Source: Polyangia bacterium (GTDB lineage Bacteria > Myxococcota_A > Polyangia > Polyangiales > JAUICN01). Taken from it: DNA of 64,000 nucleotides. Below are positions 1 through 64,000 of the stretch, piece by piece (position 1 is the stretch's first letter; each line of letters begins with the position of its first letter). The notes beneath the pieces were generated by a model. It did no database searches. It was given only the letters and a program-made list of their open reading frames with translations, and was not told where the DNA came from. Position numbers and translations under genes: made by a program. The stretch lies in the NCBI GenBank assembly GCA_030427835.1, contig JAUICN010000003.1, positions 21,867 through 85,866 on the forward strand. Reading direction: 5' to 3'.

Positions 1-190
1 TGTGGATGTGGCGGTGCCCGAGGCAACAGTTCTACCCAAGTTGTGGCCTGCCCGTCTCGCGCTCGACGTGGTTGTTATCGCGCCGGCAACGCAGCCCGGC
101 CAGTTTCCCCTTGTGGAAATCGCAGGGCCGGTACACCCGTGGAAGAGGCCCTCCCCAAACACCGTGGAAACCAAGCCAGAACCTATGGAT

Positions 191-592
191 TCACACATGG
201 GTTTCAACTTTGGAACCCTGCGACCAGGGCACCCCGCCCTCGGTAGCTCCGTAGAATGCAGGGTTTCCTACGCAGGCGTGGCCCTGGCCATTTCCAGGCA
301 GGATCGGGCGAGGCACGACTATCCCTCCTCTGCGTCCTTTCGCATGGCCATCAAATGCCAAGACCCCACACGTCGATCCGGCGGTGCTCCCCAACCAGAG
401 GTAGCCCAGCAGGGCCATTGGGTCGACGTATGGTTCCCAAGGGGCTGCGGAGACGTTGCGTTGCGGGCCTTCCAGGGTCAGCAGATCGCGGTTACTCCCC
501 AGACCCACGATCATGGCCATAGCGATTGGCCCCAGGCGACCTTTTCTTCCTGTGACTTGGGGCCTCCTGAGAGCCGCCTCAAATAGGGACAT
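191..592 (-). CDS. hypothetical protein (unresolved ORF, possibly a decayed gene)
   Basis: Minus ORF 191..682. The internal ATG at 592 gives MSLFEAALRRPQVTGRKGRLGPIAMAMIVGLGS... The Gly/Ala/Leu/Val-rich composition looks protein-like. No family recognised and no clear SD. The ORF ends at TGA 193..191, while the codon-aligned antisense ORF 2..586 stays open to the window edge. Confidence 0.25.
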   Translation of the reverse strand: MSLFEAALRRPQVTGRKGRLGPIAMAMIVGLGSNRDLLTLEGPQRNVSAAPWEPYVDPMALLGYLWLGSTAGSTCGVLAFDGHAKGRRGGIVVPRPILPGNGQGHACVGNPAFYGATEGGVPWSQGSKVETHV

Positions 593-627
593 TTCTTGAC
601 CAGCGTCACGGGCAACTGCTACCGAAG

Positions 628-657
628 GGTGTGTGTCTGAGACCGACAGGTGTGTAT
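628..657. promoter_or_regulatory. pair of direct repeats, candidate enhancer-binding-protein site upstream of the ddl sigma-54 promoter
   Basis: GGTGTGTGT (628..636) and GGTGTGTAT (649..657) are direct repeats with a 21-bp period. They lie about 85-115 bp upstream of the -24 element at 742. Confidence 0.3.
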
Positions 658-741
658 AGGAATCCACGCCGCATGAACCCAAAAATGGGAAAAAATACGT
701 AATTCAGCAGAAGTTTCCAGAGAAGCACTGCGGAACTCCGT

Positions 742-756
742 TGGCACAACACTTGC
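742..756 (+). promoter_or_regulatory. sigma-54 (-24/-12) promoter
   Basis: TGGCAC (742..747), AACAC, TTGC (753..756) is an exact match to the TGGCAC-N5-TTGC core. It is followed by SD GAGGAG (771..776) and the ddl ATG at 783. Confidence 0.6.
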
Positions 757-782
757 CTGGACTACCTATTGAGGAGAACCCC

Positions 783-1985
783 ATGGAAAGCAATACAAAC
801 ACCCCATCCCCACTCCAAGTGCAAGGGATCCATCGTGGAAAAGATGTGGCCGTGCTCATGGGAGGCCCCGGGCCCGAGAGTGAGATTTCACGGTGGAGTG
901 GTCAGGCAGTTGCAGATGCGCTCCGGGAACGTGGGTACGCGGCCCGAACCGTCGAGGTGGATCAGAACCTGGATCAAGTCCTGAGAAACAACCGGCCTGA
1001 CGTGGCCGTGATCGCCCTTCACGGCGTGGGGGGGGAAGACGGAACCGTGCAAGGGCTGCTTGAGTACCTTGGTATCCCCTACACGGGGTCAAATGTGCTT
1101 TCCAGTGCACTTGCAATGGACAAGGTCAAATCCAAAGAGCTTTTCCGTCTCTACAATATCCCCACCCTGCCCTACTACACCGTCGAATCCGAGCAGATGG
1201 CGCAGCTGGAACGGGTCCACGGAACCTTTGGTTTTCCAGTGTTTGTCAAGCCTGCGGGCGGCGGGTCCAGTTTGGGTTCGGGCAAGGCGGACACGGTTTC
1301 GGAGCTTCAGGCACGTTGCGAGGAGGCGCTGCAATACGACACGACAGTTCTTGTTGAGCGGTACGTGGAAGGAAAAGAGATCAACGTGGGCGTGGTTCGA
1401 GGGGAGGCCATCGGTGCTATCGAAATCGAGCCCCAACGAGAATTCTACGACTACGTCGCAAAGTACGGTGAGGATCAAAGCACGTACCATTTTCCGGCGA
1501 GGGTAGCGCCCACCCGGTACCAGGGGCTTCTGCGCCTTGCGGAGCGTGCGAATCTTGCCCTCGGTGCCACTGGGATCACGCGTGTGGACATGCTCGTCAC
1601 CGCTGGAGAAAATGAGTATGTGCTGGAGCTCAATACCATCCCTGGATTCACAGCCAAATCCTTGATTCCAAAGATGGGTATTTCGTTCCTAGATCTTTGT
1701 GAGATCATGGTGGATGATGCACGGCTCCACGCCCTTTCTCCTCAACGGCTGGGCATGTCAGACAAGCGCCGTGGCCAGGGTCTACTGCCCCCGAGCGATC
1801 GCGGTGCCCACAACACGGACATGGGCGGTTCCAAGGGTTCCGCCGAATCCCAGGGCCACGGCCCGACTGGAAGTTCCACGGGTGGCGCTCGCGCACAACA
1901 GGGCGGAGGATCCCCAGGCAGTACCAGATCCGCTCAAGTTCAAACCATTCGAACCCAAAATGCCCAGCCGGCCGCCCACCCATGA
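783..1985 (+). CDS. ddl: D-alanine--D-alanine ligase with ~85-codon low-complexity C-terminal tail
   Basis: ORF 741..1985. I moved the start to ATG 783 because the TTG at 741 lies inside the sigma-54 promoter. Ddl hallmarks: VAVLMGGPGPESEISRWSG, HGVGGEDGTVQGLLEYLGIPYTGS, ATP-grasp FPVFVKPAGGGSSLG, LELNTIPGFT. The conserved part ends near 1727. There is no in-frame stop until 1985. Confidence 0.9.
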   Translation: MESNTNTPSPLQVQGIHRGKDVAVLMGGPGPESEISRWSGQAVADALRERGYAARTVEVDQNLDQVLRNNRPDVAVIALHGVGGEDGTVQGLLEYLGIPYTGSNVLSSALAMDKVKSKELFRLYNIPTLPYYTVESEQMAQLERVHGTFGFPVFVKPAGGGSSLGSGKADTVSELQARCEEALQYDTTVLVERYVEGKEINVGVVRGEAIGAIEIEPQREFYDYVAKYGEDQSTYHFPARVAPTRYQGLLRLAERANLALGATGITRVDMLVTAGENEYVLELNTIPGFTAKSLIPKMGISFLDLCEIMVDDARLHALSPQRLGMSDKRRGQGLLPPSDRGAHNTDMGGSKGSAESQGHGPTGSSTGGARAQQGGGSPGSTRSAQVQTIRTQNAQPAAHP

Positions 1986-3269
1986 AGGCCGATACTCCAT
2001 TCTGTAACGTACGCATCCTGTTCTAGGTTCCCGCACGGGGATCTGTCGAATCTCTCCCGCGGTCAACGTACCGTGCCACAACGTGTTCACCTTGGATCTC
2101 TGAACCGAGGTGGGCGATTTTTTGGAAACCAAGCCATCCTGAGTAGCGTTCCGGGCATGGGCCGACGCAGCCACGCTGCGCCAGGGCTGATCCGATTCCC
2201 ACAGGGCATGGTCGCCCCCCACGAGCGCGGCGTCTCCCCGGAACAACATGAGCCGCAGGGCAGGAGTCTCAGAAACCGATCCACGATCGGTCGCGCCATC
2301 TCCTGATCGTGTGGCGTCTGGCAACACGGCTTGTATGAGTAAACGAAACGGTGGTTTGTCATCCACCACGCAGTACTGCAGCCCCTCCACCGCAGAGGTC
2401 AGTGCACCTGAGATCAGTGGCGTATCGTCCGTAAAAGCACGGGAGTCCATCAACGAAATCTGGATCACGGGAGGTGCTTTTGTATCCGACAAAGCCACAG
2501 GATCCGGAGAAAAACCGTGAATCGAGTAGCAATACCCCGCCTCAAGTTCGAGGGGTACCTGGGTCACCTGTGCGGTGGAAGGCGTCATCGTCCATTCATC
2601 CACCAGTTCGGTGAAACCCTTACTGGAAAGGAGTTGGGTAAGCTTGGAGCGATCTGTTCCTCCCTGATCCCCCGCAAACGCAACCATCGCAGGGGGGCGA
2701 TGCAAGGCCCGCGCAAGCTGTCGTGATTGTTCCGCAGATCCAAGATACGTCTGCATCCCATAGGGGCCGGCTCCCCGAAACGCTTTCAATACAAGAAAGA
2801 TACGTCGTGGATGCGCATCGTTGCACAGCTGCACCACAGGATGGGCATCGGGTTCCACGTCCTGCGTGAGTACTTGCCCCTCCGGTGAATAGAGGGTGGC
2901 GTCCAAATCCTCAAGGGCACCACTGGCTCGAACCACCACGGTAACGCATTCGTTCGGGGCCACATGCAACGGCAAGGTACGCGTTTCCTGAGGAGACGCA
3001 AAACTCAGTTCGTTTACGGTTCCAAGGCGCAGTCCCAGCTCTTCTGCTTGGGCGCGTTGTTGTTTGGCGTGGCTTTCCAATGGATGACCGGCTGTCGACC
3101 GGTTCTCCGATGCATTCGAGTGGGGGACAGTGGTATCGGGGGGCGTCCTTTCTGCACCGAGATCTGCCCGACGTTGTCGCCTTGCGTGCAACGGGCCGGA
3201 CCCGCAACCCGGCCAGACAGCGCACGCCAAGATCAGAAGTAGGATGTTGAAGGAAGGGCGCCGGTTCAT
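1782..3269 (-). CDS. secreted protein, probable lipoprotein, with Cys-bounded repeat modules (paralogue of upstream gene)
   Basis: Same frame as ORF 1782..3854, but started at ATG 3269 (MNRRPSFNILLLILACAVWPGC signal). ATGA overlap with the upstream stop (3266..3269). Modules such as NECVTVVVRASGALEDLDATLYSPEGQVLTQD..VVQLC resemble those of the upstream product. No family recognised. Confidence 0.65.
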   Translation of the reverse strand: MNRRPSFNILLLILACAVWPGCGSGPLHARRQRRADLGAERTPPDTTVPHSNASENRSTAGHPLESHAKQQRAQAEELGLRLGTVNELSFASPQETRTLPLHVAPNECVTVVVRASGALEDLDATLYSPEGQVLTQDVEPDAHPVVQLCNDAHPRRIFLVLKAFRGAGPYGMQTYLGSAEQSRQLARALHRPPAMVAFAGDQGGTDRSKLTQLLSSKGFTELVDEWTMTPSTAQVTQVPLELEAGYCYSIHGFSPDPVALSDTKAPPVIQISLMDSRAFTDDTPLISGALTSAVEGLQYCVVDDKPPFRLLIQAVLPDATRSGDGATDRGSVSETPALRLMLFRGDAALVGGDHALWESDQPWRSVAASAHARNATQDGLVSKKSPTSVQRSKVNTLWHGTLTAGEIRQIPVREPRTGCVRYRMEYRPSWVGGRLGILGSNGLNLSGSGTAWGSSALLCASATRGTSSRAVALGFGGTLGTAHVRVVGTAIARGQ

Positions 3270-4834
3270 GGTTGTTCTCCTGTTCCCCATGCCAACCATC
3301 CTGGGAGATCTCCCCCCAACGATCGTAGGCGCAGATGAACTTTTGTCGAAAGTCGTCGCCGCTCGCTGGCACGAGCACCGTTCGTATCGGCACCGACCTC
3401 TCCGTTGGCACCAAGGCAGTGGTACAACCACGCCGGCGCCCCATCTGCCACCCGTGTGGCAAGCACGGATCCATTGGCATCCGTGAGCTGCAGTTCCAAA
3501 CGGGGCCACGTACTCCCCTTGCTTGGTACAAAGGTCACTCCATAGCAGGCCTTGTGTTCCCATCGGACGGGCACATCGAGCCAAAGGGAAGAACGCCCCT
3601 GAACCTGTTGCGTTCCAATCCGATCCATTTCCATGGCCTGAAACCTGTGTACACTCTCCATCGCCATGGCCGGCGCCCCAGAATCTAACTCGCCCGGGGA
3701 TTCTGTCGCTCCCGAAGGGTTGGGGGAGTACCCTGCTGTCATGGGAAATACGTCCTTCGCACGAAAAGGATCCCCCTGAAACAGTTGTACAGCGAATGGC
3801 GCCACCGTGGCTGCGGCGACCGCAATCTCCAGGGATCGGTTTCGAAGTGGGCAAACACGTGCTTCCGTTCCGAGGGATAGGCTTCCGGAAGTTCGTGTGG
3901 GCTGTCCCGCACTCTCACCCGTCCCGGGATCCAAAAAACGTACGGCCGCCATGGTTCCTGGCGGGGTGGCCAAATGGGCCAGGTAGCATTTTCCTGCCCG
4001 TGCGCGGATAGACCAGCGGTAGGTTTGCCCAGCGTTGACCCTGCCCCGCTTGATGGCTCCCCTGGTGCGATATCCGGCTTGCTTCCAATGATCGGCCTTC
4101 TCATCCAGAGCCCGGTCCCACCCTGCGGTGGTTGCATTTTCAGGTCCCAAGTCAGGAAGCTCCGCCCGCAGCCCCCCGAGCCCGCCGAAACACTCACCGA
4201 GTGCCGCATTGAAGTTGGGCATCGACGTGGGTCCATTTCGAAGCCAGGTGACGGTGAACTCCCCCTGCCCGTCCACCACCGAAACAAGGGCATGTAGGCC
4301 AAGGCCGTTCCCACAAAAGGTGGCGTAGGCTTCGGGGCCCACACGTAAATCCTGTTCCAAGCGAACGCCGCCATCGGAGAGTAGTTCCACATCCAGGTCA
4401 CGGATCCCGGTATGCCCCACCACCAGTACAGCCACACATCCCGAGCTGGATCGTCCTGCGTACCCACCTCCCGGGGCCCCAGTCGTTTGTGGGGGGGGCT
4501 CGCGAGTCAGGTCTTCCCTGCCCATGGCCCCGGTTGGATCCTGATGAACCGGTGACGGATAGAGATGGGAAGACCCTGACAGACCAAAATCTCGATGGGT
4601 CGTTCCAAGGGGGTGTGCGCCCGAGCGGCCCAGGAGCCCAACCGCATGGGAAGTGCACGTGCCCAACATGTCGTCGGCCACCGGCAACGACGTCTGTTTC
4701 GCCTCCGTAGTTTCTTCCGCGATTGCGGGTGCGGACAGGGCGAGAACAGGCATCGTAGCGACGATCAAAGCCATGGAAGCAAAGGTGCAATCTCGGACAA
4801 ACACCAGGCGAACGTACCTTGATACAGGTTCCAT
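3266..4834 (-). CDS. secreted repeat protein (paralogue of 1782..3269)
   Basis: Signal peptide ..MALIVATMPVLALSAPAIA/EE (alternative ATG at 4774). Three Cys-bounded modules: GCVAVLVVGH..DLDVELLSDGG..ATFC; GKCYLAHL..VRFLDPGTG..ARVC; KACYGVTF..LELQLTDANGSVL..WLYHC. No family recognised. Confidence 0.65.
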   Translation of the reverse strand: MEPVSRYVRLVFVRDCTFASMALIVATMPVLALSAPAIAEETTEAKQTSLPVADDMLGTCTSHAVGLLGRSGAHPLGTTHRDFGLSGSSHLYPSPVHQDPTGAMGREDLTREPPPQTTGAPGGGYAGRSSSGCVAVLVVGHTGIRDLDVELLSDGGVRLEQDLRVGPEAYATFCGNGLGLHALVSVVDGQGEFTVTWLRNGPTSMPNFNAALGECFGGLGGLRAELPDLGPENATTAGWDRALDEKADHWKQAGYRTRGAIKRGRVNAGQTYRWSIRARAGKCYLAHLATPPGTMAAVRFLDPGTGESAGQPTRTSGSLSLGTEARVCPLRNRSLEIAVAAATVAPFAVQLFQGDPFRAKDVFPMTAGYSPNPSGATESPGELDSGAPAMAMESVHRFQAMEMDRIGTQQVQGRSSLWLDVPVRWEHKACYGVTFVPSKGSTWPRLELQLTDANGSVLATRVADGAPAWLYHCLGANGEVGADTNGARASERRRLSTKVHLRLRSLGGDLPGWLAWGTGEQP

Positions 4835-4873
4835 GCCTGGAAAGTATCAGAAAATAGTCCTATAGGGCCGCGC

Positions 4874-5599
4874 ATGGCCCCTACCCTACCTGACGGCTCC
4901 ACCGGGGAGTCACACCCTGAGCTCCCCATGCAAGATCCCACGGCTCCTGTTCCCGAACCCGCGGTGCGCCGCGGATGGATTCGGAGACTCTACGATTGGA
5001 CGCTCCAATGGGCCGATTCCCCTTACGGAACGTGGGCCCTTTTTCTTGTGGCCCTGGTGGAAGCGTCGGTTTTTCCCATTCCTCCCGACGTGCTTCTGAT
5101 GGCGCTTACCCTGGCTCGCCCACAGAAAGCGTTCTGGTATGCGGGTGTCTGCACGGCGGGGTCCATCGTGGGCGCCGTGGTGGGCTGGGGGCTGGGCACG
5201 CTTCTCTGGGGCAGCCTTGGAACCTCCCCGGAGTGCGCTGATCTAGGGGGCGGCCAATGGCTGTTCGAGCACGTACCGGGGCTCGGCTGTGAAGCGTTTC
5301 GCTCCGTCCAGGGGCTCTACCAAGCCCACGGATGGATTGCGCTTTTTGGCGCCGCGTTTAGCCCCATCCCGTTCAAGGTGTTCACCATTGCGGCAGGGGT
5401 CTTTCAAATTCACCTGGCTACCCTCCTGGGAGCCAGCGCCCTGGGGCGTGCGGCCAGGTTCTTTTTGGTCGCGGGGCTGATCTGGAAATGGGGCCCAAAG
5501 GTGCGCACATTTGTGGAAAAGCGCCTGGAGTGGGTCACTCTCCTGTTCACCCTGCTTCTGGTAGCCGGCTTTGTGCTTGTGAAGTACGTGATCCACTAG
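4874..5599 (+). CDS. YqaA/DedA-family (SNARE-associated) membrane protein
   Basis: Multi-TM protein with VFPIPPDVLLMAL and FSPIPFKVFTIAAGV motifs, as in YqaA/DedA proteins. Confidence 0.75.
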   Translation: MAPTLPDGSTGESHPELPMQDPTAPVPEPAVRRGWIRRLYDWTLQWADSPYGTWALFLVALVEASVFPIPPDVLLMALTLARPQKAFWYAGVCTAGSIVGAVVGWGLGTLLWGSLGTSPECADLGGGQWLFEHVPGLGCEAFRSVQGLYQAHGWIALFGAAFSPIPFKVFTIAAGVFQIHLATLLGASALGRAARFFLVAGLIWKWGPKVRTFVEKRLEWVTLLFTLLLVAGFVLVKYVIH

Positions 5600-5629
5600 A
5601 AAACGCCCCACAGGAGTATGCGGCAAATC

Positions 5630-5658
5630 TTGACATGTCCGATGGGGCATCCCATACA
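5630..5658 (+). promoter_or_regulatory. possible sigma-70-type promoter for the Rrf2-cysK operon
   Basis: TTGACA (5630..5635), 17 nt, CATACA (5653..5658). The predicted transcript start is about 5665, almost at ATG 5668. That ATG lacks an SD, which would fit a leaderless-type arrangement. The -10 is weak. Confidence 0.3.
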
Positions 5659-5667
5659 CAACGGGCA

Positions 5668-6123
5668 ATGCGGTTTTCAAGCAAGGGCTACTACGGGCTG
5701 CGGGCTGTGTTTGATATGGCGTTTTACCAGCCAGAGACCGTCGTACAGGTGCGCGAAATCGCCAGGCGCCAGGGCATCCCCGTTCGTTTCCTAGAGCAGA
5801 TTCTTCACGATCTGAAGAAAGTGGGCGTAGTGAAAGCCAAACGAGGTCCTGGTGGGGGGTATCGCCTTTCCGCGGCACCGGAGGACATCCCGCTAGCGGA
5901 AGTTTTCGAGGCCCTGGAAGGGGGAATTCAAGTGGCTCCAGAGGGCACGGCCTCCGCCGAAGGGGATCCGGTTGGTGCCCACGTCGTGGATCAGGTGTTC
6001 CATGGGCTGACCGACGCCCTCGTGAACGCCCTGTCCCAAATCTCCCTTCAAGACATGTGCAAAAAGGGGCAACAAATTCAGGTCGAAAAAGGCCCATTGC
6101 CCGGGTATTCCTACAGTATCTAG
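5668..6123 (+). CDS. Rrf2-family transcriptional regulator, cluster-less CymR-like type
   Basis: ORF 5488..6123 trimmed to ATG 5668. MRFSSKGYYGLRAVFDMAF..VREIARRQGIPVRFLEQILHDLKKVGVVKAKRGPGGGYRL is an Rrf2 winged HTH. The protein has only one Cys, so it lacks an IscR/NsrR-type Fe-S ligand triad. Confidence 0.85.
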   Translation: MRFSSKGYYGLRAVFDMAFYQPETVVQVREIARRQGIPVRFLEQILHDLKKVGVVKAKRGPGGGYRLSAAPEDIPLAEVFEALEGGIQVAPEGTASAEGDPVGAHVVDQVFHGLTDALVNALSQISLQDMCKKGQQIQVEKGPLPGYSYSI

Positions 6124-6135
6124 GAGCGGTACCGC

Positions 6136-7113
6136 ATGACCTTACCTGTAGTGAACAACGTACTTGAGCTTGTTGGTGGGACCCCCATGGTTTCCGTGGG
6201 TGGGCCGACCGAACAGATTTGGGCCAAGTGTGAACACCTGAACCCGGGCGGATCCGTCAAGGATCGAATCGGTGTCGCCATGATCGAGCAGGCAGAACGG
6301 GCCGGGGTTCTCGCCCCCGGAATGACAGTGGTGGAGCCCACGAGCGGCAATACAGGCCTAGCCCTTGCGATTGCGTGCACCGTGAAAGGGTATCCGCTTG
6401 TCCTTACCATGCCCGAGAGCATGTCCCTGGAGCGTCGTGCCCTATTGGAGGCGTACGGGGCCACCCTCGTGCTCACACCCGCCGAGCAAGCCATGAATGG
6501 AGCGGTACAGAGGGCGCAGTCTCTCTCCCAACGTGCCGACGTCTTCATGCCTTCGCAGTTTAGCAACCGGGCCAACCCGGATACCCACTACCGAACCACA
6601 GCGGAAGAGATTCTGGCGGACCTTGGAGGTCAGGCTCCGGACGTGTTCGTGGCGGGTGTGGGAACCGGTGGCACCGTGAGTGGTGTGGGCAAGCGCCTCA
6701 AGGAGCATTCTCCTGACACCTGCGTTGTGGCTGTGGAGCCCGCAGCGAGTCCCGTGCTCTCGGGTGGGCCACCGGGCCCCACAAAGATTCAGGGAATTGG
6801 GGCAGGTTTTGTTCCGGAAAATTTTGACCGGTCCGTAGTCGATCACGTGGTCACGATCGAAGATCCTGTGGCCTGGGACACCAAAACAGAACTTTCTCGA
6901 ACACACGGACTGCTTGTGGGTATCAGTTCCGGCGCAAACGTCGCCGCGGCAAGGCGTTGGGCACACGAGCACCATGTGCAAAACTCCGAACGCAACGACC
7001 TCCTCATCGTCACCCTATTGTGTGACACCGGTGAACGGTACTTCAGTCTTCGCGATCATTTCGAGCAGGATTCTTCTAGTAAGATCCCAATCTCCCCATC
7101 CAAGCTTTCGTGA
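6136..7113 (+). CDS. cysK: cysteine synthase A (O-acetylserine sulfhydrylase)
   Basis: NPGGSVKDRIG (PLP Lys), TSGNTGLALA, GTGGTVSGVG. AGGAG SD upstream. Confidence 0.95.
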   Translation: MTLPVVNNVLELVGGTPMVSVGGPTEQIWAKCEHLNPGGSVKDRIGVAMIEQAERAGVLAPGMTVVEPTSGNTGLALAIACTVKGYPLVLTMPESMSLERRALLEAYGATLVLTPAEQAMNGAVQRAQSLSQRADVFMPSQFSNRANPDTHYRTTAEEILADLGGQAPDVFVAGVGTGGTVSGVGKRLKEHSPDTCVVAVEPAASPVLSGGPPGPTKIQGIGAGFVPENFDRSVVDHVVTIEDPVAWDTKTELSRTHGLLVGISSGANVAAARRWAHEHHVQNSERNDLLIVTLLCDTGERYFSLRDHFEQDSSSKIPISPSKLS

Positions 7114-7151
7114 AACACATATTGGATCAAACACAACAGGAGCAATAGAAC

Positions 7152-7427
7152 ATGAGTATTACAGTACGAATTCCCACACCCCTTCGCGTCCTCACCAAGG
7201 ACCAGGATGAAGTTTCAGCTGAGGGAAAAACCGTTGGTGAAATCGTGGAGTCCTTGGAAGGGCAATATCCAGGAATGAAAGACCGCCTTTGTGATGAAAA
7301 AGGTGTTCGGCGTTTCGTGAATATCTACGCCAACGATGAAGACATTCGTTTTCTCAACAACCTAGACACAGAGTTGAAGGAAGGCGATTCCGTGACCATT
7401 GTACCCGCCATCGCCGGTGGCGCGTAA
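7152..7427 (+). CDS. cysO: ThiS/MoaD-family sulfur carrier protein, CysO-like
   Basis: 91 aa. Matches my recollection of M. tuberculosis CysO along its length (MSITVRIPTPLR.., RFVNIYANDEDIRF, GDSVTIVPAIAGG). Ends GG-Ala-stop. Confidence 0.85.
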   Translation: MSITVRIPTPLRVLTKDQDEVSAEGKTVGEIVESLEGQYPGMKDRLCDEKGVRRFVNIYANDEDIRFLNNLDTELKEGDSVTIVPAIAGGA

Positions 7428-8397
7428 GCAATCTGCTGTGGGGTCTCCTGAGAACAGTTCCAACAATGGCCGCGCCGCCCGTCCACTGTGGCCGTCCATT
7501 GTGGACGGGGTGGGCAATACCCCAATGGTTCGGTTGCGTTCCGTGGCCAGCGAAGCTCCGGGCGTGGCCGTCTACCTTAAGCTTGAATACGCAAACCCTG
7601 GAGGATCCGTAAAAGATCGGCCCGCCTTGCAGATGATCAAGGACGCCCTTGCGGACGGGCGCCTATCCAAAGAGAAAACACTGATCGATGCCACAAGTGG
7701 AAATACGGGTATCGCCTACTCCCTGTACGGTGCGGCACTGGGCCTGCGAATCGCACTTGTCATGCCAGAAAACGTGTCCCAGGCCCGTAAGGACATCATT
7801 CGATCCTTTGGCACGGAGCTCATTTTTAGTGATCCAATGGAAGGTTCTGACGGGGCGATTCGCCACTGCCAGGCGCTGGTGGAGCAAGACCCCGAACGAT
7901 ATTTCTACAGCAATCAGTATGCCAATCCATCCAATCCAAAAGCCCACTACCTGGGTACCGGGCAGGAGATTCTCGATCAGGTGGGCGACAAGATTACACA
8001 CTTTGTGGCAGGGCTTGGAACTTCAGGAACCATGATGGGTACCACGCGACGCCTACGTGAACATGGCAGGCCCATCACCTGCATTGCCATGGAGCCCGAT
8101 GGGGCACTCCATGGTCTGGAGGGTTTGAAACACATGGCCAGTTCCATTGTTCCTCCCATCTATGACCCCACCGTTCCTGACGAGATCCTACCCGTACGTA
8201 CGGAAGACGGATGGGACATGGCCGATCGTGTGGCCAAGGAAGAGGGCATGCACATTGGTCATTCCGCGGGAGCCAATGTTTTTGCCGCGGTGGAGATAGC
8301 CAAACGAATCAAACAGGGGTGCGTGGTCACCATCGCCTGCGATCGGGGCGACAGGTATTTTGCACCCATGCAATGGGAGAAACACTATGAGTGGTAA
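7399..8397 (+). CDS. cysM: CysM-type cysteine synthase (uses carrier-protein thiocarboxylate)
   Basis: GNTPMVRL, NPGGSVKDRPA, TSGNTGIAYS, GLGTSGTMMG, with an overall pattern like M. tuberculosis CysM. Start uncertain: TTG 7399, GTG 7417 or GTG 7438. Confidence 0.9.
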   Translation: MYPPSPVARKQSAVGSPENSSNNGRAARPLWPSIVDGVGNTPMVRLRSVASEAPGVAVYLKLEYANPGGSVKDRPALQMIKDALADGRLSKEKTLIDATSGNTGIAYSLYGAALGLRIALVMPENVSQARKDIIRSFGTELIFSDPMEGSDGAIRHCQALVEQDPERYFYSNQYANPSNPKAHYLGTGQEILDQVGDKITHFVAGLGTSGTMMGTTRRLREHGRPITCIAMEPDGALHGLEGLKHMASSIVPPIYDPTVPDEILPVRTEDGWDMADRVAKEEGMHIGHSAGANVFAAVEIAKRIKQGCVVTIACDRGDRYFAPMQWEKHYEW

Positions 8398-8902
8398 TAC
8401 AGGCAGCGGAACACCGTGGATCCACGGAGGGCTTCACATCCCCCGGTCCCTGTTGACGGAAGTCAGCGCACATGCCGTGGAGCAGTACCCTTCCGAGTGC
8501 TGTGGCTTTCTCCTGGGCCCGGCCGATCCCTGGCAGCAGTGCGACGTGGTGGCCCCCCAAATCAACGAGGCTGACAAATATCACGCCTTGGATCCCGTCA
8601 CGTTTCCACGCACGTCCAATACCTATTTTAAAATGAACGAGCTCAAGGCCACCCGTGCCTTCCAACAGGGTGTGGAATCAGGGCGCCCTGTCAAGGTCAT
8701 CTACCATTCCCATTGCGATGCAGGCGCCTACTTCTCGGCGGAAGATGCGGCCACCTTTGCGGCGGGCGACCAGTTGATGTGGCCCTGTGCTTTCCTGGTC
8801 ACAAGCGTCCAAGAAGGAAAGGTCACAGACCACAAGCTCTGGCGCTTCGATCCCCCGTCACAGAAGTTTGTGCAAGCCGAGTTCACACTCACGGAACCAT
8901 AG
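8387..8902 (+). CDS. mec: JAMM/MPN+ zinc metalloprotease, Mec+-like
   Basis: ORF 8360..8902 trimmed to ATG 8387 (GGGAGA SD). Motifs E..ECCGFLLG and YHSHCDAGAYFSAED (HxHx7Sx2D). 11-nt overlap with cysM. Confidence 0.85.
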   Translation: MSGNTGSGTPWIHGGLHIPRSLLTEVSAHAVEQYPSECCGFLLGPADPWQQCDVVAPQINEADKYHALDPVTFPRTSNTYFKMNELKATRAFQQGVESGRPVKVIYHSHCDAGAYFSAEDAATFAAGDQLMWPCAFLVTSVQEGKVTDHKLWRFDPPSQKFVQAEFTLTEP

Positions 8903-8983
8903 GAGGGGATAAGCCAGGCAATCAGCCATGGCTGCGGGAGACGCGGGCAGTTGGATCTTCCTGCCAAGTCGTTCGAGCGATTT

Positions 8984-9007
8984 CTGGGCCCCTTTTTGGG
9001 GACCCAG
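8984..9007. terminator. hairpin between convergent mec and rplS
   Basis: CTGGGCCCC-TTTTT-GGGGACCCAG (one bulge). No flanking U-tract on either strand. Confidence 0.35.
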
Positions 9008-9019
9008 CCCCTACGCTGC

Positions 9020-9409
9020 CTAGTTCTTTTTGGTGGAGGTCACCGCACTTGCCGTGTGACGTGGGTTGGCACGAAGACGCGCCTTCTTTCCACGGAGCTC
9101 CCGCAAGTAGTAGAGCCGTGCCTGGCGCACGTGACCACTTCCAAGAACCTCAAGCTTTTGAATCCGTGGAGAAGAGGACGGGAAAATACGTTCTACGCCC
9201 ACACCAAAGGCCACCTTGCGAACAGTAAAGGTCCCACGAATGCTTCCTCGGGTACGTCGGATGACAGTGCCCTGAAACACCTGGACCCGTTCCTTCTCTC
9301 CCTCACGGATAAGGTAGTGAACCTTCACGCTATCTCCCACGCGAAAGGAAGGTAACTCCCTGATTTGACTGGATTCAAGCGCCTGAATTTGAGGGTGAGG
9401 ACTCGACAT
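9020..9409 (-). CDS. rplS: 50S ribosomal protein L19
   Basis: [35 protein letters not shown]..., [11 protein letters not shown]. Confidence 0.95.
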
Positions 9410-9602
9410 AACAACGTACCTTTGGCAGCGGCCAGGCCAGAGCCTGGAGGACTAAGAGCGGGCATAGCTAGCACCGCTGAACTTGAGGGTCAACTTGGGG
9501 TGCAGTTTTCCTCCCATTCCCCAATTCGGAGGGTCACAGGCCCAGGCAGAACGTTTGAGGTTTGGGCTTTGGTATCCACCGGCTTTGGCCTAGGTATCCA
9601 AT

Positions 9603-10082
9603 ATGACCCTTCGTATTGGACAATCCGCTCCAAACCTGAACACCCGTGACCATGCTGGCAACCCCATTTGCCTGGTCGATATGGTTCAGAAGGGGCCCGT
9701 CGTGCTTTTCTTCTACCCCAGGGACTTCACTCCCCTTTGTTCGCTTGAAGCCACAGCCTACGAGCGTGAGTACACACGCCTCCTGGGGCACGGTGCCCAG
9801 GTGGTAGGCGTGAGCACCGATGCGGTGGATAGCCATTGTCGTTTCGCCCAAGAAAAAGAACTGAGCTACCCACTCGTATCCGACGTGAGCCGGTCCATTG
9901 TGAGTGACTACAAGGTGTTGCGCCCGTTCGGACTGGGAGTGCGTCGCGTCACCTATGTCATCTCGACGGATTGCGCCATTTGCGGGGTCATTCACAAGGA
10001 ACTTAGTGCCGAGGCTCACGTAAAAGGGGCGCTTGCTATTCTTGAAAAACTCAAGGGAACCACGTCTACGGTAGGCCCATGA
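9603..10082 (+). CDS. bcp: peroxiredoxin, Bcp/PrxQ type
   Basis: AhpC/TSA fold with the peroxidatic Cys in VVLFFYPRDFTPLCSLE. VVGVSTDAVDSH. Confidence 0.85.
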   Translation: MTLRIGQSAPNLNTRDHAGNPICLVDMVQKGPVVLFFYPRDFTPLCSLEATAYEREYTRLLGHGAQVVGVSTDAVDSHCRFAQEKELSYPLVSDVSRSIVSDYKVLRPFGLGVRRVTYVISTDCAICGVIHKELSAEAHVKGALAILEKLKGTTSTVGP

Positions 10083-10665
10083 GCCGATCGACCACAATGG
10101 CGGCGGCCATGCGTACCGAAAGGTGGTTGTACGTGCCCTTCCCTGCAATCGGTTCCAACAAGCACTCCGACCGTTGAATCACGGAATCCGCCAGCCCGTG
10201 GCCTGTCCCAAACATCAAGACCCAGGGAGTGGTAGTGGAGCTCCGTTGCAAGATGCGGTGACATTCGGTAAAGGACAATGGCGTCGTGCCGGCACTCGAT
10301 CGTGCGGCAGTGGTGATGGTTTTTGCTCGGGCACCGCACTCCTCCTGAATGGCCTCTTCCATGGCAGAGATGGACTCCACCACGTGGACACGGCCCAGGG
10401 CCACTGCCCGGTCGGGAATACGTTTCGCACCCGGGCCAAGCGTCCAATGATCCAAAATTCGCTGTACGAGTGCCTGCTGGGCGTGCACGGGGGTTACCAC
10501 GAAGCAGCGTTTCAAACCGTAGGTTGCACACAGCCGTGCCATGTCGTGCACATCCAGATTGGTGACCGCCGTGGTCGTTTCTTCCCCGTCCACGGTGCGT
10601 ACGGGGTGGTGAACCAACGCCAGGTACAAAGGAGGTGCGTGTGTTTCCCCACGCGGACTACTCAT
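10066..10665 (-). CDS. putative SAM-dependent RNA methyltransferase (PF09936-like)
   Basis: Sits between trmD and rplS. TNLDVHDMAR, FGTGHGL and YNHLSVRMAAAIVVDRL match my recollection of this family. The family call is from memory only. Confidence 0.6.
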   Translation of the reverse strand: MSSPRGETHAPPLYLALVHHPVRTVDGEETTTAVTNLDVHDMARLCATYGLKRCFVVTPVHAQQALVQRILDHWTLGPGAKRIPDRAVALGRVHVVESISAMEEAIQEECGARAKTITTAARSSAGTTPLSFTECHRILQRSSTTTPWVLMFGTGHGLADSVIQRSECLLEPIAGKGTYNHLSVRMAAAIVVDRLMGLP

Positions 10666-11392
10666 CGGATGTCGCCATCGTAGCCTGAACGGAAGTGGAC
10701 CCTGGTTCCTTTAGCTGCGCAAAAAGATCCGGTCTTCGTTCCCGGGTGCGTTCCCGGGCACGGTCCTCCCGCCACTGGCGAATCTTGCCGTGGTCGCCAG
10801 ACAACAATACCTCTGGCACGGACTGCCCCTCAAATGTGGTGGGCCGAGTGTACTGGGGATATTCCAGGAGACCCCGTTGATGGGACTCATCCTCCAGGGA
10901 TTTGGAATTTCCAATCACCCCTGGGCACAATCGAGCGGTGGCTTCCATCATGGCCATGGCGGCTACCTCCCCACCCAATAGAACAAAATCTCCCATGGAA
11001 ACCTCCTCGTCCACATGGGATCGAATACGTTCGTCAAAACCCTCGTACCGCCCGCAAACCAATGTGATCGCGGGTAACTTTGACCAGCGCTCCGCAGTGG
11101 ATTGCTGAAAAACCTTGCCCTGGGGGGTGAGCAACACCCGAAGCGACTTGGCTTCCGTTGCGTCGTTGGCGGCACGGATTGCGGACACCACCGGCCCGGG
11201 CATGAGTACCATGCCGCTGCCACCACCGTACGGAGTGTCATCCACCGTTCTATGGGAGTCCTTTGTGAACGACCGCGGATCCCACAGACGGGTGCTCACG
11301 GCCCCCCCTTCCCGGTGGGCACGTCCCAGAATACCCAGCGTCAGAAAGGGCTCGAACAGATCAGGAAACAGGGTAACGACAGAAAAATGCAT
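10658..11392 (-). CDS. trmD: tRNA (guanine37-N1)-methyltransferase
   Basis: MHFSVVTLFPDLFEPF, DDTPYGGGSGMVLMPGP, CGRYEGFDERI. Confidence 0.95.
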   Translation of the reverse strand: MHFSVVTLFPDLFEPFLTLGILGRAHREGGAVSTRLWDPRSFTKDSHRTVDDTPYGGGSGMVLMPGPVVSAIRAANDATEAKSLRVLLTPQGKVFQQSTAERWSKLPAITLVCGRYEGFDERIRSHVDEEVSMGDFVLLGGEVAAMAMMEATARLCPGVIGNSKSLEDESHQRGLLEYPQYTRPTTFEGQSVPEVLLSGDHGKIRQWREDRARERTRERRPDLFAQLKEPGSTSVQATMATSDE

Positions 11393-11395
11393 GGC

Positions 11396-12031
11396 CTATT
11401 CCCGAAAGGAACTCACGTCGTGCAGTTCCACGGTGTTGCCGGCAAGATCCACACGTACAAGCCAGGGATCTCGCATCGGTACCTCAACCAGCGAACCATC
11501 GGTCATTTTGACGGCCAGGCAGTCCACCGTCGGATAGTGAAATACGTCTGCGACAGATCCGATTTCATGGCCATCCTCCAGAACCCGAAGTCCCACGAGA
11601 TCCATGTCGTACCAACTGGTCTCGTCTAGAGCAGCAAGCGCACCCCGCGGTACAAGAACTTCTGCTCCCACAAGCGCTTCCGCCTGGTTCCGATCGGCGC
11701 ACCCGTCAAAGCGCAAAATGGCATGGCCATTGGGAATCGGGTCCATCGAAAGGATTCGAACCCTGGTCGCATGTAGGTAGTCTCTTGCTTCGCCCGTCTT
11801 TGTGGATCCGGGCCCAGGTTGCTGCAGGAACACGGTATCCATTCCGTACAAAGTCTCGGAATCCGGGTTATGCAATCGCAGTTTGCTACGACCGTGAATC
11901 CCGTGGGCGCGGGTCACTACGCCAAGGGAGATCAGGTTCAAACCTGAATTATCCTGGCCCCTTGAATCGGAGTCGAGTCCATCCGACCCGGCGGCTCGCT
12001 CCACCCCAGGCACGGGACCTGCTTTATTCAA
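11396..12031 (-). CDS. rimM: 16S rRNA processing protein RimM
   Basis: ISLGVVTRAHGIHGRSKLRLHNPDSE plus a PRC-barrel-like C-terminus. N-terminal extension present, so the start is uncertain. Confidence 0.85.
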   Translation of the reverse strand: MNKAGPVPGVERAAGSDGLDSDSRGQDNSGLNLISLGVVTRAHGIHGRSKLRLHNPDSETLYGMDTVFLQQPGPGSTKTGEARDYLHATRVRILSMDPIPNGHAILRFDGCADRNQAEALVGAEVLVPRGALAALDETSWYDMDLVGLRVLEDGHEIGSVADVFHYPTVDCLAVKMTDGSLVEVPMRDPWLVRVDLAGNTVELHDVSSFRE

Positions 12032-12413
12032 GAATATCCAGCACCGCTCGGATGTTGGATCGAGCAGACGTCGCTGTTACAAGGGTACGAAGTGCGCGTG
12101 CGGTACGCCCTTCCTTACCGATGACTTTTCCAAGGTCTGTCTGGGCCACGGATAGTTCCAAAACAAGCCTTCGGTCCTCGTCCACACAGTCCACTTGAAC
12201 GTCTTCCGGTTGGTCCACAAGGCCACGGGCCACGTACTCCACCAGATCTCTCAACTGATCCACTGGATCAGGGTCGTCCATATCGTCGAACTCCTCAGAG
12301 TCTGCACCGGTTGCCTCGAGGTTGTCCTGTGCCGTAGAATCTGGAGTCGCAGCGGAGGTATCCTCCGCCCCAGCCGATGAATCCTCTGGGGGCAATGAAT
12401 CTTTTGAAGTCAT
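12024..12413 (-). CDS. KH-domain RNA-binding protein (YlqC/UPF0109 type) with acidic N-terminal extension
   Basis: C-terminal LGKVIGKEGRTARALRTLV KH motif. Conserved position between rpsP and rimM. Confidence 0.8.
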   Translation of the reverse strand: MTSKDSLPPEDSSAGAEDTSAATPDSTAQDNLEATGADSEEFDDMDDPDPVDQLRDLVEYVARGLVDQPEDVQVDCVDEDRRLVLELSVAQTDLGKVIGKEGRTARALRTLVTATSARSNIRAVLDILE

Positions 12414-12451
12414 GGGCTCAATCCTTACGGGCGATCAGTGATAGTTGGAAA

Positions 12452-12724
12452 CTAGGCAGTTGCGGTGGCAGGGCTCGTCGCGCTCAACGCTTTGCCGTGG
12501 TCGCGAACCACCTTCTTTAGGGTGTCGTTGAGTTGGGCTCCCTGACCAATCCAATAGTTAAGACGATCACGGTTGATACGCGCTTCTTCGCGGGGCAATC
12601 GGGGATCGTAGGTGCCGAGCTGTTCGATAAAGCGGCCATCACGGGCGCTTTCGGAGTCAGACACAACGATGTGGTAATAGGGGCGCCTTTTGGAGCCGTG
12701 GCGGGAAAGCCGAATACGAACCAT
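12452..12724 (-). CDS. rpsP: 30S ribosomal protein S16
   Basis: MVRIRLSRHGSKRRPYYHIVVSDSESARDGRFIEQLGTYDP. Confidence 0.95.
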   Translation of the reverse strand: MVRIRLSRHGSKRRPYYHIVVSDSESARDGRFIEQLGTYDPRLPREEARINRDRLNYWIGQGAQLNDTLKKVVRDHGKALSATSPATATA

Positions 12725-12825
12725 GGAACAATAAACCTTTCAGATTAGGAGCCGCCAAAACTAAAGCGAGGCCTCCCCTTCGTCAAGGCGTCAAAAGCAT
12801 GCAGGCAAGGAACCGAAAAATCGGA

Positions 12826-13977
12826 TCAGACTGCCGCCCGTGGGAGAATTTGCCTTGCGATTACCATGCGTTGGACTTCGCTTGTTCCCTCGCCGATCTC
12901 GCAAAGCTTCGCATCCCGAAGATGGCGCTCCACAGGATACTCCCGAGTATAACCGTATCCGCCATGGATCTGAATGGCCCTGAGGCAACAGCGGGTAGCG
13001 GCTTCCGAGGCGTACAGTTTGGCCATGGAAGCCTCCCGGGAGTAGCGCTGACCGGTGTCTGCCAAATGAGCCGCTCGCCACACGAGCAGGCGGGCCGCAT
13101 TCATTTCCTTCCGGGAGTCTGCAATCATCCATTGAATGGCCTGAAAGTTTGCAATGGGTTCTCCGAACTGTTCCCGTTCCTTAGAGTACTTCACCGATTC
13201 GGCGAGTGCGCCCTCCCCCAGGCCCAGCGCCATGGCGGCAATGCTGACGCGCCCACGATCCAAAATCTTAAGGGTATCCACAAACCCGTGATCCACTTCT
13301 CCTACCCGTTGCGCATCTGAAACGCGAACGTTCTCCAGTGCGATCTCTGCCGTATCGGAAGACCGGCACCCTAGCTTTTTTAGGTGGCTGGAGGCGCGGT
13401 ACCCTGGCGTTGTGGTTTCTACAGCAAACGCTGTGATCCCCTTTTGTTTTTTTTCAGGAGAGGTGGCCGCCAGCACCACGCAGACACCTCCCACGGAACC
13501 CTGGGTGATAAACATCTTGGAACCGTTGATGATCCATTCGTCTCCTTCCCGAACCGCCCGTGTCCGCAACGCGGCCGCATCGGAGCCGGATCCAGGTTCG
13601 GTCAAGGCCCAGGCACCAAGCCATTCACCGCAGGCAAGTCTAGGCAGATACTTTTTCCGCTGCTCTTCCGAGCCAAAAGTCATGATATGCGAAGACCCCA
13701 ATCCATTGTGGGAAGCCACGGTTAGGGCCAATGACCCATCCACTCGAGCCATTTCTTCCACCACGATGGCGTAGGCAAGCGTACCGAGCCCTGCGCCGCC
13801 ATAGGTTTCAGGAATGCGGATCCCAAGAAAGCCGAGCTGCCCAAGTTTTGGGATAATTTCAGAAGGAAATCGCTCCTGTTCGTCCCATTGGGTGGCATGG
13901 GGTGCGACCTCTTTTTGGGCGAAATCTCGGGCAGCGTTCTGAATGCTTTGATGTTCCTCATCCAGCTCGAAATCCAT
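12826..13977 (-). CDS. acyl-CoA dehydrogenase (short/branched-chain type)
   Basis: [41 protein letters not shown]. Confidence 0.92.
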
Positions 13978-14385
13978 CTATCCAGCCTTTCTGTTCTCGC
14001 CCACATGCTCCCGGACCCAATCCACAATCTGCGAAAGGGGTGCCCCAGGTGTGAACAGTGCGTGAACGCCCGCTGCTTTCAGTTGTTGGGCATCCTGTTC
14101 CGGAATGATACCCCCCCCAAACACCAGAATGTCGCCCCCATCTCGGGATCGAAGTGCCTCAAGAACCGCAGGAAACAGGGTGTTGTGCGCGCCACTCATG
14201 ATCGAGAGGCCCACCGCGTCCACATCTTCTTGCACGGCAGCCTCTGCGATCATTTCTGGGGTTTGATGCAGTCCGGTATAGATCACCTCGAAGCCCGCGT
14301 CGCGTAGTGCACGGGCCACCACTTTGGCACCTCGATCGTGCCCATCCAGGCCGGGTTTTGCCACGAGTATCCTAGGAATCGACAT
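13978..14385 (-). CDS. cobalamin-binding domain protein (methylmalonyl-CoA mutase C-terminal/small-subunit type)
   Basis: ORF 13978..14436 trimmed to ATG 14385. [34 protein letters not shown] contains the DxHxxG B12 motif. Its stop abuts the ACAD start. Confidence 0.85.
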
Positions 14386-14467
14386 GGATCCCCAGTCTGC
14401 ACGTGACCGGGCCCAAACGCAAACCTGAAGCACCATGCCCGAATCCCGTGAAACTACGGTCGGTTGG

Positions 14468-15997
14468 TTAACTGAGTCGAAAGAGGGTGCAGGGTTGTTC
14501 GGGCCCGGATAGGAGAAGACTCAAAGGGCGCAGTACCGGTGCATGGCTAGAACCCAGTAGCCGACATGCCATCCAGTGAACGACGCGTCCCTGGGTGAGT
14601 TCCATCATCTTCTGGAGGGTCCCCGACTCTTCATCAAGGGCGAACGGCAACGGTGTCGAAGGGCCTCCCGGGAACAGGATCCCGCGAGGGGACACATACG
14701 CCGGTCGAACGAGAGCCACCGGTTCCCCAACCCCAGGATACTGTTCCAACGCGCGAGCGAGCTGTTGCCGAATCCTGTCCGTATCGGTCACACACCAGTC
14801 GTCCAATCGAGCTAACGCCTCGGGGCTGGTTTTTGCGCCCAGGTCGTATTGAAGCATCCGCACCCGACGGGGAGGAGCGGTATCCACCACCTCGGTCAGG
14901 CCAGCGCTGATGGTCCTCGGGCAAGTGCCTTCCGAAAGACTCCCATCCCCTCGAATCCCCTCTTCGCAGAAAATTTCGCCCGTGTGCACGCACACACAGT
15001 ATCGCCGTTCGATTTGCCTGGGTTCCCAGCCATCCACCCACTCCCGGGCGACTTCGATCCAGGTACGGTTGTGAACGTGGGTGACAACGCCGTCGGCGCG
15101 TTCGTTGAGGTTGGCCCCGGGTTCTCGGTGTGCACCCAGCCAACTTGCGACCCGCCTGCGAGCGACGGCGGAAGCCGGAGATTCCTCCAAATCTGTCAAG
15201 AGTCGATGGGCGCCCGCCATTAAGTGGGCAGATGCCCTCGCTTCCTTTTTATCCAGAGTGAACTGCAAACGGCCCACCCAACGGAGAACGCCCAGGAAGG
15301 GTCGTTTTCCCATGGCTTCACGCATGCGAACGAGAGTTTCCTGCACCGTCGGGGAGGATTGCGCATGGTCCACACCTGCCCGGCCCAACGCCAACAAAAG
15401 CTCTTGCAACAGGGCCACGAGTTCCTGCTCAGAAGAGGTTGTGGCCACAGGCCTGTGGCTCCGTCGCTCAGGTGAGGACGGTCGCCCTTCCTCCGTACCC
15501 TGCGCGATGCGGGTTTCACGAAGGTCCTGTGGGTCGGGCACACGTCTAACCCGTTGAGCTTCAGGCGACGTGGGCGGATTTTCTGAATCGGCACCCATGG
15601 GGTGTGCCCACTGCCGAATCCCCTCTCCCAAAGCTTTCAGCGCACGTTGGGCGACCTTTGGATCTAGGTGATCTGTGTGAATCTTCCCCTCGGGGGTCCA
15701 ACGTATGCCAACCCAGGACCGCTCTCCTTGCTGCTCGATCTCGATGAGGGCCTGAAGGGGTTGGGCCTCCGCTTCTCCCATGGCGGCATGGCGGTTGACG
15801 AGGGCACCGGGTGCCACCTCCCCGGGAGAAGCGGTTGCCCGTGTGTCCTCGTTGTCCGAAACATCGTCCACGTTCCAGCGGTCCTCATCCCAGCCATCTT
15901 CTTCGTTTCCTGGCGGATCGTGGAAACGGCCCAAGTCATCCCAGGAATGCGGGGTCTGTCGGCCTATCGGGGTAGGTTTATCTGAAGAACGGGACAT
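14468..15997 (-). CDS. hypothetical protein
   Basis: ORF 14468..16108 trimmed to ATG 15997, 13 nt after the upstream stop. Acidic Trp/Asp-rich N-terminus ([29 protein letters not shown]). Cys-containing C-domain ([17 protein letters not shown]). No family recognised. Confidence 0.55.
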
Positions 15998-16010
15998 AGT
16001 GGTATGGATC

Positions 16011-17897
16011 CTAGGCGGTCTGTCGTCGAAGCTCTTCCTGTTTTCGTGCAAGGGCAACCCTAAGGGCCCCGGGAGCGCTACGAAGGTCCAGGGTTTGAAC
16101 CTCCGCAACCAGGCCCTGAGCCACGTCCATGCGCCCTTCGCTCTGTAGCTCTTCAGCCCGGCGCAAAAACGTCCGCGCGGTGGTGGTGATGGCGATCAGG
16201 CTGCGTTCCACTTCCCTTCGGTTTTCCTCCACGGCCCGTCGAATGGCAGCAAGGGCGGCCCCCAACCGATGGGCACGTATGTGAACAAAAGCGACCGACA
16301 TCCAAGGTGCGGCCCACCTTGGGCGCCGCGCGGCCGCAGACTGATAACGTCGCAGTGCCCGTTGGGTCATGCCGAACAGAAGATAGCAATGACCCACAAA
16401 CACATCCCAGTGGGCCCGTACTCCAAAGGGTTCGGGTTCCACCTCGTCCACTTCCTCCGCCGGTTCCACCATTCCGGGCTCTTCGCCACGAAGCTCCATG
16501 CGAGATGTAATTGCGGCAATGGCTTCCTCGATGGTGGCCTTGCCCGATGACGTTTTGGACTGGGCATGGAGGCGCCGCATGGGTTTTAGGGCCCGGCCGT
16601 CGGCCAGGGCACCAATCGTGCGAATGGCCGAAAGCGCCAGCGGAGCCTCTTCGGTTTCCAGAAATTCCATCAGTTTTGGGGCATCTTCCTGGGTGCCCGC
16701 ATGGGCCAGCGCTTCCACCACATCCTGAAGCAACGCACCGGAGCTTCGGTCCAACATATCCACGAGAAAAGGCCTCCCCGTTCGCACACGCCACATTCCA
16801 AGGGCCCCCGCATAGGCTGCCCGAACGCGGTCCCGGACCACTCCCGGGTAGCCCGTCCGCAAAATGTCCACCACCCGTGGATCCTCGATACGCCCAAGAG
16901 ACTTCACTGCGGCGCGAACCAGGTCTTCGTCTTTGTCCGAAAGCAGCGTCGCAAGGGAAGGAACCAATCTAGGGTCGCCGCAATAGCGGAGGGATTCCAC
17001 AAGGGACAACCTTGCCTCGTAGGTCAACAGTGAGCTGGATTCGACCAGGGCACAGACGTGCACCGCGATGGTGTCCGGAGCATCCCGCATACGCAACAGC
17101 AACAGGGCGCGATCGTCTGCGGCCAACCCAAGCACCGGTTCCCGCAGACTTGTCCCCTCCCAGTACCCCGCCACACCCAGTTCAACCCTCACGCAAATGC
17201 TTCGGAAGTGCTCCTCCTCCTGATGCACCCTTCTTCCCACGGGTCCGGAAAGAAGTGCCCTCGCCTGGGCGAGTTCGTAGGCAATCTCCACATCTCGACA
17301 TTCGATGATCGCTCCGACCGCGCGACGGAGATCCTTGGACTTCACAGAACGGGTTTCTTTCAGTACCTCCGTGAGCCGCCGCACGGCCGCCCGTCGCTGG
17401 TGCAGATCCCCTGCTTGCATGACGGCCACCAGGCTTTGGGTTTCGTCCGCCATGTGTTGAACGTTGAGTCTGCCCAGATAGGAAACATCGGCTTCTCTTG
17501 TTTCATCCGTACCACCCACGTTGCTCGTGTCTGGCACGGCCCTTTGCTCGGTATCCAGGATGTCTCGGCGATCGTCATCGGATTCAAGTGCGCGCACCTG
17601 TTCGAGCACGTGGAACTGCACCGATAGCTCGTCCTGATCGTCCGAAAGAGAAAGGTACTCCCTCAGCCCTGCGAGATCCTCGGCCCGGAGGCCTTCCTTA
17701 AGTGCGGATACCACAACCCGTTGCAGTTTTTCGGGGCTTGGTTCCCCAGAGTGGGATTCGCCGGTGATCGGTGCCTGTACGGCCGTCCCGTGGTCGCGAG
17801 CATCCGGTTCAGAAGCCTGTGGATGACCGTCCATGGAGTGGGTATCTTTTTCACCGCCCGGTGGTGACGGGGGGACATCGGAAACCTGTTCCCTCAT
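16011..17897 (-). CDS. HEAT-repeat protein with TPR-like C-terminus
   Basis: DPRLVPSLATLLSDKDEDLVRAAVKSLGRIEDPRVVDIL and VVEALAHAGTQEDAPKLMEFL are HEAT/PBS-lyase-like repeats. ATGA overlap with the udg stop (17894..17897). Confidence 0.65.
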   Translation of the reverse strand: MREQVSDVPPSPPGGEKDTHSMDGHPQASEPDARDHGTAVQAPITGESHSGEPSPEKLQRVVVSALKEGLRAEDLAGLREYLSLSDDQDELSVQFHVLEQVRALESDDDRRDILDTEQRAVPDTSNVGGTDETREADVSYLGRLNVQHMADETQSLVAVMQAGDLHQRRAAVRRLTEVLKETRSVKSKDLRRAVGAIIECRDVEIAYELAQARALLSGPVGRRVHQEEEHFRSICVRVELGVAGYWEGTSLREPVLGLAADDRALLLLRMRDAPDTIAVHVCALVESSSLLTYEARLSLVESLRYCGDPRLVPSLATLLSDKDEDLVRAAVKSLGRIEDPRVVDILRTGYPGVVRDRVRAAYAGALGMWRVRTGRPFLVDMLDRSSGALLQDVVEALAHAGTQEDAPKLMEFLETEEAPLALSAIRTIGALADGRALKPMRRLHAQSKTSSGKATIEEAIAAITSRMELRGEEPGMVEPAEEVDEVEPEPFGVRAHWDVFVGHCYLLFGMTQRALRRYQSAAARRPRWAAPWMSVAFVHIRAHRLGAALAAIRRAVEENRREVERSLIAITTTARTFLRRAEELQSEGRMDVAQGLVAEVQTLDLRSAPGALRVALARKQEELRRQTA

Positions 17898-18703
17898 GGC
17901 GCCTCAGCCAACACACGATTTACCGCCTGTAGGTCCTGCCAAACCGCCCGTTTCATGGCTGGATTGCGAAGCAAAAATGCGGGATGGTAGGTCGGCATCA
18001 CTTGAATCCCTTGCCAGTTGCCCCAGGATCCGCGCCAACCCCGTGGGGCTTTACCTATCAGTGCCTCCGCGGCACTTTTACCCAATGCCACGATGATCTT
18101 GGGTGCCACGTGTTGAAGCTGACCCACCAGGAAAGGCATGCATGCGCTCACTTCATCGGGCAAGGGAGCGCGGTTTTCCGGCGGACGGCATTTGACCACG
18201 TTACAAATGTACACTTCCTCAACTGGAAGCTCCATCGCCAGAATCATGCGGTCTAGCAATTGACCCGCTCGACCCACAAAGGGGACCCCTTGTTGATCTT
18301 CATGGTAGCCCGGCCCTTCGCCCACAAAAACCAGCCGGGCGCCGGGATTGCCTCGAGCAAATACACTGTGTGTGCGCCCTGCTCCAAGGCGACATGCCCG
18401 ACAGCCTGCGGCTTGCTCCTGGAGTGTTGCAAGCGAGGGGATGACCCTTGTTTTTACGTCACTTGCGTGACCTGTGGGGGCAACCTGCGGCTGATCTACG
18501 GCCTTCCCGACGGGATCCGGCCCGGTCATTGCGTGCCCTGTGGATTCGGCAGAAACCACGTGGGAGGGTGCAAAAAGCCACGAACCTGAACAAATCTGTT
18601 CCCATTGCAAGGCTTCGCGCATCTCAGCCGCAAGCCGATGAAGATCCCCTCCATCCCCCATTTCAACCGTATTTTCCCCTCGTGAAGGAGTGGGTTTGCC
18701 CAT
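17894..18703 (-). CDS. uracil-DNA glycosylase, family 4
   Basis: GCRACRL, LVFVGEGPGYHEDQQGVPFVGRAGQLL, ICNVVKCRPPENR, HPAFLLRNP. About 90-aa N-terminal extension. Confidence 0.88.
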   Translation of the reverse strand: MGKPTPSRGENTVEMGDGGDLHRLAAEMREALQWEQICSGSWLFAPSHVVSAESTGHAMTGPDPVGKAVDQPQVAPTGHASDVKTRVIPSLATLQEQAAGCRACRLGAGRTHSVFARGNPGARLVFVGEGPGYHEDQQGVPFVGRAGQLLDRMILAMELPVEEVYICNVVKCRPPENRAPLPDEVSACMPFLVGQLQHVAPKIIVALGKSAAEALIGKAPRGWRGSWGNWQGIQVMPTYHPAFLLRNPAMKRAVWQDLQAVNRVLAEAP

Positions 18704-18780
18704 GGTGAAGTCCTACCGGCGAACCGCTTCCCCTTCAAGTTGCATTGACGACATCCGGCAGAGGTCGCTAGTCTTGGCAG

Positions 18781-19554
18781 ATGCCCCCTCGGGTGGTCGT
18801 CGCAGCAAACACGGACGTGGGTCGTAAACGCACCCATAATGAGGACAGTTACGCCGTCAGTGAGGAGAAACACCTCTACATCGTGGCGGACGGTATGGGC
18901 GGTCATGCGTCGGGTGAAGTGGCCAGTAAAATGGCCATCGACATCATCGATAACTTCTTTGAGATGACCGAGTCTGATCCTGAAGCCACATGGCCGTACA
19001 AGATGGATCGATCCCGAGGTTACGAGGAAAACCGGCTGGTTACCGGCGTAAAATTGGCGAATTTGCGCATCTACGAGTCAGCACAGCGCGACGCACAGCT
19101 CCGGGGAATGGGCACCACACTGGTAGCCGTACGTGTCGTGGATGATGGGGTTCTCATTGCCCACGTAGGCGACTCCCGAGTGTACCGGTTGCGGGAGGGT
19201 CGCCTAAGCCAGCTCACCGAGGATCACAGTCTGCTCAACGATTACATTAAAATGAAACGCCTGTCCCAGGAGGAAATTGAGAATTTCCCCCACAAACATG
19301 TGATTGTGCGGGCCCTGGGAATGAAGGAGTCGGTACGGGTGGACACAATTTTGGACCCTGCGGTACCTGGCGACATTTATGTCCTGTGCTCCGACGGCCT
19401 ATCGGGGGCTGTCGAAGACAGTGAGATTCAACAGATCGTCCGGGATGCGCCCGATCTTTCCCATAGTTGCTCCACCCTGATCCAGCGCGCCAACGAGTAC
19501 GGTGGTCCCGACAATATCACCGTGGTGTGCGCCAAAGTGATCGGCACCAACTAA
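18781..19554 (+). CDS. PP2C-family Ser/Thr protein phosphatase
   Basis: TDVGRKRTHNEDSY, ADGMGGHASGEVAS, VLCSDGLSG. Confidence 0.9.
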   Translation: MPPRVVVAANTDVGRKRTHNEDSYAVSEEKHLYIVADGMGGHASGEVASKMAIDIIDNFFEMTESDPEATWPYKMDRSRGYEENRLVTGVKLANLRIYESAQRDAQLRGMGTTLVAVRVVDDGVLIAHVGDSRVYRLREGRLSQLTEDHSLLNDYIKMKRLSQEEIENFPHKHVIVRALGMKESVRVDTILDPAVPGDIYVLCSDGLSGAVEDSEIQQIVRDAPDLSHSCSTLIQRANEYGGPDNITVVCAKVIGTN

Positions 19555-19681
19555 GCTATAGGGCCTGCAGGGGCCGCCTCGAGATCAGCCCGATCAAATC
19601 CGTCAGGCAGGGCGTTCCTGTTCCGCCCCTTGCCCACGGCACCTCTGGGGGCTAGAGCCTGCCCCTCTCGAGGTGTAGGGC

Positions 19682-20989
19682 ATGCAGATTTGTGTCATCG
19701 GTGCGGGTTATGTTGGTCTGGTCACGGCGGCCTGTTTCGCGGAAACAGGCAACAAAGTGTATTGCGTGGACGTGGTCCAGAAAAAAATCGACGCACTCCG
19801 CGAAGGGAAAATCCCGATTTTTGAACCTGGGTTGGACAAACTGGTTCACAGGAACAGGGAGGCGGGCCGACTCGAGTTCACCACCGATCTGTCGGAAGCC
19901 ATGGACGGCGCCCAGGTTGTCTTTGTGGGCGTGGGCACGCCACCACGTTCCGACGGCGGCGCAGATCTGTCCGCACTGGATGCGGTGGCCGAGCAAGTGG
20001 CCCAACGGGTGAAGCAGCACACCGTCCTGGTTCTCAAGAGTACAGTTCCCGTGGGTACCAACCGTCGAACGGCTCGCATCGTTGAAAAGGCCCCCTTCCC
20101 CATTGACGTGGTCTCCAACCCTGAGTTTCTCAAGGAGGGTGACGCCGTCAATGACTTCCTGAGGCCAGATCGTATCGTGGTCGGCGTACGTGAAGGGCAG
20201 GAACATGCCCGGTCCATCATGGCGCGCCTTTACCACCCATTTAGCCTAAACCAGGATCGCATTATTTGGATGGAACCTGAAAGCGCAGAGATTACCAAGT
20301 ACGTCTCCAACACCATGTTGGCCATGCGCATTTCATTCATGAACGAAGTGGCTTCCCTATGTGAGCGAGTAGGTGCCAACGTGGATGACGTTCGTCAGGG
20401 TGTTGGGCGCGATCCGCGAATCGGGCCCAAGTTCCTTTACGCCGGGCCCGGGTACGGGGGATCCTGTTTTCCGAAGGACGTGACAGCGCTCGTGCATACG
20501 GCTCGAGATGCCGGTGTGGAGCTTGAGCTTGCTCAGGCTACCCACCAGGTAAACATGAGGCAGAAGGGAACCTTGGGCCGCAAGGTTCGAAAGCGGTTTG
20601 AGGGCGATCTGCGGGGCAAATGCGTCGCGATTCTCGGAATCGCATTCAAACCCCGTACGGATGACATTCGAGAATCTCCGGCACTCACATTGATCGATGG
20701 CCTCATTTCAGAGGGAGCAAGCGTTCGCATTCACGATCCTGAGGCCATGGACAACGCCCGATCCCACTACGGAGATCGCGTTTACTACGCTAAGGATTCC
20801 TACGATGCCGCCGATGGTGCAGACGCTCTGGTGCTGGTGACCGAGTGGCGTCAGTACCAAAATCCAGATTTTGGGGACCTGCGCACCAAGTTACGTCGCC
20901 CATTGATCATCGATGGAAGAAATATTTGGTCCAAATATGGCCTTGAAGAACAGGGGTTTGAGTACGAAGGCATAGGAACTCGCCACTAG
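19682..20989 (+). CDS. ugd: UDP-glucose 6-dehydrogenase
   Basis: MQICVIGAGYVGLVTAACFAETGN Rossmann motif. GPGYGGSCFPKD contains the catalytic Cys. Confidence 0.95.
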   Translation: MQICVIGAGYVGLVTAACFAETGNKVYCVDVVQKKIDALREGKIPIFEPGLDKLVHRNREAGRLEFTTDLSEAMDGAQVVFVGVGTPPRSDGGADLSALDAVAEQVAQRVKQHTVLVLKSTVPVGTNRRTARIVEKAPFPIDVVSNPEFLKEGDAVNDFLRPDRIVVGVREGQEHARSIMARLYHPFSLNQDRIIWMEPESAEITKYVSNTMLAMRISFMNEVASLCERVGANVDDVRQGVGRDPRIGPKFLYAGPGYGGSCFPKDVTALVHTARDAGVELELAQATHQVNMRQKGTLGRKVRKRFEGDLRGKCVAILGIAFKPRTDDIRESPALTLIDGLISEGASVRIHDPEAMDNARSHYGDRVYYAKDSYDAADGADALVLVTEWRQYQNPDFGDLRTKLRRPLIIDGRNIWSKYGLEEQGFEYEGIGTRH

Positions 20990-21119
20990 TTGAATCTAGA
21001 GCGGTTTTTTGCATCATAGATGATCGGGCGGCACACCGCTGGACCAGTGCCCAGTTCATCCTGGGGCAGTCGGGTTTGTACGCGATCGGGGGTTCAACAT
21101 CGCAGCCAGTCGTCGTACA

Positions 21120-23156
21120 GTGCGTCCAAAGTTACGGATGGTCGAACAAGTAAATCAACAGGTACCGCGAACTAAAGCGCGCCTAGCGATCCCGGTAGGG
21201 CTCATCAAGTACATGCAGATTGCGATCGATCTGCTGCTTCTTGGTTCCATGTTCCTTGTGACGTACTTACTTCGTTTCGATTTCCGGGTTCCGAACGCTC
21301 AATGGGTTCAGGCCTGGTTCCAATTGCCCATGGTGGTACTCCTGCAGTTTGGCTGCATGACCCTGCTTGGCGTGTATTCCTTCGTGTGGAGGTACATTGG
21401 GCTCCGTGAGCTCTATACATTTGTCCAAGCAGGGATTGTTGCGGCGATCCCGCTTTTGGCCCTGAGGCTTCTCCTGCCCGATCACATGGATCGCTGGCGC
21501 GTCCCCCTGTCGGTGACTGCGGTGGATGGGATCCTCGCATTTGGATCTGTGCTTGGCGCGCGGATCGTCCGTCGTGCAGTCTTTGAGCATACCCAGTGGA
21601 GCCGGGAGGGAGACACCCAGCGACTCAAGAACGTTCTGCTTGTGGGTGCTGGCAGGGCGGGCGCCCTCGCCGCCCGTGAGTTGGGAAGTCGTCGTACCAA
21701 CGGATTGCGCATCAAGGGATTTCTAGACGACGATCTCCAAAAACAGGGTTCAGTGATTCAGGGAGCCCGTGTTCTTGGCGGGACCGACGCCATTCCCAAG
21801 CTGGTGGCCCAGCATCAGATCGATTTTGTCATCATCACCATTGCCAAAGCCTCGCGACGAGACATTCGTCGCATCGTTCGCGTATGTGAAGCGGTCCCTG
21901 TTCCCGTGCGAATAACGCCCGCCTACCACGAGGTATTGGAAGGGCGTGTGGAAGTCTCTCAGGTGCGAGAAGTACAGATCGAAGACCTCCTGGGTAGGGA
22001 CCCCGTACGTCTCGACGAAGGTCTTCTGGACGGTCTATTAAACGAAAAAGTGGTCATGGTCACCGGTGCAGGCGGGTCCATTGGATCCGAACTATGTCGG
22101 CAAGCCGCAAGGTTCAAGCCGTCTTTGCTATTGCTTGTAGAGCGATCGGAGTTTGCGCTGTTCAATATGGACAGGGAACTGGCAGCACGGTTTCCGAACA
22201 TCCCCCGCATCCCTTGCCTGGCCGACGTGGGAGATGCGGTGCGGATGGAACAGTTGCTCGCAGCCCATCGGCCCAAGGCCATTTTGCATGCCGCCGCTCA
22301 CAAGCATGTCCCACTTGTGGAACAGAACCCGGTGGAGGCTATCAAGAACAACAGTCTCGCCACCACACAACTGGGAGAACTGGCCGGCGAGTACGGGGTC
22401 GACGTGTTTGTTCTGGTATCCACAGACAAGGCTGTGAACCCCAGTTCCGTAATGGGAGCTTCCAAGCGCCTTGCAGAGCTCTTTGTGCAAGGACTCAATG
22501 AACGCTTTCGTACCCGCTACCTCGCCGTTCGCTTTGGCAACGTTCTCGGTTCCACAGGATCGGTCATTCCCATATTCAAGGAACAGATCAAAAACGGTGG
22601 GCCTGTGACGGTGACCCACCCAGAAATGACCCGTTACTTTATGACGATTCCTGAAGCGACCCAGTTGGTGCTCCAGGCGGCGGCCATGGGTGCGGGAGGC
22701 GAAATTTTTATACTCGATATGGGGGAACCTGTACGCATCGTGGACTTGGCAAAGGATCTGATCCGGCTTTCGGGATTTCGCCCCAACGAAGACATCCCTA
22801 TCGCTTTCACTGGGATCCGTTCAGGCGAAAAACTATTTGAGGAACTTGTGGTGGAGGGAGAAGGCGCCACCCCCACGCATCATCCAAAAATCTTTGTTGG
22901 GAAAATAGCCCGACATACGGCGCAGCAAATGGAAAGCATCCGACAGGAACTCTCTTCTGTGGTCACCGAGCCCCAGGACAGCAGCCAACGGTTGAGATTG
23001 TTGCTTCGATCCTACATACCGGAGGCGCTTATCGAGGCTCCTAGCACCGGTCGTCCAAACCACTCTGAGCCTCGTGCGGCGACTCCGGAAGGGCCGTCTG
23101 AGCTTTCTGACACAGGTCAGGTGGAGAGTTCTTCCTCCACGAGGGTACTACACTAG
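21120..23156 (+). CDS. membrane-anchored nucleotide-sugar 4,6-dehydratase (CapD/WbpM/PglF/EpsC family)
   Basis: N-terminal TM helices. LLVGAGRAG and VMVTGAGGSIGSEL Rossmann motifs. STDKAVNPSSVMGASKR. Start is GTG 21120 or ATG 21138. Confidence 0.9.
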   Translation: MRPKLRMVEQVNQQVPRTKARLAIPVGLIKYMQIAIDLLLLGSMFLVTYLLRFDFRVPNAQWVQAWFQLPMVVLLQFGCMTLLGVYSFVWRYIGLRELYTFVQAGIVAAIPLLALRLLLPDHMDRWRVPLSVTAVDGILAFGSVLGARIVRRAVFEHTQWSREGDTQRLKNVLLVGAGRAGALAARELGSRRTNGLRIKGFLDDDLQKQGSVIQGARVLGGTDAIPKLVAQHQIDFVIITIAKASRRDIRRIVRVCEAVPVPVRITPAYHEVLEGRVEVSQVREVQIEDLLGRDPVRLDEGLLDGLLNEKVVMVTGAGGSIGSELCRQAARFKPSLLLLVERSEFALFNMDRELAARFPNIPRIPCLADVGDAVRMEQLLAAHRPKAILHAAAHKHVPLVEQNPVEAIKNNSLATTQLGELAGEYGVDVFVLVSTDKAVNPSSVMGASKRLAELFVQGLNERFRTRYLAVRFGNVLGSTGSVIPIFKEQIKNGGPVTVTHPEMTRYFMTIPEATQLVLQAAAMGAGGEIFILDMGEPVRIVDLAKDLIRLSGFRPNEDIPIAFTGIRSGEKLFEELVVEGEGATPTHHPKIFVGKIARHTAQQMESIRQELSSVVTEPQDSSQRLRLLLRSYIPEALIEAPSTGRPNHSEPRAATPEGPSELSDTGQVESSSSTRVLH

Positions 23157-23183
23157 TCGCGCGAGTCGGCGGTTTGACGATCC

Positions 23184-25790
23184 ATGTCCAGTCCAAAAAG
23201 CACGCGCCAAGAAATCAAAGATCCGTTGAATACCGGTCGCTGGAGCGATGAGCAGTACCCCTGGAGGGAGCTATCACGGGAACAGCGTTGGGCAGTTTGG
23301 CTATTTTTGGGAGTCACGGTCGCGAGCCCCCTTTTGTTTGGGGGCGTATTTGAATGGGCTCTGGTAACCATAGCGCTAGGTCACGCGACAGCCTGCGCCG
23401 CCATCGGGATGACCTTCCGTCGGGAACATGTGTCGTTGCGGCCCCTGTTTTTGGTCGCCGTTTTTACGGCCCTTGCCCTATGGACCGCGGTTCAGGCCAT
23501 GCCGCTTCCCTGTGCATGGGTTGCCACAATAAGCCCCAAAAGCGCTGAAATCACACAATCCGTCTCTCAGCTCGCCTCCATTCAGCCCATGCAGTGCACG
23601 CTCTCCCAGGATCCCGGAAACACCCGTCTGCAAGTACTGCAAATGTTGGCCATGGCCTGTGCCACGTTGTCCGGATGGCAGTTGACGGTTGCCGGATTTC
23701 GTCAGACGGCCCGGGCCGCCGTGGCCTGCGCGGCTCTCGGGGTGGGCTTGGTTTCCCTGTTTCACACGTTGGCTGGAATGGATCTGGTTTGGGGGCAATA
23801 CGCGCCCGTTCACGCGCGCCCAGCCCTACTGGGCCCCCTGATGAACGACAACAACCTTGGCGGTTGTATGTTGCTTGGCGCAGTACCCTGGCTGGGATGG
23901 GCTGCCGTGGAGCGGAAAGTGGGAAAGCGTCTGCTGTTCTTGGTGTTCTTTCTCGTGTGCACCGGCGTTGTGGTGGCCACCCGCTCCCTGGGTGCCATGG
24001 GTGGTCTGGGGTTTTCTCTGTTGTTGTTTGGGGCCTGGTACGCACGTCAGCGACTTCGTGAAAACCAGCGACTACTTCCAAAAGTTGGGTTTCTCGCCCT
24101 GGTCCTCCTGTGTGGAAGCACGGTAATCGCCAGCGCCTACGGTTTTTTTGCGGAGGAACACGGAGTGCATAAAGCAAGCAAAGCTGAGCTGCTTATCCGA
24201 GGCGCGGAGTTCGCGTTGGATCAATCCTGGGCAGGCGTGGGTCGCGGGGCATTCTCTGTCGCCTTCTCACAGGTAATGGGGTCGGATTTGCGCTTTGAAT
24301 ACGCTGAAAACACACTGATACAGTGGGTGGCGGAATGGGGCTGGGTGTTGGGTAGCCTAGGGTTCCTTGCGGTTCTCTACTTTTTGTTTCGGGGGCGTCC
24401 GCGAGCCTCAGTTTCTGGAATGGCCGTCTGGTGTGGACTGAGTGCATTTTTTCTTCAAAACATGGTGGACTTTGGTATCGAGCTTGCGGGCATCGGGGTC
24501 CTCGTGGCCATTCAAATGGGCACCCTAGGAGTCTCCCATCCACCAAAGCCAAAAAGCGCTCTGTCGGGATCCTTTCGACGTTGGGCATGCGGGTCATGGG
24601 TTCCTCTCACACTGGCCCTGGGGGCAACCACAGCGACACTGGGTCGGCACGCCACTTCCCAGTCTGTGGGGGCGCAGCAGGGAGCGCTAGAAGCAGCCTA
24701 CCGCTCCGAGGATCGGCCACTGTTCGAGGAGAGATTACGTGAGGCGCTGTCGCTCCACCCCTCAGAAGCCAGCTTTTACGTTCTGGCGAGCGCCGAAGCC
24801 GTACGACGTAAGTACAAAAACGCACCCCAATGGCTCAATCGCGCCATGGGATTGGCGCCCGGCTGGGGAGCGCCCCACGAGTTGGCTGCTCGCATGTTTC
24901 TTGGTCAGGGAAGACTGATGCAAGCCGCAATTGAACTGAAGGAAGCCGCTCAGCGCCATCCTCGAGTGGCACGGGAGTTGGGTTGTGGGCTCCTGAGCGA
25001 GGGGCATCTGAAAAACGTGGAAGGCATCGTTCCCGACTCGCGGAATCCTAGGCTCGTGTATCTCGAACTATTGTCCAGTTGTCCCAAGCTCCCCGACGAA
25101 GTCGCAAGCCAGATCGACGCGCTTGTCCTGTCGACCGATCCCAACAACCTCCAGGCAAGGCTTCGCATGGCGGAACGTTTGCTCCGGTCCGGGCAGTTTG
25201 AATCCTCCATGGCGAAAGTTTCGAGCCAGGGTAAGCCCGAACACGATGCCCGTGCCTACATACTCTTCGCCCGCGCCCAGACCGCCGCCGGAGACACGGA
25301 TGGCGCCCTATCCACGCTTGCCTTGGCAAAGGATCAGTTTCCCCAAGCCATCTGGCCCATTCTTTCTACTCGAGCCCGAACACATGCCCAGCTTGGGGAC
25401 GCGGATGCCATGCGCGCGGACATTGAGGCGCTTTGCGGTCACGCCGCGGGTTCGGCCAAGCGCCTCGCGGACGCCGTAATGCTGATGGGGCAGCTTGAGG
25501 CACAATTAGGGAACCGAAGTCGGGCCATTCAGGCGTTCCGAGATGCGTTCCAGTTTGACGGGCGTGATGCCGCCCTGCGGAGCCTGGCCCACGTGGCTGA
25601 ATCGGCAGGGAACTATAGGATGGCGTACCACACCTACCTGAAGCTCCTAAACCTCGTTCCCAGTGACCCCACGATCCTCCGGGCCAAGGAACGGCTGGAG
25701 ACCAAGATGCGTAAACCCACCGGCAATGACATGTTCGAAGCAACCACCGTTGGCTCAAATAACGGCCAACAAAGGGGCGAAACTCCATGA
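23184..25790 (+). CDS. Wzy_C (O-antigen polymerase/ligase) family membrane protein fused to a TPR-like domain
   Basis: About 450-aa polytopic N-domain with ATRSLGAMGG and YAENTLIQWVAEWGWVLG loop motifs. About 400-aa helical-repeat C-domain. Confidence 0.7.
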   Translation: MSSPKSTRQEIKDPLNTGRWSDEQYPWRELSREQRWAVWLFLGVTVASPLLFGGVFEWALVTIALGHATACAAIGMTFRREHVSLRPLFLVAVFTALALWTAVQAMPLPCAWVATISPKSAEITQSVSQLASIQPMQCTLSQDPGNTRLQVLQMLAMACATLSGWQLTVAGFRQTARAAVACAALGVGLVSLFHTLAGMDLVWGQYAPVHARPALLGPLMNDNNLGGCMLLGAVPWLGWAAVERKVGKRLLFLVFFLVCTGVVVATRSLGAMGGLGFSLLLFGAWYARQRLRENQRLLPKVGFLALVLLCGSTVIASAYGFFAEEHGVHKASKAELLIRGAEFALDQSWAGVGRGAFSVAFSQVMGSDLRFEYAENTLIQWVAEWGWVLGSLGFLAVLYFLFRGRPRASVSGMAVWCGLSAFFLQNMVDFGIELAGIGVLVAIQMGTLGVSHPPKPKSALSGSFRRWACGSWVPLTLALGATTATLGRHATSQSVGAQQGALEAAYRSEDRPLFEERLREALSLHPSEASFYVLASAEAVRRKYKNAPQWLNRAMGLAPGWGAPHELAARMFLGQGRLMQAAIELKEAAQRHPRVARELGCGLLSEGHLKNVEGIVPDSRNPRLVYLELLSSCPKLPDEVASQIDALVLSTDPNNLQARLRMAERLLRSGQFESSMAKVSSQGKPEHDARAYILFARAQTAAGDTDGALSTLALAKDQFPQAIWPILSTRARTHAQLGDADAMRADIEALCGHAAGSAKRLADAVMLMGQLEAQLGNRSRAIQAFRDAFQFDGRDAALRSLAHVAESAGNYRMAYHTYLKLLNLVPSDPTILRAKERLETKMRKPTGNDMFEATTVGSNNGQQRGETP

Positions 25791-25850
25791 AACGGCGTGG
25801 ATCACTAATTTCCTGTTCCCCAGAGCGAGTCTTCTCCCCTCAGATATTCT

Positions 25851-28205
25851 ATGGCCGACATTGCCACAGGTGCCGGGAGCAGATACACCGCAGGGGCTCC
25901 ATCGCTCCTAGGACAAGGCGGGGAACAAACTGAGATGGAACAGGCAACGGAAGGAAGTACGCAAAAAAGGGCAACACGTGGCGCTGAAACGGAGTCCATT
26001 GTGGATGTTCGTGAGGTCCTTTCCTCGCTGTGGCGGTTCAAATGGGTTGTGCTTGCTCTCGCTGTGGCGGCTGGAATTGCCACGGCGTTGTGGACTTACA
26101 AACAGCCCAAGATCTACGAAGCGGCTTGCAGCCTGGAATACGACCCCAATCCTCCGAAGCCTTTGCAGGGAGCGATCCAGGACGTGGCAGATCCCCTAGG
26201 GAGCTTCTGGAACAACCGTGAGTTCTTTGAAACCCAAAATCTCGTCATCGCCAGCCGAGAAATCGCCCAAAGGGTAGTTCGGAAACTCAGGCTCCACCAC
26301 GACGCTTCCTTCATGGGTATCCCCCTGGAAGCCCGATCAGGATGGACAGGCGGCGACGAAAATCGAGCCGCCATGGGAGTGCAGGGAGCCGTCACCGTAG
26401 ATCAAGTGCCCGATACTCGGTTGGTACGCGTACGCGTTCGAGATCAAAGCCCTGAGCGAGCGGCCCTCATCGCCAACGCCATCGCAGAGGCTTACATCGA
26501 GAAGTCGGTGGAAGACCGGTTGGGATCCACCATCACGGCCATCGAATGGCTCACCACCCAACTAGACAATGTACAACGGAATCTTGCCGCGTCCGAAGGT
26601 GCACTGCACCGCTTCAAAGAGGAACACGACGTGCTGTCTGTGGATCTTGAGGATCGGCAGAACATCGTGGCAAACAATCTCGAGCGTCTCAGCACCTCTC
26701 TTACCGAGATCAAAGAAGAACGAATCGTATTGGCAGCGCGAGCCGAACGACTGAAAAAAGAGCTGGAAGCGTTTCAGCAAGGGCAGGCCACTACGCCCCT
26801 TGGCGTAGATGTGGACTCCATTCGCGCCATTCGGGCACAGCTCAATGACGTTCAGGCAAAGCGGGATACTTTGTCGGTGCGGTACGGGCAACAGCACCCT
26901 GATATCCTTGCCTTGGATGCCCAGTTCAAGAGCCTTTCCAAGCAACTAGTGGAGGAAATGGAAAGTATTACCCTCGAGTCCGCTGCTGATCTTGGAGAAG
27001 TAAAGTCCGTGGAAGTGGGGCTGAAGGCCGCCATGAAAGAAGTGAATCAGGCGGGACTTCAGCTTAATCTTCGTGAAATCGAGTACAACCGTCTCAGGCG
27101 AGAGAAGGAAAATAACGAAAAGCTTTACGATATCCTCCTGCAGCGTACGACGGAAGCCAACCTCACAAAGATGCTGCGCGTAACGCACGCTCACGTCATC
27201 GATCGGGCGCTCCCGCCTACCGCATCGGTCAGCCCGAACCTACGGTTGAACGTTACGGGGGGTATTCTGGGTGGTGTGCTTTTGGGAATGTTACTTGCGG
27301 TGTTTCTCACCCGGATGGATCGCACGGTAAAGACGGCCGAGGAGTTGGAAGAGATGGGGCTTACTCCTTTGGGCCTCATTCCTCGTTTTGATTTGGAGCG
27401 CAATACAGATCCAAGCTACGCGAAGGGCAACTCCCAGATCCCGCCCGCAGCTGGGGATCCTACAACGTTGGAACTGTTTGTTCACACGTTTCCCATGTCC
27501 ACCGTGGCGGAATGCTGCAGGACGATCCGCACCAACTTGGTGTTCATGTCGCCGGATCGGCCTCTTCGATCTTTGGTCGTCACAAGTCACGGCCCTCGCG
27601 AAGGAAAAACCACAACCGCGGTGAGCCTGGCGATCACCATGGCCCAGAGCGGGAAGAGGACTTTGCTTGTGGATGTGGACCTTCGTCGTCCGCGGGTTCA
27701 TCGCGTACTCCGCCTTTCCTCCGCCACGGGAACCACCAACTATGTTGTTGGCGGCACACCATTGAAGGAACTAACCAAAGAGACGGAAGTGCCAAATCTA
27801 TGGGCCCTCCCCTGTGGTCCCATTCCTCCCAATCCATCGGAACTTCTACACACCGTGCGGTTCCAACAGCTGTTGGAAGACGCCAAGGGAATGTTCGATT
27901 TTGTTCTTTTGGATACCCCACCGCTGGGAGCGGTGACAGATGCCGCCATTGCAGCTCCACAGGTGGATGGAGTTGTGATTGTGGCCCAGTCCAACTCGAC
28001 CCACAAAGACGCGCTCAGGTCCGCAGTACGTCAGTTGGACGATGTCGGTGCAAACGTCGTCGGGTCCATTCTTAACGATGTGGATCTGGACAAACATCGC
28101 AAGGGGTACAGCCACTACTACTACTACAACAAGGGCGCATACTACGCACAGCCCGAGGATGAAGACAAAGACGAGCCAAGCGCGGAGGCGGACCGTCTCT
28201 CTTAG
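25851..28205 (+). CDS. polysaccharide co-polymerase with C-terminal tyrosine autokinase (Wzc/GumC type)
   Basis: Two TM segments flank a long coiled-coil periplasmic region. Walker A GPREGKTTTAVSLA, LLVDVDLRRP, VLLDTPP. Tyr cluster GYSHYYYYNKGAYYA. Confidence 0.88.
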   Translation: MADIATGAGSRYTAGAPSLLGQGGEQTEMEQATEGSTQKRATRGAETESIVDVREVLSSLWRFKWVVLALAVAAGIATALWTYKQPKIYEAACSLEYDPNPPKPLQGAIQDVADPLGSFWNNREFFETQNLVIASREIAQRVVRKLRLHHDASFMGIPLEARSGWTGGDENRAAMGVQGAVTVDQVPDTRLVRVRVRDQSPERAALIANAIAEAYIEKSVEDRLGSTITAIEWLTTQLDNVQRNLAASEGALHRFKEEHDVLSVDLEDRQNIVANNLERLSTSLTEIKEERIVLAARAERLKKELEAFQQGQATTPLGVDVDSIRAIRAQLNDVQAKRDTLSVRYGQQHPDILALDAQFKSLSKQLVEEMESITLESAADLGEVKSVEVGLKAAMKEVNQAGLQLNLREIEYNRLRREKENNEKLYDILLQRTTEANLTKMLRVTHAHVIDRALPPTASVSPNLRLNVTGGILGGVLLGMLLAVFLTRMDRTVKTAEELEEMGLTPLGLIPRFDLERNTDPSYAKGNSQIPPAAGDPTTLELFVHTFPMSTVAECCRTIRTNLVFMSPDRPLRSLVVTSHGPREGKTTTAVSLAITMAQSGKRTLLVDVDLRRPRVHRVLRLSSATGTTNYVVGGTPLKELTKETEVPNLWALPCGPIPPNPSELLHTVRFQQLLEDAKGMFDFVLLDTPPLGAVTDAAIAAPQVDGVVIVAQSNSTHKDALRSAVRQLDDVGANVVGSILNDVDLDKHRKGYSHYYYYNKGAYYAQPEDEDKDEPSAEADRLS

Positions 28206-29659
28206 GGTTCTTGGGTTGACGTAGTGTGGTGAACTGCGGCCTCCTGAAGGGTGGAGGAAAAGTCCGCTGCTTGCTTTCGGGCGGTGAACGTATGGCAGTA
28301 GGCTTGGTTCACACCTTCTGGGTTCCAGCCATCACAAAAGAAGCGGAGCATTGCGCCTGCACCTTCGGGTCCGTCCACAAACACTCCCAGTCCAGCTTCT
28401 TCAAGGTGCGTACGAGCTTCGCTTGTTGGAGGCACCAGCGCCAATACCGGCTTTTCGAGTGCAAGGAAATCCACCAGTTTTGCGTAGAGACACCACCACT
28501 GAAGCCAAGGTGTTGAAATTAATACCCCAGCCAGGGCGTGATCGAGCAGAGTGTACAAATCGCCCTGGGACAGCTGCTCCAGAATTTGCACATGATCTTG
28601 AAGTCCAAGTGCCTCGATATACGGCCCCACGCGCTGCTGGTTTTCTCGAATCGGCCCCACAAAGAGAAGGTCAGGAACAGTTCGCCCTTGGGTCTCCATC
28701 TCGTGAACACATTGTGCATAGGTCCTTAGAAAGCCGTCGCCATATTGAGCAAGGTATTCTCCAGGAAATACAATATAGGGTTGCCCGCCCCTGGGGTGAG
28801 CCCTAGGCCCGGGCAGGATAGAGGTGTCCAATCCAGTAGGGATGAACGTGAGCCGATTATCCAAATCCAGCCCGTGGATATCACGTAGGATCATGCCAAT
28901 CCCGCGCGCGGCGACCGTTACTCGGGTCGCGGATTGCACGGCGTTAAACTCAATACGTGTTTGTAGGGGGCGAGCCCACCATGGTTTGGTGCCGTCTCGG
29001 TTGTTGTAGGTTTCAGGATCCCTTAAATCGCACACCCAAGGGGTTTCAAAGTGGCGCGCCAGGGAGGAGGCAACTTGGTGCACCGAATAGGGGGGAGCGC
29101 TTGAAAGAATCACATCCGGCCGTGAAAGCGTTTTTCCCAACGCCGTGGCAGGCCATATCCAGGGCCAATGCCCATCGGGTACGGACCTAAGCGCAGATAG
29201 CGCAGGGTCTACCCATCGCTTGGCTCGTGCGATGCTGCGGGCAAAGGGGGAGCGTTGCTGGGGCAAATCGCCCGCGGTCGGCAATTTTTCCAATTGGCTG
29301 TGAACACTTCGTTCAGTAGAAGGGGCAAAAGTTGTTGCTTCGGGTCCCTGCCTCTTCAAACCCACGCTTGCTGCCGCCCAGGCCCGGACACCGCGTAGGG
29401 AGATTTCAGTATGGTCGGCACGGTATATGGTGACCGAGCTCGGGAGCTCTCCCAGTAAAGCCGGATCTTCATGGTACTGATAGTTTTGCTGAGTGGTCAG
29501 TACGTCCACCGTCCAACCAAGATCAGGAAGTAGTTTCGCCAGTTTATGCACACGAAACATGGCGGAATGCCGTTGGGGCGCAAAAAAAGCCGTAACGATC
29601 AATACCCTTCCCTTGGGACTATTTTCTCCTGGAGACATGGGATACCGAGAGAGTACCAA
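28202..29659 (-). CDS. GT-B glycosyltransferase (WcaI-like GT4)
   Basis: PDVILSSAPPYSVHQVA..PWVCDLRDP and KLVDFLALEKPVLAL patterns. Alternative ATG at 29638. 4-nt convergent overlap with the wzc-like end. Confidence 0.6.
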   Translation of the reverse strand: MVLSRYPMSPGENSPKGRVLIVTAFFAPQRHSAMFRVHKLAKLLPDLGWTVDVLTTQQNYQYHEDPALLGELPSSVTIYRADHTEISLRGVRAWAAASVGLKRQGPEATTFAPSTERSVHSQLEKLPTAGDLPQQRSPFARSIARAKRWVDPALSALRSVPDGHWPWIWPATALGKTLSRPDVILSSAPPYSVHQVASSLARHFETPWVCDLRDPETYNNRDGTKPWWARPLQTRIEFNAVQSATRVTVAARGIGMILRDIHGLDLDNRLTFIPTGLDTSILPGPRAHPRGGQPYIVFPGEYLAQYGDGFLRTYAQCVHEMETQGRTVPDLLFVGPIRENQQRVGPYIEALGLQDHVQILEQLSQGDLYTLLDHALAGVLISTPWLQWWCLYAKLVDFLALEKPVLALVPPTSEARTHLEEAGLGVFVDGPEGAGAMLRFFCDGWNPEGVNQAYCHTFTARKQAADFSSTLQEAAVHHTTSTQEP

Positions 29660-29699
29660 CTGCGCGCGACTTTGCCATTACCCTGCTAAGCTCAAGCCG

Positions 29700-30845
29700 A
29701 TGACAGGTAGAGAACGGAAGGTGCTGCACATCATCGACGAGCTCGAAATCGGCGGTGCCCAAACCCACCTGGAGACCATCATCCAGGGGTCGATGGACAC
29801 CGGAAAAACCCAACATAAGGTGCTGGCTCTCTTTGGGAAAGGGGCATTTGCTTCGCGTCTGGAAGATAGGGGCATCCCTGTGGCCGCCATCAACATAGGG
29901 CCGGGCCTTGAGCGGCATCGGTACTTCTCTGTGGTCTCCCAAATCACGGCAATCGTCCGTGGCTTTCAACCTGACCTGGTGGAGACCCATCTGACGTGGA
30001 GTCGTATCTTTGGAAGTGCTGGATCTCGACTAGGCGGATGCCAAAAAACCATCGGGTTCGAGCATGGAGATGTGTTTCGAGATCAGCCAAAATTCCGAGC
30101 TGCGAACTGGTTGTCCCAATGGTACATCGACCGCTACGTCGTATGCAGTCACGCTCTGAAAGACTGGTTCTGCACTACCCATGGAGTACGCAGACGCCAG
30201 GTTTCTGTGCTGCACAACTGCGTGGACGTGCACCGTTTTTCGCCGACAACAAGCGGTGCATCCTCCGCAGAACATGGCTCAGCCGAACCTAGGCCGGCGC
30301 ACCATATGTTTGTGGCGGTGGGTACCCTTGGATACGGTGTGAACAAGCGGATGGACATCGCGATCCGCGCACTCTGGCGACTACGGAAGTCGGGTGTGGA
30401 CGCTGGCCTTTGGATATGCGGAGATGGGCCGCAAAGGGCAGACTTGGAACGCCTTGCCCAGGAAATAGGAGTGAGCGAACACGTGGTTTTTTTAGGGATG
30501 AAAAACGATATGGCGACGCTGTATCCAAAGGCAACAGCGTTTGTTCATTGTGCCCCGTTTGAACCGTTTGGAATCGTTTGCTTGGAAGCGATGGCGAGCG
30601 GTTTGCCTGTGCTGGTCCCCGACAATGGAGGCATGATGGAAGCGGTCCAGGATGGTGTTCATGGGCACCTCTATCACACGCAGGACTATGGAGATTTGGC
30701 AAAGAGAATGGGAGATCTTTTGTCAGATCCGTCTCGCCTTAGGGAAATGGGATCTTCCGCACGGGAGCGCACGGTGGCGCGCTTTTCAGTGAAGGCGTAC
30801 GTGGAACAGCTACATGCCCTCTATGACGACGTCTTGTCGTCCTAA
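29700..30845 (+). CDS. glycosyltransferase family 4
   Basis: ORF 29493..30845 trimmed to ATG 29700 (MTGRERKVLHIIDELEIGGAQTHL). EPFGIVCLEAMASGLPVLVPDNGG. Confidence 0.85.
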   Translation: MTGRERKVLHIIDELEIGGAQTHLETIIQGSMDTGKTQHKVLALFGKGAFASRLEDRGIPVAAINIGPGLERHRYFSVVSQITAIVRGFQPDLVETHLTWSRIFGSAGSRLGGCQKTIGFEHGDVFRDQPKFRAANWLSQWYIDRYVVCSHALKDWFCTTHGVRRRQVSVLHNCVDVHRFSPTTSGASSAEHGSAEPRPAHHMFVAVGTLGYGVNKRMDIAIRALWRLRKSGVDAGLWICGDGPQRADLERLAQEIGVSEHVVFLGMKNDMATLYPKATAFVHCAPFEPFGIVCLEAMASGLPVLVPDNGGMMEAVQDGVHGHLYHTQDYGDLAKRMGDLLSDPSRLREMGSSARERTVARFSVKAYVEQLHALYDDVLSS

Positions 30846-31742
30846 CCCTTTCATGAGACCCGTGAGCGCGATCTGTTCCCCAGCTGAAAGGGGAGACAAT
30901 GGAGGTAAGCGGCGTTTTCCGGCAAGGTGCTCGGCGGCCCTCCAGATCCACTTGGCTCGGGTGATCCATCCCAGTCTGTTGAACTGGCGGCCCTGCAACA
31001 ATCGGTGCTTTTCAAGCACCCGTAGAACGTCCGGATAGGCCCCCGCATAGTACGAATAGCTTGGCATACGTTCCCAGGAGTACACATAAGTGGAATCCCG
31101 AAGCACAGATACGGGTCCCAGGGATTCCACGCCCAACAGAAAGTCCATATCTTCGGCACGACGAAAGGATGGGTCAAACGTCACCTGTTGGGCGACATCC
31201 ATTCGAACAAGAGACGGGGCGAAGGGAAGCACGGGTACACGGGGAGACCGCGATGGTGAAAAGGTTTGAAATGCGGCGGTGCTGCCGTGGCCCTGTACGC
31301 GCCCTAGCACACCAAGAGCACGACTCCCCTCCAGCAGTGCCACTAGAGGAGAACTCACGGCAACACACTGCGAGTGACTCCCTAGGAACTGCACCTGTGT
31401 TTCGAGCTTGTTAGGAAAAAAAAGATCTCCAGCGTCGACCATGGCCAAGTACTCGCCTGAACAACATGAGAGTGCGGAGTGCCTGGCAAAGCCTCGCCCA
31501 CGATTCTCGCGAGTTCCGTGGTATTGAATACGGGGATCCGCAAAGGAAAGGGCCACGGTCTCGGTATTGTCCGTCGACCCATCGTTCCAAACGATGCACT
31601 CCCATGTTGAATAGGTCTGCAAGAGAAGAGAACGCAGCGTATCCCTTAAACAGGCCGCGCTGTTGTAGGTCGGCACAATCACGGAGATGAGTGGGGGCTG
31701 GGTCGCGTTGTACATATTTGTGAAGCAGGGTTGCGATTCCAA
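30810..31742 (-). CDS. glycosyltransferase family 2
   Basis: ISVIVPTYNSAACLRDTLRSLLLQTY..CIVWNDGSTDNT. MVDAGD. Confidence 0.88.
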   Translation of the reverse strand: MESQPCFTNMYNATQPPLISVIVPTYNSAACLRDTLRSLLLQTYSTWECIVWNDGSTDNTETVALSFADPRIQYHGTRENRGRGFARHSALSCCSGEYLAMVDAGDLFFPNKLETQVQFLGSHSQCVAVSSPLVALLEGSRALGVLGRVQGHGSTAAFQTFSPSRSPRVPVLPFAPSLVRMDVAQQVTFDPSFRRAEDMDFLLGVESLGPVSVLRDSTYVYSWERMPSYSYYAGAYPDVLRVLEKHRLLQGRQFNRLGWITRAKWIWRAAEHLAGKRRLPPLSPLSAGEQIALTGLMKGLGRQDVVIEGM

Positions 31743-31745
31743 ACG

Positions 31746-32879
31746 TTATGCGGCCCCCAACACCTTCTGAACTAGCTGAACGACCTCGTTCTGTTCATGT
31801 TCTGTCATGGAAGATCCGCTGGGAAGACAAAGGCCTGTTTCAAACAGTTCTTGGGCCACGGTGCCACCCACATAGTGTGCTTTCGAGTACAGCGGTTGAA
31901 GATGCATGGGTTTCCAAACAGGCCGGCTCTCGATACCTTTGTTCTTCAAGGTTTCAATGACTTGGTCGCGAGGGGAATCAGGCATTTTTGAGTCGAAATG
32001 AAGAGTGGTGAGCCATCGCGCCGCGTGAAGAGGATCGTGGGCTTCCATGAAACGAACCCCCGGTATATCGCCCAGGGAAGACTCGTACCGGTTAAATATC
32101 CCTCGCCGTCGTTCTACGCGGTCTGTGAGACAACGGAGTTGCCCCCTGCCCACCGCAGCCAAGAGGTTGCTCATGCGATAGTTGTAGCCCAGCTCCCGGT
32201 GTTCGTAGTGCTCCACAGGCTCCCTGGCCTGAGTTGCCAAGTGGCGAATTCTGGTGGCAATGGACGGGTTGTTTGTGACAGCCATCCCTCCCCCGCTTGT
32301 GGTGATCATCTTGTTGCCATTGAAAGAAAATACGCCCACCTCGCCAAAGGATCCAGCGTGGCGTCCGCGATAGGTAGCTCCAAGCGCTTCTGCCGCATCC
32401 TCTACCAGGGGAACACCATAACGTTGACAGAGGGGAGAAAGTCTATCGTAATCCGAACACTGGCCGTACAAATCCACGGCAACCACGGCAGCTACCTGAT
32501 TGTTTGCGCGGTGCCTGTCTTCCAACAGTTGCTCTACCAAGTCCACATTCATCATCCAGTAGGTGGGGTCAGAGTCCACAAACACCGGGTGTGCACCCAG
32601 GTAGCGTACCGCATTGGCAGTGGCCACAAATGTCAGCGACGGAACAATCACATCGTCACCGGCGCGTACACCCACGGCTTCGAGGGCGAGATGAAGGGCA
32701 GCGGTCCCACTGGACATGGCAATCGCTTGGCTCTTTTGTACCGCCTGCGAAAACTCTTTCTCAAACGCAGTGAGGTGGGGGCCTACCGGAGCGACCCAGT
32801 TTGAGTCGTAGGCGTCCAACAGCAACTCCCTGGAGAGGGGATCCATATGGGGGGGAGACAAATAGATACGGTACGGCAT
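31746..32879 (-). CDS. DegT/DnrJ/EryC1/StrS-family sugar aminotransferase (EpsN/PglE-like)
   Basis: SSGTAALHLAL, EDAAEALGA, FSFNGNKMITTSGGGM (PLP Lys). Confidence 0.92.
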   Translation of the reverse strand: MPYRIYLSPPHMDPLSRELLLDAYDSNWVAPVGPHLTAFEKEFSQAVQKSQAIAMSSGTAALHLALEAVGVRAGDDVIVPSLTFVATANAVRYLGAHPVFVDSDPTYWMMNVDLVEQLLEDRHRANNQVAAVVAVDLYGQCSDYDRLSPLCQRYGVPLVEDAAEALGATYRGRHAGSFGEVGVFSFNGNKMITTSGGGMAVTNNPSIATRIRHLATQAREPVEHYEHRELGYNYRMSNLLAAVGRGQLRCLTDRVERRRGIFNRYESSLGDIPGVRFMEAHDPLHAARWLTTLHFDSKMPDSPRDQVIETLKNKGIESRPVWKPMHLQPLYSKAHYVGGTVAQELFETGLCLPSGSSMTEHEQNEVVQLVQKVLGAA

Positions 32880-33545
32880 TTAGTGATCCTCCTCAGGGGC
32901 GTCCGACCCAGACGCGGGAGTACCTGGCTCGCCTTGAAACTCCGTCATGGTCACAGATCCCTTCGACGACACTCCCCTGCGACCCAGAACCGCCCCAACC
33001 GTTTTGAATAAAAGTATTGCATCCAAAAGTAGAGAAAAATTCTCGACGTATCGAACGTCCATCTCCAGACGTTCTTCCCAGGAAAGTAAATTGCGCCCAT
33101 TTACCTGTGCCCATCCGGTAATACCAGGTCGCATACGGTGCCGTAGCCGTTGCCGAGCTGAGTATCGGGGAAGGTAGTGAACCAAAAGGGGGCGAGGGCC
33201 CACGAAGGACATTTCTCCTCGAACAATGTTCCAAAGCTGGGGTAGCTCGTCCAGGCTGGCACTCCTGAGAAACATGCCAAGTGGCGTCATCCGGTCCTTG
33301 TCCTCAAGAAGGTTGCCATGCTCGTCCCTTGCATCAGTCATGGTGCGAAGCTTAAACAAGACAAACGTTTGGTCATCCTTTCCGATTCTTTCCTGACGAA
33401 AAAACACGGGAGAGCCGAGGCGCAATCGTACGAGCATTCCCAGCGCTCCGAGCATCGGAAGAGTTCCTACGGCCAAAGAGGTCGCCACAACTCGATCGGC
33501 ACAGTGTTTGATACGCAACTGCCATTTGGAAGAAATACGGATCAC
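32880..33545 (-). CDS. small monotopic phosphoglycosyl transferase (PglC/EpsL/WbaP-C type)
   Basis: FFRQERIGKDDQTFVLFKLRTM, DELPQLWNIVRGEMSFVGPRP. GTG start at 33545. Confidence 0.9.
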   Translation of the reverse strand: MIRISSKWQLRIKHCADRVVATSLAVGTLPMLGALGMLVRLRLGSPVFFRQERIGKDDQTFVLFKLRTMTDARDEHGNLLEDKDRMTPLGMFLRSASLDELPQLWNIVRGEMSFVGPRPLLVHYLPRYSARQRLRHRMRPGITGWAQVNGRNLLSWEERLEMDVRYVENFSLLLDAILLFKTVGAVLGRRGVSSKGSVTMTEFQGEPGTPASGSDAPEEDH

Positions 33546-33546
33546 G

Positions 33547-33710
33547 CTAGACCGCTTCGGGATTTAGATGAGTGAATGATCGGTACCCAGCGGAGCCTCC
33601 AGGACACGACAAGCGACGAAGCAATGTAGAACATTGTTGAGGAGGTTGGAGTGTCATGGTGGGTTTGCGGGGTGCCGAGGGTCGATCAGATAAATCCCGA
33701 AGCGGTCTAG
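33547..33710. repeat. 164-bp element bounded by perfect 20-bp inverted repeats (MITE-like or long-range RNA stem)
   Basis: CTAGACCGCTTCGGGATTTA (33547..33566) and TAAATCCCGAAGCGGTCTAG (33691..33710) are exact reverse complements enclosing 124 bp. The element fills the only sizeable gap in the operon. Confidence 0.8.
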
Positions 33711-33711
33711 A

Positions 33712-34959
33712 TCAAACCCCCCGCACCTGGACGTGCGTCCTGTCCCGCCAGGCATGCGCCGTACTTGCCCCCAGGGTGATTGGCGCATGCAAGGAAAACA
33801 ACACATAAAGGGCTAAATTCCCGTAAAAATACTCCCCGCTCATCCCCCCAACGAATGCCGCAATCAAGCTGGAACGTACGGGCACAGACCAGTTGCCAGC
33901 GGATTCGTCACGGGACTGTCGCCACATGGCGGCAAAGATTAGCAAAATCAGAGTGCCTCCGACCACACCTGTTTCAAGAAACATTTGCACAAAAAAATTG
34001 TGGCTGCCGGTAAGCCAAAGTTTGCTGGCTTTTCCTCGATGAAAGAATCCCGTTCCAATAATCGGAGCGTTGAGTATCTTAGGTGCTTCGTTTTGGAGGT
34101 GGTGAAATCGACCGCCCTCATCAATTCCCATGATACCCACGTCGTACTTACGGAGCATGCTAGCGGCGGGGTTGATGGTCTTGTCCAGCTCCACCTGGAA
34201 GACGGGGAGCTTCTGATACGCAAAGAAACAACTCACCACCACAAGAAGAATCGCACTCGCCGTGCGACCATCGAGTTTCGAGTATCTCAAAAGGTAGAGC
34301 ATCCCCATGAAAAACGCGATCCAACCGCCCCTTCCCCTGGACACCAAAAGGCCCGCGACGGCCACTGGCAGTGCAAACATGATAAAGCGACGTAGGGACG
34401 CAGTGCCCATGGATTGGGTGATGGCCCCGGACATAAAGAGCACGACCATCGCCATAACGACGCTCATTGCGTTGGTAGATTCGTATTCCAGGGCCGAAGC
34501 GCTGAGTAGAGTCGACAGGGACGCAATCTTCAGCGTTTCTGAGCTCTGCATCAACGAAAAGGAAAGTAGGACGGATGAAATGGACATGGCCCAAAGGAAC
34601 TTGCGCATGACCCGTTCATCACATACGGCCCTAGAAGTCAGGAGCCCGGCGATGGCATAGGTGCAGAACTTGCCCATGCGAACAATGCTCAACAGCAACT
34701 GATTGTTTGTCGGGTACCCATATCGAAGGTTGACCGTCAGCGTTGACAGCAATGCCCAGAATACAAAGGCGGCAAAGAGCGAGCCTAGGGCGGCCAATGG
34801 GCGCGTTCCAATCCCGGTCCTCCTCTCCAGAGCAAGCAGTGCGATGTAGGGGAAGATGACGAGATCGCTGAAATCCACCACGCCAAAGCGAGTATCCATG
34901 GACGGGATCAAATCAGGCAGAAAGAGAACTGGAATTAACCATATCCAAGAGTTTTTCAT
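33712..34959 (-). CDS. Wzy_C (O-antigen polymerase/ligase) family membrane protein
   Basis: Polytopic. SRGRGGWIAFFMG and GSHNFFVQMFLETGVVGG are characteristic loop motifs. Confidence 0.65.
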   Translation of the reverse strand: MKNSWIWLIPVLFLPDLIPSMDTRFGVVDFSDLVIFPYIALLALERRTGIGTRPLAALGSLFAAFVFWALLSTLTVNLRYGYPTNNQLLLSIVRMGKFCTYAIAGLLTSRAVCDERVMRKFLWAMSISSVLLSFSLMQSSETLKIASLSTLLSASALEYESTNAMSVVMAMVVLFMSGAITQSMGTASLRRFIMFALPVAVAGLLVSRGRGGWIAFFMGMLYLLRYSKLDGRTASAILLVVVSCFFAYQKLPVFQVELDKTINPAASMLRKYDVGIMGIDEGGRFHHLQNEAPKILNAPIIGTGFFHRGKASKLWLTGSHNFFVQMFLETGVVGGTLILLIFAAMWRQSRDESAGNWSVPVRSSLIAAFVGGMSGEYFYGNLALYVLFSLHAPITLGASTAHAWRDRTHVQVRGV

Positions 34960-35909
34960 GGTGTCTTCGGCGAAACATGAAAACGGTTATGGGGCAAGTG
35001 CTTGCCCGATTGCACACCGTCCAAAGCGCCGACCAGAGTTTCCACTATCACTCTAGGAGAACGGTGTCGTAGCGCAAAGGCGCATCCATTTGCCATCAAT
35101 CTTCCGAACGCGGTAGGTTGCTGGTACCAGCGAAGGTGCCGTCGCATGACGAGTGCACGGTTGTTGGCCACGCCACGGCAGTACTGGTGCACGTCATGTA
35201 CCCGGCATCCGCCCGCAGGAGCCGCCAGATGGGTCAAACGTGCCGTGGGAACGTATCGAATCCGCAACCCCACTTCCCGAACGCGCAGGCAAAACTCCAG
35301 CTCCTCATACAATGCCGCACCGCGGTTCAGTTGTTCATCAAACCCCCCCACCCGATCCACAATGCTTTTCCAGGTGGAAAAATTACCCCCTGGAGCGTGG
35401 TCGGCATCCATGGGAGCGGATCCGGCAAAAGCTCCGGTGGGTTCTCCTCTCCAGGGCCGAAACAGAGGAGGATCCACGTTGTCCCTGTGAGCCACATAGG
35501 GGTTGTCTATCGATCCCGCCACAATCCCCACCCCTGGTTGCAACAACCCATGCACGTGTTCCGACACGAGGTCCGGTGTGCATCGAATATCGTCGTCCAC
35601 ATACAGGAGCACGGGGTATTTCGCGACGCTGTGAGCAAAGTTGCGAGCCTCGGGAAGCCCTTTGAACGAACTGATCGGGAAATAGCGAATGGACCCTATT
35701 TGCTTCGCCAGAGAGGCCAGTGCTTCATCTGGGGAATCGGACTGATCCACAATAAGAATTTCGTAGAGGGGATGGTTCTGTTCTAGCAGATCCCTAACCG
35801 TGTCCATGGCATAGTCAGAACGTTCAAGAGTCGGCACAACGACTGAAACACCAACCTGATCAGGAGCGCTCCCCCAGGGAATATTCCAAGCGTTTCGATC
35901 AATAGTCAT
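34956..35909 (-). CDS. glycosyltransferase family 2
   Basis: VSVVVPTLERSDYAMDTVRDLLEQNH..ILIVDQSD. LLYVDDD. Confidence 0.85.
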   Translation of the reverse strand: MTIDRNAWNIPWGSAPDQVGVSVVVPTLERSDYAMDTVRDLLEQNHPLYEILIVDQSDSPDEALASLAKQIGSIRYFPISSFKGLPEARNFAHSVAKYPVLLYVDDDIRCTPDLVSEHVHGLLQPGVGIVAGSIDNPYVAHRDNVDPPLFRPWRGEPTGAFAGSAPMDADHAPGGNFSTWKSIVDRVGGFDEQLNRGAALYEELEFCLRVREVGLRIRYVPTARLTHLAAPAGGCRVHDVHQYCRGVANNRALVMRRHLRWYQQPTAFGRLMANGCAFALRHRSPRVIVETLVGALDGVQSGKHLPHNRFHVSPKTP

Positions 35910-37050
35910 GGCGGTACCTATCCGTGAGCTCTAGAAAACGCTCTGTGTAGCCCGTCCACGTGCATTCTTCTTCAACGCGGCTGCGAGCGAGTGCACCCTG
36001 TTGGCGCACCAGCGATGAGTCTTGAACAAGGGTTGCAAGAAGCTCTGACAACTGGCCCACATTGCCCGCCGGCACGGTCCATCCACCCGTTCCATGGACG
36101 ACTGCATCCGTCATGCCACCGCTTTGGTAGGCGATGGCAGGTGTGCCGCAGGATTGGGACTCCAGAAGAACCAATCCGAAGCCTTCCACCTTTCGTTCCC
36201 GTGCAAGCTCGTGGGAGCACAACAAGGTGACGTCGCTGGCGCGGTAAAGGTGCACCAATGTTTCGTCCGAAATCTGACCCAAGAAACGCACATGTTGTTC
36301 CAGACCCCATTGTCTGGAGTGTTCTCGAAGTGAGCTTTCCTCTGGGCCTGTTCCCGAAATGACATAACAGAAACTAGAATGGCCCTGCTGCAGCAGGGAT
36401 CGTGCGGCTCGCATCACATCCAAGTGTCCCTTATGGGAGTCCAATCGCGCGACTGTGGTCATCACAAAGCAATCGTCGTCCAGCCCAAGCCTTTTCCGGC
36501 TGTGAGATGGGACCCCCGGAGAAAACTTCCTCGTATCCACCGCAAGAGGCAAAGCGACGCTGTTGCACGCGGGACTGTGTTGGGAAACCAAGGCACGGGT
36601 GTACTCGCTGTTGGCGACGACCAAGGAGGCACCGGTAAGTACACGATTCATCACGGTTCGCCAAAATGAAACTGGCAGCCCCCCACGGGGAGCGGGGAAA
36701 ATCTCTGCACCATGGGCCAGCACCACAAAGGGGCGAAATCCTGACATCCAGGCAATGACCCCTTCTGGATACCAGTTTCCACAAACCAGGATTCCGGTAC
36801 GGCCCGTGAGTTGCTGTAAAATAAGCCGGGCAAGTGCAGAAGCTTCACGAAGAGGGCGCGCATGGACAACCTCAATACGGGTTGGATCCCGCGTGGCCGA
36901 TGTGGTCCCCTGAAGTGTTTGATGGGTAAGAACGTTCACGCCCGGGCGGTGAAGGCGAAGCTCGTTTACCAGGGATTCGCAAAAGCGAGCAATACCGCCT
37001 GACATGGGTGGATAATCAAAGGTCAACAGGGTCGTTGCCTCTGCTACCAT
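35899..37050 (-). CDS. glycosyltransferase family 4
   Basis: EGFGLVLLESQSCGTPAIAYQSGG. GT-B architecture. Confidence 0.88.
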   Translation of the reverse strand: MVAEATTLLTFDYPPMSGGIARFCESLVNELRLHRPGVNVLTHQTLQGTTSATRDPTRIEVVHARPLREASALARLILQQLTGRTGILVCGNWYPEGVIAWMSGFRPFVVLAHGAEIFPAPRGGLPVSFWRTVMNRVLTGASLVVANSEYTRALVSQHSPACNSVALPLAVDTRKFSPGVPSHSRKRLGLDDDCFVMTTVARLDSHKGHLDVMRAARSLLQQGHSSFCYVISGTGPEESSLREHSRQWGLEQHVRFLGQISDETLVHLYRASDVTLLCSHELARERKVEGFGLVLLESQSCGTPAIAYQSGGMTDAVVHGTGGWTVPAGNVGQLSELLATLVQDSSLVRQQGALARSRVEEECTWTGYTERFLELTDRYRHDY

Positions 37051-37051
37051 C

Positions 37052-37642
37052 CTAAAACACCCGTTCTGGAACGTAGACTATATCCCCAGCACGGAGGCCG
37101 GGGTCCTCTTCTCTGCCCTGGGAAACCGCATCCGCATTGACCCTGTAGCGTACGGTTTCACCTTGCTGATGTCGGGTGACCACGGTGGCCGCGCGGTTTG
37201 CAATCGCACTAAACCCACCCGCCAAGCTGATGGCCTGCACCACGGTCATCCCCGCGGTCAACGGGAACGTTCCAGGTCGGCTCACAGCGCCAAGTACGCT
37301 GACACGTTTCGAGCGGTACTCCTTCACCAATACCGAAACGTGGGGATTCGTGAGAAAACCACCATCTACCCAGGTTTTTGCAATGTGATCCGCAGCCTGT
37401 CCGGGATCAAGGCCGGCGACGATCAGAGAACCCACGAACGGTAGATGAACCGAGCCATCTGCCTCCACCATATAGGTTCCACCCAGGGCATCTTCTCCGT
37501 ACACGCGTACATCGAACACGTCACCGGTACCCAGGGTAGTATCGGTGGCTTCAATGGTCGTCGGGATCGTCGACGGCGAGGGAGGCGGCCCACAGGCCAC
37601 AAGAATCGCCGTGAAAAAGTGTATGGATACAACGCGCAGCAA
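37052..37642 (-). CDS. short outer-membrane polysaccharide export (OPX) lipoprotein, Poly_export + SLBB only
   Basis: GDVFDVRVYGEDALGGTYMVEADGSVHLPFVGSLIVAGL, VSVLGAVSRPGTFPL. ORF 37052..37909 overlaps the upstream gene. TTG 37642 gives M-LRVVSIHFFTAILVAC just after the upstream stop at 37656, but the start is uncertain. The protein ends right after the SLBB-like domain. Confidence 0.8.
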   Translation of the reverse strand: MLRVVSIHFFTAILVACGPPPSPSTIPTTIEATDTTLGTGDVFDVRVYGEDALGGTYMVEADGSVHLPFVGSLIVAGLDPGQAADHIAKTWVDGGFLTNPHVSVLVKEYRSKRVSVLGAVSRPGTFPLTAGMTVVQAISLAGGFSAIANRAATVVTRHQQGETVRYRVNADAVSQGREEDPGLRAGDIVYVPERVF

Positions 37643-37655
37643 GGGAGCGTACCCG

Positions 37656-38954
37656 CTAGTAAAAGACACGTAACCCGAGCCAACCCTCAAACTTGCTGAA
37701 GCCTGCTGGGTCTGGAAGCGTACCGGTAGGTGTCTCTCGAATGTACTCAAATGAGGTAAAATCTCCAGAATATCGGACGGTTGCCGTGGCAGCCAGCCAG
37801 TCAGAGAATCGGTATTCGGAACCAAGTTGTGCAAGAACCCGAACATCGTTACGGGTAGAGCTCCCAGTGATCCCAAGCGGCGTTCCAGACGGATCCAGGA
37901 GTGCGCCAAAAGAGTAGTAACCTGCAGACAGGTTCGCCCGCAGCATCAGAACACCTCCCACAAGCGAGGAAAGGTCCACAAAGGCACGATTGGCAGAACT
38001 GAATCCACCCGAATAGGAACTGGAGAAGTTCCTATCGAAGCCAAAGGACAGCGTACGGTTTGGGGACATCTGCATATTCACGGTGGCCCTTGCCACGACA
38101 GAGTCAAAGTCCTCAAGGGTACCGTAGAAGCCTGCCGCATACCCCACAAACACCGCGGCAGACATTTTACTGGTCAGAGCGCCACTCAAGCCAAGCCACG
38201 AGCTAATGCGCTGGTTGTCTGATAGCAATACCAAAGGAGTCGACGACTGGTTTGTATAGGTCATCAAATCCGCATCCACACGGTAGAGCAGTGCGGTTTG
38301 AGGCAGGAAGTTCCATGTGAGGCCCCCACGGAAACCATGGGTAGCGCTGTTCAAGTACTGAAAGGAACTGCTCTCAAAAAGATCGAGAAGAAGCTCGTAT
38401 CCCAAACTCGCCTGAAACATGTCCCCGGGCGTCGAAGCTTGCCCTGTAATGGAAAGACGGTTGTTGTGGTGTCCGTAGTTGTTATTGACTGCCCCAGGCT
38501 CTGTGAAAGGGCGAATCTCACGACTGTACACGTCCTGCAAGGTCAGTTGAAACCCCGAGCTTGGCTTGACCTCCCCCAACACGGAGGCACCAAGCGAAAC
38601 GTCGTTCCGGGTAGGTGCGTCTAAAAAGTAGTAGTAAGAACCAAACACACCGCCACGAAGGCTTGCTCGAGCTGTGGACTCCTCGTCGTTCCGTTCAGAT
38701 CCCAGCGTCGAAACAAACAGATGGGGACTTACGCGGAAGACCGGGCTAGATACCGCACCTGTATCGGAGTCTGAGTAAAAGACGTTGGAATCGTAACCCG
38801 CTTCCGCGCCTACGCCGGGATGCAACTCAAACTGCCGAAAACGAACTCCCATTCCCTCCGTCTGCTGACGATCGTCGAGCCAAGTTTGGGCTTGGGCTGT
38901 GAACCCAAGGGGGAGGATTACGAATCCGACAAGCGCAAGTGCAAACCACTTCAT
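37656..38954 (-). CDS. outer-membrane beta-barrel protein
   Basis: ORF trimmed to ATG 38954 (MKWFALALVGFVILPLGFTAQAQ signal). Gly/Ser/Tyr-rich alternating pattern. C-terminal WLGLRVFY. Confidence 0.7.
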   Translation of the reverse strand: MKWFALALVGFVILPLGFTAQAQTWLDDRQQTEGMGVRFRQFELHPGVGAEAGYDSNVFYSDSDTGAVSSPVFRVSPHLFVSTLGSERNDEESTARASLRGGVFGSYYYFLDAPTRNDVSLGASVLGEVKPSSGFQLTLQDVYSREIRPFTEPGAVNNNYGHHNNRLSITGQASTPGDMFQASLGYELLLDLFESSSFQYLNSATHGFRGGLTWNFLPQTALLYRVDADLMTYTNQSSTPLVLLSDNQRISSWLGLSGALTSKMSAAVFVGYAAGFYGTLEDFDSVVARATVNMQMSPNRTLSFGFDRNFSSSYSGGFSSANRAFVDLSSLVGGVLMLRANLSAGYYSFGALLDPSGTPLGITGSSTRNDVRVLAQLGSEYRFSDWLAATATVRYSGDFTSFEYIRETPTGTLPDPAGFSKFEGWLGLRVFY

Positions 38955-39076
38955 GTGACCGCATGTGGTAAAGCTCATGACCTGTAGGGCCTCGATTTGG
39001 AGATTGCCTTACGCATCGTTAATAGTCCAAACAATCTTCATCAAAGATACGTTTCCAGTTTGAAAAAGGATGCCCA

Positions 39077-39730
39077 TTAACCGGTCGGGCTCGCGGGTGC
39101 GGGAACAAAAGGAACCGTAATCGTGGGCAGCATGGGGCTCTCACCTATCTCAACATCGGGCGTAGACGGATCCACGGAGCTGGTGACATTGGTTTCTCCC
39201 GTTTCAAAAATATCGTTGCCGAGGCATTGATTGGCTTCCTGGTCTAGGACCTCACATCGTCGACCAAGCACGCTGATCACGGTGTATTCATGGTTGCGTC
39301 GACCTTCGTCCGCAGACTCCACTGCTTCAGTCAGCGATTGCACTCGATCCTGTAGGGTGCGCACTGTCGCATTCTGCTGATTCAGGGTGCTATTGAGACA
39401 AGCGGCCTTAATAACGTCGGCCTCATTTCGAGAACGGTCCAACATCCGCTGCACACGTCGGCTTTGCTGCTGACATCGATCCAAGATCCGAGATGCTTCC
39501 GTCTGCTGCTCGTTTGAGCCAGTGGCTGCTTGCTGACTCGCTTGGAGGGCGGCCTCGACGTTGTCCTGGGCGGACGCCACCCCAGGCGACGTTCCGAATA
39601 TCGATACCGAAAGAACCGCGATACCCAATCCCACACGCACCGATCTATTCGAAAACGCAAAACCCATAAACAGGGACGTTTTGTCGCTGAATTCCTTAGC
39701 CATGAATATCCCTCCCACGGCCGGGAACAA
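39077..39730 (-). CDS. secreted coiled-coil protein, hypothetical
   Basis: The internal ATG at 39667 gives MGFAFSNRSVRVGLGIAVLSVSIFGTSPGVASA/QD. Gln-rich helical region with 4 Cys. No family recognised. Confidence 0.5.
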   Translation of the reverse strand: MFPAVGGIFMAKEFSDKTSLFMGFAFSNRSVRVGLGIAVLSVSIFGTSPGVASAQDNVEAALQASQQAATGSNEQQTEASRILDRCQQQSRRVQRMLDRSRNEADVIKAACLNSTLNQQNATVRTLQDRVQSLTEAVESADEGRRNHEYTVISVLGRRCEVLDQEANQCLGNDIFETGETNVTSSVDPSTPDVEIGESPMLPTITVPFVPAPASPTG

Positions 39731-39903
39731 TAGTGAGGGTGTGAAATCCTGTCAAAGGAATACAACCCCGTTTCCGGCTCAACGCCGCGAGAATTTGAAT
39801 CGGCATCATGGAAACTCTGTTGCCCAGGGCCACGCTTCCATTCAAAGCGTCAGCTAGACTGGAATTTAGAGGTTTCCACCGCGACGGTTTCTGGCGTGTG
39901 AAA

Positions 39904-39938
39904 CCCCCTGAATCCCACCAAAAAGGGGGATTCAAGGG
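39904..39938 (-). terminator. stem-loop downstream of the GltG-like gene
   Basis: CCCCCTGAATCCC / GGGGGATTCAAGGG forms an ~11-bp stem with one bulge. On the minus strand it is followed by TTTCAC. It lies 39-73 nt after the stop at 39977. Confidence 0.45.
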
Positions 39939-39976
39939 AGGCAATCAACAAGGGTTTCTACCCCAAAACGTTCTAT

Positions 39977-41458
39977 CTAGCTCTGAGGAGCAAACACAAA
40001 CGGGTAAGCAAAGGTCACACTTCCGCCCTCAGGGCCCTCACGCCACCTCAAGCTGCGTACAACGCCCATGACACAGGTTCCCAGTCCAGGATCGTTTGTG
40101 GTGTTTTCCACCGCCCGAGCAGACGAAACGTTGCCCCGTTCCTGAATCGTAAACTCCACAACGACCTTCCCCGAAAGAGAGGGGTTGTTCCGTAGGGCAG
40201 TCTCGTAACAGCGGCGGAAGGCGCTTTGACGGCCTCGAATCATGCGTGTCACCTGGGACTGGTCAAAAATTCCTGCGCCTCCGATCTCATCTCCGGACTG
40301 GAAGGCAACCTTGCCGCGAATACGCCTCTCCTGAATGGCACCGCCTTCGGCTCGGGCCTTCGTCGCGTCTCCACCGGCAGCTCGTAAGCTTCCAAGATCG
40401 CCACCCTGCCCGCTACCTTCGCCCCCTGAACGGGTACGCAGTGAACCCGCCTGGGACGTAGCTACTCCTACACCTTCGGCCTGGGCCAAAACATCAGCCG
40501 CATTTCCGGTTACCGCTCCTCCCGCGAGCACGTCGCTCAGGGCACCGCCGTCCCCAAGGGCGCCAAGCAATAGGGCTTCCGCAGCCTGGGTGGCCTGTTC
40601 GGCAATGGCGGCTCGCGCCTCGGCGCTCTTTGCCGCCTGTTCCGCCGTAACCTCAGAAGCCTGGGAGGGAGTCTCCTTCACCTTTCGTTGTGGTTCAGCT
40701 TCTGCCACCTGGGTTTCTTCCTCTTCTTCCGTTTCTTCCTGTGTTTCCGGAGTCTCTTCCTCTTCCGGTGGCTCAGGTTCGTCGAGAATGAACTTGGCAA
40801 ACTCCTCAGGAATCTCTGCCATATCCCCCTTTACGGGCCAGTCAGAGCTCTCCAGATACACCACGAAGGCAAAAAAGGTCATGTAGGTGAACACCATGAA
40901 AGCGGTGAACAACCAATCGATACTCTTTGCAAATCCCCCTCGCACAGTCGCCGGCAGTTGGGGGCGAGGTTGCACTGGAGGAGGAGTAACAAACTGGAAA
41001 AGTAGTGTTGTAGCCCCAATGACCACCTTTCCACGGGAGCTATCGTTGAGCTTGATTTGCCAGTGGCTTCCAGCGTTTCGCGCACCACCAGAAGAACGAA
41101 GCTTCTTTAGATCCTGAACGCCCCCTGGAAGCGCCACACGGCCCTCCATGGCATCTGTGAAGTTCAGGATGTAGTCAGAGCCGACCAGCTGAAACAGCTC
41201 AAAGCGGGCTGGCAGCACCGATTCGTGAACAATAAAGTGGTTTTTCTCTGAAGTGCCCACAGCAACGGATTCGCGCTTTCGGATCAATCGCTCTTCCACG
41301 ATCTTTCCATTTTGAATCACGCCAATTCGAAGGATTTTTGGGCCACTCGGCGCCACACGAACGGCTTGCATGGCCATGGTCATGGCACCGGGTTTGCCGC
41401 CCTTGGGACCTGACTGTCCGGGATTTGAGGCGCTATCAGTAGAGGTGTCTGTGCTCAT
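39977..41458 (-). CDS. TonB-like bitopic protein with AgmX/PglI-type C-terminal domain (GltG/NfsG-like)
   Basis: ATG 41458 preceded by AAGGAG (ORF maximal start 41515). Cytoplasmic beta-rich N-domain, TM IDWLFTAFMVFTYMTFFAFVVYL, Glu/Ala-rich linker, C-terminal FRRCYETALRNNPSLSGKVVVEFTIQERGNV..CVMGVVRSLRW..FAYPFVF. Confidence 0.7.
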   Translation of the reverse strand: MSTDTSTDSASNPGQSGPKGGKPGAMTMAMQAVRVAPSGPKILRIGVIQNGKIVEERLIRKRESVAVGTSEKNHFIVHESVLPARFELFQLVGSDYILNFTDAMEGRVALPGGVQDLKKLRSSGGARNAGSHWQIKLNDSSRGKVVIGATTLLFQFVTPPPVQPRPQLPATVRGGFAKSIDWLFTAFMVFTYMTFFAFVVYLESSDWPVKGDMAEIPEEFAKFILDEPEPPEEEETPETQEETEEEEETQVAEAEPQRKVKETPSQASEVTAEQAAKSAEARAAIAEQATQAAEALLLGALGDGGALSDVLAGGAVTGNAADVLAQAEGVGVATSQAGSLRTRSGGEGSGQGGDLGSLRAAGGDATKARAEGGAIQERRIRGKVAFQSGDEIGGAGIFDQSQVTRMIRGRQSAFRRCYETALRNNPSLSGKVVVEFTIQERGNVSSARAVENTTNDPGLGTCVMGVVRSLRWREGPEGGSVTFAYPFVFAPQS

Positions 41459-41635
41459 CGGTCGCGTCACTCCTTGTGGCTCCCTACACCCGTCCAGTGA
41501 AGGGGGGAACTCCACACTTTCCCGGAGACGGTATCACAACTCGAAGTCAGATTGAAAAGTGATTCGAGCACCTCTGGGCCATAGGCGTTGTCCAAAGTGG
41601 GTCAAAACACCGCAGGCCACCACTGTGCTCGGGAG

Positions 41636-42241
41636 CTAAGGGTCCTGGCAAAGGCCGTGGATCTGCTCGTACACCCGCCGAACGCCCCGCAACAGGTAAC
41701 CTGATCGGTTTTTCAGTAGTGCAAGAGATCCCCAGGCCACAACTACCGTGGCCATACCCATGGCAGCAGATCGCAGGGCTTCACCAAGAAGAGACGGAGC
41801 ATCATTTACGGCCCCCTCAGGCGATCCTGAGCGCCAAGCAAGCATTGGAAACACGGAAAAGAGCGCAAATAAAAAACCCAAATGAAGCCCAATGCTACCC
41901 GCGGTTTTCAAAAAACGGAGGCTTTGCTCAAGCTCCAGGCGCGTATGGCGGAACTGATGGCTGGCCAGCCGTTGCAATCGTTGCGGATGGGGAAGCCCGG
42001 GAAGGTGGTCCACCAGTGGTTCAAGAAACACCCCGATCCACGTTCGAGAAACTCCGGAAAGCAGCTGGCCCACAGGACTCACCGATCCCGGCTCTGTGCC
42101 CGCCGTCACCAAGATCGCATCGCGAAGGGGTTTCGAAAGCGTCTGCACATGCCAGGCCTTTTTTCCGAACAGCAACCACGTCCGATACCCAGCCGAGGCT
42201 GCGACCGCGACAAGCAACAGAACCTGAACCCAAATAAACAC
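41636..42241 (-). CDS. divergent MotA/TolQ/ExbB-family 3-TM protein
   Basis: Three TM segments in TolQ topology. LELEQSLRFLKTAGSI and APSLLGEALRSAAMGM..LALLKNR align by eye with E. coli TolQ LENLETHIPFLGTVGSI and APGIAEALIATAIGL..AYNRLNQR. Confidence 0.5.
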   Translation of the reverse strand: MFIWVQVLLLVAVAASAGYRTWLLFGKKAWHVQTLSKPLRDAILVTAGTEPGSVSPVGQLLSGVSRTWIGVFLEPLVDHLPGLPHPQRLQRLASHQFRHTRLELEQSLRFLKTAGSIGLHLGFLFALFSVFPMLAWRSGSPEGAVNDAPSLLGEALRSAAMGMATVVVAWGSLALLKNRSGYLLRGVRRVYEQIHGLCQDP

Positions 42242-42264
42242 GTGTAAGATAAAAGGTGAAGGAC

Positions 42265-42528
42265 TTAAAACGGGTCGGAGCGAATCGTCTTGACCACCTT
42301 AAGGAGAAAGCTGGTACGCAGGTCCAGGACCTCGTAGCCCAGATTGGATCGGTTAAGAATATAGAAGGCGTTGGGTTTTTGTACCCTTCCCTCAATCTTG
42401 ATCTCGTCCAGCTGAATCACCCGGGGACCACGACGGCGTTGGGCATGCCCTACCCCGAAAGACACTGCAGAGGACAAGAACAAAACCAACAGGATAAATG
42501 CCCCTCGGCCTGCCAAACTTGTTTTCAT
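42265..42528 (-). CDS. small secreted/membrane-anchored protein (GltF/NfsF-sized)
   Basis: 87 aa. N-terminal hydrophobic AFILLVLFLSSAVSFGV. ATGA overlap with the upstream gene (42525..42528). Confidence 0.5.
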   Translation of the reverse strand: MKTSLAGRGAFILLVLFLSSAVSFGVGHAQRRRGPRVIQLDEIKIEGRVQKPNAFYILNRSNLGYEVLDLRTSFLLKVVKTIRSDPF

Positions 42529-43988
42529 TGCGATCCCTCCGCTTCCGTCTGACCGGCGTCACCGGACGCCGCTTCCGAAGCCGCCCGTTCTGCGTCCCGC
42601 GCAGCCCTTGCTGCGGCCCGCTCTTGACGAACCCGATCCCGTTCAATGCGCTTTTTCTCACGTTTCACGGCGCGGTCCAGATCCTCCAAGTACCCTTCAG
42701 AAGGGTCATCGCGAGGAAGACGTGGACCCATTTCATCCCGGTAGGTCTTAAACTCGTCCATGGCCTTCTCAAGCGCGCCCACTTGGTCTAGTCCTGGAAA
42801 CGCATCCCCAGCCGTCATGTACATCAGTCCGAGATTAAAATGTGCCTCGGGAAGCGGTGAGCGCATCTGGAGCGCGCGATCGAAACTAGATTTTGCCTCG
42901 CTCCATTGGCTATTCGCGCGATGGGCGTCGCCCAAGTTTAGGTGAACTTCCACAAGCGTTGGGGAAAGTTGAACGGCCGCCTTGAACTGAATGAGTGCGT
43001 CTTCGTAGTTCGCACCCGACAACAACTGATTTCCAAGAGCAATGCGTGCTTCCACATAGTCGGGCCGAAGTTGAACGGCCCGACGGAACTCTGAAAGAGC
43101 TTCCCGGAGCCGTCCAGTTTCGTCGAGCAACATTCGCCCCTTCAGATAATGAAGCTCAGCTTCAGACTCATCCACTTCCAGGGCCTGGGCAATCACAGCC
43201 TCAGCCAACTCCTTGCGTCCAAGTCGCAAACTCGCTTTTACGATTGCAAGCATGGCAGGAACGAAACGCTCATCCCTCTGCAACGCGAAGCGCGCAGCTT
43301 CCATGGCTTCTTCTGGTTTGCCAGCCTGGACTAGAACCACGGCCTTCAGGGCCTGAAGATGGAGGTTGCGTTGCCACCGTTGGGCAAGGGGGGTGACCAC
43401 GGCCAGGGCCTGATCCGGGTTGTTTTGCCGGAGATGAATAAGTGCAATCCCCTCCGCCGCCCTCTCATAGTCCGGCTGCATACTCAGAGTTCGTTCGTAG
43501 TACTGAAGCGCGGTTGCGTTATCTCCTCGGCGATCGGCTACCACACCCAGGTTGTAGGTGGCCTTAAACGCTTCCGCGTCCAGGGCCAAGGCCCTTTCAA
43601 ACTGAGATTGGGCGGCATCCAGATTGCCGTTGCGAGACGCTTGGATCCCCCGTTGGTACGCCGCCCGCGCCGTGGCACTCATGGAATGGCGAGGTGGTAA
43701 GGGTTCACCCGATTCAGATTCAGGCCGACCCCAGGGGCTCTCCTGTTCCCCCTCCTCGGCCTTCAGATCTTCGTCTTCCTTTTCCACGAGATCTTCCGCG
43801 ACCACTGTTTGAGCAGTTTCATCCTGGTGTTCCACACTCCCTGGAGGAGCTTCCAGTACTTCGGTTTCTCCCCCCTGGGATTCCTGGGGCACAGGTGGAG
43901 GAGTCTCGTCCGCAGGCGCCTTACCGCCGCAGGCGATTCCGCCAAGGACCGACCACACCATTGCGCTCAATATTAAAAGTATTCGCAT
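42525..43988 (-). CDS. TPR-repeat lipoprotein (GltE/NfsE-like)
   Basis: MRILLILSAMVWSVLGGIAC lipobox, acidic linker, then about 9 TPR units (e.g. AFKATYNLGVVADRRGDNATALQYYERTL). Confidence 0.65.
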   Translation of the reverse strand: MRILLILSAMVWSVLGGIACGGKAPADETPPPVPQESQGGETEVLEAPPGSVEHQDETAQTVVAEDLVEKEDEDLKAEEGEQESPWGRPESESGEPLPPRHSMSATARAAYQRGIQASRNGNLDAAQSQFERALALDAEAFKATYNLGVVADRRGDNATALQYYERTLSMQPDYERAAEGIALIHLRQNNPDQALAVVTPLAQRWQRNLHLQALKAVVLVQAGKPEEAMEAARFALQRDERFVPAMLAIVKASLRLGRKELAEAVIAQALEVDESEAELHYLKGRMLLDETGRLREALSEFRRAVQLRPDYVEARIALGNQLLSGANYEDALIQFKAAVQLSPTLVEVHLNLGDAHRANSQWSEAKSSFDRALQMRSPLPEAHFNLGLMYMTAGDAFPGLDQVGALEKAMDEFKTYRDEMGPRLPRDDPSEGYLEDLDRAVKREKKRIERDRVRQERAAARAARDAERAASEAASGDAGQTEAEGSQ

Positions 43989-46900
43989 TAGGGGCCCTCC
44001 ACATGCTCAAGGGACGGTGGGGATACTCCCTGTGGAATATCCAGGGTGCGGCCACGGGGAGCCCGTTTAAACTCACCCGGAGTGTAAGCAACAAAACTTG
44101 GGTCCGCGCGCTGGGCTTCCGCGATGCACTCCGCGATACGTTCCTCTCCGTAGGCCTGGAGGCGATCCACCGCGATCTGTGTGTATTCGTCATCCAAGTT
44201 ACCCGCCCGCGCGGCCCGTGCCGCCAGGGCGTATCGAGCTACCGCAAAGCATTCTATCGGACGAACCTTTTCATCCAGCACCTGTTGAACGGATCCCTCT
44301 ACCTGAAATGCAATGTCGTCCCGTTGCTCGGGAGTAAGCCGGCGAAGTTGCTTTTGCATGTCCTGGGGTAGCGTGAACGGCGTGTTCAGGATGGCACGGG
44401 CCAGTACCTCATAGACCCTTCCCTGCCGCACAAAGGCCGCAATGGTCCAGGTGGGCCGCCTGTAGTCCATGACTGGCGCGTACCCGGCGACAATTTCCTG
44501 GCCCGACGCCGCCCCCGCATCAATCTGCTCCTTGATGCTGTTGACATAGTCCTGAAGCGTCTTTGGGCGCCCTGGATTGATAGAAAAGGACTCAAAACCC
44601 TTAATGGCATCGTCTACCAGGATGAACTTCGCGTTGGCCGCATATTCCGCGCCAATAGAACCAGGCTCCTGGCCAGAACGGGCAAACGCACTCACCACTT
44701 TTTCGAGAGCCTTACGATAGTCACGAATGCGCTTTGGGTTCGGACGAGGGCCCAACATTTTCCGCCGAGATTCCGCAATCCTCCAGTACGCAAGCACCAC
44801 AAGCTCACCGGCCGCTTGGTCACCTTCGTACCTGGAAATAAACGAATTCATCTCCTTAATCGTCGTGATCGGGTTTCCCTGCTTGTAGGTCATCTCCGCA
44901 ACCCGGTAATAGGCATCACGTTGGGCACCGGGTTCTCGCAATAGAACCGCCGCTTCGCGGTAGTAACTGGCCGCCTTCTTATACTGTTGAAGACGTTCTA
45001 GAATAATCGCCGCGTTAATGAGCGCGCCTTCCCGTTTCTCAACAATGTTGGGGTCCGTGGAGCCACGAAACCGTTGCGAATCTGCCAGTAGGCGATAGTT
45101 ATCCACGGCACGTTCAAAGTTGAAAAACCGGTTCGAGTTGAACGCAAGACGGAAGTAGGCATTGGCCAGGATGGCATTGAGTTTCTGCTGTTCACCCGCG
45201 TTCTCCGCCTGCCTGGGGCCCACCTCGTCTGTGATCCGTTGATAAAGGCGGGCCGCCGACTCAAAACGGCTCGTTTTCTCCAGGGCCGTGGCCGCATACT
45301 CGAGGGCAATGGGGGCCTGCGGATCGTCGGGGTTGTCGTTTACGGCATTCACCAGCACCGTCGCCGCACGCTCATACAACCGCAGTTGTTCCTCTCCAGA
45401 GGCTTCTTCTGCCTTGGAATAAATTCGAAGCGCTCGCCGGTAACGCAATGCATTCAAGTCTCCCATACGAATGCAATGGGGCTCATCGGCATTGGCTGGA
45501 TCGTCGCAGCTGACGTTCTCTGTGGGTGCAGTCGAGAACGTGCATTTACGTTCCCCCAACTCGTTGGCAAGCTGTTCCACCTTCAGTTCATCACCAAGAG
45601 TCACGGCCATGTTGCGTAGGCTCAACCACGCGAATCGGCCATTCTCGTTGGCCTGTTCTCCAGCGCAATGGTTCTCAAAAATACGGCGAAAACGCTCCTC
45701 TGCCTGGGGCCAGTAACCGTAAAAATACAACAGCAAGGTGTTGTTGTAGTCGTACGCGTCGCGAACACCCTCCGCGTCACCGGTGGCTTCCACACGTGCT
45801 AGGTAGAGTTCCCGCGCCTGAGCCAGCCGTTGTACCAAATCAGGCATGGGGACAGGGCGTACCGTCAAAGGCTCACCGGAGGGCGCCGGAGGTTCTTCTC
45901 GAACCACCAAGTCCCCCCGTTCCACCGCAGACTCCTGAATACGCCGAAGAGACTCCACAACACGTCGCGCAGATTCAGAGAGGTACGAGTCGTCCAAATT
46001 GGAATCACGCACAAGAGAGTACTGCGCTGCCGCAGCCTCGAAATCCTCAGACCAATAAAGGGCATCCGCCACGTTGTAACGGAGCTCGTAGGCCTGCGGA
46101 GTGTTTGGGTAACGTTCCAGGTAACCAGAATAGGCTTTGGCGGCCAACTGATACTGCCCACGAGCTTGCAAGCACAAATCCAAATCCCGTTGTTCCACAC
46201 ACATGCGGCGCAGGTTCTGGGCCTGTTGGTGATGGAATACCGCCGTTCCGATCAATGCGTTTTCCGCGAGTTCTTCGGCTGCGGTCTGTTCTGCCGGGTG
46301 GTCCACGTTGGCGTTCCACCACGTGCTTCCTTCCCCGTACTCACCCAACCGTGCTCGATACGCAATGGCCTGCTCCATCTCCTGGCTACGGGTATAGGCA
46401 CGGGCCACCATGTTGGTGATCTCGGGCGCACGTACGTGATTGGGAAAGCGATCCAACGCGAGCTGCCACACGGCAATGGCATCCGACAATTTGTTCTCGT
46501 CGAAATACACGTTACCGAGTTGAAAATAGACCTCTGGAGTCCAATCGCGATCCTGGGCAATGAGCTCCGCATCCTGCAAGCGTTGAATCCCGGTAGGCAT
46601 CTCTTCATAGGGGTCAGGGACCTGGTTTTCGTTCCAGTCGTCGTACGCCAACGCGATCGCAACGTACTGAAGCGCCTCGGGACGAAGCTCCGAACCCGCG
46701 CGGCCCGTGCGACGACGTTCCTCATCGGACCAATCCACCAACTGTGCAAAATGACGAATCGCCTCGGGGTATCGGCTTGCGCGGTAGTAGGCCCAGGCAA
46801 CCTTGTAGAGCGCGAGGTTGAAGTTCTTGTCAGCCCGGTCCTGCAAAATGCGTCGATAGGCGCTGATGGAAAGCTCCACCGCGTTGTCACCGCCGTAGTC

Positions 46901-47977
46901 ATCGAAATGATACTCGCCTACGCGAAACCAGGTTTCGCTCATGAACTTCGCGTCTGGGCGAACTGGAACACACACGCGGTAAGGGTCCACATTGGAAGCA
47001 GGCGCTGCAGCGTCCGCGCCACCCATGTCCAGCGTAAGCGCGGGGTATGCCGGCGGAGGTGGATCAGGACGCAGGGCGTCGGCCTCTCTTTTACGGGCGA
47101 TTTCGTCCGCGTCATAGCTGTAATGATTGGAACAAACAAGAGACAGCCAGGCGATCACAGCCTCCTCTCGCTCGTTCATTTCATTCAAGCAATAACCAAT
47201 AAGATAATAGACGCCGTCCAGTCGATCGTACTGGGGAAACCGAGAAATCAAGGTGCGGTAGAGCTCAATGGTGGGGCTAAAAATCGGGGTACTACCCATC
47301 CCCTCTGGAAGTTCTTCTCCGCGGGCCATGGCTTCCTGGGCCTCAGCAAAGGCGTCCTGGAACTCAATCGCACTCCGTTCAAAGTAAAGCTCCCCTAACC
47401 GAAACATGGCGTCTGGAGTAAACGTGGGATCGTTGGGGTAACGGGATACAAATCGCTCAAAAAGACGGATCGCATTGTCCCGCGCCTCGTTCTGAAGCGC
47501 GTCTTCCTGTCGAATTTGGCGGGCATAATAGTGGGACCGACCCCGTTGACGCCGTTGAAACTCACGCTTCACCACCGCGATCACGGAGTCACGGTAGGAA
47601 CGACCAAAATCACGAAAGCGCTCTACCTCCTGCTCCATTTCTTGAAGTGCCAGGATTTCCGCCGCCGTGGGCCGTGGACGCGAGTCCTCGATGCGCCGAT
47701 CGGTGGTGTCTAAAAACGTGGGCAGCGCGGGAGCCTCCGCTACGGCCTCCGCATCCTGCCATGGATTGACTTCGGCATCGCTCTCCACGTCATCGGTGGA
47801 CTCGCCTTCGCTGGCGGGTTCAGCCTCTTCAGTCCCTGAAACGGGCGCTTCGTTGAGAGAATCCGGCGCCACCTCGGGTCCAGGCTGCGCATGGACCGCT
47901 AAGGAAACGAGCAAAATGCTGCCCATGAAGGCGAACAGCCCCAGTACTGCGGCACGGATCGGCGATACGTTGCCCAT
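43988..47977 (-). CDS. giant TPR-repeat periplasmic protein (GltD/NfsD, AgmU-like)
   Basis: 1329 aa. Signal peptide AVLGLFAFMGSILLVSLAVHA. TPR-like helices throughout (e.g. LALYKVAWAYYRASRYPEAIRHFAQLV). Confidence 0.65.
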   Translation of the reverse strand: MGNVSPIRAAVLGLFAFMGSILLVSLAVHAQPGPEVAPDSLNEAPVSGTEEAEPASEGESTDDVESDAEVNPWQDAEAVAEAPALPTFLDTTDRRIEDSRPRPTAAEILALQEMEQEVERFRDFGRSYRDSVIAVVKREFQRRQRGRSHYYARQIRQEDALQNEARDNAIRLFERFVSRYPNDPTFTPDAMFRLGELYFERSAIEFQDAFAEAQEAMARGEELPEGMGSTPIFSPTIELYRTLISRFPQYDRLDGVYYLIGYCLNEMNEREEAVIAWLSLVCSNHYSYDADEIARKREADALRPDPPPPAYPALTLDMGGADAAAPASNVDPYRVCVPVRPDAKFMSETWFRVGEYHFDDYGGDNAVELSISAYRRILQDRADKNFNLALYKVAWAYYRASRYPEAIRHFAQLVDWSDEERRRTGRAGSELRPEALQYVAIALAYDDWNENQVPDPYEEMPTGIQRLQDAELIAQDRDWTPEVYFQLGNVYFDENKLSDAIAVWQLALDRFPNHVRAPEITNMVARAYTRSQEMEQAIAYRARLGEYGEGSTWWNANVDHPAEQTAAEELAENALIGTAVFHHQQAQNLRRMCVEQRDLDLCLQARGQYQLAAKAYSGYLERYPNTPQAYELRYNVADALYWSEDFEAAAAQYSLVRDSNLDDSYLSESARRVVESLRRIQESAVERGDLVVREEPPAPSGEPLTVRPVPMPDLVQRLAQARELYLARVEATGDAEGVRDAYDYNNTLLLYFYGYWPQAEERFRRIFENHCAGEQANENGRFAWLSLRNMAVTLGDELKVEQLANELGERKCTFSTAPTENVSCDDPANADEPHCIRMGDLNALRYRRALRIYSKAEEASGEEQLRLYERAATVLVNAVNDNPDDPQAPIALEYAATALEKTSRFESAARLYQRITDEVGPRQAENAGEQQKLNAILANAYFRLAFNSNRFFNFERAVDNYRLLADSQRFRGSTDPNIVEKREGALINAAIILERLQQYKKAASYYREAAVLLREPGAQRDAYYRVAEMTYKQGNPITTIKEMNSFISRYEGDQAAGELVVLAYWRIAESRRKMLGPRPNPKRIRDYRKALEKVVSAFARSGQEPGSIGAEYAANAKFILVDDAIKGFESFSINPGRPKTLQDYVNSIKEQIDAGAASGQEIVAGYAPVMDYRRPTWTIAAFVRQGRVYEVLARAILNTPFTLPQDMQKQLRRLTPEQRDDIAFQVEGSVQQVLDEKVRPIECFAVARYALAARAARAGNLDDEYTQIAVDRLQAYGEERIAECIAEAQRADPSFVAYTPGEFKRAPRGRTLDIPQGVSPPSLEHVEGP

Positions 47978-50340
47978 TACTCTCCTCCACCCGACTGAAG
48001 ATCCATGATCTCCTGGTATTCATCCTGTAAGGCTTGAAGTTCTCCGGATCGCTCCCTGTTCAAGGATTCCACCCGCTGCCGGTGTTCCTCCCGACGAGCC
48101 CAGGAAACGTCGATTTCACCCACATCGGCCTTAAGAACCAAATCGTAGAACCGTTTTCGAACGCGGTTGAAGCTGTTGTAGGTGACATAGGTGGCCACAT
48201 CTTCGGCCTCCTGCTCCAAGGCATGCAGCGCTTCTGTGTACACAGAAAGGCGTTCCGATTCGTCCTCAAGAACCACACGCATGGTCTGTGTACGTTCCGA
48301 AACAACGTCGTTGATGAACTGGTCATATTCATCCAGGGACTGCTGGAGGGAATCCACCCGATCGAAAGTCACATCTACGTTAGCAGGAATTTGGCCTCGA
48401 CTACGAACGAGTTCCCTCTCTTGGGCCACCAACTGACGGTGCTCTTCACGGGTCTGGGCGTCTTTCTGGTATCGAATATCACCCACTCCCACCTGCAGAC
48501 GCCCTACCTCAACGGCGCGGCGAAGCTCTGTCACTCTTCCCTGAAAATGTTCCAGCGCTCCCCGCTGAAGAGCGAGGCTCTCACGCACAGCCTGAACATC
48601 CTCTTCAGTCACCGACCCATGGCCAAGAGAATCCTCCACAAAGCGCTCAGTGGCCACTACCTGAGCCTCCATACCCAACAGGACAATTTCCAACTGGCCC
48701 AGTTCACGCTGCAACCTGCGGTAGCGACTCAAAAGGACTTCGTTGCGTTCGTCAAACTGATCCCTTGCGACCGGCATAGTGGCGAGCGATGCTTCGAGTC
48801 TTTGTCGCTTGGCTCGAACACGCCCGAGCTCGCCGGACCCCGCAACTCCATTGCCCGCCAAAGATATCAATTGCTGTTGGGCTTTGGATAGACGAGTTCG
48901 AAGCGCCACGGTTCGTTCCCGCTGCCGCCGTAGATCCGGAAACACATTGACCGCATTTGGGGAATTGATGGCGCCATCCAATCTGGAGATGAGGCCTGAG
49001 GTTTCCGTGACCAACTGACGCACCTTCGACGTGTCCGAAAGCAGCGTTAGCGCACGGTTCATGTCTTCCTCAAATGTGGCCCATCGACGTGCCAACGGGG
49101 GCAAGAACTCTTCCACGTCAAACAGTTGTAGATTGCTGCGAACCATTTCGCGAAAGTGAAGACGGGGGTCCTCTTGACCCGCCACCATGGCGTTGAGTTC
49201 ATCTCTCACAGGTTGAAACTGAACGCGAACCTCTTGGTACACCTCCTCCGCGTCGTGCAGCCGACCATTTCGCAACAGCAGCCCCGCACGAAGAAGTTTG
49301 CCGTCGGGGATATAGCGACTTCCTGGAGCGGCGACCGTAAGCACTTCCAGCGCCCGTTCCGCTCTCGTGGAATCACCCAAACGAATGTAGGCCCATGCGA
49401 TCTCATAGAGGGCTTCGTCAAAGTTGGGAGAGGAGCGTGGAATGGACTGATACGCTTCGATGGCCTTCTCAATGCGATCCAACTCATAGAATAATCGACC
49501 CAGGGCCAGCTGTGCCAGCTCCACCACCCGCCTGGACTCAAGACTTGACGTGGGGGTTCTTAAAACGCGCTCAAACGCTTCCACGGCCTGGGGAAGTTCC
49601 CCCTTAAAGATGTGAATCACACCCACAAAGTACCGGGATTGGGCGTGGTAGGGGCTGCCCTCTGGCACCGCCATAAAGGCTTCCCTGGCCGATTCGAGGC
49701 CCGCCAGATCCACTCCCTCGGAGAGGTGATCCCCACGGATGGCATCATCGGGTGGCACGGCCCGATTGAAGAGGTATTTGGCACGGTAATAGGTGGTTAC
49801 CGCTTCAACTTCTGTGGGTGGCAGCTGGCTCAGTTCAGCAAAGTACTCTTCTACCCCATCAAAATCCCTGGTGTGAATGGCGATTTCGATGAGACGCCCA
49901 AGCACGCGCTGAACGTAGGGTTGGAAACGGACTTCACCCGCGTGGCTTAAGAACTGGCGAAACCGGGACCGAGCCCCGTAGTAGTCCCCCGCTCGATACA
50001 GGGAATCACCCAGCAAAAATAGGCCATCTGGAAAGGCCCGGTGCCCCTCGTGGTGATCCACGATGTCGGTCAAAATGATGCTTGCTCGAACGTAGTCCTG
50101 CAGGCGATAGAAGAGCTCCCCATCGCTCAGCCGTTCCTCCACGTAGGTATCGCTACGCATGGCCGACCGGGTGCGAGCGATGCGAACCCGCTTCAGGTTC
50201 TCCACCTCACCGGCAACGTCGGTGAGTTCCCGTCCTACCCGAGTGAGAGTCTGGGCGCGAACAAACGTCGACGTCGGGCAAAGTAATATGCCGACAGCAA
50301 GCGTTTGCAGCAGCCACAGCGGCGGCCGCCCCGTGGCCAT
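47977..50340 (-). CDS. secreted TPR plus long coiled-coil protein
   Basis: Signal peptide LWLLQTLAVGILLCPTSTFVRAQ. TPR-like N-half (ALYEIAWAYIRLGDSTRAERALEVL). About 350-aa heptad-rich C-half. Confidence 0.6.
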   Translation of the reverse strand: MATGRPPLWLLQTLAVGILLCPTSTFVRAQTLTRVGRELTDVAGEVENLKRVRIARTRSAMRSDTYVEERLSDGELFYRLQDYVRASIILTDIVDHHEGHRAFPDGLFLLGDSLYRAGDYYGARSRFRQFLSHAGEVRFQPYVQRVLGRLIEIAIHTRDFDGVEEYFAELSQLPPTEVEAVTTYYRAKYLFNRAVPPDDAIRGDHLSEGVDLAGLESAREAFMAVPEGSPYHAQSRYFVGVIHIFKGELPQAVEAFERVLRTPTSSLESRRVVELAQLALGRLFYELDRIEKAIEAYQSIPRSSPNFDEALYEIAWAYIRLGDSTRAERALEVLTVAAPGSRYIPDGKLLRAGLLLRNGRLHDAEEVYQEVRVQFQPVRDELNAMVAGQEDPRLHFREMVRSNLQLFDVEEFLPPLARRWATFEEDMNRALTLLSDTSKVRQLVTETSGLISRLDGAINSPNAVNVFPDLRRQRERTVALRTRLSKAQQQLISLAGNGVAGSGELGRVRAKRQRLEASLATMPVARDQFDERNEVLLSRYRRLQRELGQLEIVLLGMEAQVVATERFVEDSLGHGSVTEEDVQAVRESLALQRGALEHFQGRVTELRRAVEVGRLQVGVGDIRYQKDAQTREEHRQLVAQERELVRSRGQIPANVDVTFDRVDSLQQSLDEYDQFINDVVSERTQTMRVVLEDESERLSVYTEALHALEQEAEDVATYVTYNSFNRVRKRFYDLVLKADVGEIDVSWARREEHRQRVESLNRERSGELQALQDEYQEIMDLQSGGGE

Positions 50341-51191
50341 TACCGAGCCTCCTCAGATTCCCCGTCGGACTGACCTTGACCACCTTCGATACGTTCCACG
50401 TACCGAACCGCAGGCCGCTCCTCCAGAGGTGCGGTAGGCCCGCCCTTTTCGTATCCGATCACACGGAGCGTGACCGATTTACCCTCGGGCGCATTGAATG
50501 CGTAGGTGGACCGAACCTTAAACCGATACCCTTTCAGGTAGGAGAAAATACCGTAGCCATGACCACGGTACTCCAAATTTACAGTGAGCACGTGTTCGCC
50601 GGGCACGATACTGCCGTTGTAAACATCGAACTGTTCCCGTTCGCCAAACTCCCCTTCTTCATCGGCTTTGCTGAAAATGGGTGCGCCATCCAGGGCGTAG
50701 ACCGCTTTCACCAAACGATAGGACGAAGACATGCGATTTTCGTGTTGGATAACTGCCTGGGAACCGGCCACGACACCCTGCAACACGGTTTCAGCAAGAA
50801 GCGACAATCGCGCCTTCGACCGAAATACCTGCTCCTTGAGTTCGTTGATCCGCTGTTCCAGATCCCGCAGCCGCACCGCGTAGGTACCCGCATCCACCTC
50901 GGGAACTTCCACCGGGGTTTCCACGTCCGCGGGCCCTGCCGCGGCGGCAGCTTCCCCACCCGCGCCCGACGGATCAGCGGCATCAGCCCCATCGGCAGGA
51001 TCTCCGGGGTCGTCAAACTCGGATCCTCCTGCCCCTGAAACCCCAGCAGAATCTTCCGCAGAAGCCGTGGTTGACGGCTCCTCCGTGGATTCCACAGGAG
51101 GATCAGCCTGGGCCTGTACGGACCCGAGACAGATCAGATTAGTAAACAGCGTGACAAGAACCGCAACGGCGATAGGCATTCGCTTCCCCAC
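50340..51191 (-). CDS. secreted protein: acidic low-complexity region, coiled coil, beta-rich C-domain
   Basis: GTG start. Signal MPIAVAVLVTLFTNLICLGSVQAQA. C-domain YRLVKAVYALDGAPIF..HVLTVNLEYRGHGYGIFSYLKGYRFKVRSTYAF. No family recognised. Confidence 0.55.
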   Translation of the reverse strand: MGKRMPIAVAVLVTLFTNLICLGSVQAQADPPVESTEEPSTTASAEDSAGVSGAGGSEFDDPGDPADGADAADPSGAGGEAAAAAGPADVETPVEVPEVDAGTYAVRLRDLEQRINELKEQVFRSKARLSLLAETVLQGVVAGSQAVIQHENRMSSSYRLVKAVYALDGAPIFSKADEEGEFGEREQFDVYNGSIVPGEHVLTVNLEYRGHGYGIFSYLKGYRFKVRSTYAFNAPEGKSVTLRVIGYEKGGPTAPLEERPAVRYVERIEGGQGQSDGESEEAR

Positions 51192-51254
51192 TCCAGCTTC
51201 CCCTCTCTTGAGTACAGCGCTCGCGGCACCTACGCTGAACCAAACGTACCGCAG

Positions 51255-51283
51255 CTTATATCAATAGCCCTAGAGGTGGTCAA
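51255..51283 (-). promoter_or_regulatory. sigma-70-type promoter for the Glt/Nfs-like operon
   Basis: Minus strand reads TTGACC (51283..51278), 17 nt, TATAAG (51260..51255), about 60 nt upstream of the GTG at 51191. Confidence 0.4.
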
Positions 51284-51318
51284 CGGATTGAACAAGTTCC
51301 TGCTAAGCTACCGCTACC

Positions 51319-52761
51319 TTGGAGAATTCCTCAAATCCAGATGCACCACGGGCAGCTCAGCGGATCCTCGTCATCGACGACGAACGCAATATCGCTCGTT
51401 CTCTCAAAATGACCTTGGATAGCTCGGGGTTTCTGGCCACCACAGCATCCTCCGGTGAGGAGGGATTGCAGATGCTCAAGGGGCCGTCGCAGCACGCACC
51501 TTTTGATATGGTCCTTCTCGATGTTCGTTTGCCGGGTAAAAGTGGCCTCGAGATCCTGAAAGAAATTCGATCTGGGGTTCCGAGCCATACGCTTCCGGTG
51601 GTGATGATCTCGGGGCACGCGTCCATCCAAGACGCGGTCCAGTCGGTCCAATCGGGAGCCAACGACTTTCTGGAAAAGCCCCTGGATCGCGGCCGGGTCA
51701 TCGTCACAGTGAAGAACGTCCTGAAGGCTGCGTCCCTGGAAAGGGAGGTGCGTCAGTTGAGGGTCGAGGGGCCGAAGCGGGATCGCATCCTGGGCCAAAG
51801 CCCCCAGGTAAGAGAGCTCGTGGACACGATACAGCGTGTGGCGGCCACCGACACCCGAGTCCTGATTCTCGGTGAAAGTGGTACGGGCAAGGAACTGGTG
51901 GCCCGGGCCGTTCATCGCCTTGGGCGGCGTGCCGAAAAGCCTTTTGTCCAGATCAACTGCGCCGCGATTCCTAGCGATCTTGTGGAAAGTGAGCTGTTTG
52001 GGTACGAAAAAGGAGCGTTTACGGGGGCCAACGAACAACGCAGGGGGCTGTTCGAGGCCGCCCATGGGGGAACCCTATTCCTGGACGAAATTGGTGAAAT
52101 GGACCTTGCGGCCCAATCGAAGTTGCTGCGTGTACTCGAAAACCGTGTGCTTTACCGTGTGGGAGGTCGGAGTGCGATCCCCGTGGACGTGCGTATTGTG
52201 GCGGCCACCAATAGAAATCTCCTCCGGGATGTCAGTGACGGGAGGTTTCGCGAGGATCTTTACTACCGGCTGAGTGTCCTCCCTCTGCAGGTTCCACCGC
52301 TTCGGGATCGCATACAGGATATTCCAGTTCTTGTGGAAGCCTTCCTATCCGAGTTCTGTGCCCGCAACGGATTTCCGCGGAAAAAAGTGGCTCCAGAGGT
52401 CTGGCCGCTTCTACAGGGCTACCAATGGCCAGGGAACATCCGGGAGCTGCGCAATATTGTGGAACGAATGGTGGTCCTCAGCGCGGAGGAAATTGGATAT
52501 TCCGACGTGCCCGGCGTGCTTGACCCGGCCCAATCCGACAGCGCAAAACGCGTTCAGCATGCCATTGGCCCGACCGCGTCCCTACGGGAGGTTCGGGACG
52601 GTGCGGAGCGGGCCCACGTGCTCCAGGCGCTCAAACGAGGTGACTGGAACATTTCAAGAACGGCAACCAGCTTGGGTGTGGAACGCACCCATTTGCACAA
52701 GAGGATCCGAGCGCTGGGCATTGAGCGCGAAGATACTGCCCCTGCCAAAAACTTGTCCTAG
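51319..52761 (+). CDS. sigma-54-dependent response regulator (NtrC family)
   Basis: Receiver domain (ILVIDDE.., [13 protein letters not shown]). AAA+ domain ([23 protein letters not shown]). C-terminal HTH. TTG start. Confidence 0.92.
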
Positions 52762-52790
52762 TGAGGTGCCCACTGCGACAATCAAATGCC

Positions 52791-53033
52791 ATGTTTCTTG
52801 TTCGCACCGCGTTTTTCTTCATTTCCCTCGCCTGCATGGCCTGGGCGGCATGGACGGTTCCCCTTGGAGACCACACGGCGGTGGAACACGCCGAGCACAT
52901 GCTTGAAAAGAAGTTCATGCGGGCCGCGGTGGAATCCTCGCGGGAGCTTGCGGTGGACGCGCTACAGCAGGCGCAAACCAAGTTGGCGGAAGTGGGAAAC
53001 AAGCCTGCAGCAGAGCCGGATCCAGGCCCCTAG
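52791..53033 (+). CDS. small membrane-anchored protein, hypothetical
   Basis: 80 aa from ATG 52791 (MFLVRTAFFFISLACMAWAAW). Third-position G/C bias supports coding. No family recognised. Confidence 0.35.
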   Translation: MFLVRTAFFFISLACMAWAAWTVPLGDHTAVEHAEHMLEKKFMRAAVESSRELAVDALQQAQTKLAEVGNKPAAEPDPGP

Positions 53034-53066
53034 CATCCAGATTTCTAGACCGCTTGAGTTCACAAC

Positions 53067-53933
53067 TCAGGAGCGCTTGCTCGACGTTCGTTCAGCCAAA
53101 TACTCCTGAAGTTCCCCGGGCTCTAGAATTCCTTTTTTTACCAGGAGTTGTAACAATCCATCCAATCGGTACGATGAAGCGGTTTCTTCGGTCGGCGATT
53201 CAATAGCCGACGCAGGTAGAGACCGCGCGAGGGCAACCGTCTCACCACGGTTGTCCGGAGGACTCACCACACGGGTTCCATCTAGCAAGGTCCATGCAGG
53301 GAGCGTTTCGGGAGAGGCGCCCGTGGTTGCTGGATCGCTGGGTTCTGAGATTGGGGTTGGCAAGCAAGCCCCGGTGCCCGGGGGAGTCCGAGGATCCGTG
53401 GGAGGCTTCGCCCCTGTGGTTTCATGGGCGACTTCCCCAGAGGGATAGAGTCGACCTAGGGCGTCCTCAATTTCAGTCCAAGGGGCCAACATGGGTTGAA
53501 TCAAACGGCCCGTTGTTCTCTCGAGTTCAAGGATCGCGTCACCGCAGGTGGGGTCAGCCATCGCAACGTACAAGGCGCTTTGGGAGGAGGTCCGAAACGA
53601 TTTGGACGGGGAACCCTGCGAACCCGTATATACGGGAATGCACCTCCATTGCCGCGCCAGGCCTGCAGGAATGAGGGAGACGAGAGCAGGTAAGGGTTCC
53701 AGTTCTGCTACAGAAATCCAAGGAACCTGAAGCTGGTTGGACAGCACCTGGGTGAGCTCCACCTCCGACACGTCGCCTCGACGCACCAGTTCTTCCCCGA
53801 CCCGTAGCCCAGAAATACCCTGCGCGCCTAGGGCACGATCAAGTTGGGAACGGGTGACCACGCCAGCAAATAACAGCATGTCCCCCAGCGGCGTCCGGGG
53901 TTCCATAGCCCCTAATGTAGCAGGTGCCCACAA
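53067..53933 (-). CDS. T2SSE_N (MshEN-like) domain protein
   Basis: LGDMLLFAGVVTRSQLDRALGAQG..RVGEELVRRGDVSEVELTQVLSNQLQVPWI matches the GspE/MshE N-terminal domain repeat. The rest of the protein is Pro/Thr-rich. Confidence 0.6.
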   Translation of the reverse strand: MWAPATLGAMEPRTPLGDMLLFAGVVTRSQLDRALGAQGISGLRVGEELVRRGDVSEVELTQVLSNQLQVPWISVAELEPLPALVSLIPAGLARQWRCIPVYTGSQGSPSKSFRTSSQSALYVAMADPTCGDAILELERTTGRLIQPMLAPWTEIEDALGRLYPSGEVAHETTGAKPPTDPRTPPGTGACLPTPISEPSDPATTGASPETLPAWTLLDGTRVVSPPDNRGETVALARSLPASAIESPTEETASSYRLDGLLQLLVKKGILEPGELQEYLAERTSSKRS

Positions 53934-53963
53934 ATGGGTACCCGCAAAAGGCCCATCACCTTG

Positions 53964-55313
53964 TTAGAGCTCCAAGCGTTTCATTTTTCGCCACAGGGTT
54001 GTGACACTGAGCCCTAAACGCTCTGCCGCCTCTTCCCGGCTTCCCCCGACCGTGGCAAGCGTCTGTTGAATGTACTGCCGTTCGGCGTCATCCACGATGT
54101 CCTGCAGCTTGCGGAAACCTTCCTGGTGCCCCGCGAGGGGACGATCCGTCTCTCCCGTGCTTGGGGCCACGTCCTCCAAGCGCACGATCCCCTGATCGGA
54201 AAGGGCAACACCCTGTTCCATCAGATTTTCAAGCTCACGTACGTTCCCTGGAAAGTCGTAGGACCCCAAAAACTCGAGAACACCGGCCCCAAACCGTGAG
54301 TCGCGCCCCATCTTCTTTCCATACTTTTCCAAAAAGTACTGTGCGAGAAGCGCAATGTCTTCTCTTCGATCCCGCAGGCTAGGCACCTGCATCCTCACCA
54401 CATTGAGCCGGTAGTAAAGATCATCTCGAAACGTACGTTGCTCGATCATGGCCTTCAGATCCCGGTTCGTTGCCGCCACAATTCGCACGTCCACAGAGAT
54501 TTCATGATTGTCCCCAAGGCGTCGAATGGTTCCTTCCTGAATGGCCCGCAGCAGCTTGGCCTGTAGGGATAGGGGCATCTCTCCGATTTCGTCGAAAAAG
54601 AAGGTGCCGCCGTTGGCTTCTTCCAGGAGCCCCTTGCGGGTGGAGCCCGCGCCGGTGAATGCCCCCTTCATGTGACCGAACAGTTCGCTTTCCAGGAGGT
54701 TCTCAGAAATCGTGGCGCAATTCACAGGTACGAAGGGCCGTTCGCTGCGGTTGGAGTTGGCATGAATGGCACGTGCGACGAGCTCCTTGCCGGTGCCGCT
54801 CTCCCCGGTGATCAACACCGTCGCGTCAGTGGGCCCAATACGAACAATCCGACCCAGGAGATCTCGAATGGATTGGGATCGGCCCACGATGTTTTCGCAA
54901 TGGTAACGCTCCCGAAATTCCGAAGCCAGCACCGACATCTCAGAGGCCAGTTGCCGTCGCTCCGCAGCGCGCTCCACCTTCAGCAGAAGTTCATCTTCGG
55001 AAAAGGGTTTCTGCACGTAGTCGTGGGCGCCAAGCCTCATGGCTTCCACAGCGGTTTCAATCGTACCGTAGGCGGTCATCACAAGAACTTCAGTGAGGGG
55101 ACTGTGTTCCTTGACGTGTCGGAGTACTTCCATTCCATCCACCCGGTCCATACGCAGATCGGTGAGCACCACGTCAAAAGAGTCTTCGTTCACGCGCGCG
55201 ATGGCCTCTTCACCATCGTCCGCTTCAGAGACCTCGTGGCCCGCGTCGCGCAACATCATGGCAAGCGTGATGCGCATGTTGGGTTGGTCGTCGACAATAA
55301 GGACCCGGGGCAT
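53964..55313 (-). CDS. sigma-54-dependent response regulator (NtrC family)
   Basis: RVLIVDDQ.., [37 protein letters not shown]-terminal HTH. Confidence 0.92.
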
Positions 55314-55376
55314 GGCCCTATTCTAGGCCGGTCCTGGCCAGAGGAAAAGGATTGAACGTAAAGCCGCGTTCACCTT

Positions 55377-56663
55377 TCAACGAAAGAGTGGGCCCACTTG
55401 CGCTTCCACCGCCTCGCGGATATCCGACGGGAAGGCAAGCCTGGCATGGGATACCCGTTTGTGGTTCAACTGGGCCAATACGAAAGAAATCTTACTTAGT
55501 GGGGTCAGTGGCTGGTGGCGCAAGGACACCCAAACGGTGGTGTCCTGGGAGGTCTCTGCATAGGGAGTATCGGACGACCAATCCACGCACACCCAATAGT
55601 TGGGGTCGTAGCCCGCCCGTTTCGCCACCCTTGCAGCACGTCGGTGGGCCTCCTCACGCAGATCGATTTCTCGATCCGTGTCACCGGACGGCAGCGGTAC
55701 GGTTTTGGGAAGCTGGCGTACCACCATCGCGGTACACAGCGCAGAAAGAATGGAATCCCCATGGGACCTCCACTGCGCAAAACAGGTGTGAAGAAGGGGG
55801 TCGTCCAAAGCGAGGTAGGCCGCGATGGAAACCGCCCTGCCCTCCAGCGCCGCCCGAAGCCCTTCCGGGCAGGAAGGGACCACGTGTCCTTCGTTTGCAA
55901 GATCCGAAAGGCGTTTGAAAATAGACCGCACAAGGAACTCCGCGGCTCGGATCGCCTTGTGATGATAGACCTGTCGATACATGTGATGCCGCCCAAGGAA
56001 GTACCCTTCGATGGGGGGCGCCCCTTTTCGACCCTCCACAGCAACGACCCACTGCCCATCCGACCGTTGATCCACGCACAGGGAACGGAGCAACCAATCC
56101 AGGTCAAACAAACCGTACGGGGTGCCCGTCATATGGCTATCCCGAAGCAGATAATCGAAACGATCCACGTCCAAAAGGCCACTGACCACCTGCGACAATA
56201 TGGGCACTCCCTTGCCCCCGAGCAGAGCCGTGACCCGATCCGTCATTCCTGTGGAAAAGGACTCGAGGGCCTGATGGACATCTGAACTGGGGTTCAGAAG
56301 AATCTGTTGGGTCCACCACTCGTGGCTCGGCGCACCCGAAAGCACATCCTCATAGAGATGAGAAAACGGACCGTGCCCCAAATCATGCAGGAGCGCAGCG
56401 GCCACCCCATCCATGCAGGAAGGCCCATCCAAACGCTGTTCCGCAGGCATGACATGCTGGCATGCCTGAATGCGCTCCAGCAACCGTGTCATTACGTGCG
56501 CGGTCCCCAGCGCGTGGGAAAAGCGAGAGTGCTCTGCCCCAGGGAATACCAGGGAAGCCAACCCAAGCTGTTTCACACGACGGAGTCGTTGCACCTCCTC
56601 ACAGGCCAGGAGAGCGTGCATGAGGTTGTGGCTGGGCCCGTCAAACGAGACGAGCCCATGCAC
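55377..56663 (-). CDS. HD-domain phosphohydrolase (COG1078, SAMHD1/dNTPase-like)
   Basis: FPGAEHSRFSHALG, LLHDLGHGPFSH, DRFDYLLRDSHMTG. The conserved RDPVHG motif begins upstream of the GTG at 56663, so the true start may be the CTG at 56681. Confidence 0.85.
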   Translation of the reverse strand: MHGLVSFDGPSHNLMHALLACEEVQRLRRVKQLGLASLVFPGAEHSRFSHALGTAHVMTRLLERIQACQHVMPAEQRLDGPSCMDGVAAALLHDLGHGPFSHLYEDVLSGAPSHEWWTQQILLNPSSDVHQALESFSTGMTDRVTALLGGKGVPILSQVVSGLLDVDRFDYLLRDSHMTGTPYGLFDLDWLLRSLCVDQRSDGQWVVAVEGRKGAPPIEGYFLGRHHMYRQVYHHKAIRAAEFLVRSIFKRLSDLANEGHVVPSCPEGLRAALEGRAVSIAAYLALDDPLLHTCFAQWRSHGDSILSALCTAMVVRQLPKTVPLPSGDTDREIDLREEAHRRAARVAKRAGYDPNYWVCVDWSSDTPYAETSQDTTVWVSLRHQPLTPLSKISFVLAQLNHKRVSHARLAFPSDIREAVEAQVGPLFR

Positions 56664-56692
56664 CGGATCACGAAGTAACAGGGCGCCCTTGC

Positions 56693-58057
<1,365 letters not shown>

Positions 58058-58146
58058 GTTGATTGCGCCTCCGTTGTTCTGAGCTACGCCGCGTTTGATC
58101 CAACGCACGAGCCGTCCAAAGTATTCCCACTATCCATCCCAATCCC

Positions 58147-60060
58147 ATGCGAAGCCGTTCCACCCCAGATCTCCATGGAAACTCGGTTTCGCCACCCGAC
58201 CCCCGCCCCACTGAACGCCATGCATCCAATGGCCGGGGTAAAAGTTCCTGGCAGAGCGTGCTCCGCCTTCTCCGTGGTCCCCTAAGGCCCGTTGGGGCCC
58301 AGCGAACTCAACTCCTCGCCGCTTTGTCGCTTTCCTGCCTACTCGCTGCCCTCTCCTGTCTCTACGCCTGGTTGGCCGGCCCCATGTTGCTCCATGCAAC
58401 CAACCCCTCATCTCTTCAGGAAACCGCTCCGTTTCCACTCAACCTAATACCGCCCGCGTTTCTCGAAACCCTTCCGCTTGAAACTTCCCCGCAAGGACAA
58501 CGGACCTGGTGGATGCTTGTGGCACTTCTTGTTGCCACAGCGGTGGCCCAATCCCTGGGATCGGCCCTCTACAACCATCAGTTCCTGAAGGCCCAGCAGG
58601 GCCTGTTGCACCAGTTTCGAAAAAAGTTGTTTGCTCGACTGCTCAGCCTCCCTCCCAGATCGTGGTTGAAATTTTCCAAAGACGATCTGAGTTTCCGAGT
58701 GGCAAGCGACGTACAGCAGCTCGAAAATTTAATCAACACTTTATTCGCTCCCGCCCTAAAAAATCTGGTCTCAGGCGGGATACTTTTGGCCCTTGCGCTT
58801 TCCCTCCGTCCGGCCATGGCCGTTCCAATTGGTCTATTTTTGACGGCTGGAATCTGGGGAGCGTTTTGGGTGTCCTCCAGAACAGGTCAAGATTTCTCCA
58901 GGGTCTTGAAAACCCAAGCCAGGATGGCGGGGGCCACGCGCAACATTCTCCAGTCTCTCCTGGTCACTCGGCTCCATGGGGCCGAGAATCAGTGTGAAAA
59001 TAAATTCTCCATCATATCAAAAAACCTGGAGGAAGATCAACTACGAATTCGATTTCGACGCGTTCGGCTTGCTGCATGGATCTCCATGCTGAGCGCTACC
59101 CTCATGGGTGCCGTGCTTTGGTGGGAGTTAAGGGCCCAGGGGCGATTGACGGCCCAGGGGGTGTCTTTTCTTGCCGCCCTGGCCTTTGCCCACAAACCGG
59201 TCACGTCCCTCGCACAAAGTGCTGTGCAGTTTTCCCAGGGGATTGGCGCGTGGCACCGGGTAGCCCTGTTTTTCGACACTTCGTCCGCCTCGGATCCAGC
59301 GGAACATCCGGCGGAACACCCACCCGAACAAACCCACCCGAAGCCGTCCAATGGGGCGGTGCAGCTCACGGATGTGAGCTTTTCCTACGGCCCCAGGCCC
59401 ATTCTTCAGGGGGCAAACCTCCTGATTCACCAGGGAGAGCGCGTGGCCATCGTGGGCCCAAACGGCTGTGGGAAGAGCACGTTGTTGTCCCTGCTGCTTG
59501 GATGGCTCACCCCAGATCGGGGCATGGCCACCCTACTCGGGCACAACCTAACCCACCATTGGGAATCGCAGCAACTCGAGGACCGGCACTCCCCTATCTC
59601 CCAAGCCATTGGGCAGGTGGGCTGGGTTCCCCAGCAGGACGTGTTCCTGGATGGAACAATTGCCGAAAATATCACGCTCGGATCCGCTTTCGATGAATCA
59701 AAATTGAGTCACGTTTGCATTCAGGTTGCCGCCAAGGACTGGATCGACTCGCTTTCGCAGGGGTATCGAACGCGAATCCGTCCTGGGCAGGAAAGTCTGT
59801 CTTCAGGCCAAAAACGCCAGCTTTCCTTGGCCCGTGCGCTCTATCGGAGTCCAGGGGTTATGCTATTGGATGAGCCTGCGGCCCACATGGATGGCGCCAA
59901 CGAGCGGGCATTGCTGAATGCCATCGAAGCAAGTGATCGCAGTTGCACGTGGGTTGTGGTGACCCATCGGCCCACGGTATGGAAGGCCATGGACCGGGTG
60001 ATTGGGGTCACCCTGGAAGGAAAACTCGAAGAGTTCCAGTTTCGCACGGGCCCGGCTTAG
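58147..60060 (+). CDS. ABC exporter, fused permease/ATPase
   Basis: Six-TM N-domain. Walker A GPNGCGKSTLL, signature LSSGQKRQLSLAR, Walker B VMLLDEP. Confidence 0.88.
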   Translation: MRSRSTPDLHGNSVSPPDPRPTERHASNGRGKSSWQSVLRLLRGPLRPVGAQRTQLLAALSLSCLLAALSCLYAWLAGPMLLHATNPSSLQETAPFPLNLIPPAFLETLPLETSPQGQRTWWMLVALLVATAVAQSLGSALYNHQFLKAQQGLLHQFRKKLFARLLSLPPRSWLKFSKDDLSFRVASDVQQLENLINTLFAPALKNLVSGGILLALALSLRPAMAVPIGLFLTAGIWGAFWVSSRTGQDFSRVLKTQARMAGATRNILQSLLVTRLHGAENQCENKFSIISKNLEEDQLRIRFRRVRLAAWISMLSATLMGAVLWWELRAQGRLTAQGVSFLAALAFAHKPVTSLAQSAVQFSQGIGAWHRVALFFDTSSASDPAEHPAEHPPEQTHPKPSNGAVQLTDVSFSYGPRPILQGANLLIHQGERVAIVGPNGCGKSTLLSLLLGWLTPDRGMATLLGHNLTHHWESQQLEDRHSPISQAIGQVGWVPQQDVFLDGTIAENITLGSAFDESKLSHVCIQVAAKDWIDSLSQGYRTRIRPGQESLSSGQKRQLSLARALYRSPGVMLLDEPAAHMDGANERALLNAIEASDRSCTWVVVTHRPTVWKAMDRVIGVTLEGKLEEFQFRTGPA

Positions 60061-60156
60061 CATCCGTTGAAACAGAACTTTAGGAGCAACGGCCGTACAA
60101 TGATACATATCCATAGGATGAAAGGCGCCCTTTTCCCAACACCCATGGTTCCGCGT

Positions 60157-60729
60157 ATGTCCATGGCCTGCATCGTTGCCACTGGCGTTTGGTTCGTCGG
60201 TTTCCTTGCCGGGTGCCACAAGGGCCCTGCTCCGGACCTGGAGATCGAACCCCTGGGAGCCGAAGTCCCGAGTTTGCCACCGGTGCCTACCCTGCCCCCA
60301 GGCCTCCGCAAGCGCCGTCACCCCGATGGGAGCTTCACGGTCTACGGGCTACGTAGGGAGCTCGACGATCGTATTGACACGGAGGTGACGGTCACCGGGC
60401 GGGTGGCCGAGGTCTACACGCCGCCACCGTGCAGGGGCAACGACCCCAAGTGCAAAGCAGAAGTGCCCCACCTGTGGATCGACGATTCTGCCCCGGGAGC
60501 GCATCCCGACAACGGGGCGCCCCAAATAAGGGCCAAGGATAGGCTTGTGGTGGTGGGATACGCAGAGCGTCACAGCGATTTGCGCCGCAACCGACAGTTG
60601 CCCAGGGATCTCCGTCCGGGGACCCTAGTGCAGTTCAAGGGGCGCTTTGCGAGAATCTCCAGCCACGGATTCAATGCCAGCAACGGGTTGCTGGAGTACC
60701 TCGAACATACCTCCCTCCCGGGAAAATAG
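60157..60729 (+). CDS. hypothetical lipoprotein
   Basis: Within ORF 60067..60729. ATG 60157 gives MSMACIVATGVWFVGFLAGC (lipobox). No family recognised. Confidence 0.45.
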   Translation: MSMACIVATGVWFVGFLAGCHKGPAPDLEIEPLGAEVPSLPPVPTLPPGLRKRRHPDGSFTVYGLRRELDDRIDTEVTVTGRVAEVYTPPPCRGNDPKCKAEVPHLWIDDSAPGAHPDNGAPQIRAKDRLVVVGYAERHSDLRRNRQLPRDLRPGTLVQFKGRFARISSHGFNASNGLLEYLEHTSLPGK

Positions 60730-60786
60730 TTGGGGCCACGAGCGAGTTTCCATGAATCCCGCAAAGGATGATGCAACCCATGGACC

Positions 60787-61566
60787 GTGAGCATGCACGC
60801 AATCTCCTACGCACCCGCGCTGGATCCCAAAAACGCGGGCTGCCTTGCCGTCGAGAACAACACGACGGCTGGAAAGAAGGCCGTCACCCCCACATCCTCG
60901 CCCGCCCCAGGAGACCTGGGCGTGGCCGATAGATCTTCGCAGGGCGACATCCGTTTTCCAGAGCCCCGTTTTCGAGATCCCCGTTTTCGTGATCCCACGG
61001 TGGAGAAGGCCCAAGACGGTGACCCAAGGGCCTTTCAGGAGTTGTACCTCGCCCATCAATCCAATGTGTGCGCCCTGGTGTACCGTATGCTTGGGCAACA
61101 TTCGGAAGCCGAGGACGTGGTTCAGGACGTGTTTGTGCAAGTACACCGCTCCCTGGGCAACTTTCGGCACGATGCAAAATTTTCCACCTGGCTCTACCGA
61201 CTCACGGTCAATGTGGTTCGTATGCACCTTAGAAAGAAACGTTCCAGACCCACGCTTGTCTCAGAAGAGGCCACCTCCGAGCCCCAGGAGAAGGCTGCGA
61301 GTCCCCATGAGGATATGGAAAACCGCCAGCGGGCCCACCATCTACACCGCCATATCGTTGCCCTGAGCGAAAAGAAGCGCACCGTGCTGGTTCTCCATGA
61401 TCTGCAGGGCATCGAAGCGCAGGAAATCGCGAGCATTGTAGGTGCACCTCTGTTGACCGTACGCACCCGGTTATTTTACGCACGCAAGGAAGTCATGGCC
61501 GCCATGGAAAAAGATCCCGCGTTTGCCCATCAAAAAGGCGAAGGCCTCGAAGAGGTCTCCCCATGA
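60787..61566 (+). CDS. ECF (group 4) sigma factor with ~75-aa N-terminal extension
   Basis: AFQELYLAHQSNVCALVYRMLG..AEDVVQDVFVQVHRSL..FSTWLYRLTVNVVRMHLRK (region 2). LVLHDLQGIEAQEIASIVGAPLLTVRTRLFYARK (region 4). Confidence 0.85.
   Translation: MSMHAISYAPALDPKNAGCLAVENNTTAGKKAVTPTSSPAPGDLGVADRSSQGDIRFPEPRFRDPRFRDPTVEKAQDGDPRAFQELYLAHQSNVCALVYRMLGQHSEAEDVVQDVFVQVHRSLGNFRHDAKFSTWLYRLTVNVVRMHLRKKRSRPTLVSEEATSEPQEKAASPHEDMENRQRAHHLHRHIVALSEKKRTVLVLHDLQGIEAQEIASIVGAPLLTVRTRLFYARKEVMAAMEKDPAFAHQKGEGLEEVSP
60949..60993 (+). repeat. three tandem 15-bp units inside the ECF sigma N-terminal extension
   Basis: ATCCGTTTTCCAGAG / CCCCGTTTTCGAGAT / CCCCGTTTTCGTGAT, encoding IRFPE-PRFRD-PRFRD. Confidence 0.7.
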
Positions 61567-62915
61567 CCCCTAGCTCCCAACACATGCCCTGCCCCAGGGA
61601 GCAGGCGTTGCTTGCCCTGCATGATCACGAGCTTCCAGAAGTGGAGGCAAACGAACTTAGGAATCATGTGGCGTCCTGTGCGCCATGTGCCCAGGCCCTT
61701 GAAACGATCCAGATGTACCAGGGCGTGGTCGCGGAGTTGGCCGGATCCACGGCTTCGGCACCCTTTTCTCTTCCATGGGAGGACGTGGAAAAGGCCATTG
61801 TTCAGGATATGGAGCACCGAAGTACCGGCCCAGGAGGGGGCGCCTCTTGGATGCAGCGCCCTCCTGTACGTTGGGCGTTTGCAGCGGCCGCTGCCGTGGG
61901 GCTTGCCCTCGTCGGTGGCCCCCTCCTGAATCAACTGCGTGAGGGCCCGGGAGTGCATACGCCCCTTGTCCAGGGAAGCCCGCTCCCTTCGAAAGCGGAT
62001 CCCGCAGAGGGCACGGGCCCTTCCCCAGATCACGTGGCCACGGTCCTGCGCACACAGGGTGCGGTGACCCGTTCAGTGAAGGGTGGTCACGCCTTGGGTA
62101 CGGCACCCGTACATCCAGGCGATCGGATCGAAGCGAGTACACGGGTGCGGACGGCAGCAAAGGCTGAGCTGGTGATTGCCCTGGCGCAAGGGAGCCAGGC
62201 GCGTTTGATCCCAGGGTCTGAGATGGAAGTGGTCGCTCAAAACCGGCTTCGGATCCGACGTGGAAGCGTGCACAACCGCGTGTCCAAACGGGGGCCGGGG
62301 CAAAGCTATGAGGTATGGGCCAAAAACTACCGAGTGGTCGTACGTGGCACCCAGTTCTCCGTTGCGGTGGACGATGGTGCCGTGGCAGTGGAGGTCACGG
62401 AAGGCACCGTGGAGGTGTTTGAGCACCCTGGGGTGGCAGAGATCACGGCGGAGGTGGCCATGGGCTCCTCGGAAGATGCCCCTGTCGCCCGTCTCCCCGC
62501 ACCCGCCCGTTGGCGATCCACGGACGTCTCCCCGGAATACACCAGACGCGAGGCCCCTGGCGCAAGGCCGATGCCCGACGTTGCCTTTGCAAACGGCCAA
62601 CGGGAAGTTCACGGCATCCATGGTTCCCTTCCGCGGGCCCTTATTGCGCCTGTGGTGCAACGTGGCTTGCCCCGACTTCAGCAATGCCAAGAAACCCATG
62701 CACGCGGGGGAGCCGCCCTGGAAGCTCGAATGCGAATGCGAATCCATGTGGGACAGGACGGAGCTGTAACCGATGTGGAACTCCGTTCGTCTTCACCCGT
62801 TCCTCCCCGGTTCCGTGCATGCATCCGAGGCCATGTCCTGCAATGGAAGTTTCCTGCGCCCATTGGGGGGGCCGTGGTCATCGAGCAACCCCTCCATTTC
62901 TCCGCAGAAGAATAG
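61563..62915 (+). CDS. anti-sigma factor: zf-HC2, TM, FecR domain, AgmX/PglI-type (TonB_C-like) C-terminal domain
   Basis: ATGA overlap with the sigma gene. HVASCAPCAQAL (zf-HC2). TM WAFAAAAAVGLALVGGPLL. FecR-like GDRIEAS..VVVRGTQFSVAV..VEVTEGTVEV. C-terminal LPRLQQCQE..RMRIHVGQDGAV..CIRGHVLQWKFPAP..QPLHF. Confidence 0.8.
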   Translation: MTPSSQHMPCPREQALLALHDHELPEVEANELRNHVASCAPCAQALETIQMYQGVVAELAGSTASAPFSLPWEDVEKAIVQDMEHRSTGPGGGASWMQRPPVRWAFAAAAAVGLALVGGPLLNQLREGPGVHTPLVQGSPLPSKADPAEGTGPSPDHVATVLRTQGAVTRSVKGGHALGTAPVHPGDRIEASTRVRTAAKAELVIALAQGSQARLIPGSEMEVVAQNRLRIRRGSVHNRVSKRGPGQSYEVWAKNYRVVVRGTQFSVAVDDGAVAVEVTEGTVEVFEHPGVAEITAEVAMGSSEDAPVARLPAPARWRSTDVSPEYTRREAPGARPMPDVAFANGQREVHGIHGSLPRALIAPVVQRGLPRLQQCQETHARGGAALEARMRMRIHVGQDGAVTDVELRSSSPVPPRFRACIRGHVLQWKFPAPIGGAVVIEQPLHFSAEE

Positions 62916-63055
62916 GCCAGGGCAGAATAGGACAGAGCGAAGAATAGAGCCGTGAGAAAGGGTGTATGGGGCAACAGGCCGACTGAACGTCCTACACCAC
63001 CGAACCACGGGCACGACGCGCCGTTTTTTTGGGAGTTTCAAACGAGGCGCGTAGC

Positions 63056-64000
63056 GTGGCAAAGGTGGATTTTCGTCGAAGTGCGCCTGCCCTGGTTTCC
63101 CTGCTGTGCGTTTCTGCGGGACTTTGGGCCGGAGCGACCATGGCCCGGGGCACAACCTCGCCGCGTCAGGTATCTCCTGGCCCTATCCGTGCCGGCGCGA
63201 CTCCGTTACACATGGATATTGCCCAGTGGTCTGCCCATAGAACTGTGGAAGGGCCGCCCCCCGTGCAAAAGGTGGTGGGGCAGGCCTGGCGTGGAATGGG
63301 CACCCTGACAGGCGCCACCTCCCGTCGAGCCCTGTTGTTCACATTCGACGACGGACCGCACCTTACCCATACGCCCAAGCTGCTGGATCACTTGGATCGT
63401 TATGGCGTGAAAGCCGTCTTCTTTCTTTCCATGTCGAAGCTTGGTGGCGGAACGAAACGACAACGCCAACAGCGCAGACTTGCCCAAGAGATCATTCGCC
63501 GTGGTCATGTGCTGGGCAATCATAGCTTCGACCACGAACAGCTCCCGTTGATGAGCGACGATCAAGTTCAGGACCAACTGGAAAAATCGGAAAAGGCCTT
63601 TGAGTCCCTTGTGGGAATACGCCCCAGGTTGTTTCGCCCTCCGGGCGGCGCCCGTTCTCCACGTATTGACGATTTTCTACAACGCCGTGGTTACACCACC
63701 GTATTGTGGAACCTAGGGAGCGGTGACGTGCAGGTCACCACCGCAGACGACGTGCTGCGCACCTGGCGCCGGGTGCTCCAGCGCCGTGAACAGGACCACG
63801 GGGAGCGCGGAGGCATTGTGCTGCTCCACGACATTCACGCCCATTCCGTGGAGGCGTTTCCACGAATCATGGACGATATTCTGCAGCGGAACTGCGCCCT
63901 GCTGGCGGAACGGGAAGAGCTCTATGACCTGGTGGACGATTTGTCGCTGTTCCCGGTGTCCCATCCGGGGAGCGCCCCATCCGATCTTCAATGGGAACAG
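63056..64000 (+). CDS. polysaccharide deacetylase (NodB homology), 3-prime end beyond the window
   Basis: Open to the window edge, so absent from the ORF track. LLFTFDDGP, LGNHSFDH, LFRPPGG, IVLLHD. GTG 63056 gives signal AKVDFRRSAPALVSLLCVSAGLWAGATMA, but the start is uncertain. Confidence 0.8.
   Translation, partial: MAKVDFRRSAPALVSLLCVSAGLWAGATMARGTTSPRQVSPGPIRAGATPLHMDIAQWSAHRTVEGPPPVQKVVGQAWRGMGTLTGATSRRALLFTFDDGPHLTHTPKLLDHLDRYGVKAVFFLSMSKLGGGTKRQRQQRRLAQEIIRRGHVLGNHSFDHEQLPLMSDDQVQDQLEKSEKAFESLVGIRPRLFRPPGGARSPRIDDFLQRRGYTTVLWNLGSGDVQVTTADDVLRTWRRVLQRREQDHGERGGIVLLHDIHAHSVEAFPRIMDDILQRNCALLAEREELYDLVDDLSLFPVSHPGSAPSDLQWEQ

Follow-up and report, generated by a model that had tools for sequence, protein, structure and literature searches.

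In Myxococcus xanthus, the Agl-Nfs machine moves the Exo polymer once a Wza-type system has exported it, and both GltG and NfsG are bound by AglR. A paralogous cluster named G4, MXAN_1919-1923, has been tabulated (Luciano, 2011; Table S3). Its class comprises a C protein of ~800 aa, D, E, F and a G protein without FHA, and has neither GltA/B/K nor AglQ/S (Luciano, 2011). An M. xanthus MXAN_1922 mutant shows normal gliding. The polysaccharide export proteins WzaB, WzpB and WzaS of the same species are MXAN_1915, MXAN_1916 and MXAN_3225, respectively.

Gene layout and transcription units

The features found in the window, a 64,000-nt stretch of DNA from an uncultured myxobacterium (Polyangiales), are shown in Table 1. 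The initial annotation described a single eight-gene unit (39077-51283). Our ORF check found its eight minus-strand ORFs in place, with three TAATG overlaps (50338..50342, 47975..47979, 43986..43990) and one ATGA overlap (42525..42528) exactly as claimed, and the GltG-like product was likewise 493 aa from the first ATG. However, the same-strand array runs on past 39077, so that the WzpB-like porin, the WzaB-like OPX and the polysaccharide genes directly downstream had been missed.

Table 1. Position and strand of the features of the locus
Feature	Position	Strand	Description
NtrC-type gene	51319..52761	+	Divergent enhancer-binding protein; Response_reg, Sigma54_activat, HTH_8 matches
P1	51255..51283	-	Promoter, sigma-70 type, read in the sequence: TTGACC-N17-TATAAG, TGn extended -10
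g283	50340..51191	-	283 aa at most; database protein P0241 begins at Met5 (279 aa)
g787	47977..50340	-	787 aa, GltC-like periplasmic protein
g1329	43988..47977	-	1329 aa, GltD-like giant periplasmic TPR protein
g487	42525..43988	-	487 aa, GltE-like TPR lipoprotein
g87	42265..42528	-	87 aa, GltF/CglF-like small secreted protein
g201	41636..42241	-	201 aa, divergent, degenerate TolQ/ExbB/AglR-like, three transmembrane helices
g512	39977..41515	-	512 aa at most, first ATG at 41458; GltG-like
Hairpin	39904..39938	-	Stem of ~12 bp, then UUUCAC; after the GltG-like gene
P2	39727..39755	-	Promoter, TTGACA-N17-TATTGT; best consensus match of the region, 10/12
g217	39077..39730	-	217 aa at most, probably 208 aa from ATG at 39703; secreted coiled coil
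p440	37656..38978	-	WzpB-like outer-membrane beta-barrel porin (predicted from sequence)
wza	37052..37642	-	WzaB-like class-3 OPX lipoprotein, 196 aa from TTG at 37642
Polysaccharide genes	28202..37050	-	GT4, GT2, Wzy-like, Bac_transf phosphoglycosyl transferase, DegT aminotransferase, GT2, others (Pfam)
Wzc-like gene	25851..28205	+	PCP-2a co-polymerase with fused tyrosine-kinase ATPase; Wzz, GNVR, AAA_31 matches

Both P1 and the hairpin were found where they had been annotated. In 50 of the 62 related loci, the P1 hexamers reappear ~90 nt ahead of the first gene, separated by a spacer that varies freely. Such recurrence greatly exceeds chance and favors P1 being a genuine promoter of the sigma-70 type. 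A consensus scanner returned promoter-like sites across the region at chance frequency overall, and did not list P1 because it accepts only -10 hexamers that end in T. No sigma-54 promoter was conserved upstream of the first gene in the related loci examined, and a homologue of the NtrC-type enhancer-binding protein is divergent and upstream of the cluster in 44/50 loci. The hairpin (folding z = -2.4 for an 87-nt stretch) is likely a terminator or attenuator. The gene g217, previously taken as the eighth of the unit, instead has its own conserved promoter and opens a second conserved unit: TTGACA-N17-TATAAT or TATACT lies upstream of its homologue in 39 of the 45 relatives' loci. The locus is made up of two adjacent, co-conserved transcription units, from P1 (unit 1) and P2 (unit 2).

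Homology of the proteins of both units

Membership in the Glt/Nfs family, as first proposed, was borne out by the NCBIfam models GltC, GltE, GltG and AgmX/PglI. The two leading genes had been left without a Glt/Nfs counterpart, which is not the case for g787 and still holds for g283. The former encodes TPR in its N-terminal half and a coiled coil in its C-terminal half; residues 69-396 match GltC (1.1e-28, 100 bits; cut-off 450), and the C-terminal half matches the M. xanthus G4 C protein MXAN_1923 (25% identity, E = 7e-20). The g283 product, consisting of a signal peptide, an acidic disordered stretch, a long helix and a beta-rich C-terminal domain, matched no Pfam or NCBIfam family, and its 2464 homologues (1583 clusters at 50% identity) are all annotated "hypothetical." It precedes the GltC-like gene in 61/61 loci. 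Across loci, identity over its C-terminal 60-80% ranges from 57 to 87% (mostly >65%), and it is the best-conserved member of the cluster. Its AlphaFold2 model was of low confidence (pLDDT 53), and at that confidence Foldseek found no match in the PDB.

The g1329 product aligns with the 1111-aa MXAN_1922 across 1180 aa (27% identity, E = 1.5e-103), has full-length relatives of 55-64% identity in many Polyangiales MAGs and, like MXAN_1922, matches only the YbgF and BamD TPR models in NCBIfam. The g487 product matches GltE (1e-33; cut-off 225) and the M. xanthus G4 E protein (blastp, 29% identity, 2.7e-37). That of g87 is 42% identical to the 91-aa MXAN_1920 (E = 4e-18), with a weak match to the CglF model (E = 0.06); GltF and CglF are two names for one protein. 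The g512 product has a cytoplasmic N-domain, one transmembrane helix, an acidic/Ala linker and a C-terminal AgmX/PglI (TonB_C-like) domain, which scores 90 bits against myxo_SS_tail, above the cut-off of 40; no FHA domain was detected by profile search. It matches GltG (1.3e-48; cut-off 650) and, over its full length, the 447-aa MXAN_1919 (33% identity, E = 1e-62). On the same models the M. xanthus G4 proteins score nearly as the window's do, also under threshold (111 and 117 bits for GltE, 161 and 166 for GltG).

The assignment of the 201-aa protein as TolQ-like holds at the profile level. Alone, it matches Pfam MotA_ExbB under the gathering score (E = 0.0047). Its slot is occupied by a three-helix ORF of 180-220 aa in 34/65 loci; a profile of 30 of these ORFs, 11 of which match MotA_ExbB individually, finds TolQ (6.8e-6) and ExbB (1.5e-4) in the PDB. 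Where TolQ has its "GTV" and "ATA" threonines, the aligned columns hold Ala/Val and hydrophobic residues. The family is thus a fast-evolving, degenerate TolQ-like one that has no TolR partner and is found in roughly half the related loci. The gene is also missing from the Myxococcus and Stigmatella loci, unlike the window, and this patchy occurrence counts against a joint function with the exporter. Since profile searches found no TolR/ExbD gene within the window and the channel threonines are lost, any motor would have to be encoded elsewhere. The cluster does lack AglQ/AglS, as annotated; this is normal in Myxococcota, whose Agl motor genes lie at other loci.

In unit 2, the g217 product is a secreted coiled coil containing four Cys; it reached no Pfam family at cut-off, and its family profile had no match in the PDB. 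It resembles a 203-aa M. xanthus protein, MXAN_1917 by numbering (30% identity, E = 4.6e-11), and has a homologue in 37/41 testable loci. The p440 product is 25% identical to WzpB (E = 3e-10), ending in ...GLRVFY where WzpB has ...RLSVTY; homologues occur in 40/41 testable loci, one with a faint BBP2_2 porin match. The wza product carries a signal peptide, MLRVVSIHFFTAILVAC followed by G, a lipobox, and Poly_export and SLBB domains. With phmmer it matches PDB 9n9a up to the last residue (5.1e-36), an entry named "Polysaccharide export protein" that has exactly the sequence of M. xanthus WzaB (P0121; 100% identity); the wza product itself is 41% identical to WzaB. The GT4 gene starts 1 nt past the wza stop.

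Relation to the G4 cluster

The M. xanthus locus, reached through WzaB, encodes on one strand proteins of 809-1111-495-91-447-148-203-421(WzpB)-204(WzaB) aa, lengths that equal those of MXAN_1923 to 1919 (Luciano, 2011; Table S3). From C through Wza, each window protein matches its positional counterpart there. The Stigmatella locus (785-1109-442-82-450-215-421-203 aa) corresponds to STAU_2688 to 2684 plus wzpB and wzaB. By position and sequence, the cluster is securely the orthologue of G4, an assignment that rests on gene position and pairwise matches to MXAN_1919-1923 rather than on a tree or reciprocal best hits against G1, G3 and G5. Its composition had been called unusual, which it is not: the same make-up is already tabulated as the standard G4 class (Luciano, 2011).

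Our survey of 80 Polyangiales loci showed that the gene order is strongly conserved: g283-C-D in 61/61, E-F-G in 48/49, and g217-Wzp-Wza in order within 6 kb in 34/41 testable loci. The linkage of G4 to WzpB and WzaB holds in those 34 of 41 loci, and in M. xanthus and Stigmatella; we found no paper noting it. Kept across these groups, it is the best clue to function, and it suggests a testable job for a G4-type cluster. The sugar-synthesis genes 3' of wza are not kept in sequence among relatives, and the two relatives inspected also have sugar-polymer genes after wza.

Possible functions of the locus

Both promoters, the part-by-part homology, and a gene order shared from Polyangiales through to Myxococcus and Stigmatella can be taken as demonstrated. 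The identity of the cluster is secure; its function can be proposed by analogy. We favor, with some reserve, a motor-coupled periplasmic scaffold that works with a polysaccharide export channel, in the manner of Nfs and Exo. The link between G4 and the exporter is suggested by their conserved neighborhood.

A less likely explanation, which still deserves weight, is that the units are functionally unrelated neighbors, G4 being a Tol-Pal/TonB-like system for envelope maintenance or transport that happens to adjoin an orphan OPX/porin pair. The separate conserved promoters and the hairpin between them count against a joint function, as does the published model of the WzaB-WzpB-WzcB complex, which is complete with these three proteins. 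The top curated match of the D protein is YbgF/CpoB of Tol-Pal (88 bits; cut-off 90), G has a TonB_C-like domain, and g201 is TolQ-like. MXAN_1915 has been placed outside any polysaccharide gene cluster (Perez-Burgos, 2020). However, profile searches of the window found no TolB, Pal or TolR, and the order G-g217-Wzp-Wza is kept in 34/41 Polyangiales loci, Myxococcus and Stigmatella, whereas the genes beyond wza differ completely. A neighborhood kept so widely across Myxococcota usually reflects shared function.

An Nfs-type machine for spore-coat assembly with an Exo/MASC-type export pathway would also pair a Glt-like complex with Wza-type export, and NfsC-D-E-F-G are arranged in the same order. 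We consider it improbable: the positional orthologue is MXAN_1919-1923 and not nfs (MXAN_3371-3378), NfsA, B and H homologues are absent, and the FHA domain of NfsG is missing from G. The OPX matches the sequence of the WzaB crystal structure and sits at the wzaB position beside G4; WzaS lies at another locus, and wza is set apart from it by position rather than by direct sequence comparison. Most improbable is a divergent Agl-Glt apparatus that moves the organism over a surface. GltC, D, E, F and G homologues do occur in Glt order, and it has been speculated that expanded core complexes may support gliding (Luciano, 2011). Yet the GltC, GltE and GltG equivalog scores are all far under their cut-offs, GltA, B, H, I, J and K genes are absent, G has no FHA match, and the mutant in the orthologous M. 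xanthus cluster glides normally.

For a scaffold coupled to export, unit 1 would supply the secreted g283 protein, GltC-, GltD- and GltE-like TPR proteins filling the periplasm, the small GltF-like protein, the degenerate TolQ-like membrane protein and the GltG-like inner-membrane protein of TonB/TolA style, whose AgmX/PglI domain at the C-terminus would reach across the periplasm. Unit 2 would supply the secreted coiled coil, the WzpB-like porin and the WzaB-like class-3 OPX, leading here into Wzx/Wzy-type synthesis genes. If the locus works as Agl-Nfs does on the Exo polymer, a proton-motive-force motor whose genes lie elsewhere (AglRQS-type or the M2-type paralogue) may power the GltG-like protein, and the TolQ-like protein may dock with the latter in the membrane. 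The TPR scaffold might then pass this motion on to the OPX/porin translocon or to the polymer as it emerges; in this way the polymer would be set free, spread or placed on the cell surface.

The Wzc-like protein shares the architecture of M. xanthus WzcB (Islam, 2020). The initiating enzyme is Bac_transf in the window genome and PNPT in M. xanthus BPS; together with the non-conserved synthesis genes, this leaves room for a polymer other than BPS. The BPS genes wzc, wzy and wzx of Sandaracinus directly adjoin wzaB, and wza in the window likewise adjoins polysaccharide genes.

A probable G4-type cluster of the Glt family

Curated NCBIfam models put four products of the cluster in the Glt family, which bears out the initial annotation of a Glt/Nfs-family machine. 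The 787-aa protein (C) matched GltC (1.1e-28; 100 bits against a cut-off of 450), and the 487-aa lipoprotein (E) matched GltE (1e-33; 117 bits against 225). The 493/512-aa product of the seventh gene (G; 493 aa counted from the first ATG) matched GltG over model positions 191–647 of 650 (1.3e-48; 166 bits against 650) and scored 90 bits, above the cut-off of 40, on the model of the AgmX/PglI C-terminal domain. The 87-aa protein (F) gave a weak match to the model of CglF, which is GltF (E = 0.06). Because the scores on the GltC, GltE, and GltG equivalog models are far under their cut-offs, these proteins are not orthologues of the gliding proteins but their paralogues. For the 1329-aa protein (D), the only matches were to generic YbgF and BamD TPR models; no match to a GltD model was obtained in NCBIfam for this protein or for MXAN_1922. 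The ORFs of the cluster and of the window gave no match to GltA/GltB/GltK, GltH, GltI, or GltJ, the GltJ model reaching only the shared C-terminal domain of G.

The OPX protein of the window led to PDB 9n9a, whose sequence is 100% identical to Myxococcus xanthus WzaB (P0121). The M. xanthus and Stigmatella loci were found with the 9n9a sequence, and their genomic context was then read. In M. xanthus, one strand encodes proteins of 809-1111-495-91-447-148 (cNMP-binding)-203-421-204 aa, which are MXAN_1923 down to MXAN_1915. The Stigmatella array reads 785-1109-442-82-450-215-421-203 aa, and the ORFs of the window from C to G are of 787-1329-487-87-(201)-493/512 aa. Each window protein from C to the OPX protein matched the M. 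xanthus protein of the same position. By blastp, the D proteins shared 27% identity over 1180 aa (1.5e-103), the F proteins 42% (4e-18), and the G proteins 33% over their full length (1e-62); the E proteins matched at 2.7e-37, and the 787-aa protein matched the C-terminal part only of M. xanthus C (6.7e-20). On the Glt models, the M. xanthus and window proteins scored 111 versus 117 bits for GltE and 161 versus 166 bits for GltG.

Several Glt-like clusters have been tabulated in Myxococcales (Luciano et al., 2011, PMC3169522). In one type, C has ~800 aa, D 1100–1430 aa, E ~450 aa, and F ~85 aa, and G is short and has no FHA; to it belong M. xanthus MXAN_1919-1923 (G4 hereafter), Stigmatella STAU_2684-2688, Sorangium sce5940-5945, and Haliangium Hoch_6494-6498. 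Given the size, order, and sequence matches to MXAN_1923-1915, the window cluster is very probably of G4 type. A polar MXAN_1922 mutant glides normally, and G4 is without known function. The initial annotation had called the composition of the cluster unusual; this did not hold, since the absence of GltA/B/K and AglQ/S is the normal state of the G4 class. It had also left the two leading proteins unassigned, which the GltC match overturned for the 787-aa protein and which stood for the 283-aa protein.

No family was found in Pfam or NCBIfam for the latter (g283). Its start is probably Met5, giving 279 aa, the length of the database protein P0241. It holds the position of the GltA/B-type barrels in other clusters, and the C-terminal aromatic OMP signal is absent from its sequence. 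Homologues were numerous (2464 matches; 1583 clusters at 50% identity), and g283 was the most conserved protein of the cluster, its C-terminal 60–80% being at 57–87% identity in the best 80 of 218 relatives. Matches of g283 relatives to the Pfam models New_glue and PEGA were rejected as low-complexity noise. An AlphaFold2 model from a 36-sequence alignment was of low confidence (pLDDT 53), for which too little variety among the homologues is the probable reason. As far as this model goes, a signal peptide is followed by an acidic stretch without order, then by a helix of 40 residues and a domain with some seven beta strands; Foldseek found no PDB match to it below E = 0.1. In some homologues of g283, P0371 (862 aa) and P0408 (588 aa), the conserved domain occurs four or five times in tandem.

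Conservation and transcription units

A one-genome-per-species scan with the D protein gave 218 relatives, and the best 80 of these were used for the comparison of loci. All 80 were Polyangiales, Sandaracinaceae, or Myxococcota MAGs, at 51–66% identity; the organism behind the window, itself uncultured, belongs to the same group. The gene order was kept in these best 80 of 218 relatives, with g283-C-D in all 61 testable loci and E-F-G in order in 48 of 49. A WzpB-like porin gene was present in 40 of 41 testable loci; the g217 homologue (the eighth gene), the WzpB-like gene, and the WzaB-like gene followed in this order within 6 kb of G in 34 of 41, and a divergent NtrC-type activator lay upstream in 44 of 50. 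The glycosyltransferase/Wzy genes that follow wza in the window had no sequence counterpart in any of these loci. In two relatives inspected closely, wza was followed by sugar-polymer genes in both: one has a PNPT and a GT4 there, the other a methyltransferase, NAGPA, and DegT.

A few relatives (L025, L050, L053, L078) carried extra DNA within the cluster. In L050, 2.8 kb including a 506-aa ORF separates F and G, and in L053 and L078 the g217 homologue is displaced to after wzp or wza.

All eight minus-strand ORFs of the initial annotation were found in place. Its TAATG and ATGA overlaps, its hairpin, and its promoter-like site before the first gene (P1) were likewise read in the window (see the table). 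A scanner found consensus promoter-like sites across the region at chance frequency, and it passed over P1 because the −10 hexamer ends in G. Among the best 80 of 218 relatives, hexamers TTGACC and TATAAG (or TATTAA/TATAAA) occurred ~90 nt before the first gene in 50 of 62 loci, mostly with a TGn extended −10 and with a freely variable spacer sequence. Hexamers that are kept while the spacer drifts are the phylogenetic footprint of a real promoter, and by this footprint we judge P1 to be one. The region's top consensus match (P2) recurred before the g217 homologue as TTGACA-N17-TATAAT or TATACT in 39 of 45 loci of the same best 80 of 218 relatives. P2 and the hairpin 3′ of G divide the genes into two transcription units. 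Only 1 nt separates wza from the genes that continue the second unit in the window (GT4, GT2, Wzy, Bac_transf, DegT, GT2, and more).

The conserved presence of a divergent NtrC-type activator prompted a search for a sigma-54 promoter before the first gene. None was present in the window, and 61 loci from the best 80 of 218 relatives gave 7 weak matches. Sigma-54 control of the first gene was rejected, as no conserved site was found in the window or in the 61 loci.

Coordinates of features in the window
Feature	Position	Strand	Remarks
P1	51283-51255		TTGACC-N17-TATAAG
P2	39755-39727	-	TTGACA-N17-TATTGT
Unit 1		-	P1, then g283-C-D-E-F-TolQ-like-G
Unit 2		-	P2, then g217-wzp-wza
TAATG overlaps	50338-50342, 47975-47979, 43986-43990		
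ATGA overlap	42525-42528		
Hairpin	39904-39938		~12-bp stem, directly 3′ of the seventh gene
Probable start of g217	39703		ATG
Probable start of OPX gene	37642		TTG
Wzx/Wzy-type polysaccharide locus	19682-37050		
868-aa protein	23184-25790	+	O-antigen-ligase/Wzy_C membrane domain fused to C-terminal TPR repeats
PCP-2a Wzc with fused kinase	25851-28205	+	Opposite strand to unit 2
NtrC-type sigma-54 activator	51319-52761	+	
NtrC-type sigma-54 activator	53964-55313	-	
MshEN-domain protein	53067-53933	-	
PALP enzymes and JAB-domain protein	6136-8902	+	Two PALP (PLP-dependent) enzymes around a 91-aa ORF, then the JAB-domain protein
Housekeeping operon	10658-12724	-	rpsP - KH-domain protein - rimM - trmD
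ABC exporter	58147-60060		
ECF sigma factor and anti-sigma protein	60787-62915	+	ECF sigma factor, then FecR/zf-HC2 protein

The two NtrC-type activators, of which that at 51319-52761 is the divergent one, flank the cluster, and homologues of both lie near it in most of the best 80 of 218 relatives. MshEN is a c-di-GMP-binding domain. An MshEN gene also occurs in the loci of relatives (L085, positions 17982-19067; also L004, L010, L014, L043, L047, and L054), between G and the g217 homologue in some and after wza in others. In M. xanthus, the slot between G and the 203-aa gene holds a cNMP-binding protein instead. The recurrent MshEN gene and the M. xanthus cNMP-binding protein suggest control by nucleotide second messengers.

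The large polysaccharide locus encodes a UDP-sugar dehydrogenase, a Polysacc_synt_2 dehydratase, the 868-aa Wzy_C-TPR fusion, the PCP-2a Wzc, several glycosyltransferases, a second Wzy-like protein, a Bac_transf initiating enzyme, and a DegT aminotransferase. None of the ORFs scanned was identified as a Wzx flippase. Elsewhere in the window, the layout around the two PALP enzymes resembles sulfur-carrier-protein-dependent synthesis of cysteine or thio-compounds, and the ABC exporter adjoins the ECF sigma/anti-sigma pair. The rpsP-rimM-trmD operon indicates that the window is chromosomal.

The TolQ-like gene and the exporter genes

Taken alone, the 201-aa protein (g201) scored 17.1 bits on Pfam MotA_ExbB, under the gathering score of 22.9, and tblastn gave no match in the best 80 of 218 relatives. 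Its family was gathered by the slot between F and G and then compared by profile. In the same relatives, an ORF of 180–220 aa with three TM helices occupied this slot in 34 of 65 loci; in the loci that lack it, the F–G gap was below ~100 nt and mostly ≤36 nt. A profile of 30 slot-mates (mean column identity 32%) matched TolQ (6.8e-6) and ExbB (1.5e-4) in the PDB, its top seven matches all being TolQ/ExbB, and 11 of the 30 matched MotA_ExbB singly (best 2.9e-6). These matches argue that, as the initial annotation had proposed, the g201 family is TolQ-like; it is fast-evolving.

In the HMMER alignment, the column aligned to the Thr of TolQ 'GTV' held Ala in 17 and Val in 8 of the slot-mates (25/30), and the column aligned to the Thr of 'ATA' was hydrophobic (V/M/L/I/F). 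We take these threonines to be the E. coli TolQ channel residues Thr145 and Thr178; the conserved Pro of E. coli TolQ has presumably also been lost in the family. No gene for a TolR/ExbD partner was found within the 64-kb window. C-D-E-F-TolQ-like-G runs collinear with the C-D-E-x-AglR-AglQ-AglS-G of the ancestral operon; g201 is, by our inference, the degenerate remnant of the motor subunit embedded there. Its retention may be due to a role as partner of the G helix in the membrane, since AglR binds GltG and NfsG (Wartel et al., 2013, PMC3858216).

The g217 product, a secreted coiled-coil protein whose cysteines are conserved, has homologues of 203-215 aa in Myxococcus and Stigmatella (4.6e-11 against the M. 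xanthus 203-aa protein by blastp). It had no family match, and its family profile was without match in the PDB. Its 440-aa secreted neighbour shared 25% identity with WzpB (3e-10, blastp) and has an OMP-like C-terminus (...GLRVFY; ...RLSVTY in WzpB); its family profile gave no PDB match either. The OPX protein shared 41% identity with WzaB (6.6e-41, blastp) and contains Poly_export, SLBB, and SLBB_2 domains. From its probable start, it has 196 aa with a lipoprotein signal peptide (MLRVVSIHFFTAILVAC/G), WzaB having 204 aa. It aligned end to end with PDB 9n9a (5e-36). As the alignment reaches the end of 9n9a, there is no room for an outer-membrane helix, and by this alignment the protein is a class-3 OPX protein, without the Wza_C outer-membrane helix. 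It ends in ...VPERVF, versus ...VPESFF in WzaB, so that the last Phe only is kept; the C-terminal Phe-Phe motif of WzaB has been reported to bind WzpB (Mellouk, 2026, PMC12819527).

In the biosurfactant polysaccharide (BPS) pathway, the outer-membrane end is made up of WzaB (MXAN_1915) and WzpB (MXAN_1916). The M. xanthus wzaB gene has been called orphan-like (Islam, 2020, PMC7310880) and placed outside any polysaccharide gene cluster (Perez-Burgos, 2020); published BPS work found the Sandaracinus wzaB contiguous with BPS wzc, wzy, and wzx genes. Glt-like genes beside wzaB/wzpB are not mentioned in the accounts of this translocon by Islam (2020, PMC7310880), Saidi (2022, PMC9603273), and Mellouk (2026, PMC12819527).

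Possible coupling to polysaccharide export and likeness to known systems

The Glt gliding and Nfs spore-coat machines are the sole members of the family with a known job; G4, the further paralogue G5, and the widespread 'core complex' have gone without an assigned function since 2011. In the window, in the best 80 of 218 relatives, and in Myxococcus and Stigmatella, G4 genes are physically tied to the genes of WzpB/WzaB, the exit channel of a Wzx/Wzy polysaccharide pathway in the outer membrane. The gene cluster itself is a further example of a kind already catalogued. The conservation of the G4-WzpB-WzaB linkage and of both promoters appears to be new, as do the family of TolQ-like relics and that of g283; the linkage hands a testable function to a paralogue that has been without one for 15 years.

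From Polyangiales to Myxococcus and Stigmatella, the genes of a Glt-type C/D/E/F/G set have stayed next to those of a class-3 OPX protein and a putative porin. We give functional coupling of a G4-type complex to polysaccharide export about an even chance. A narrower reading, which we put forward tentatively, is that G4 would be the energy-coupled periplasmic partner of the WzaB/WzpB translocon, with the G C-terminal domain and the TPR scaffold acting at the exit site and with g201 as a motor relic. The porin, the OPX ring, or the polymer as it emerges would be the target of the TonB-like C-terminal domain of G and of the scaffold, and the exit site would be opened, moved, or cleared. In Agl-Nfs/Exo, both the Nfs complex and the polymer, once exported, are carried across the surface by a motor that runs on protons (Wartel et al., 2013, PMC3858216). 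On this precedent, the G protein may be driven by a motor encoded elsewhere and the TPR scaffold may pass the movement to the translocon or the emerging polymer, whose release or spreading would thereby be helped.

We regard it as rather unlikely that these genes are unrelated neighbours and G4 a Tol/Ton-like envelope system. A gliding machine is very improbable, because the GltC, GltE, and GltG scores (100/450, 117/225, and 166/650 bits) lie under the equivalog cut-offs and because the cluster and window gave no GltA/B/K, GltH, GltI, or GltJ match. For a spore-coat machine of the Nfs type the probability is also very low, as the window G protein gave no FHA match and no family was found for g283 and g217, which stand before C and in the H position of the nfsA-H set.

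Should G4 prove to be the energy-coupled partner of the translocon, then Glt (slime), Nfs (spore coat), and G4 (BPS-type polymer) would all be machines of one kind, each driven by a motor and each handling a single secreted polysaccharide. Coupling to polysaccharide export, if true, would support a rule of one sugar polymer per Glt-like complex and would bring an energised part into current models of class-3 OPX secretion; if false, the locus is one more copy of a catalogued paralogue cluster.

With the G4 clusters, the window cluster has its order and sizes in common (C ~800, D 1100-1430, E ~450-490, F ~85, and G ~450-510 aa without FHA), and with those of M. xanthus and Stigmatella also the downstream neighbours, that is, the 203-215-aa protein, WzpB, and WzaB. 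The TolQ-like gene between F and G is present in the window and absent from Myxococcus and Stigmatella; in Sorangium, the gene sce5941, unlisted by Luciano et al. (2011, PMC3169522), lies in the same slot. Conversely, the gene for a cNMP-binding protein that stands between those for G and the 203-aa protein in M. xanthus is missing from the window. The window array runs into its own synthesis genes, whereas their M. xanthus counterparts lie ~1 Mb off.

Agl-Nfs with Exo (MASC) likewise has a Glt-paralogous C-D-E-F-G set, in a complex that handles the polymer from Wza-type export and draws its power from the contact of GltG/NfsG with AglR (Wartel et al., 2013, PMC3858216). Nfs adds the NfsA/B barrels, NfsH, and an FHA domain in NfsG, which the window cluster is without. 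The nfs and exo loci are apart in M. xanthus, whereas the Glt-like and OPX/porin genes of the window are contiguous.

The ancestral core operon GltC-D-E-x-AglR-AglQ-AglS-GltG occurs in Geobacter and in gamma- and betaproteobacteria, including Methylibium (Luciano et al., 2011, PMC3169522). The window order is collinear with it, with the TolQ-like gene in the place of aglR, between the E/x genes and G. The window cluster is without AglQ/AglS (TolR-like), and in its TolQ-like protein the positions that align with the channel threonines have degenerated.

Compared with WzaB-WzpB-WzcB (PMC7310880; PMC9603273; PMC12819527), the window OPX ends in -VF rather than -FF, and the initiating enzyme is of the Bac_transf type, unlike that of the BPS pathway. 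In both systems the OPX protein is short and lipidated, contains Poly_export and SLBB domains, and has no outer-membrane helix, and its gene adjoins that of a putative beta-barrel of ~420-440 aa; a PCP-2a Wzc with fused kinase is encoded nearby in the window.
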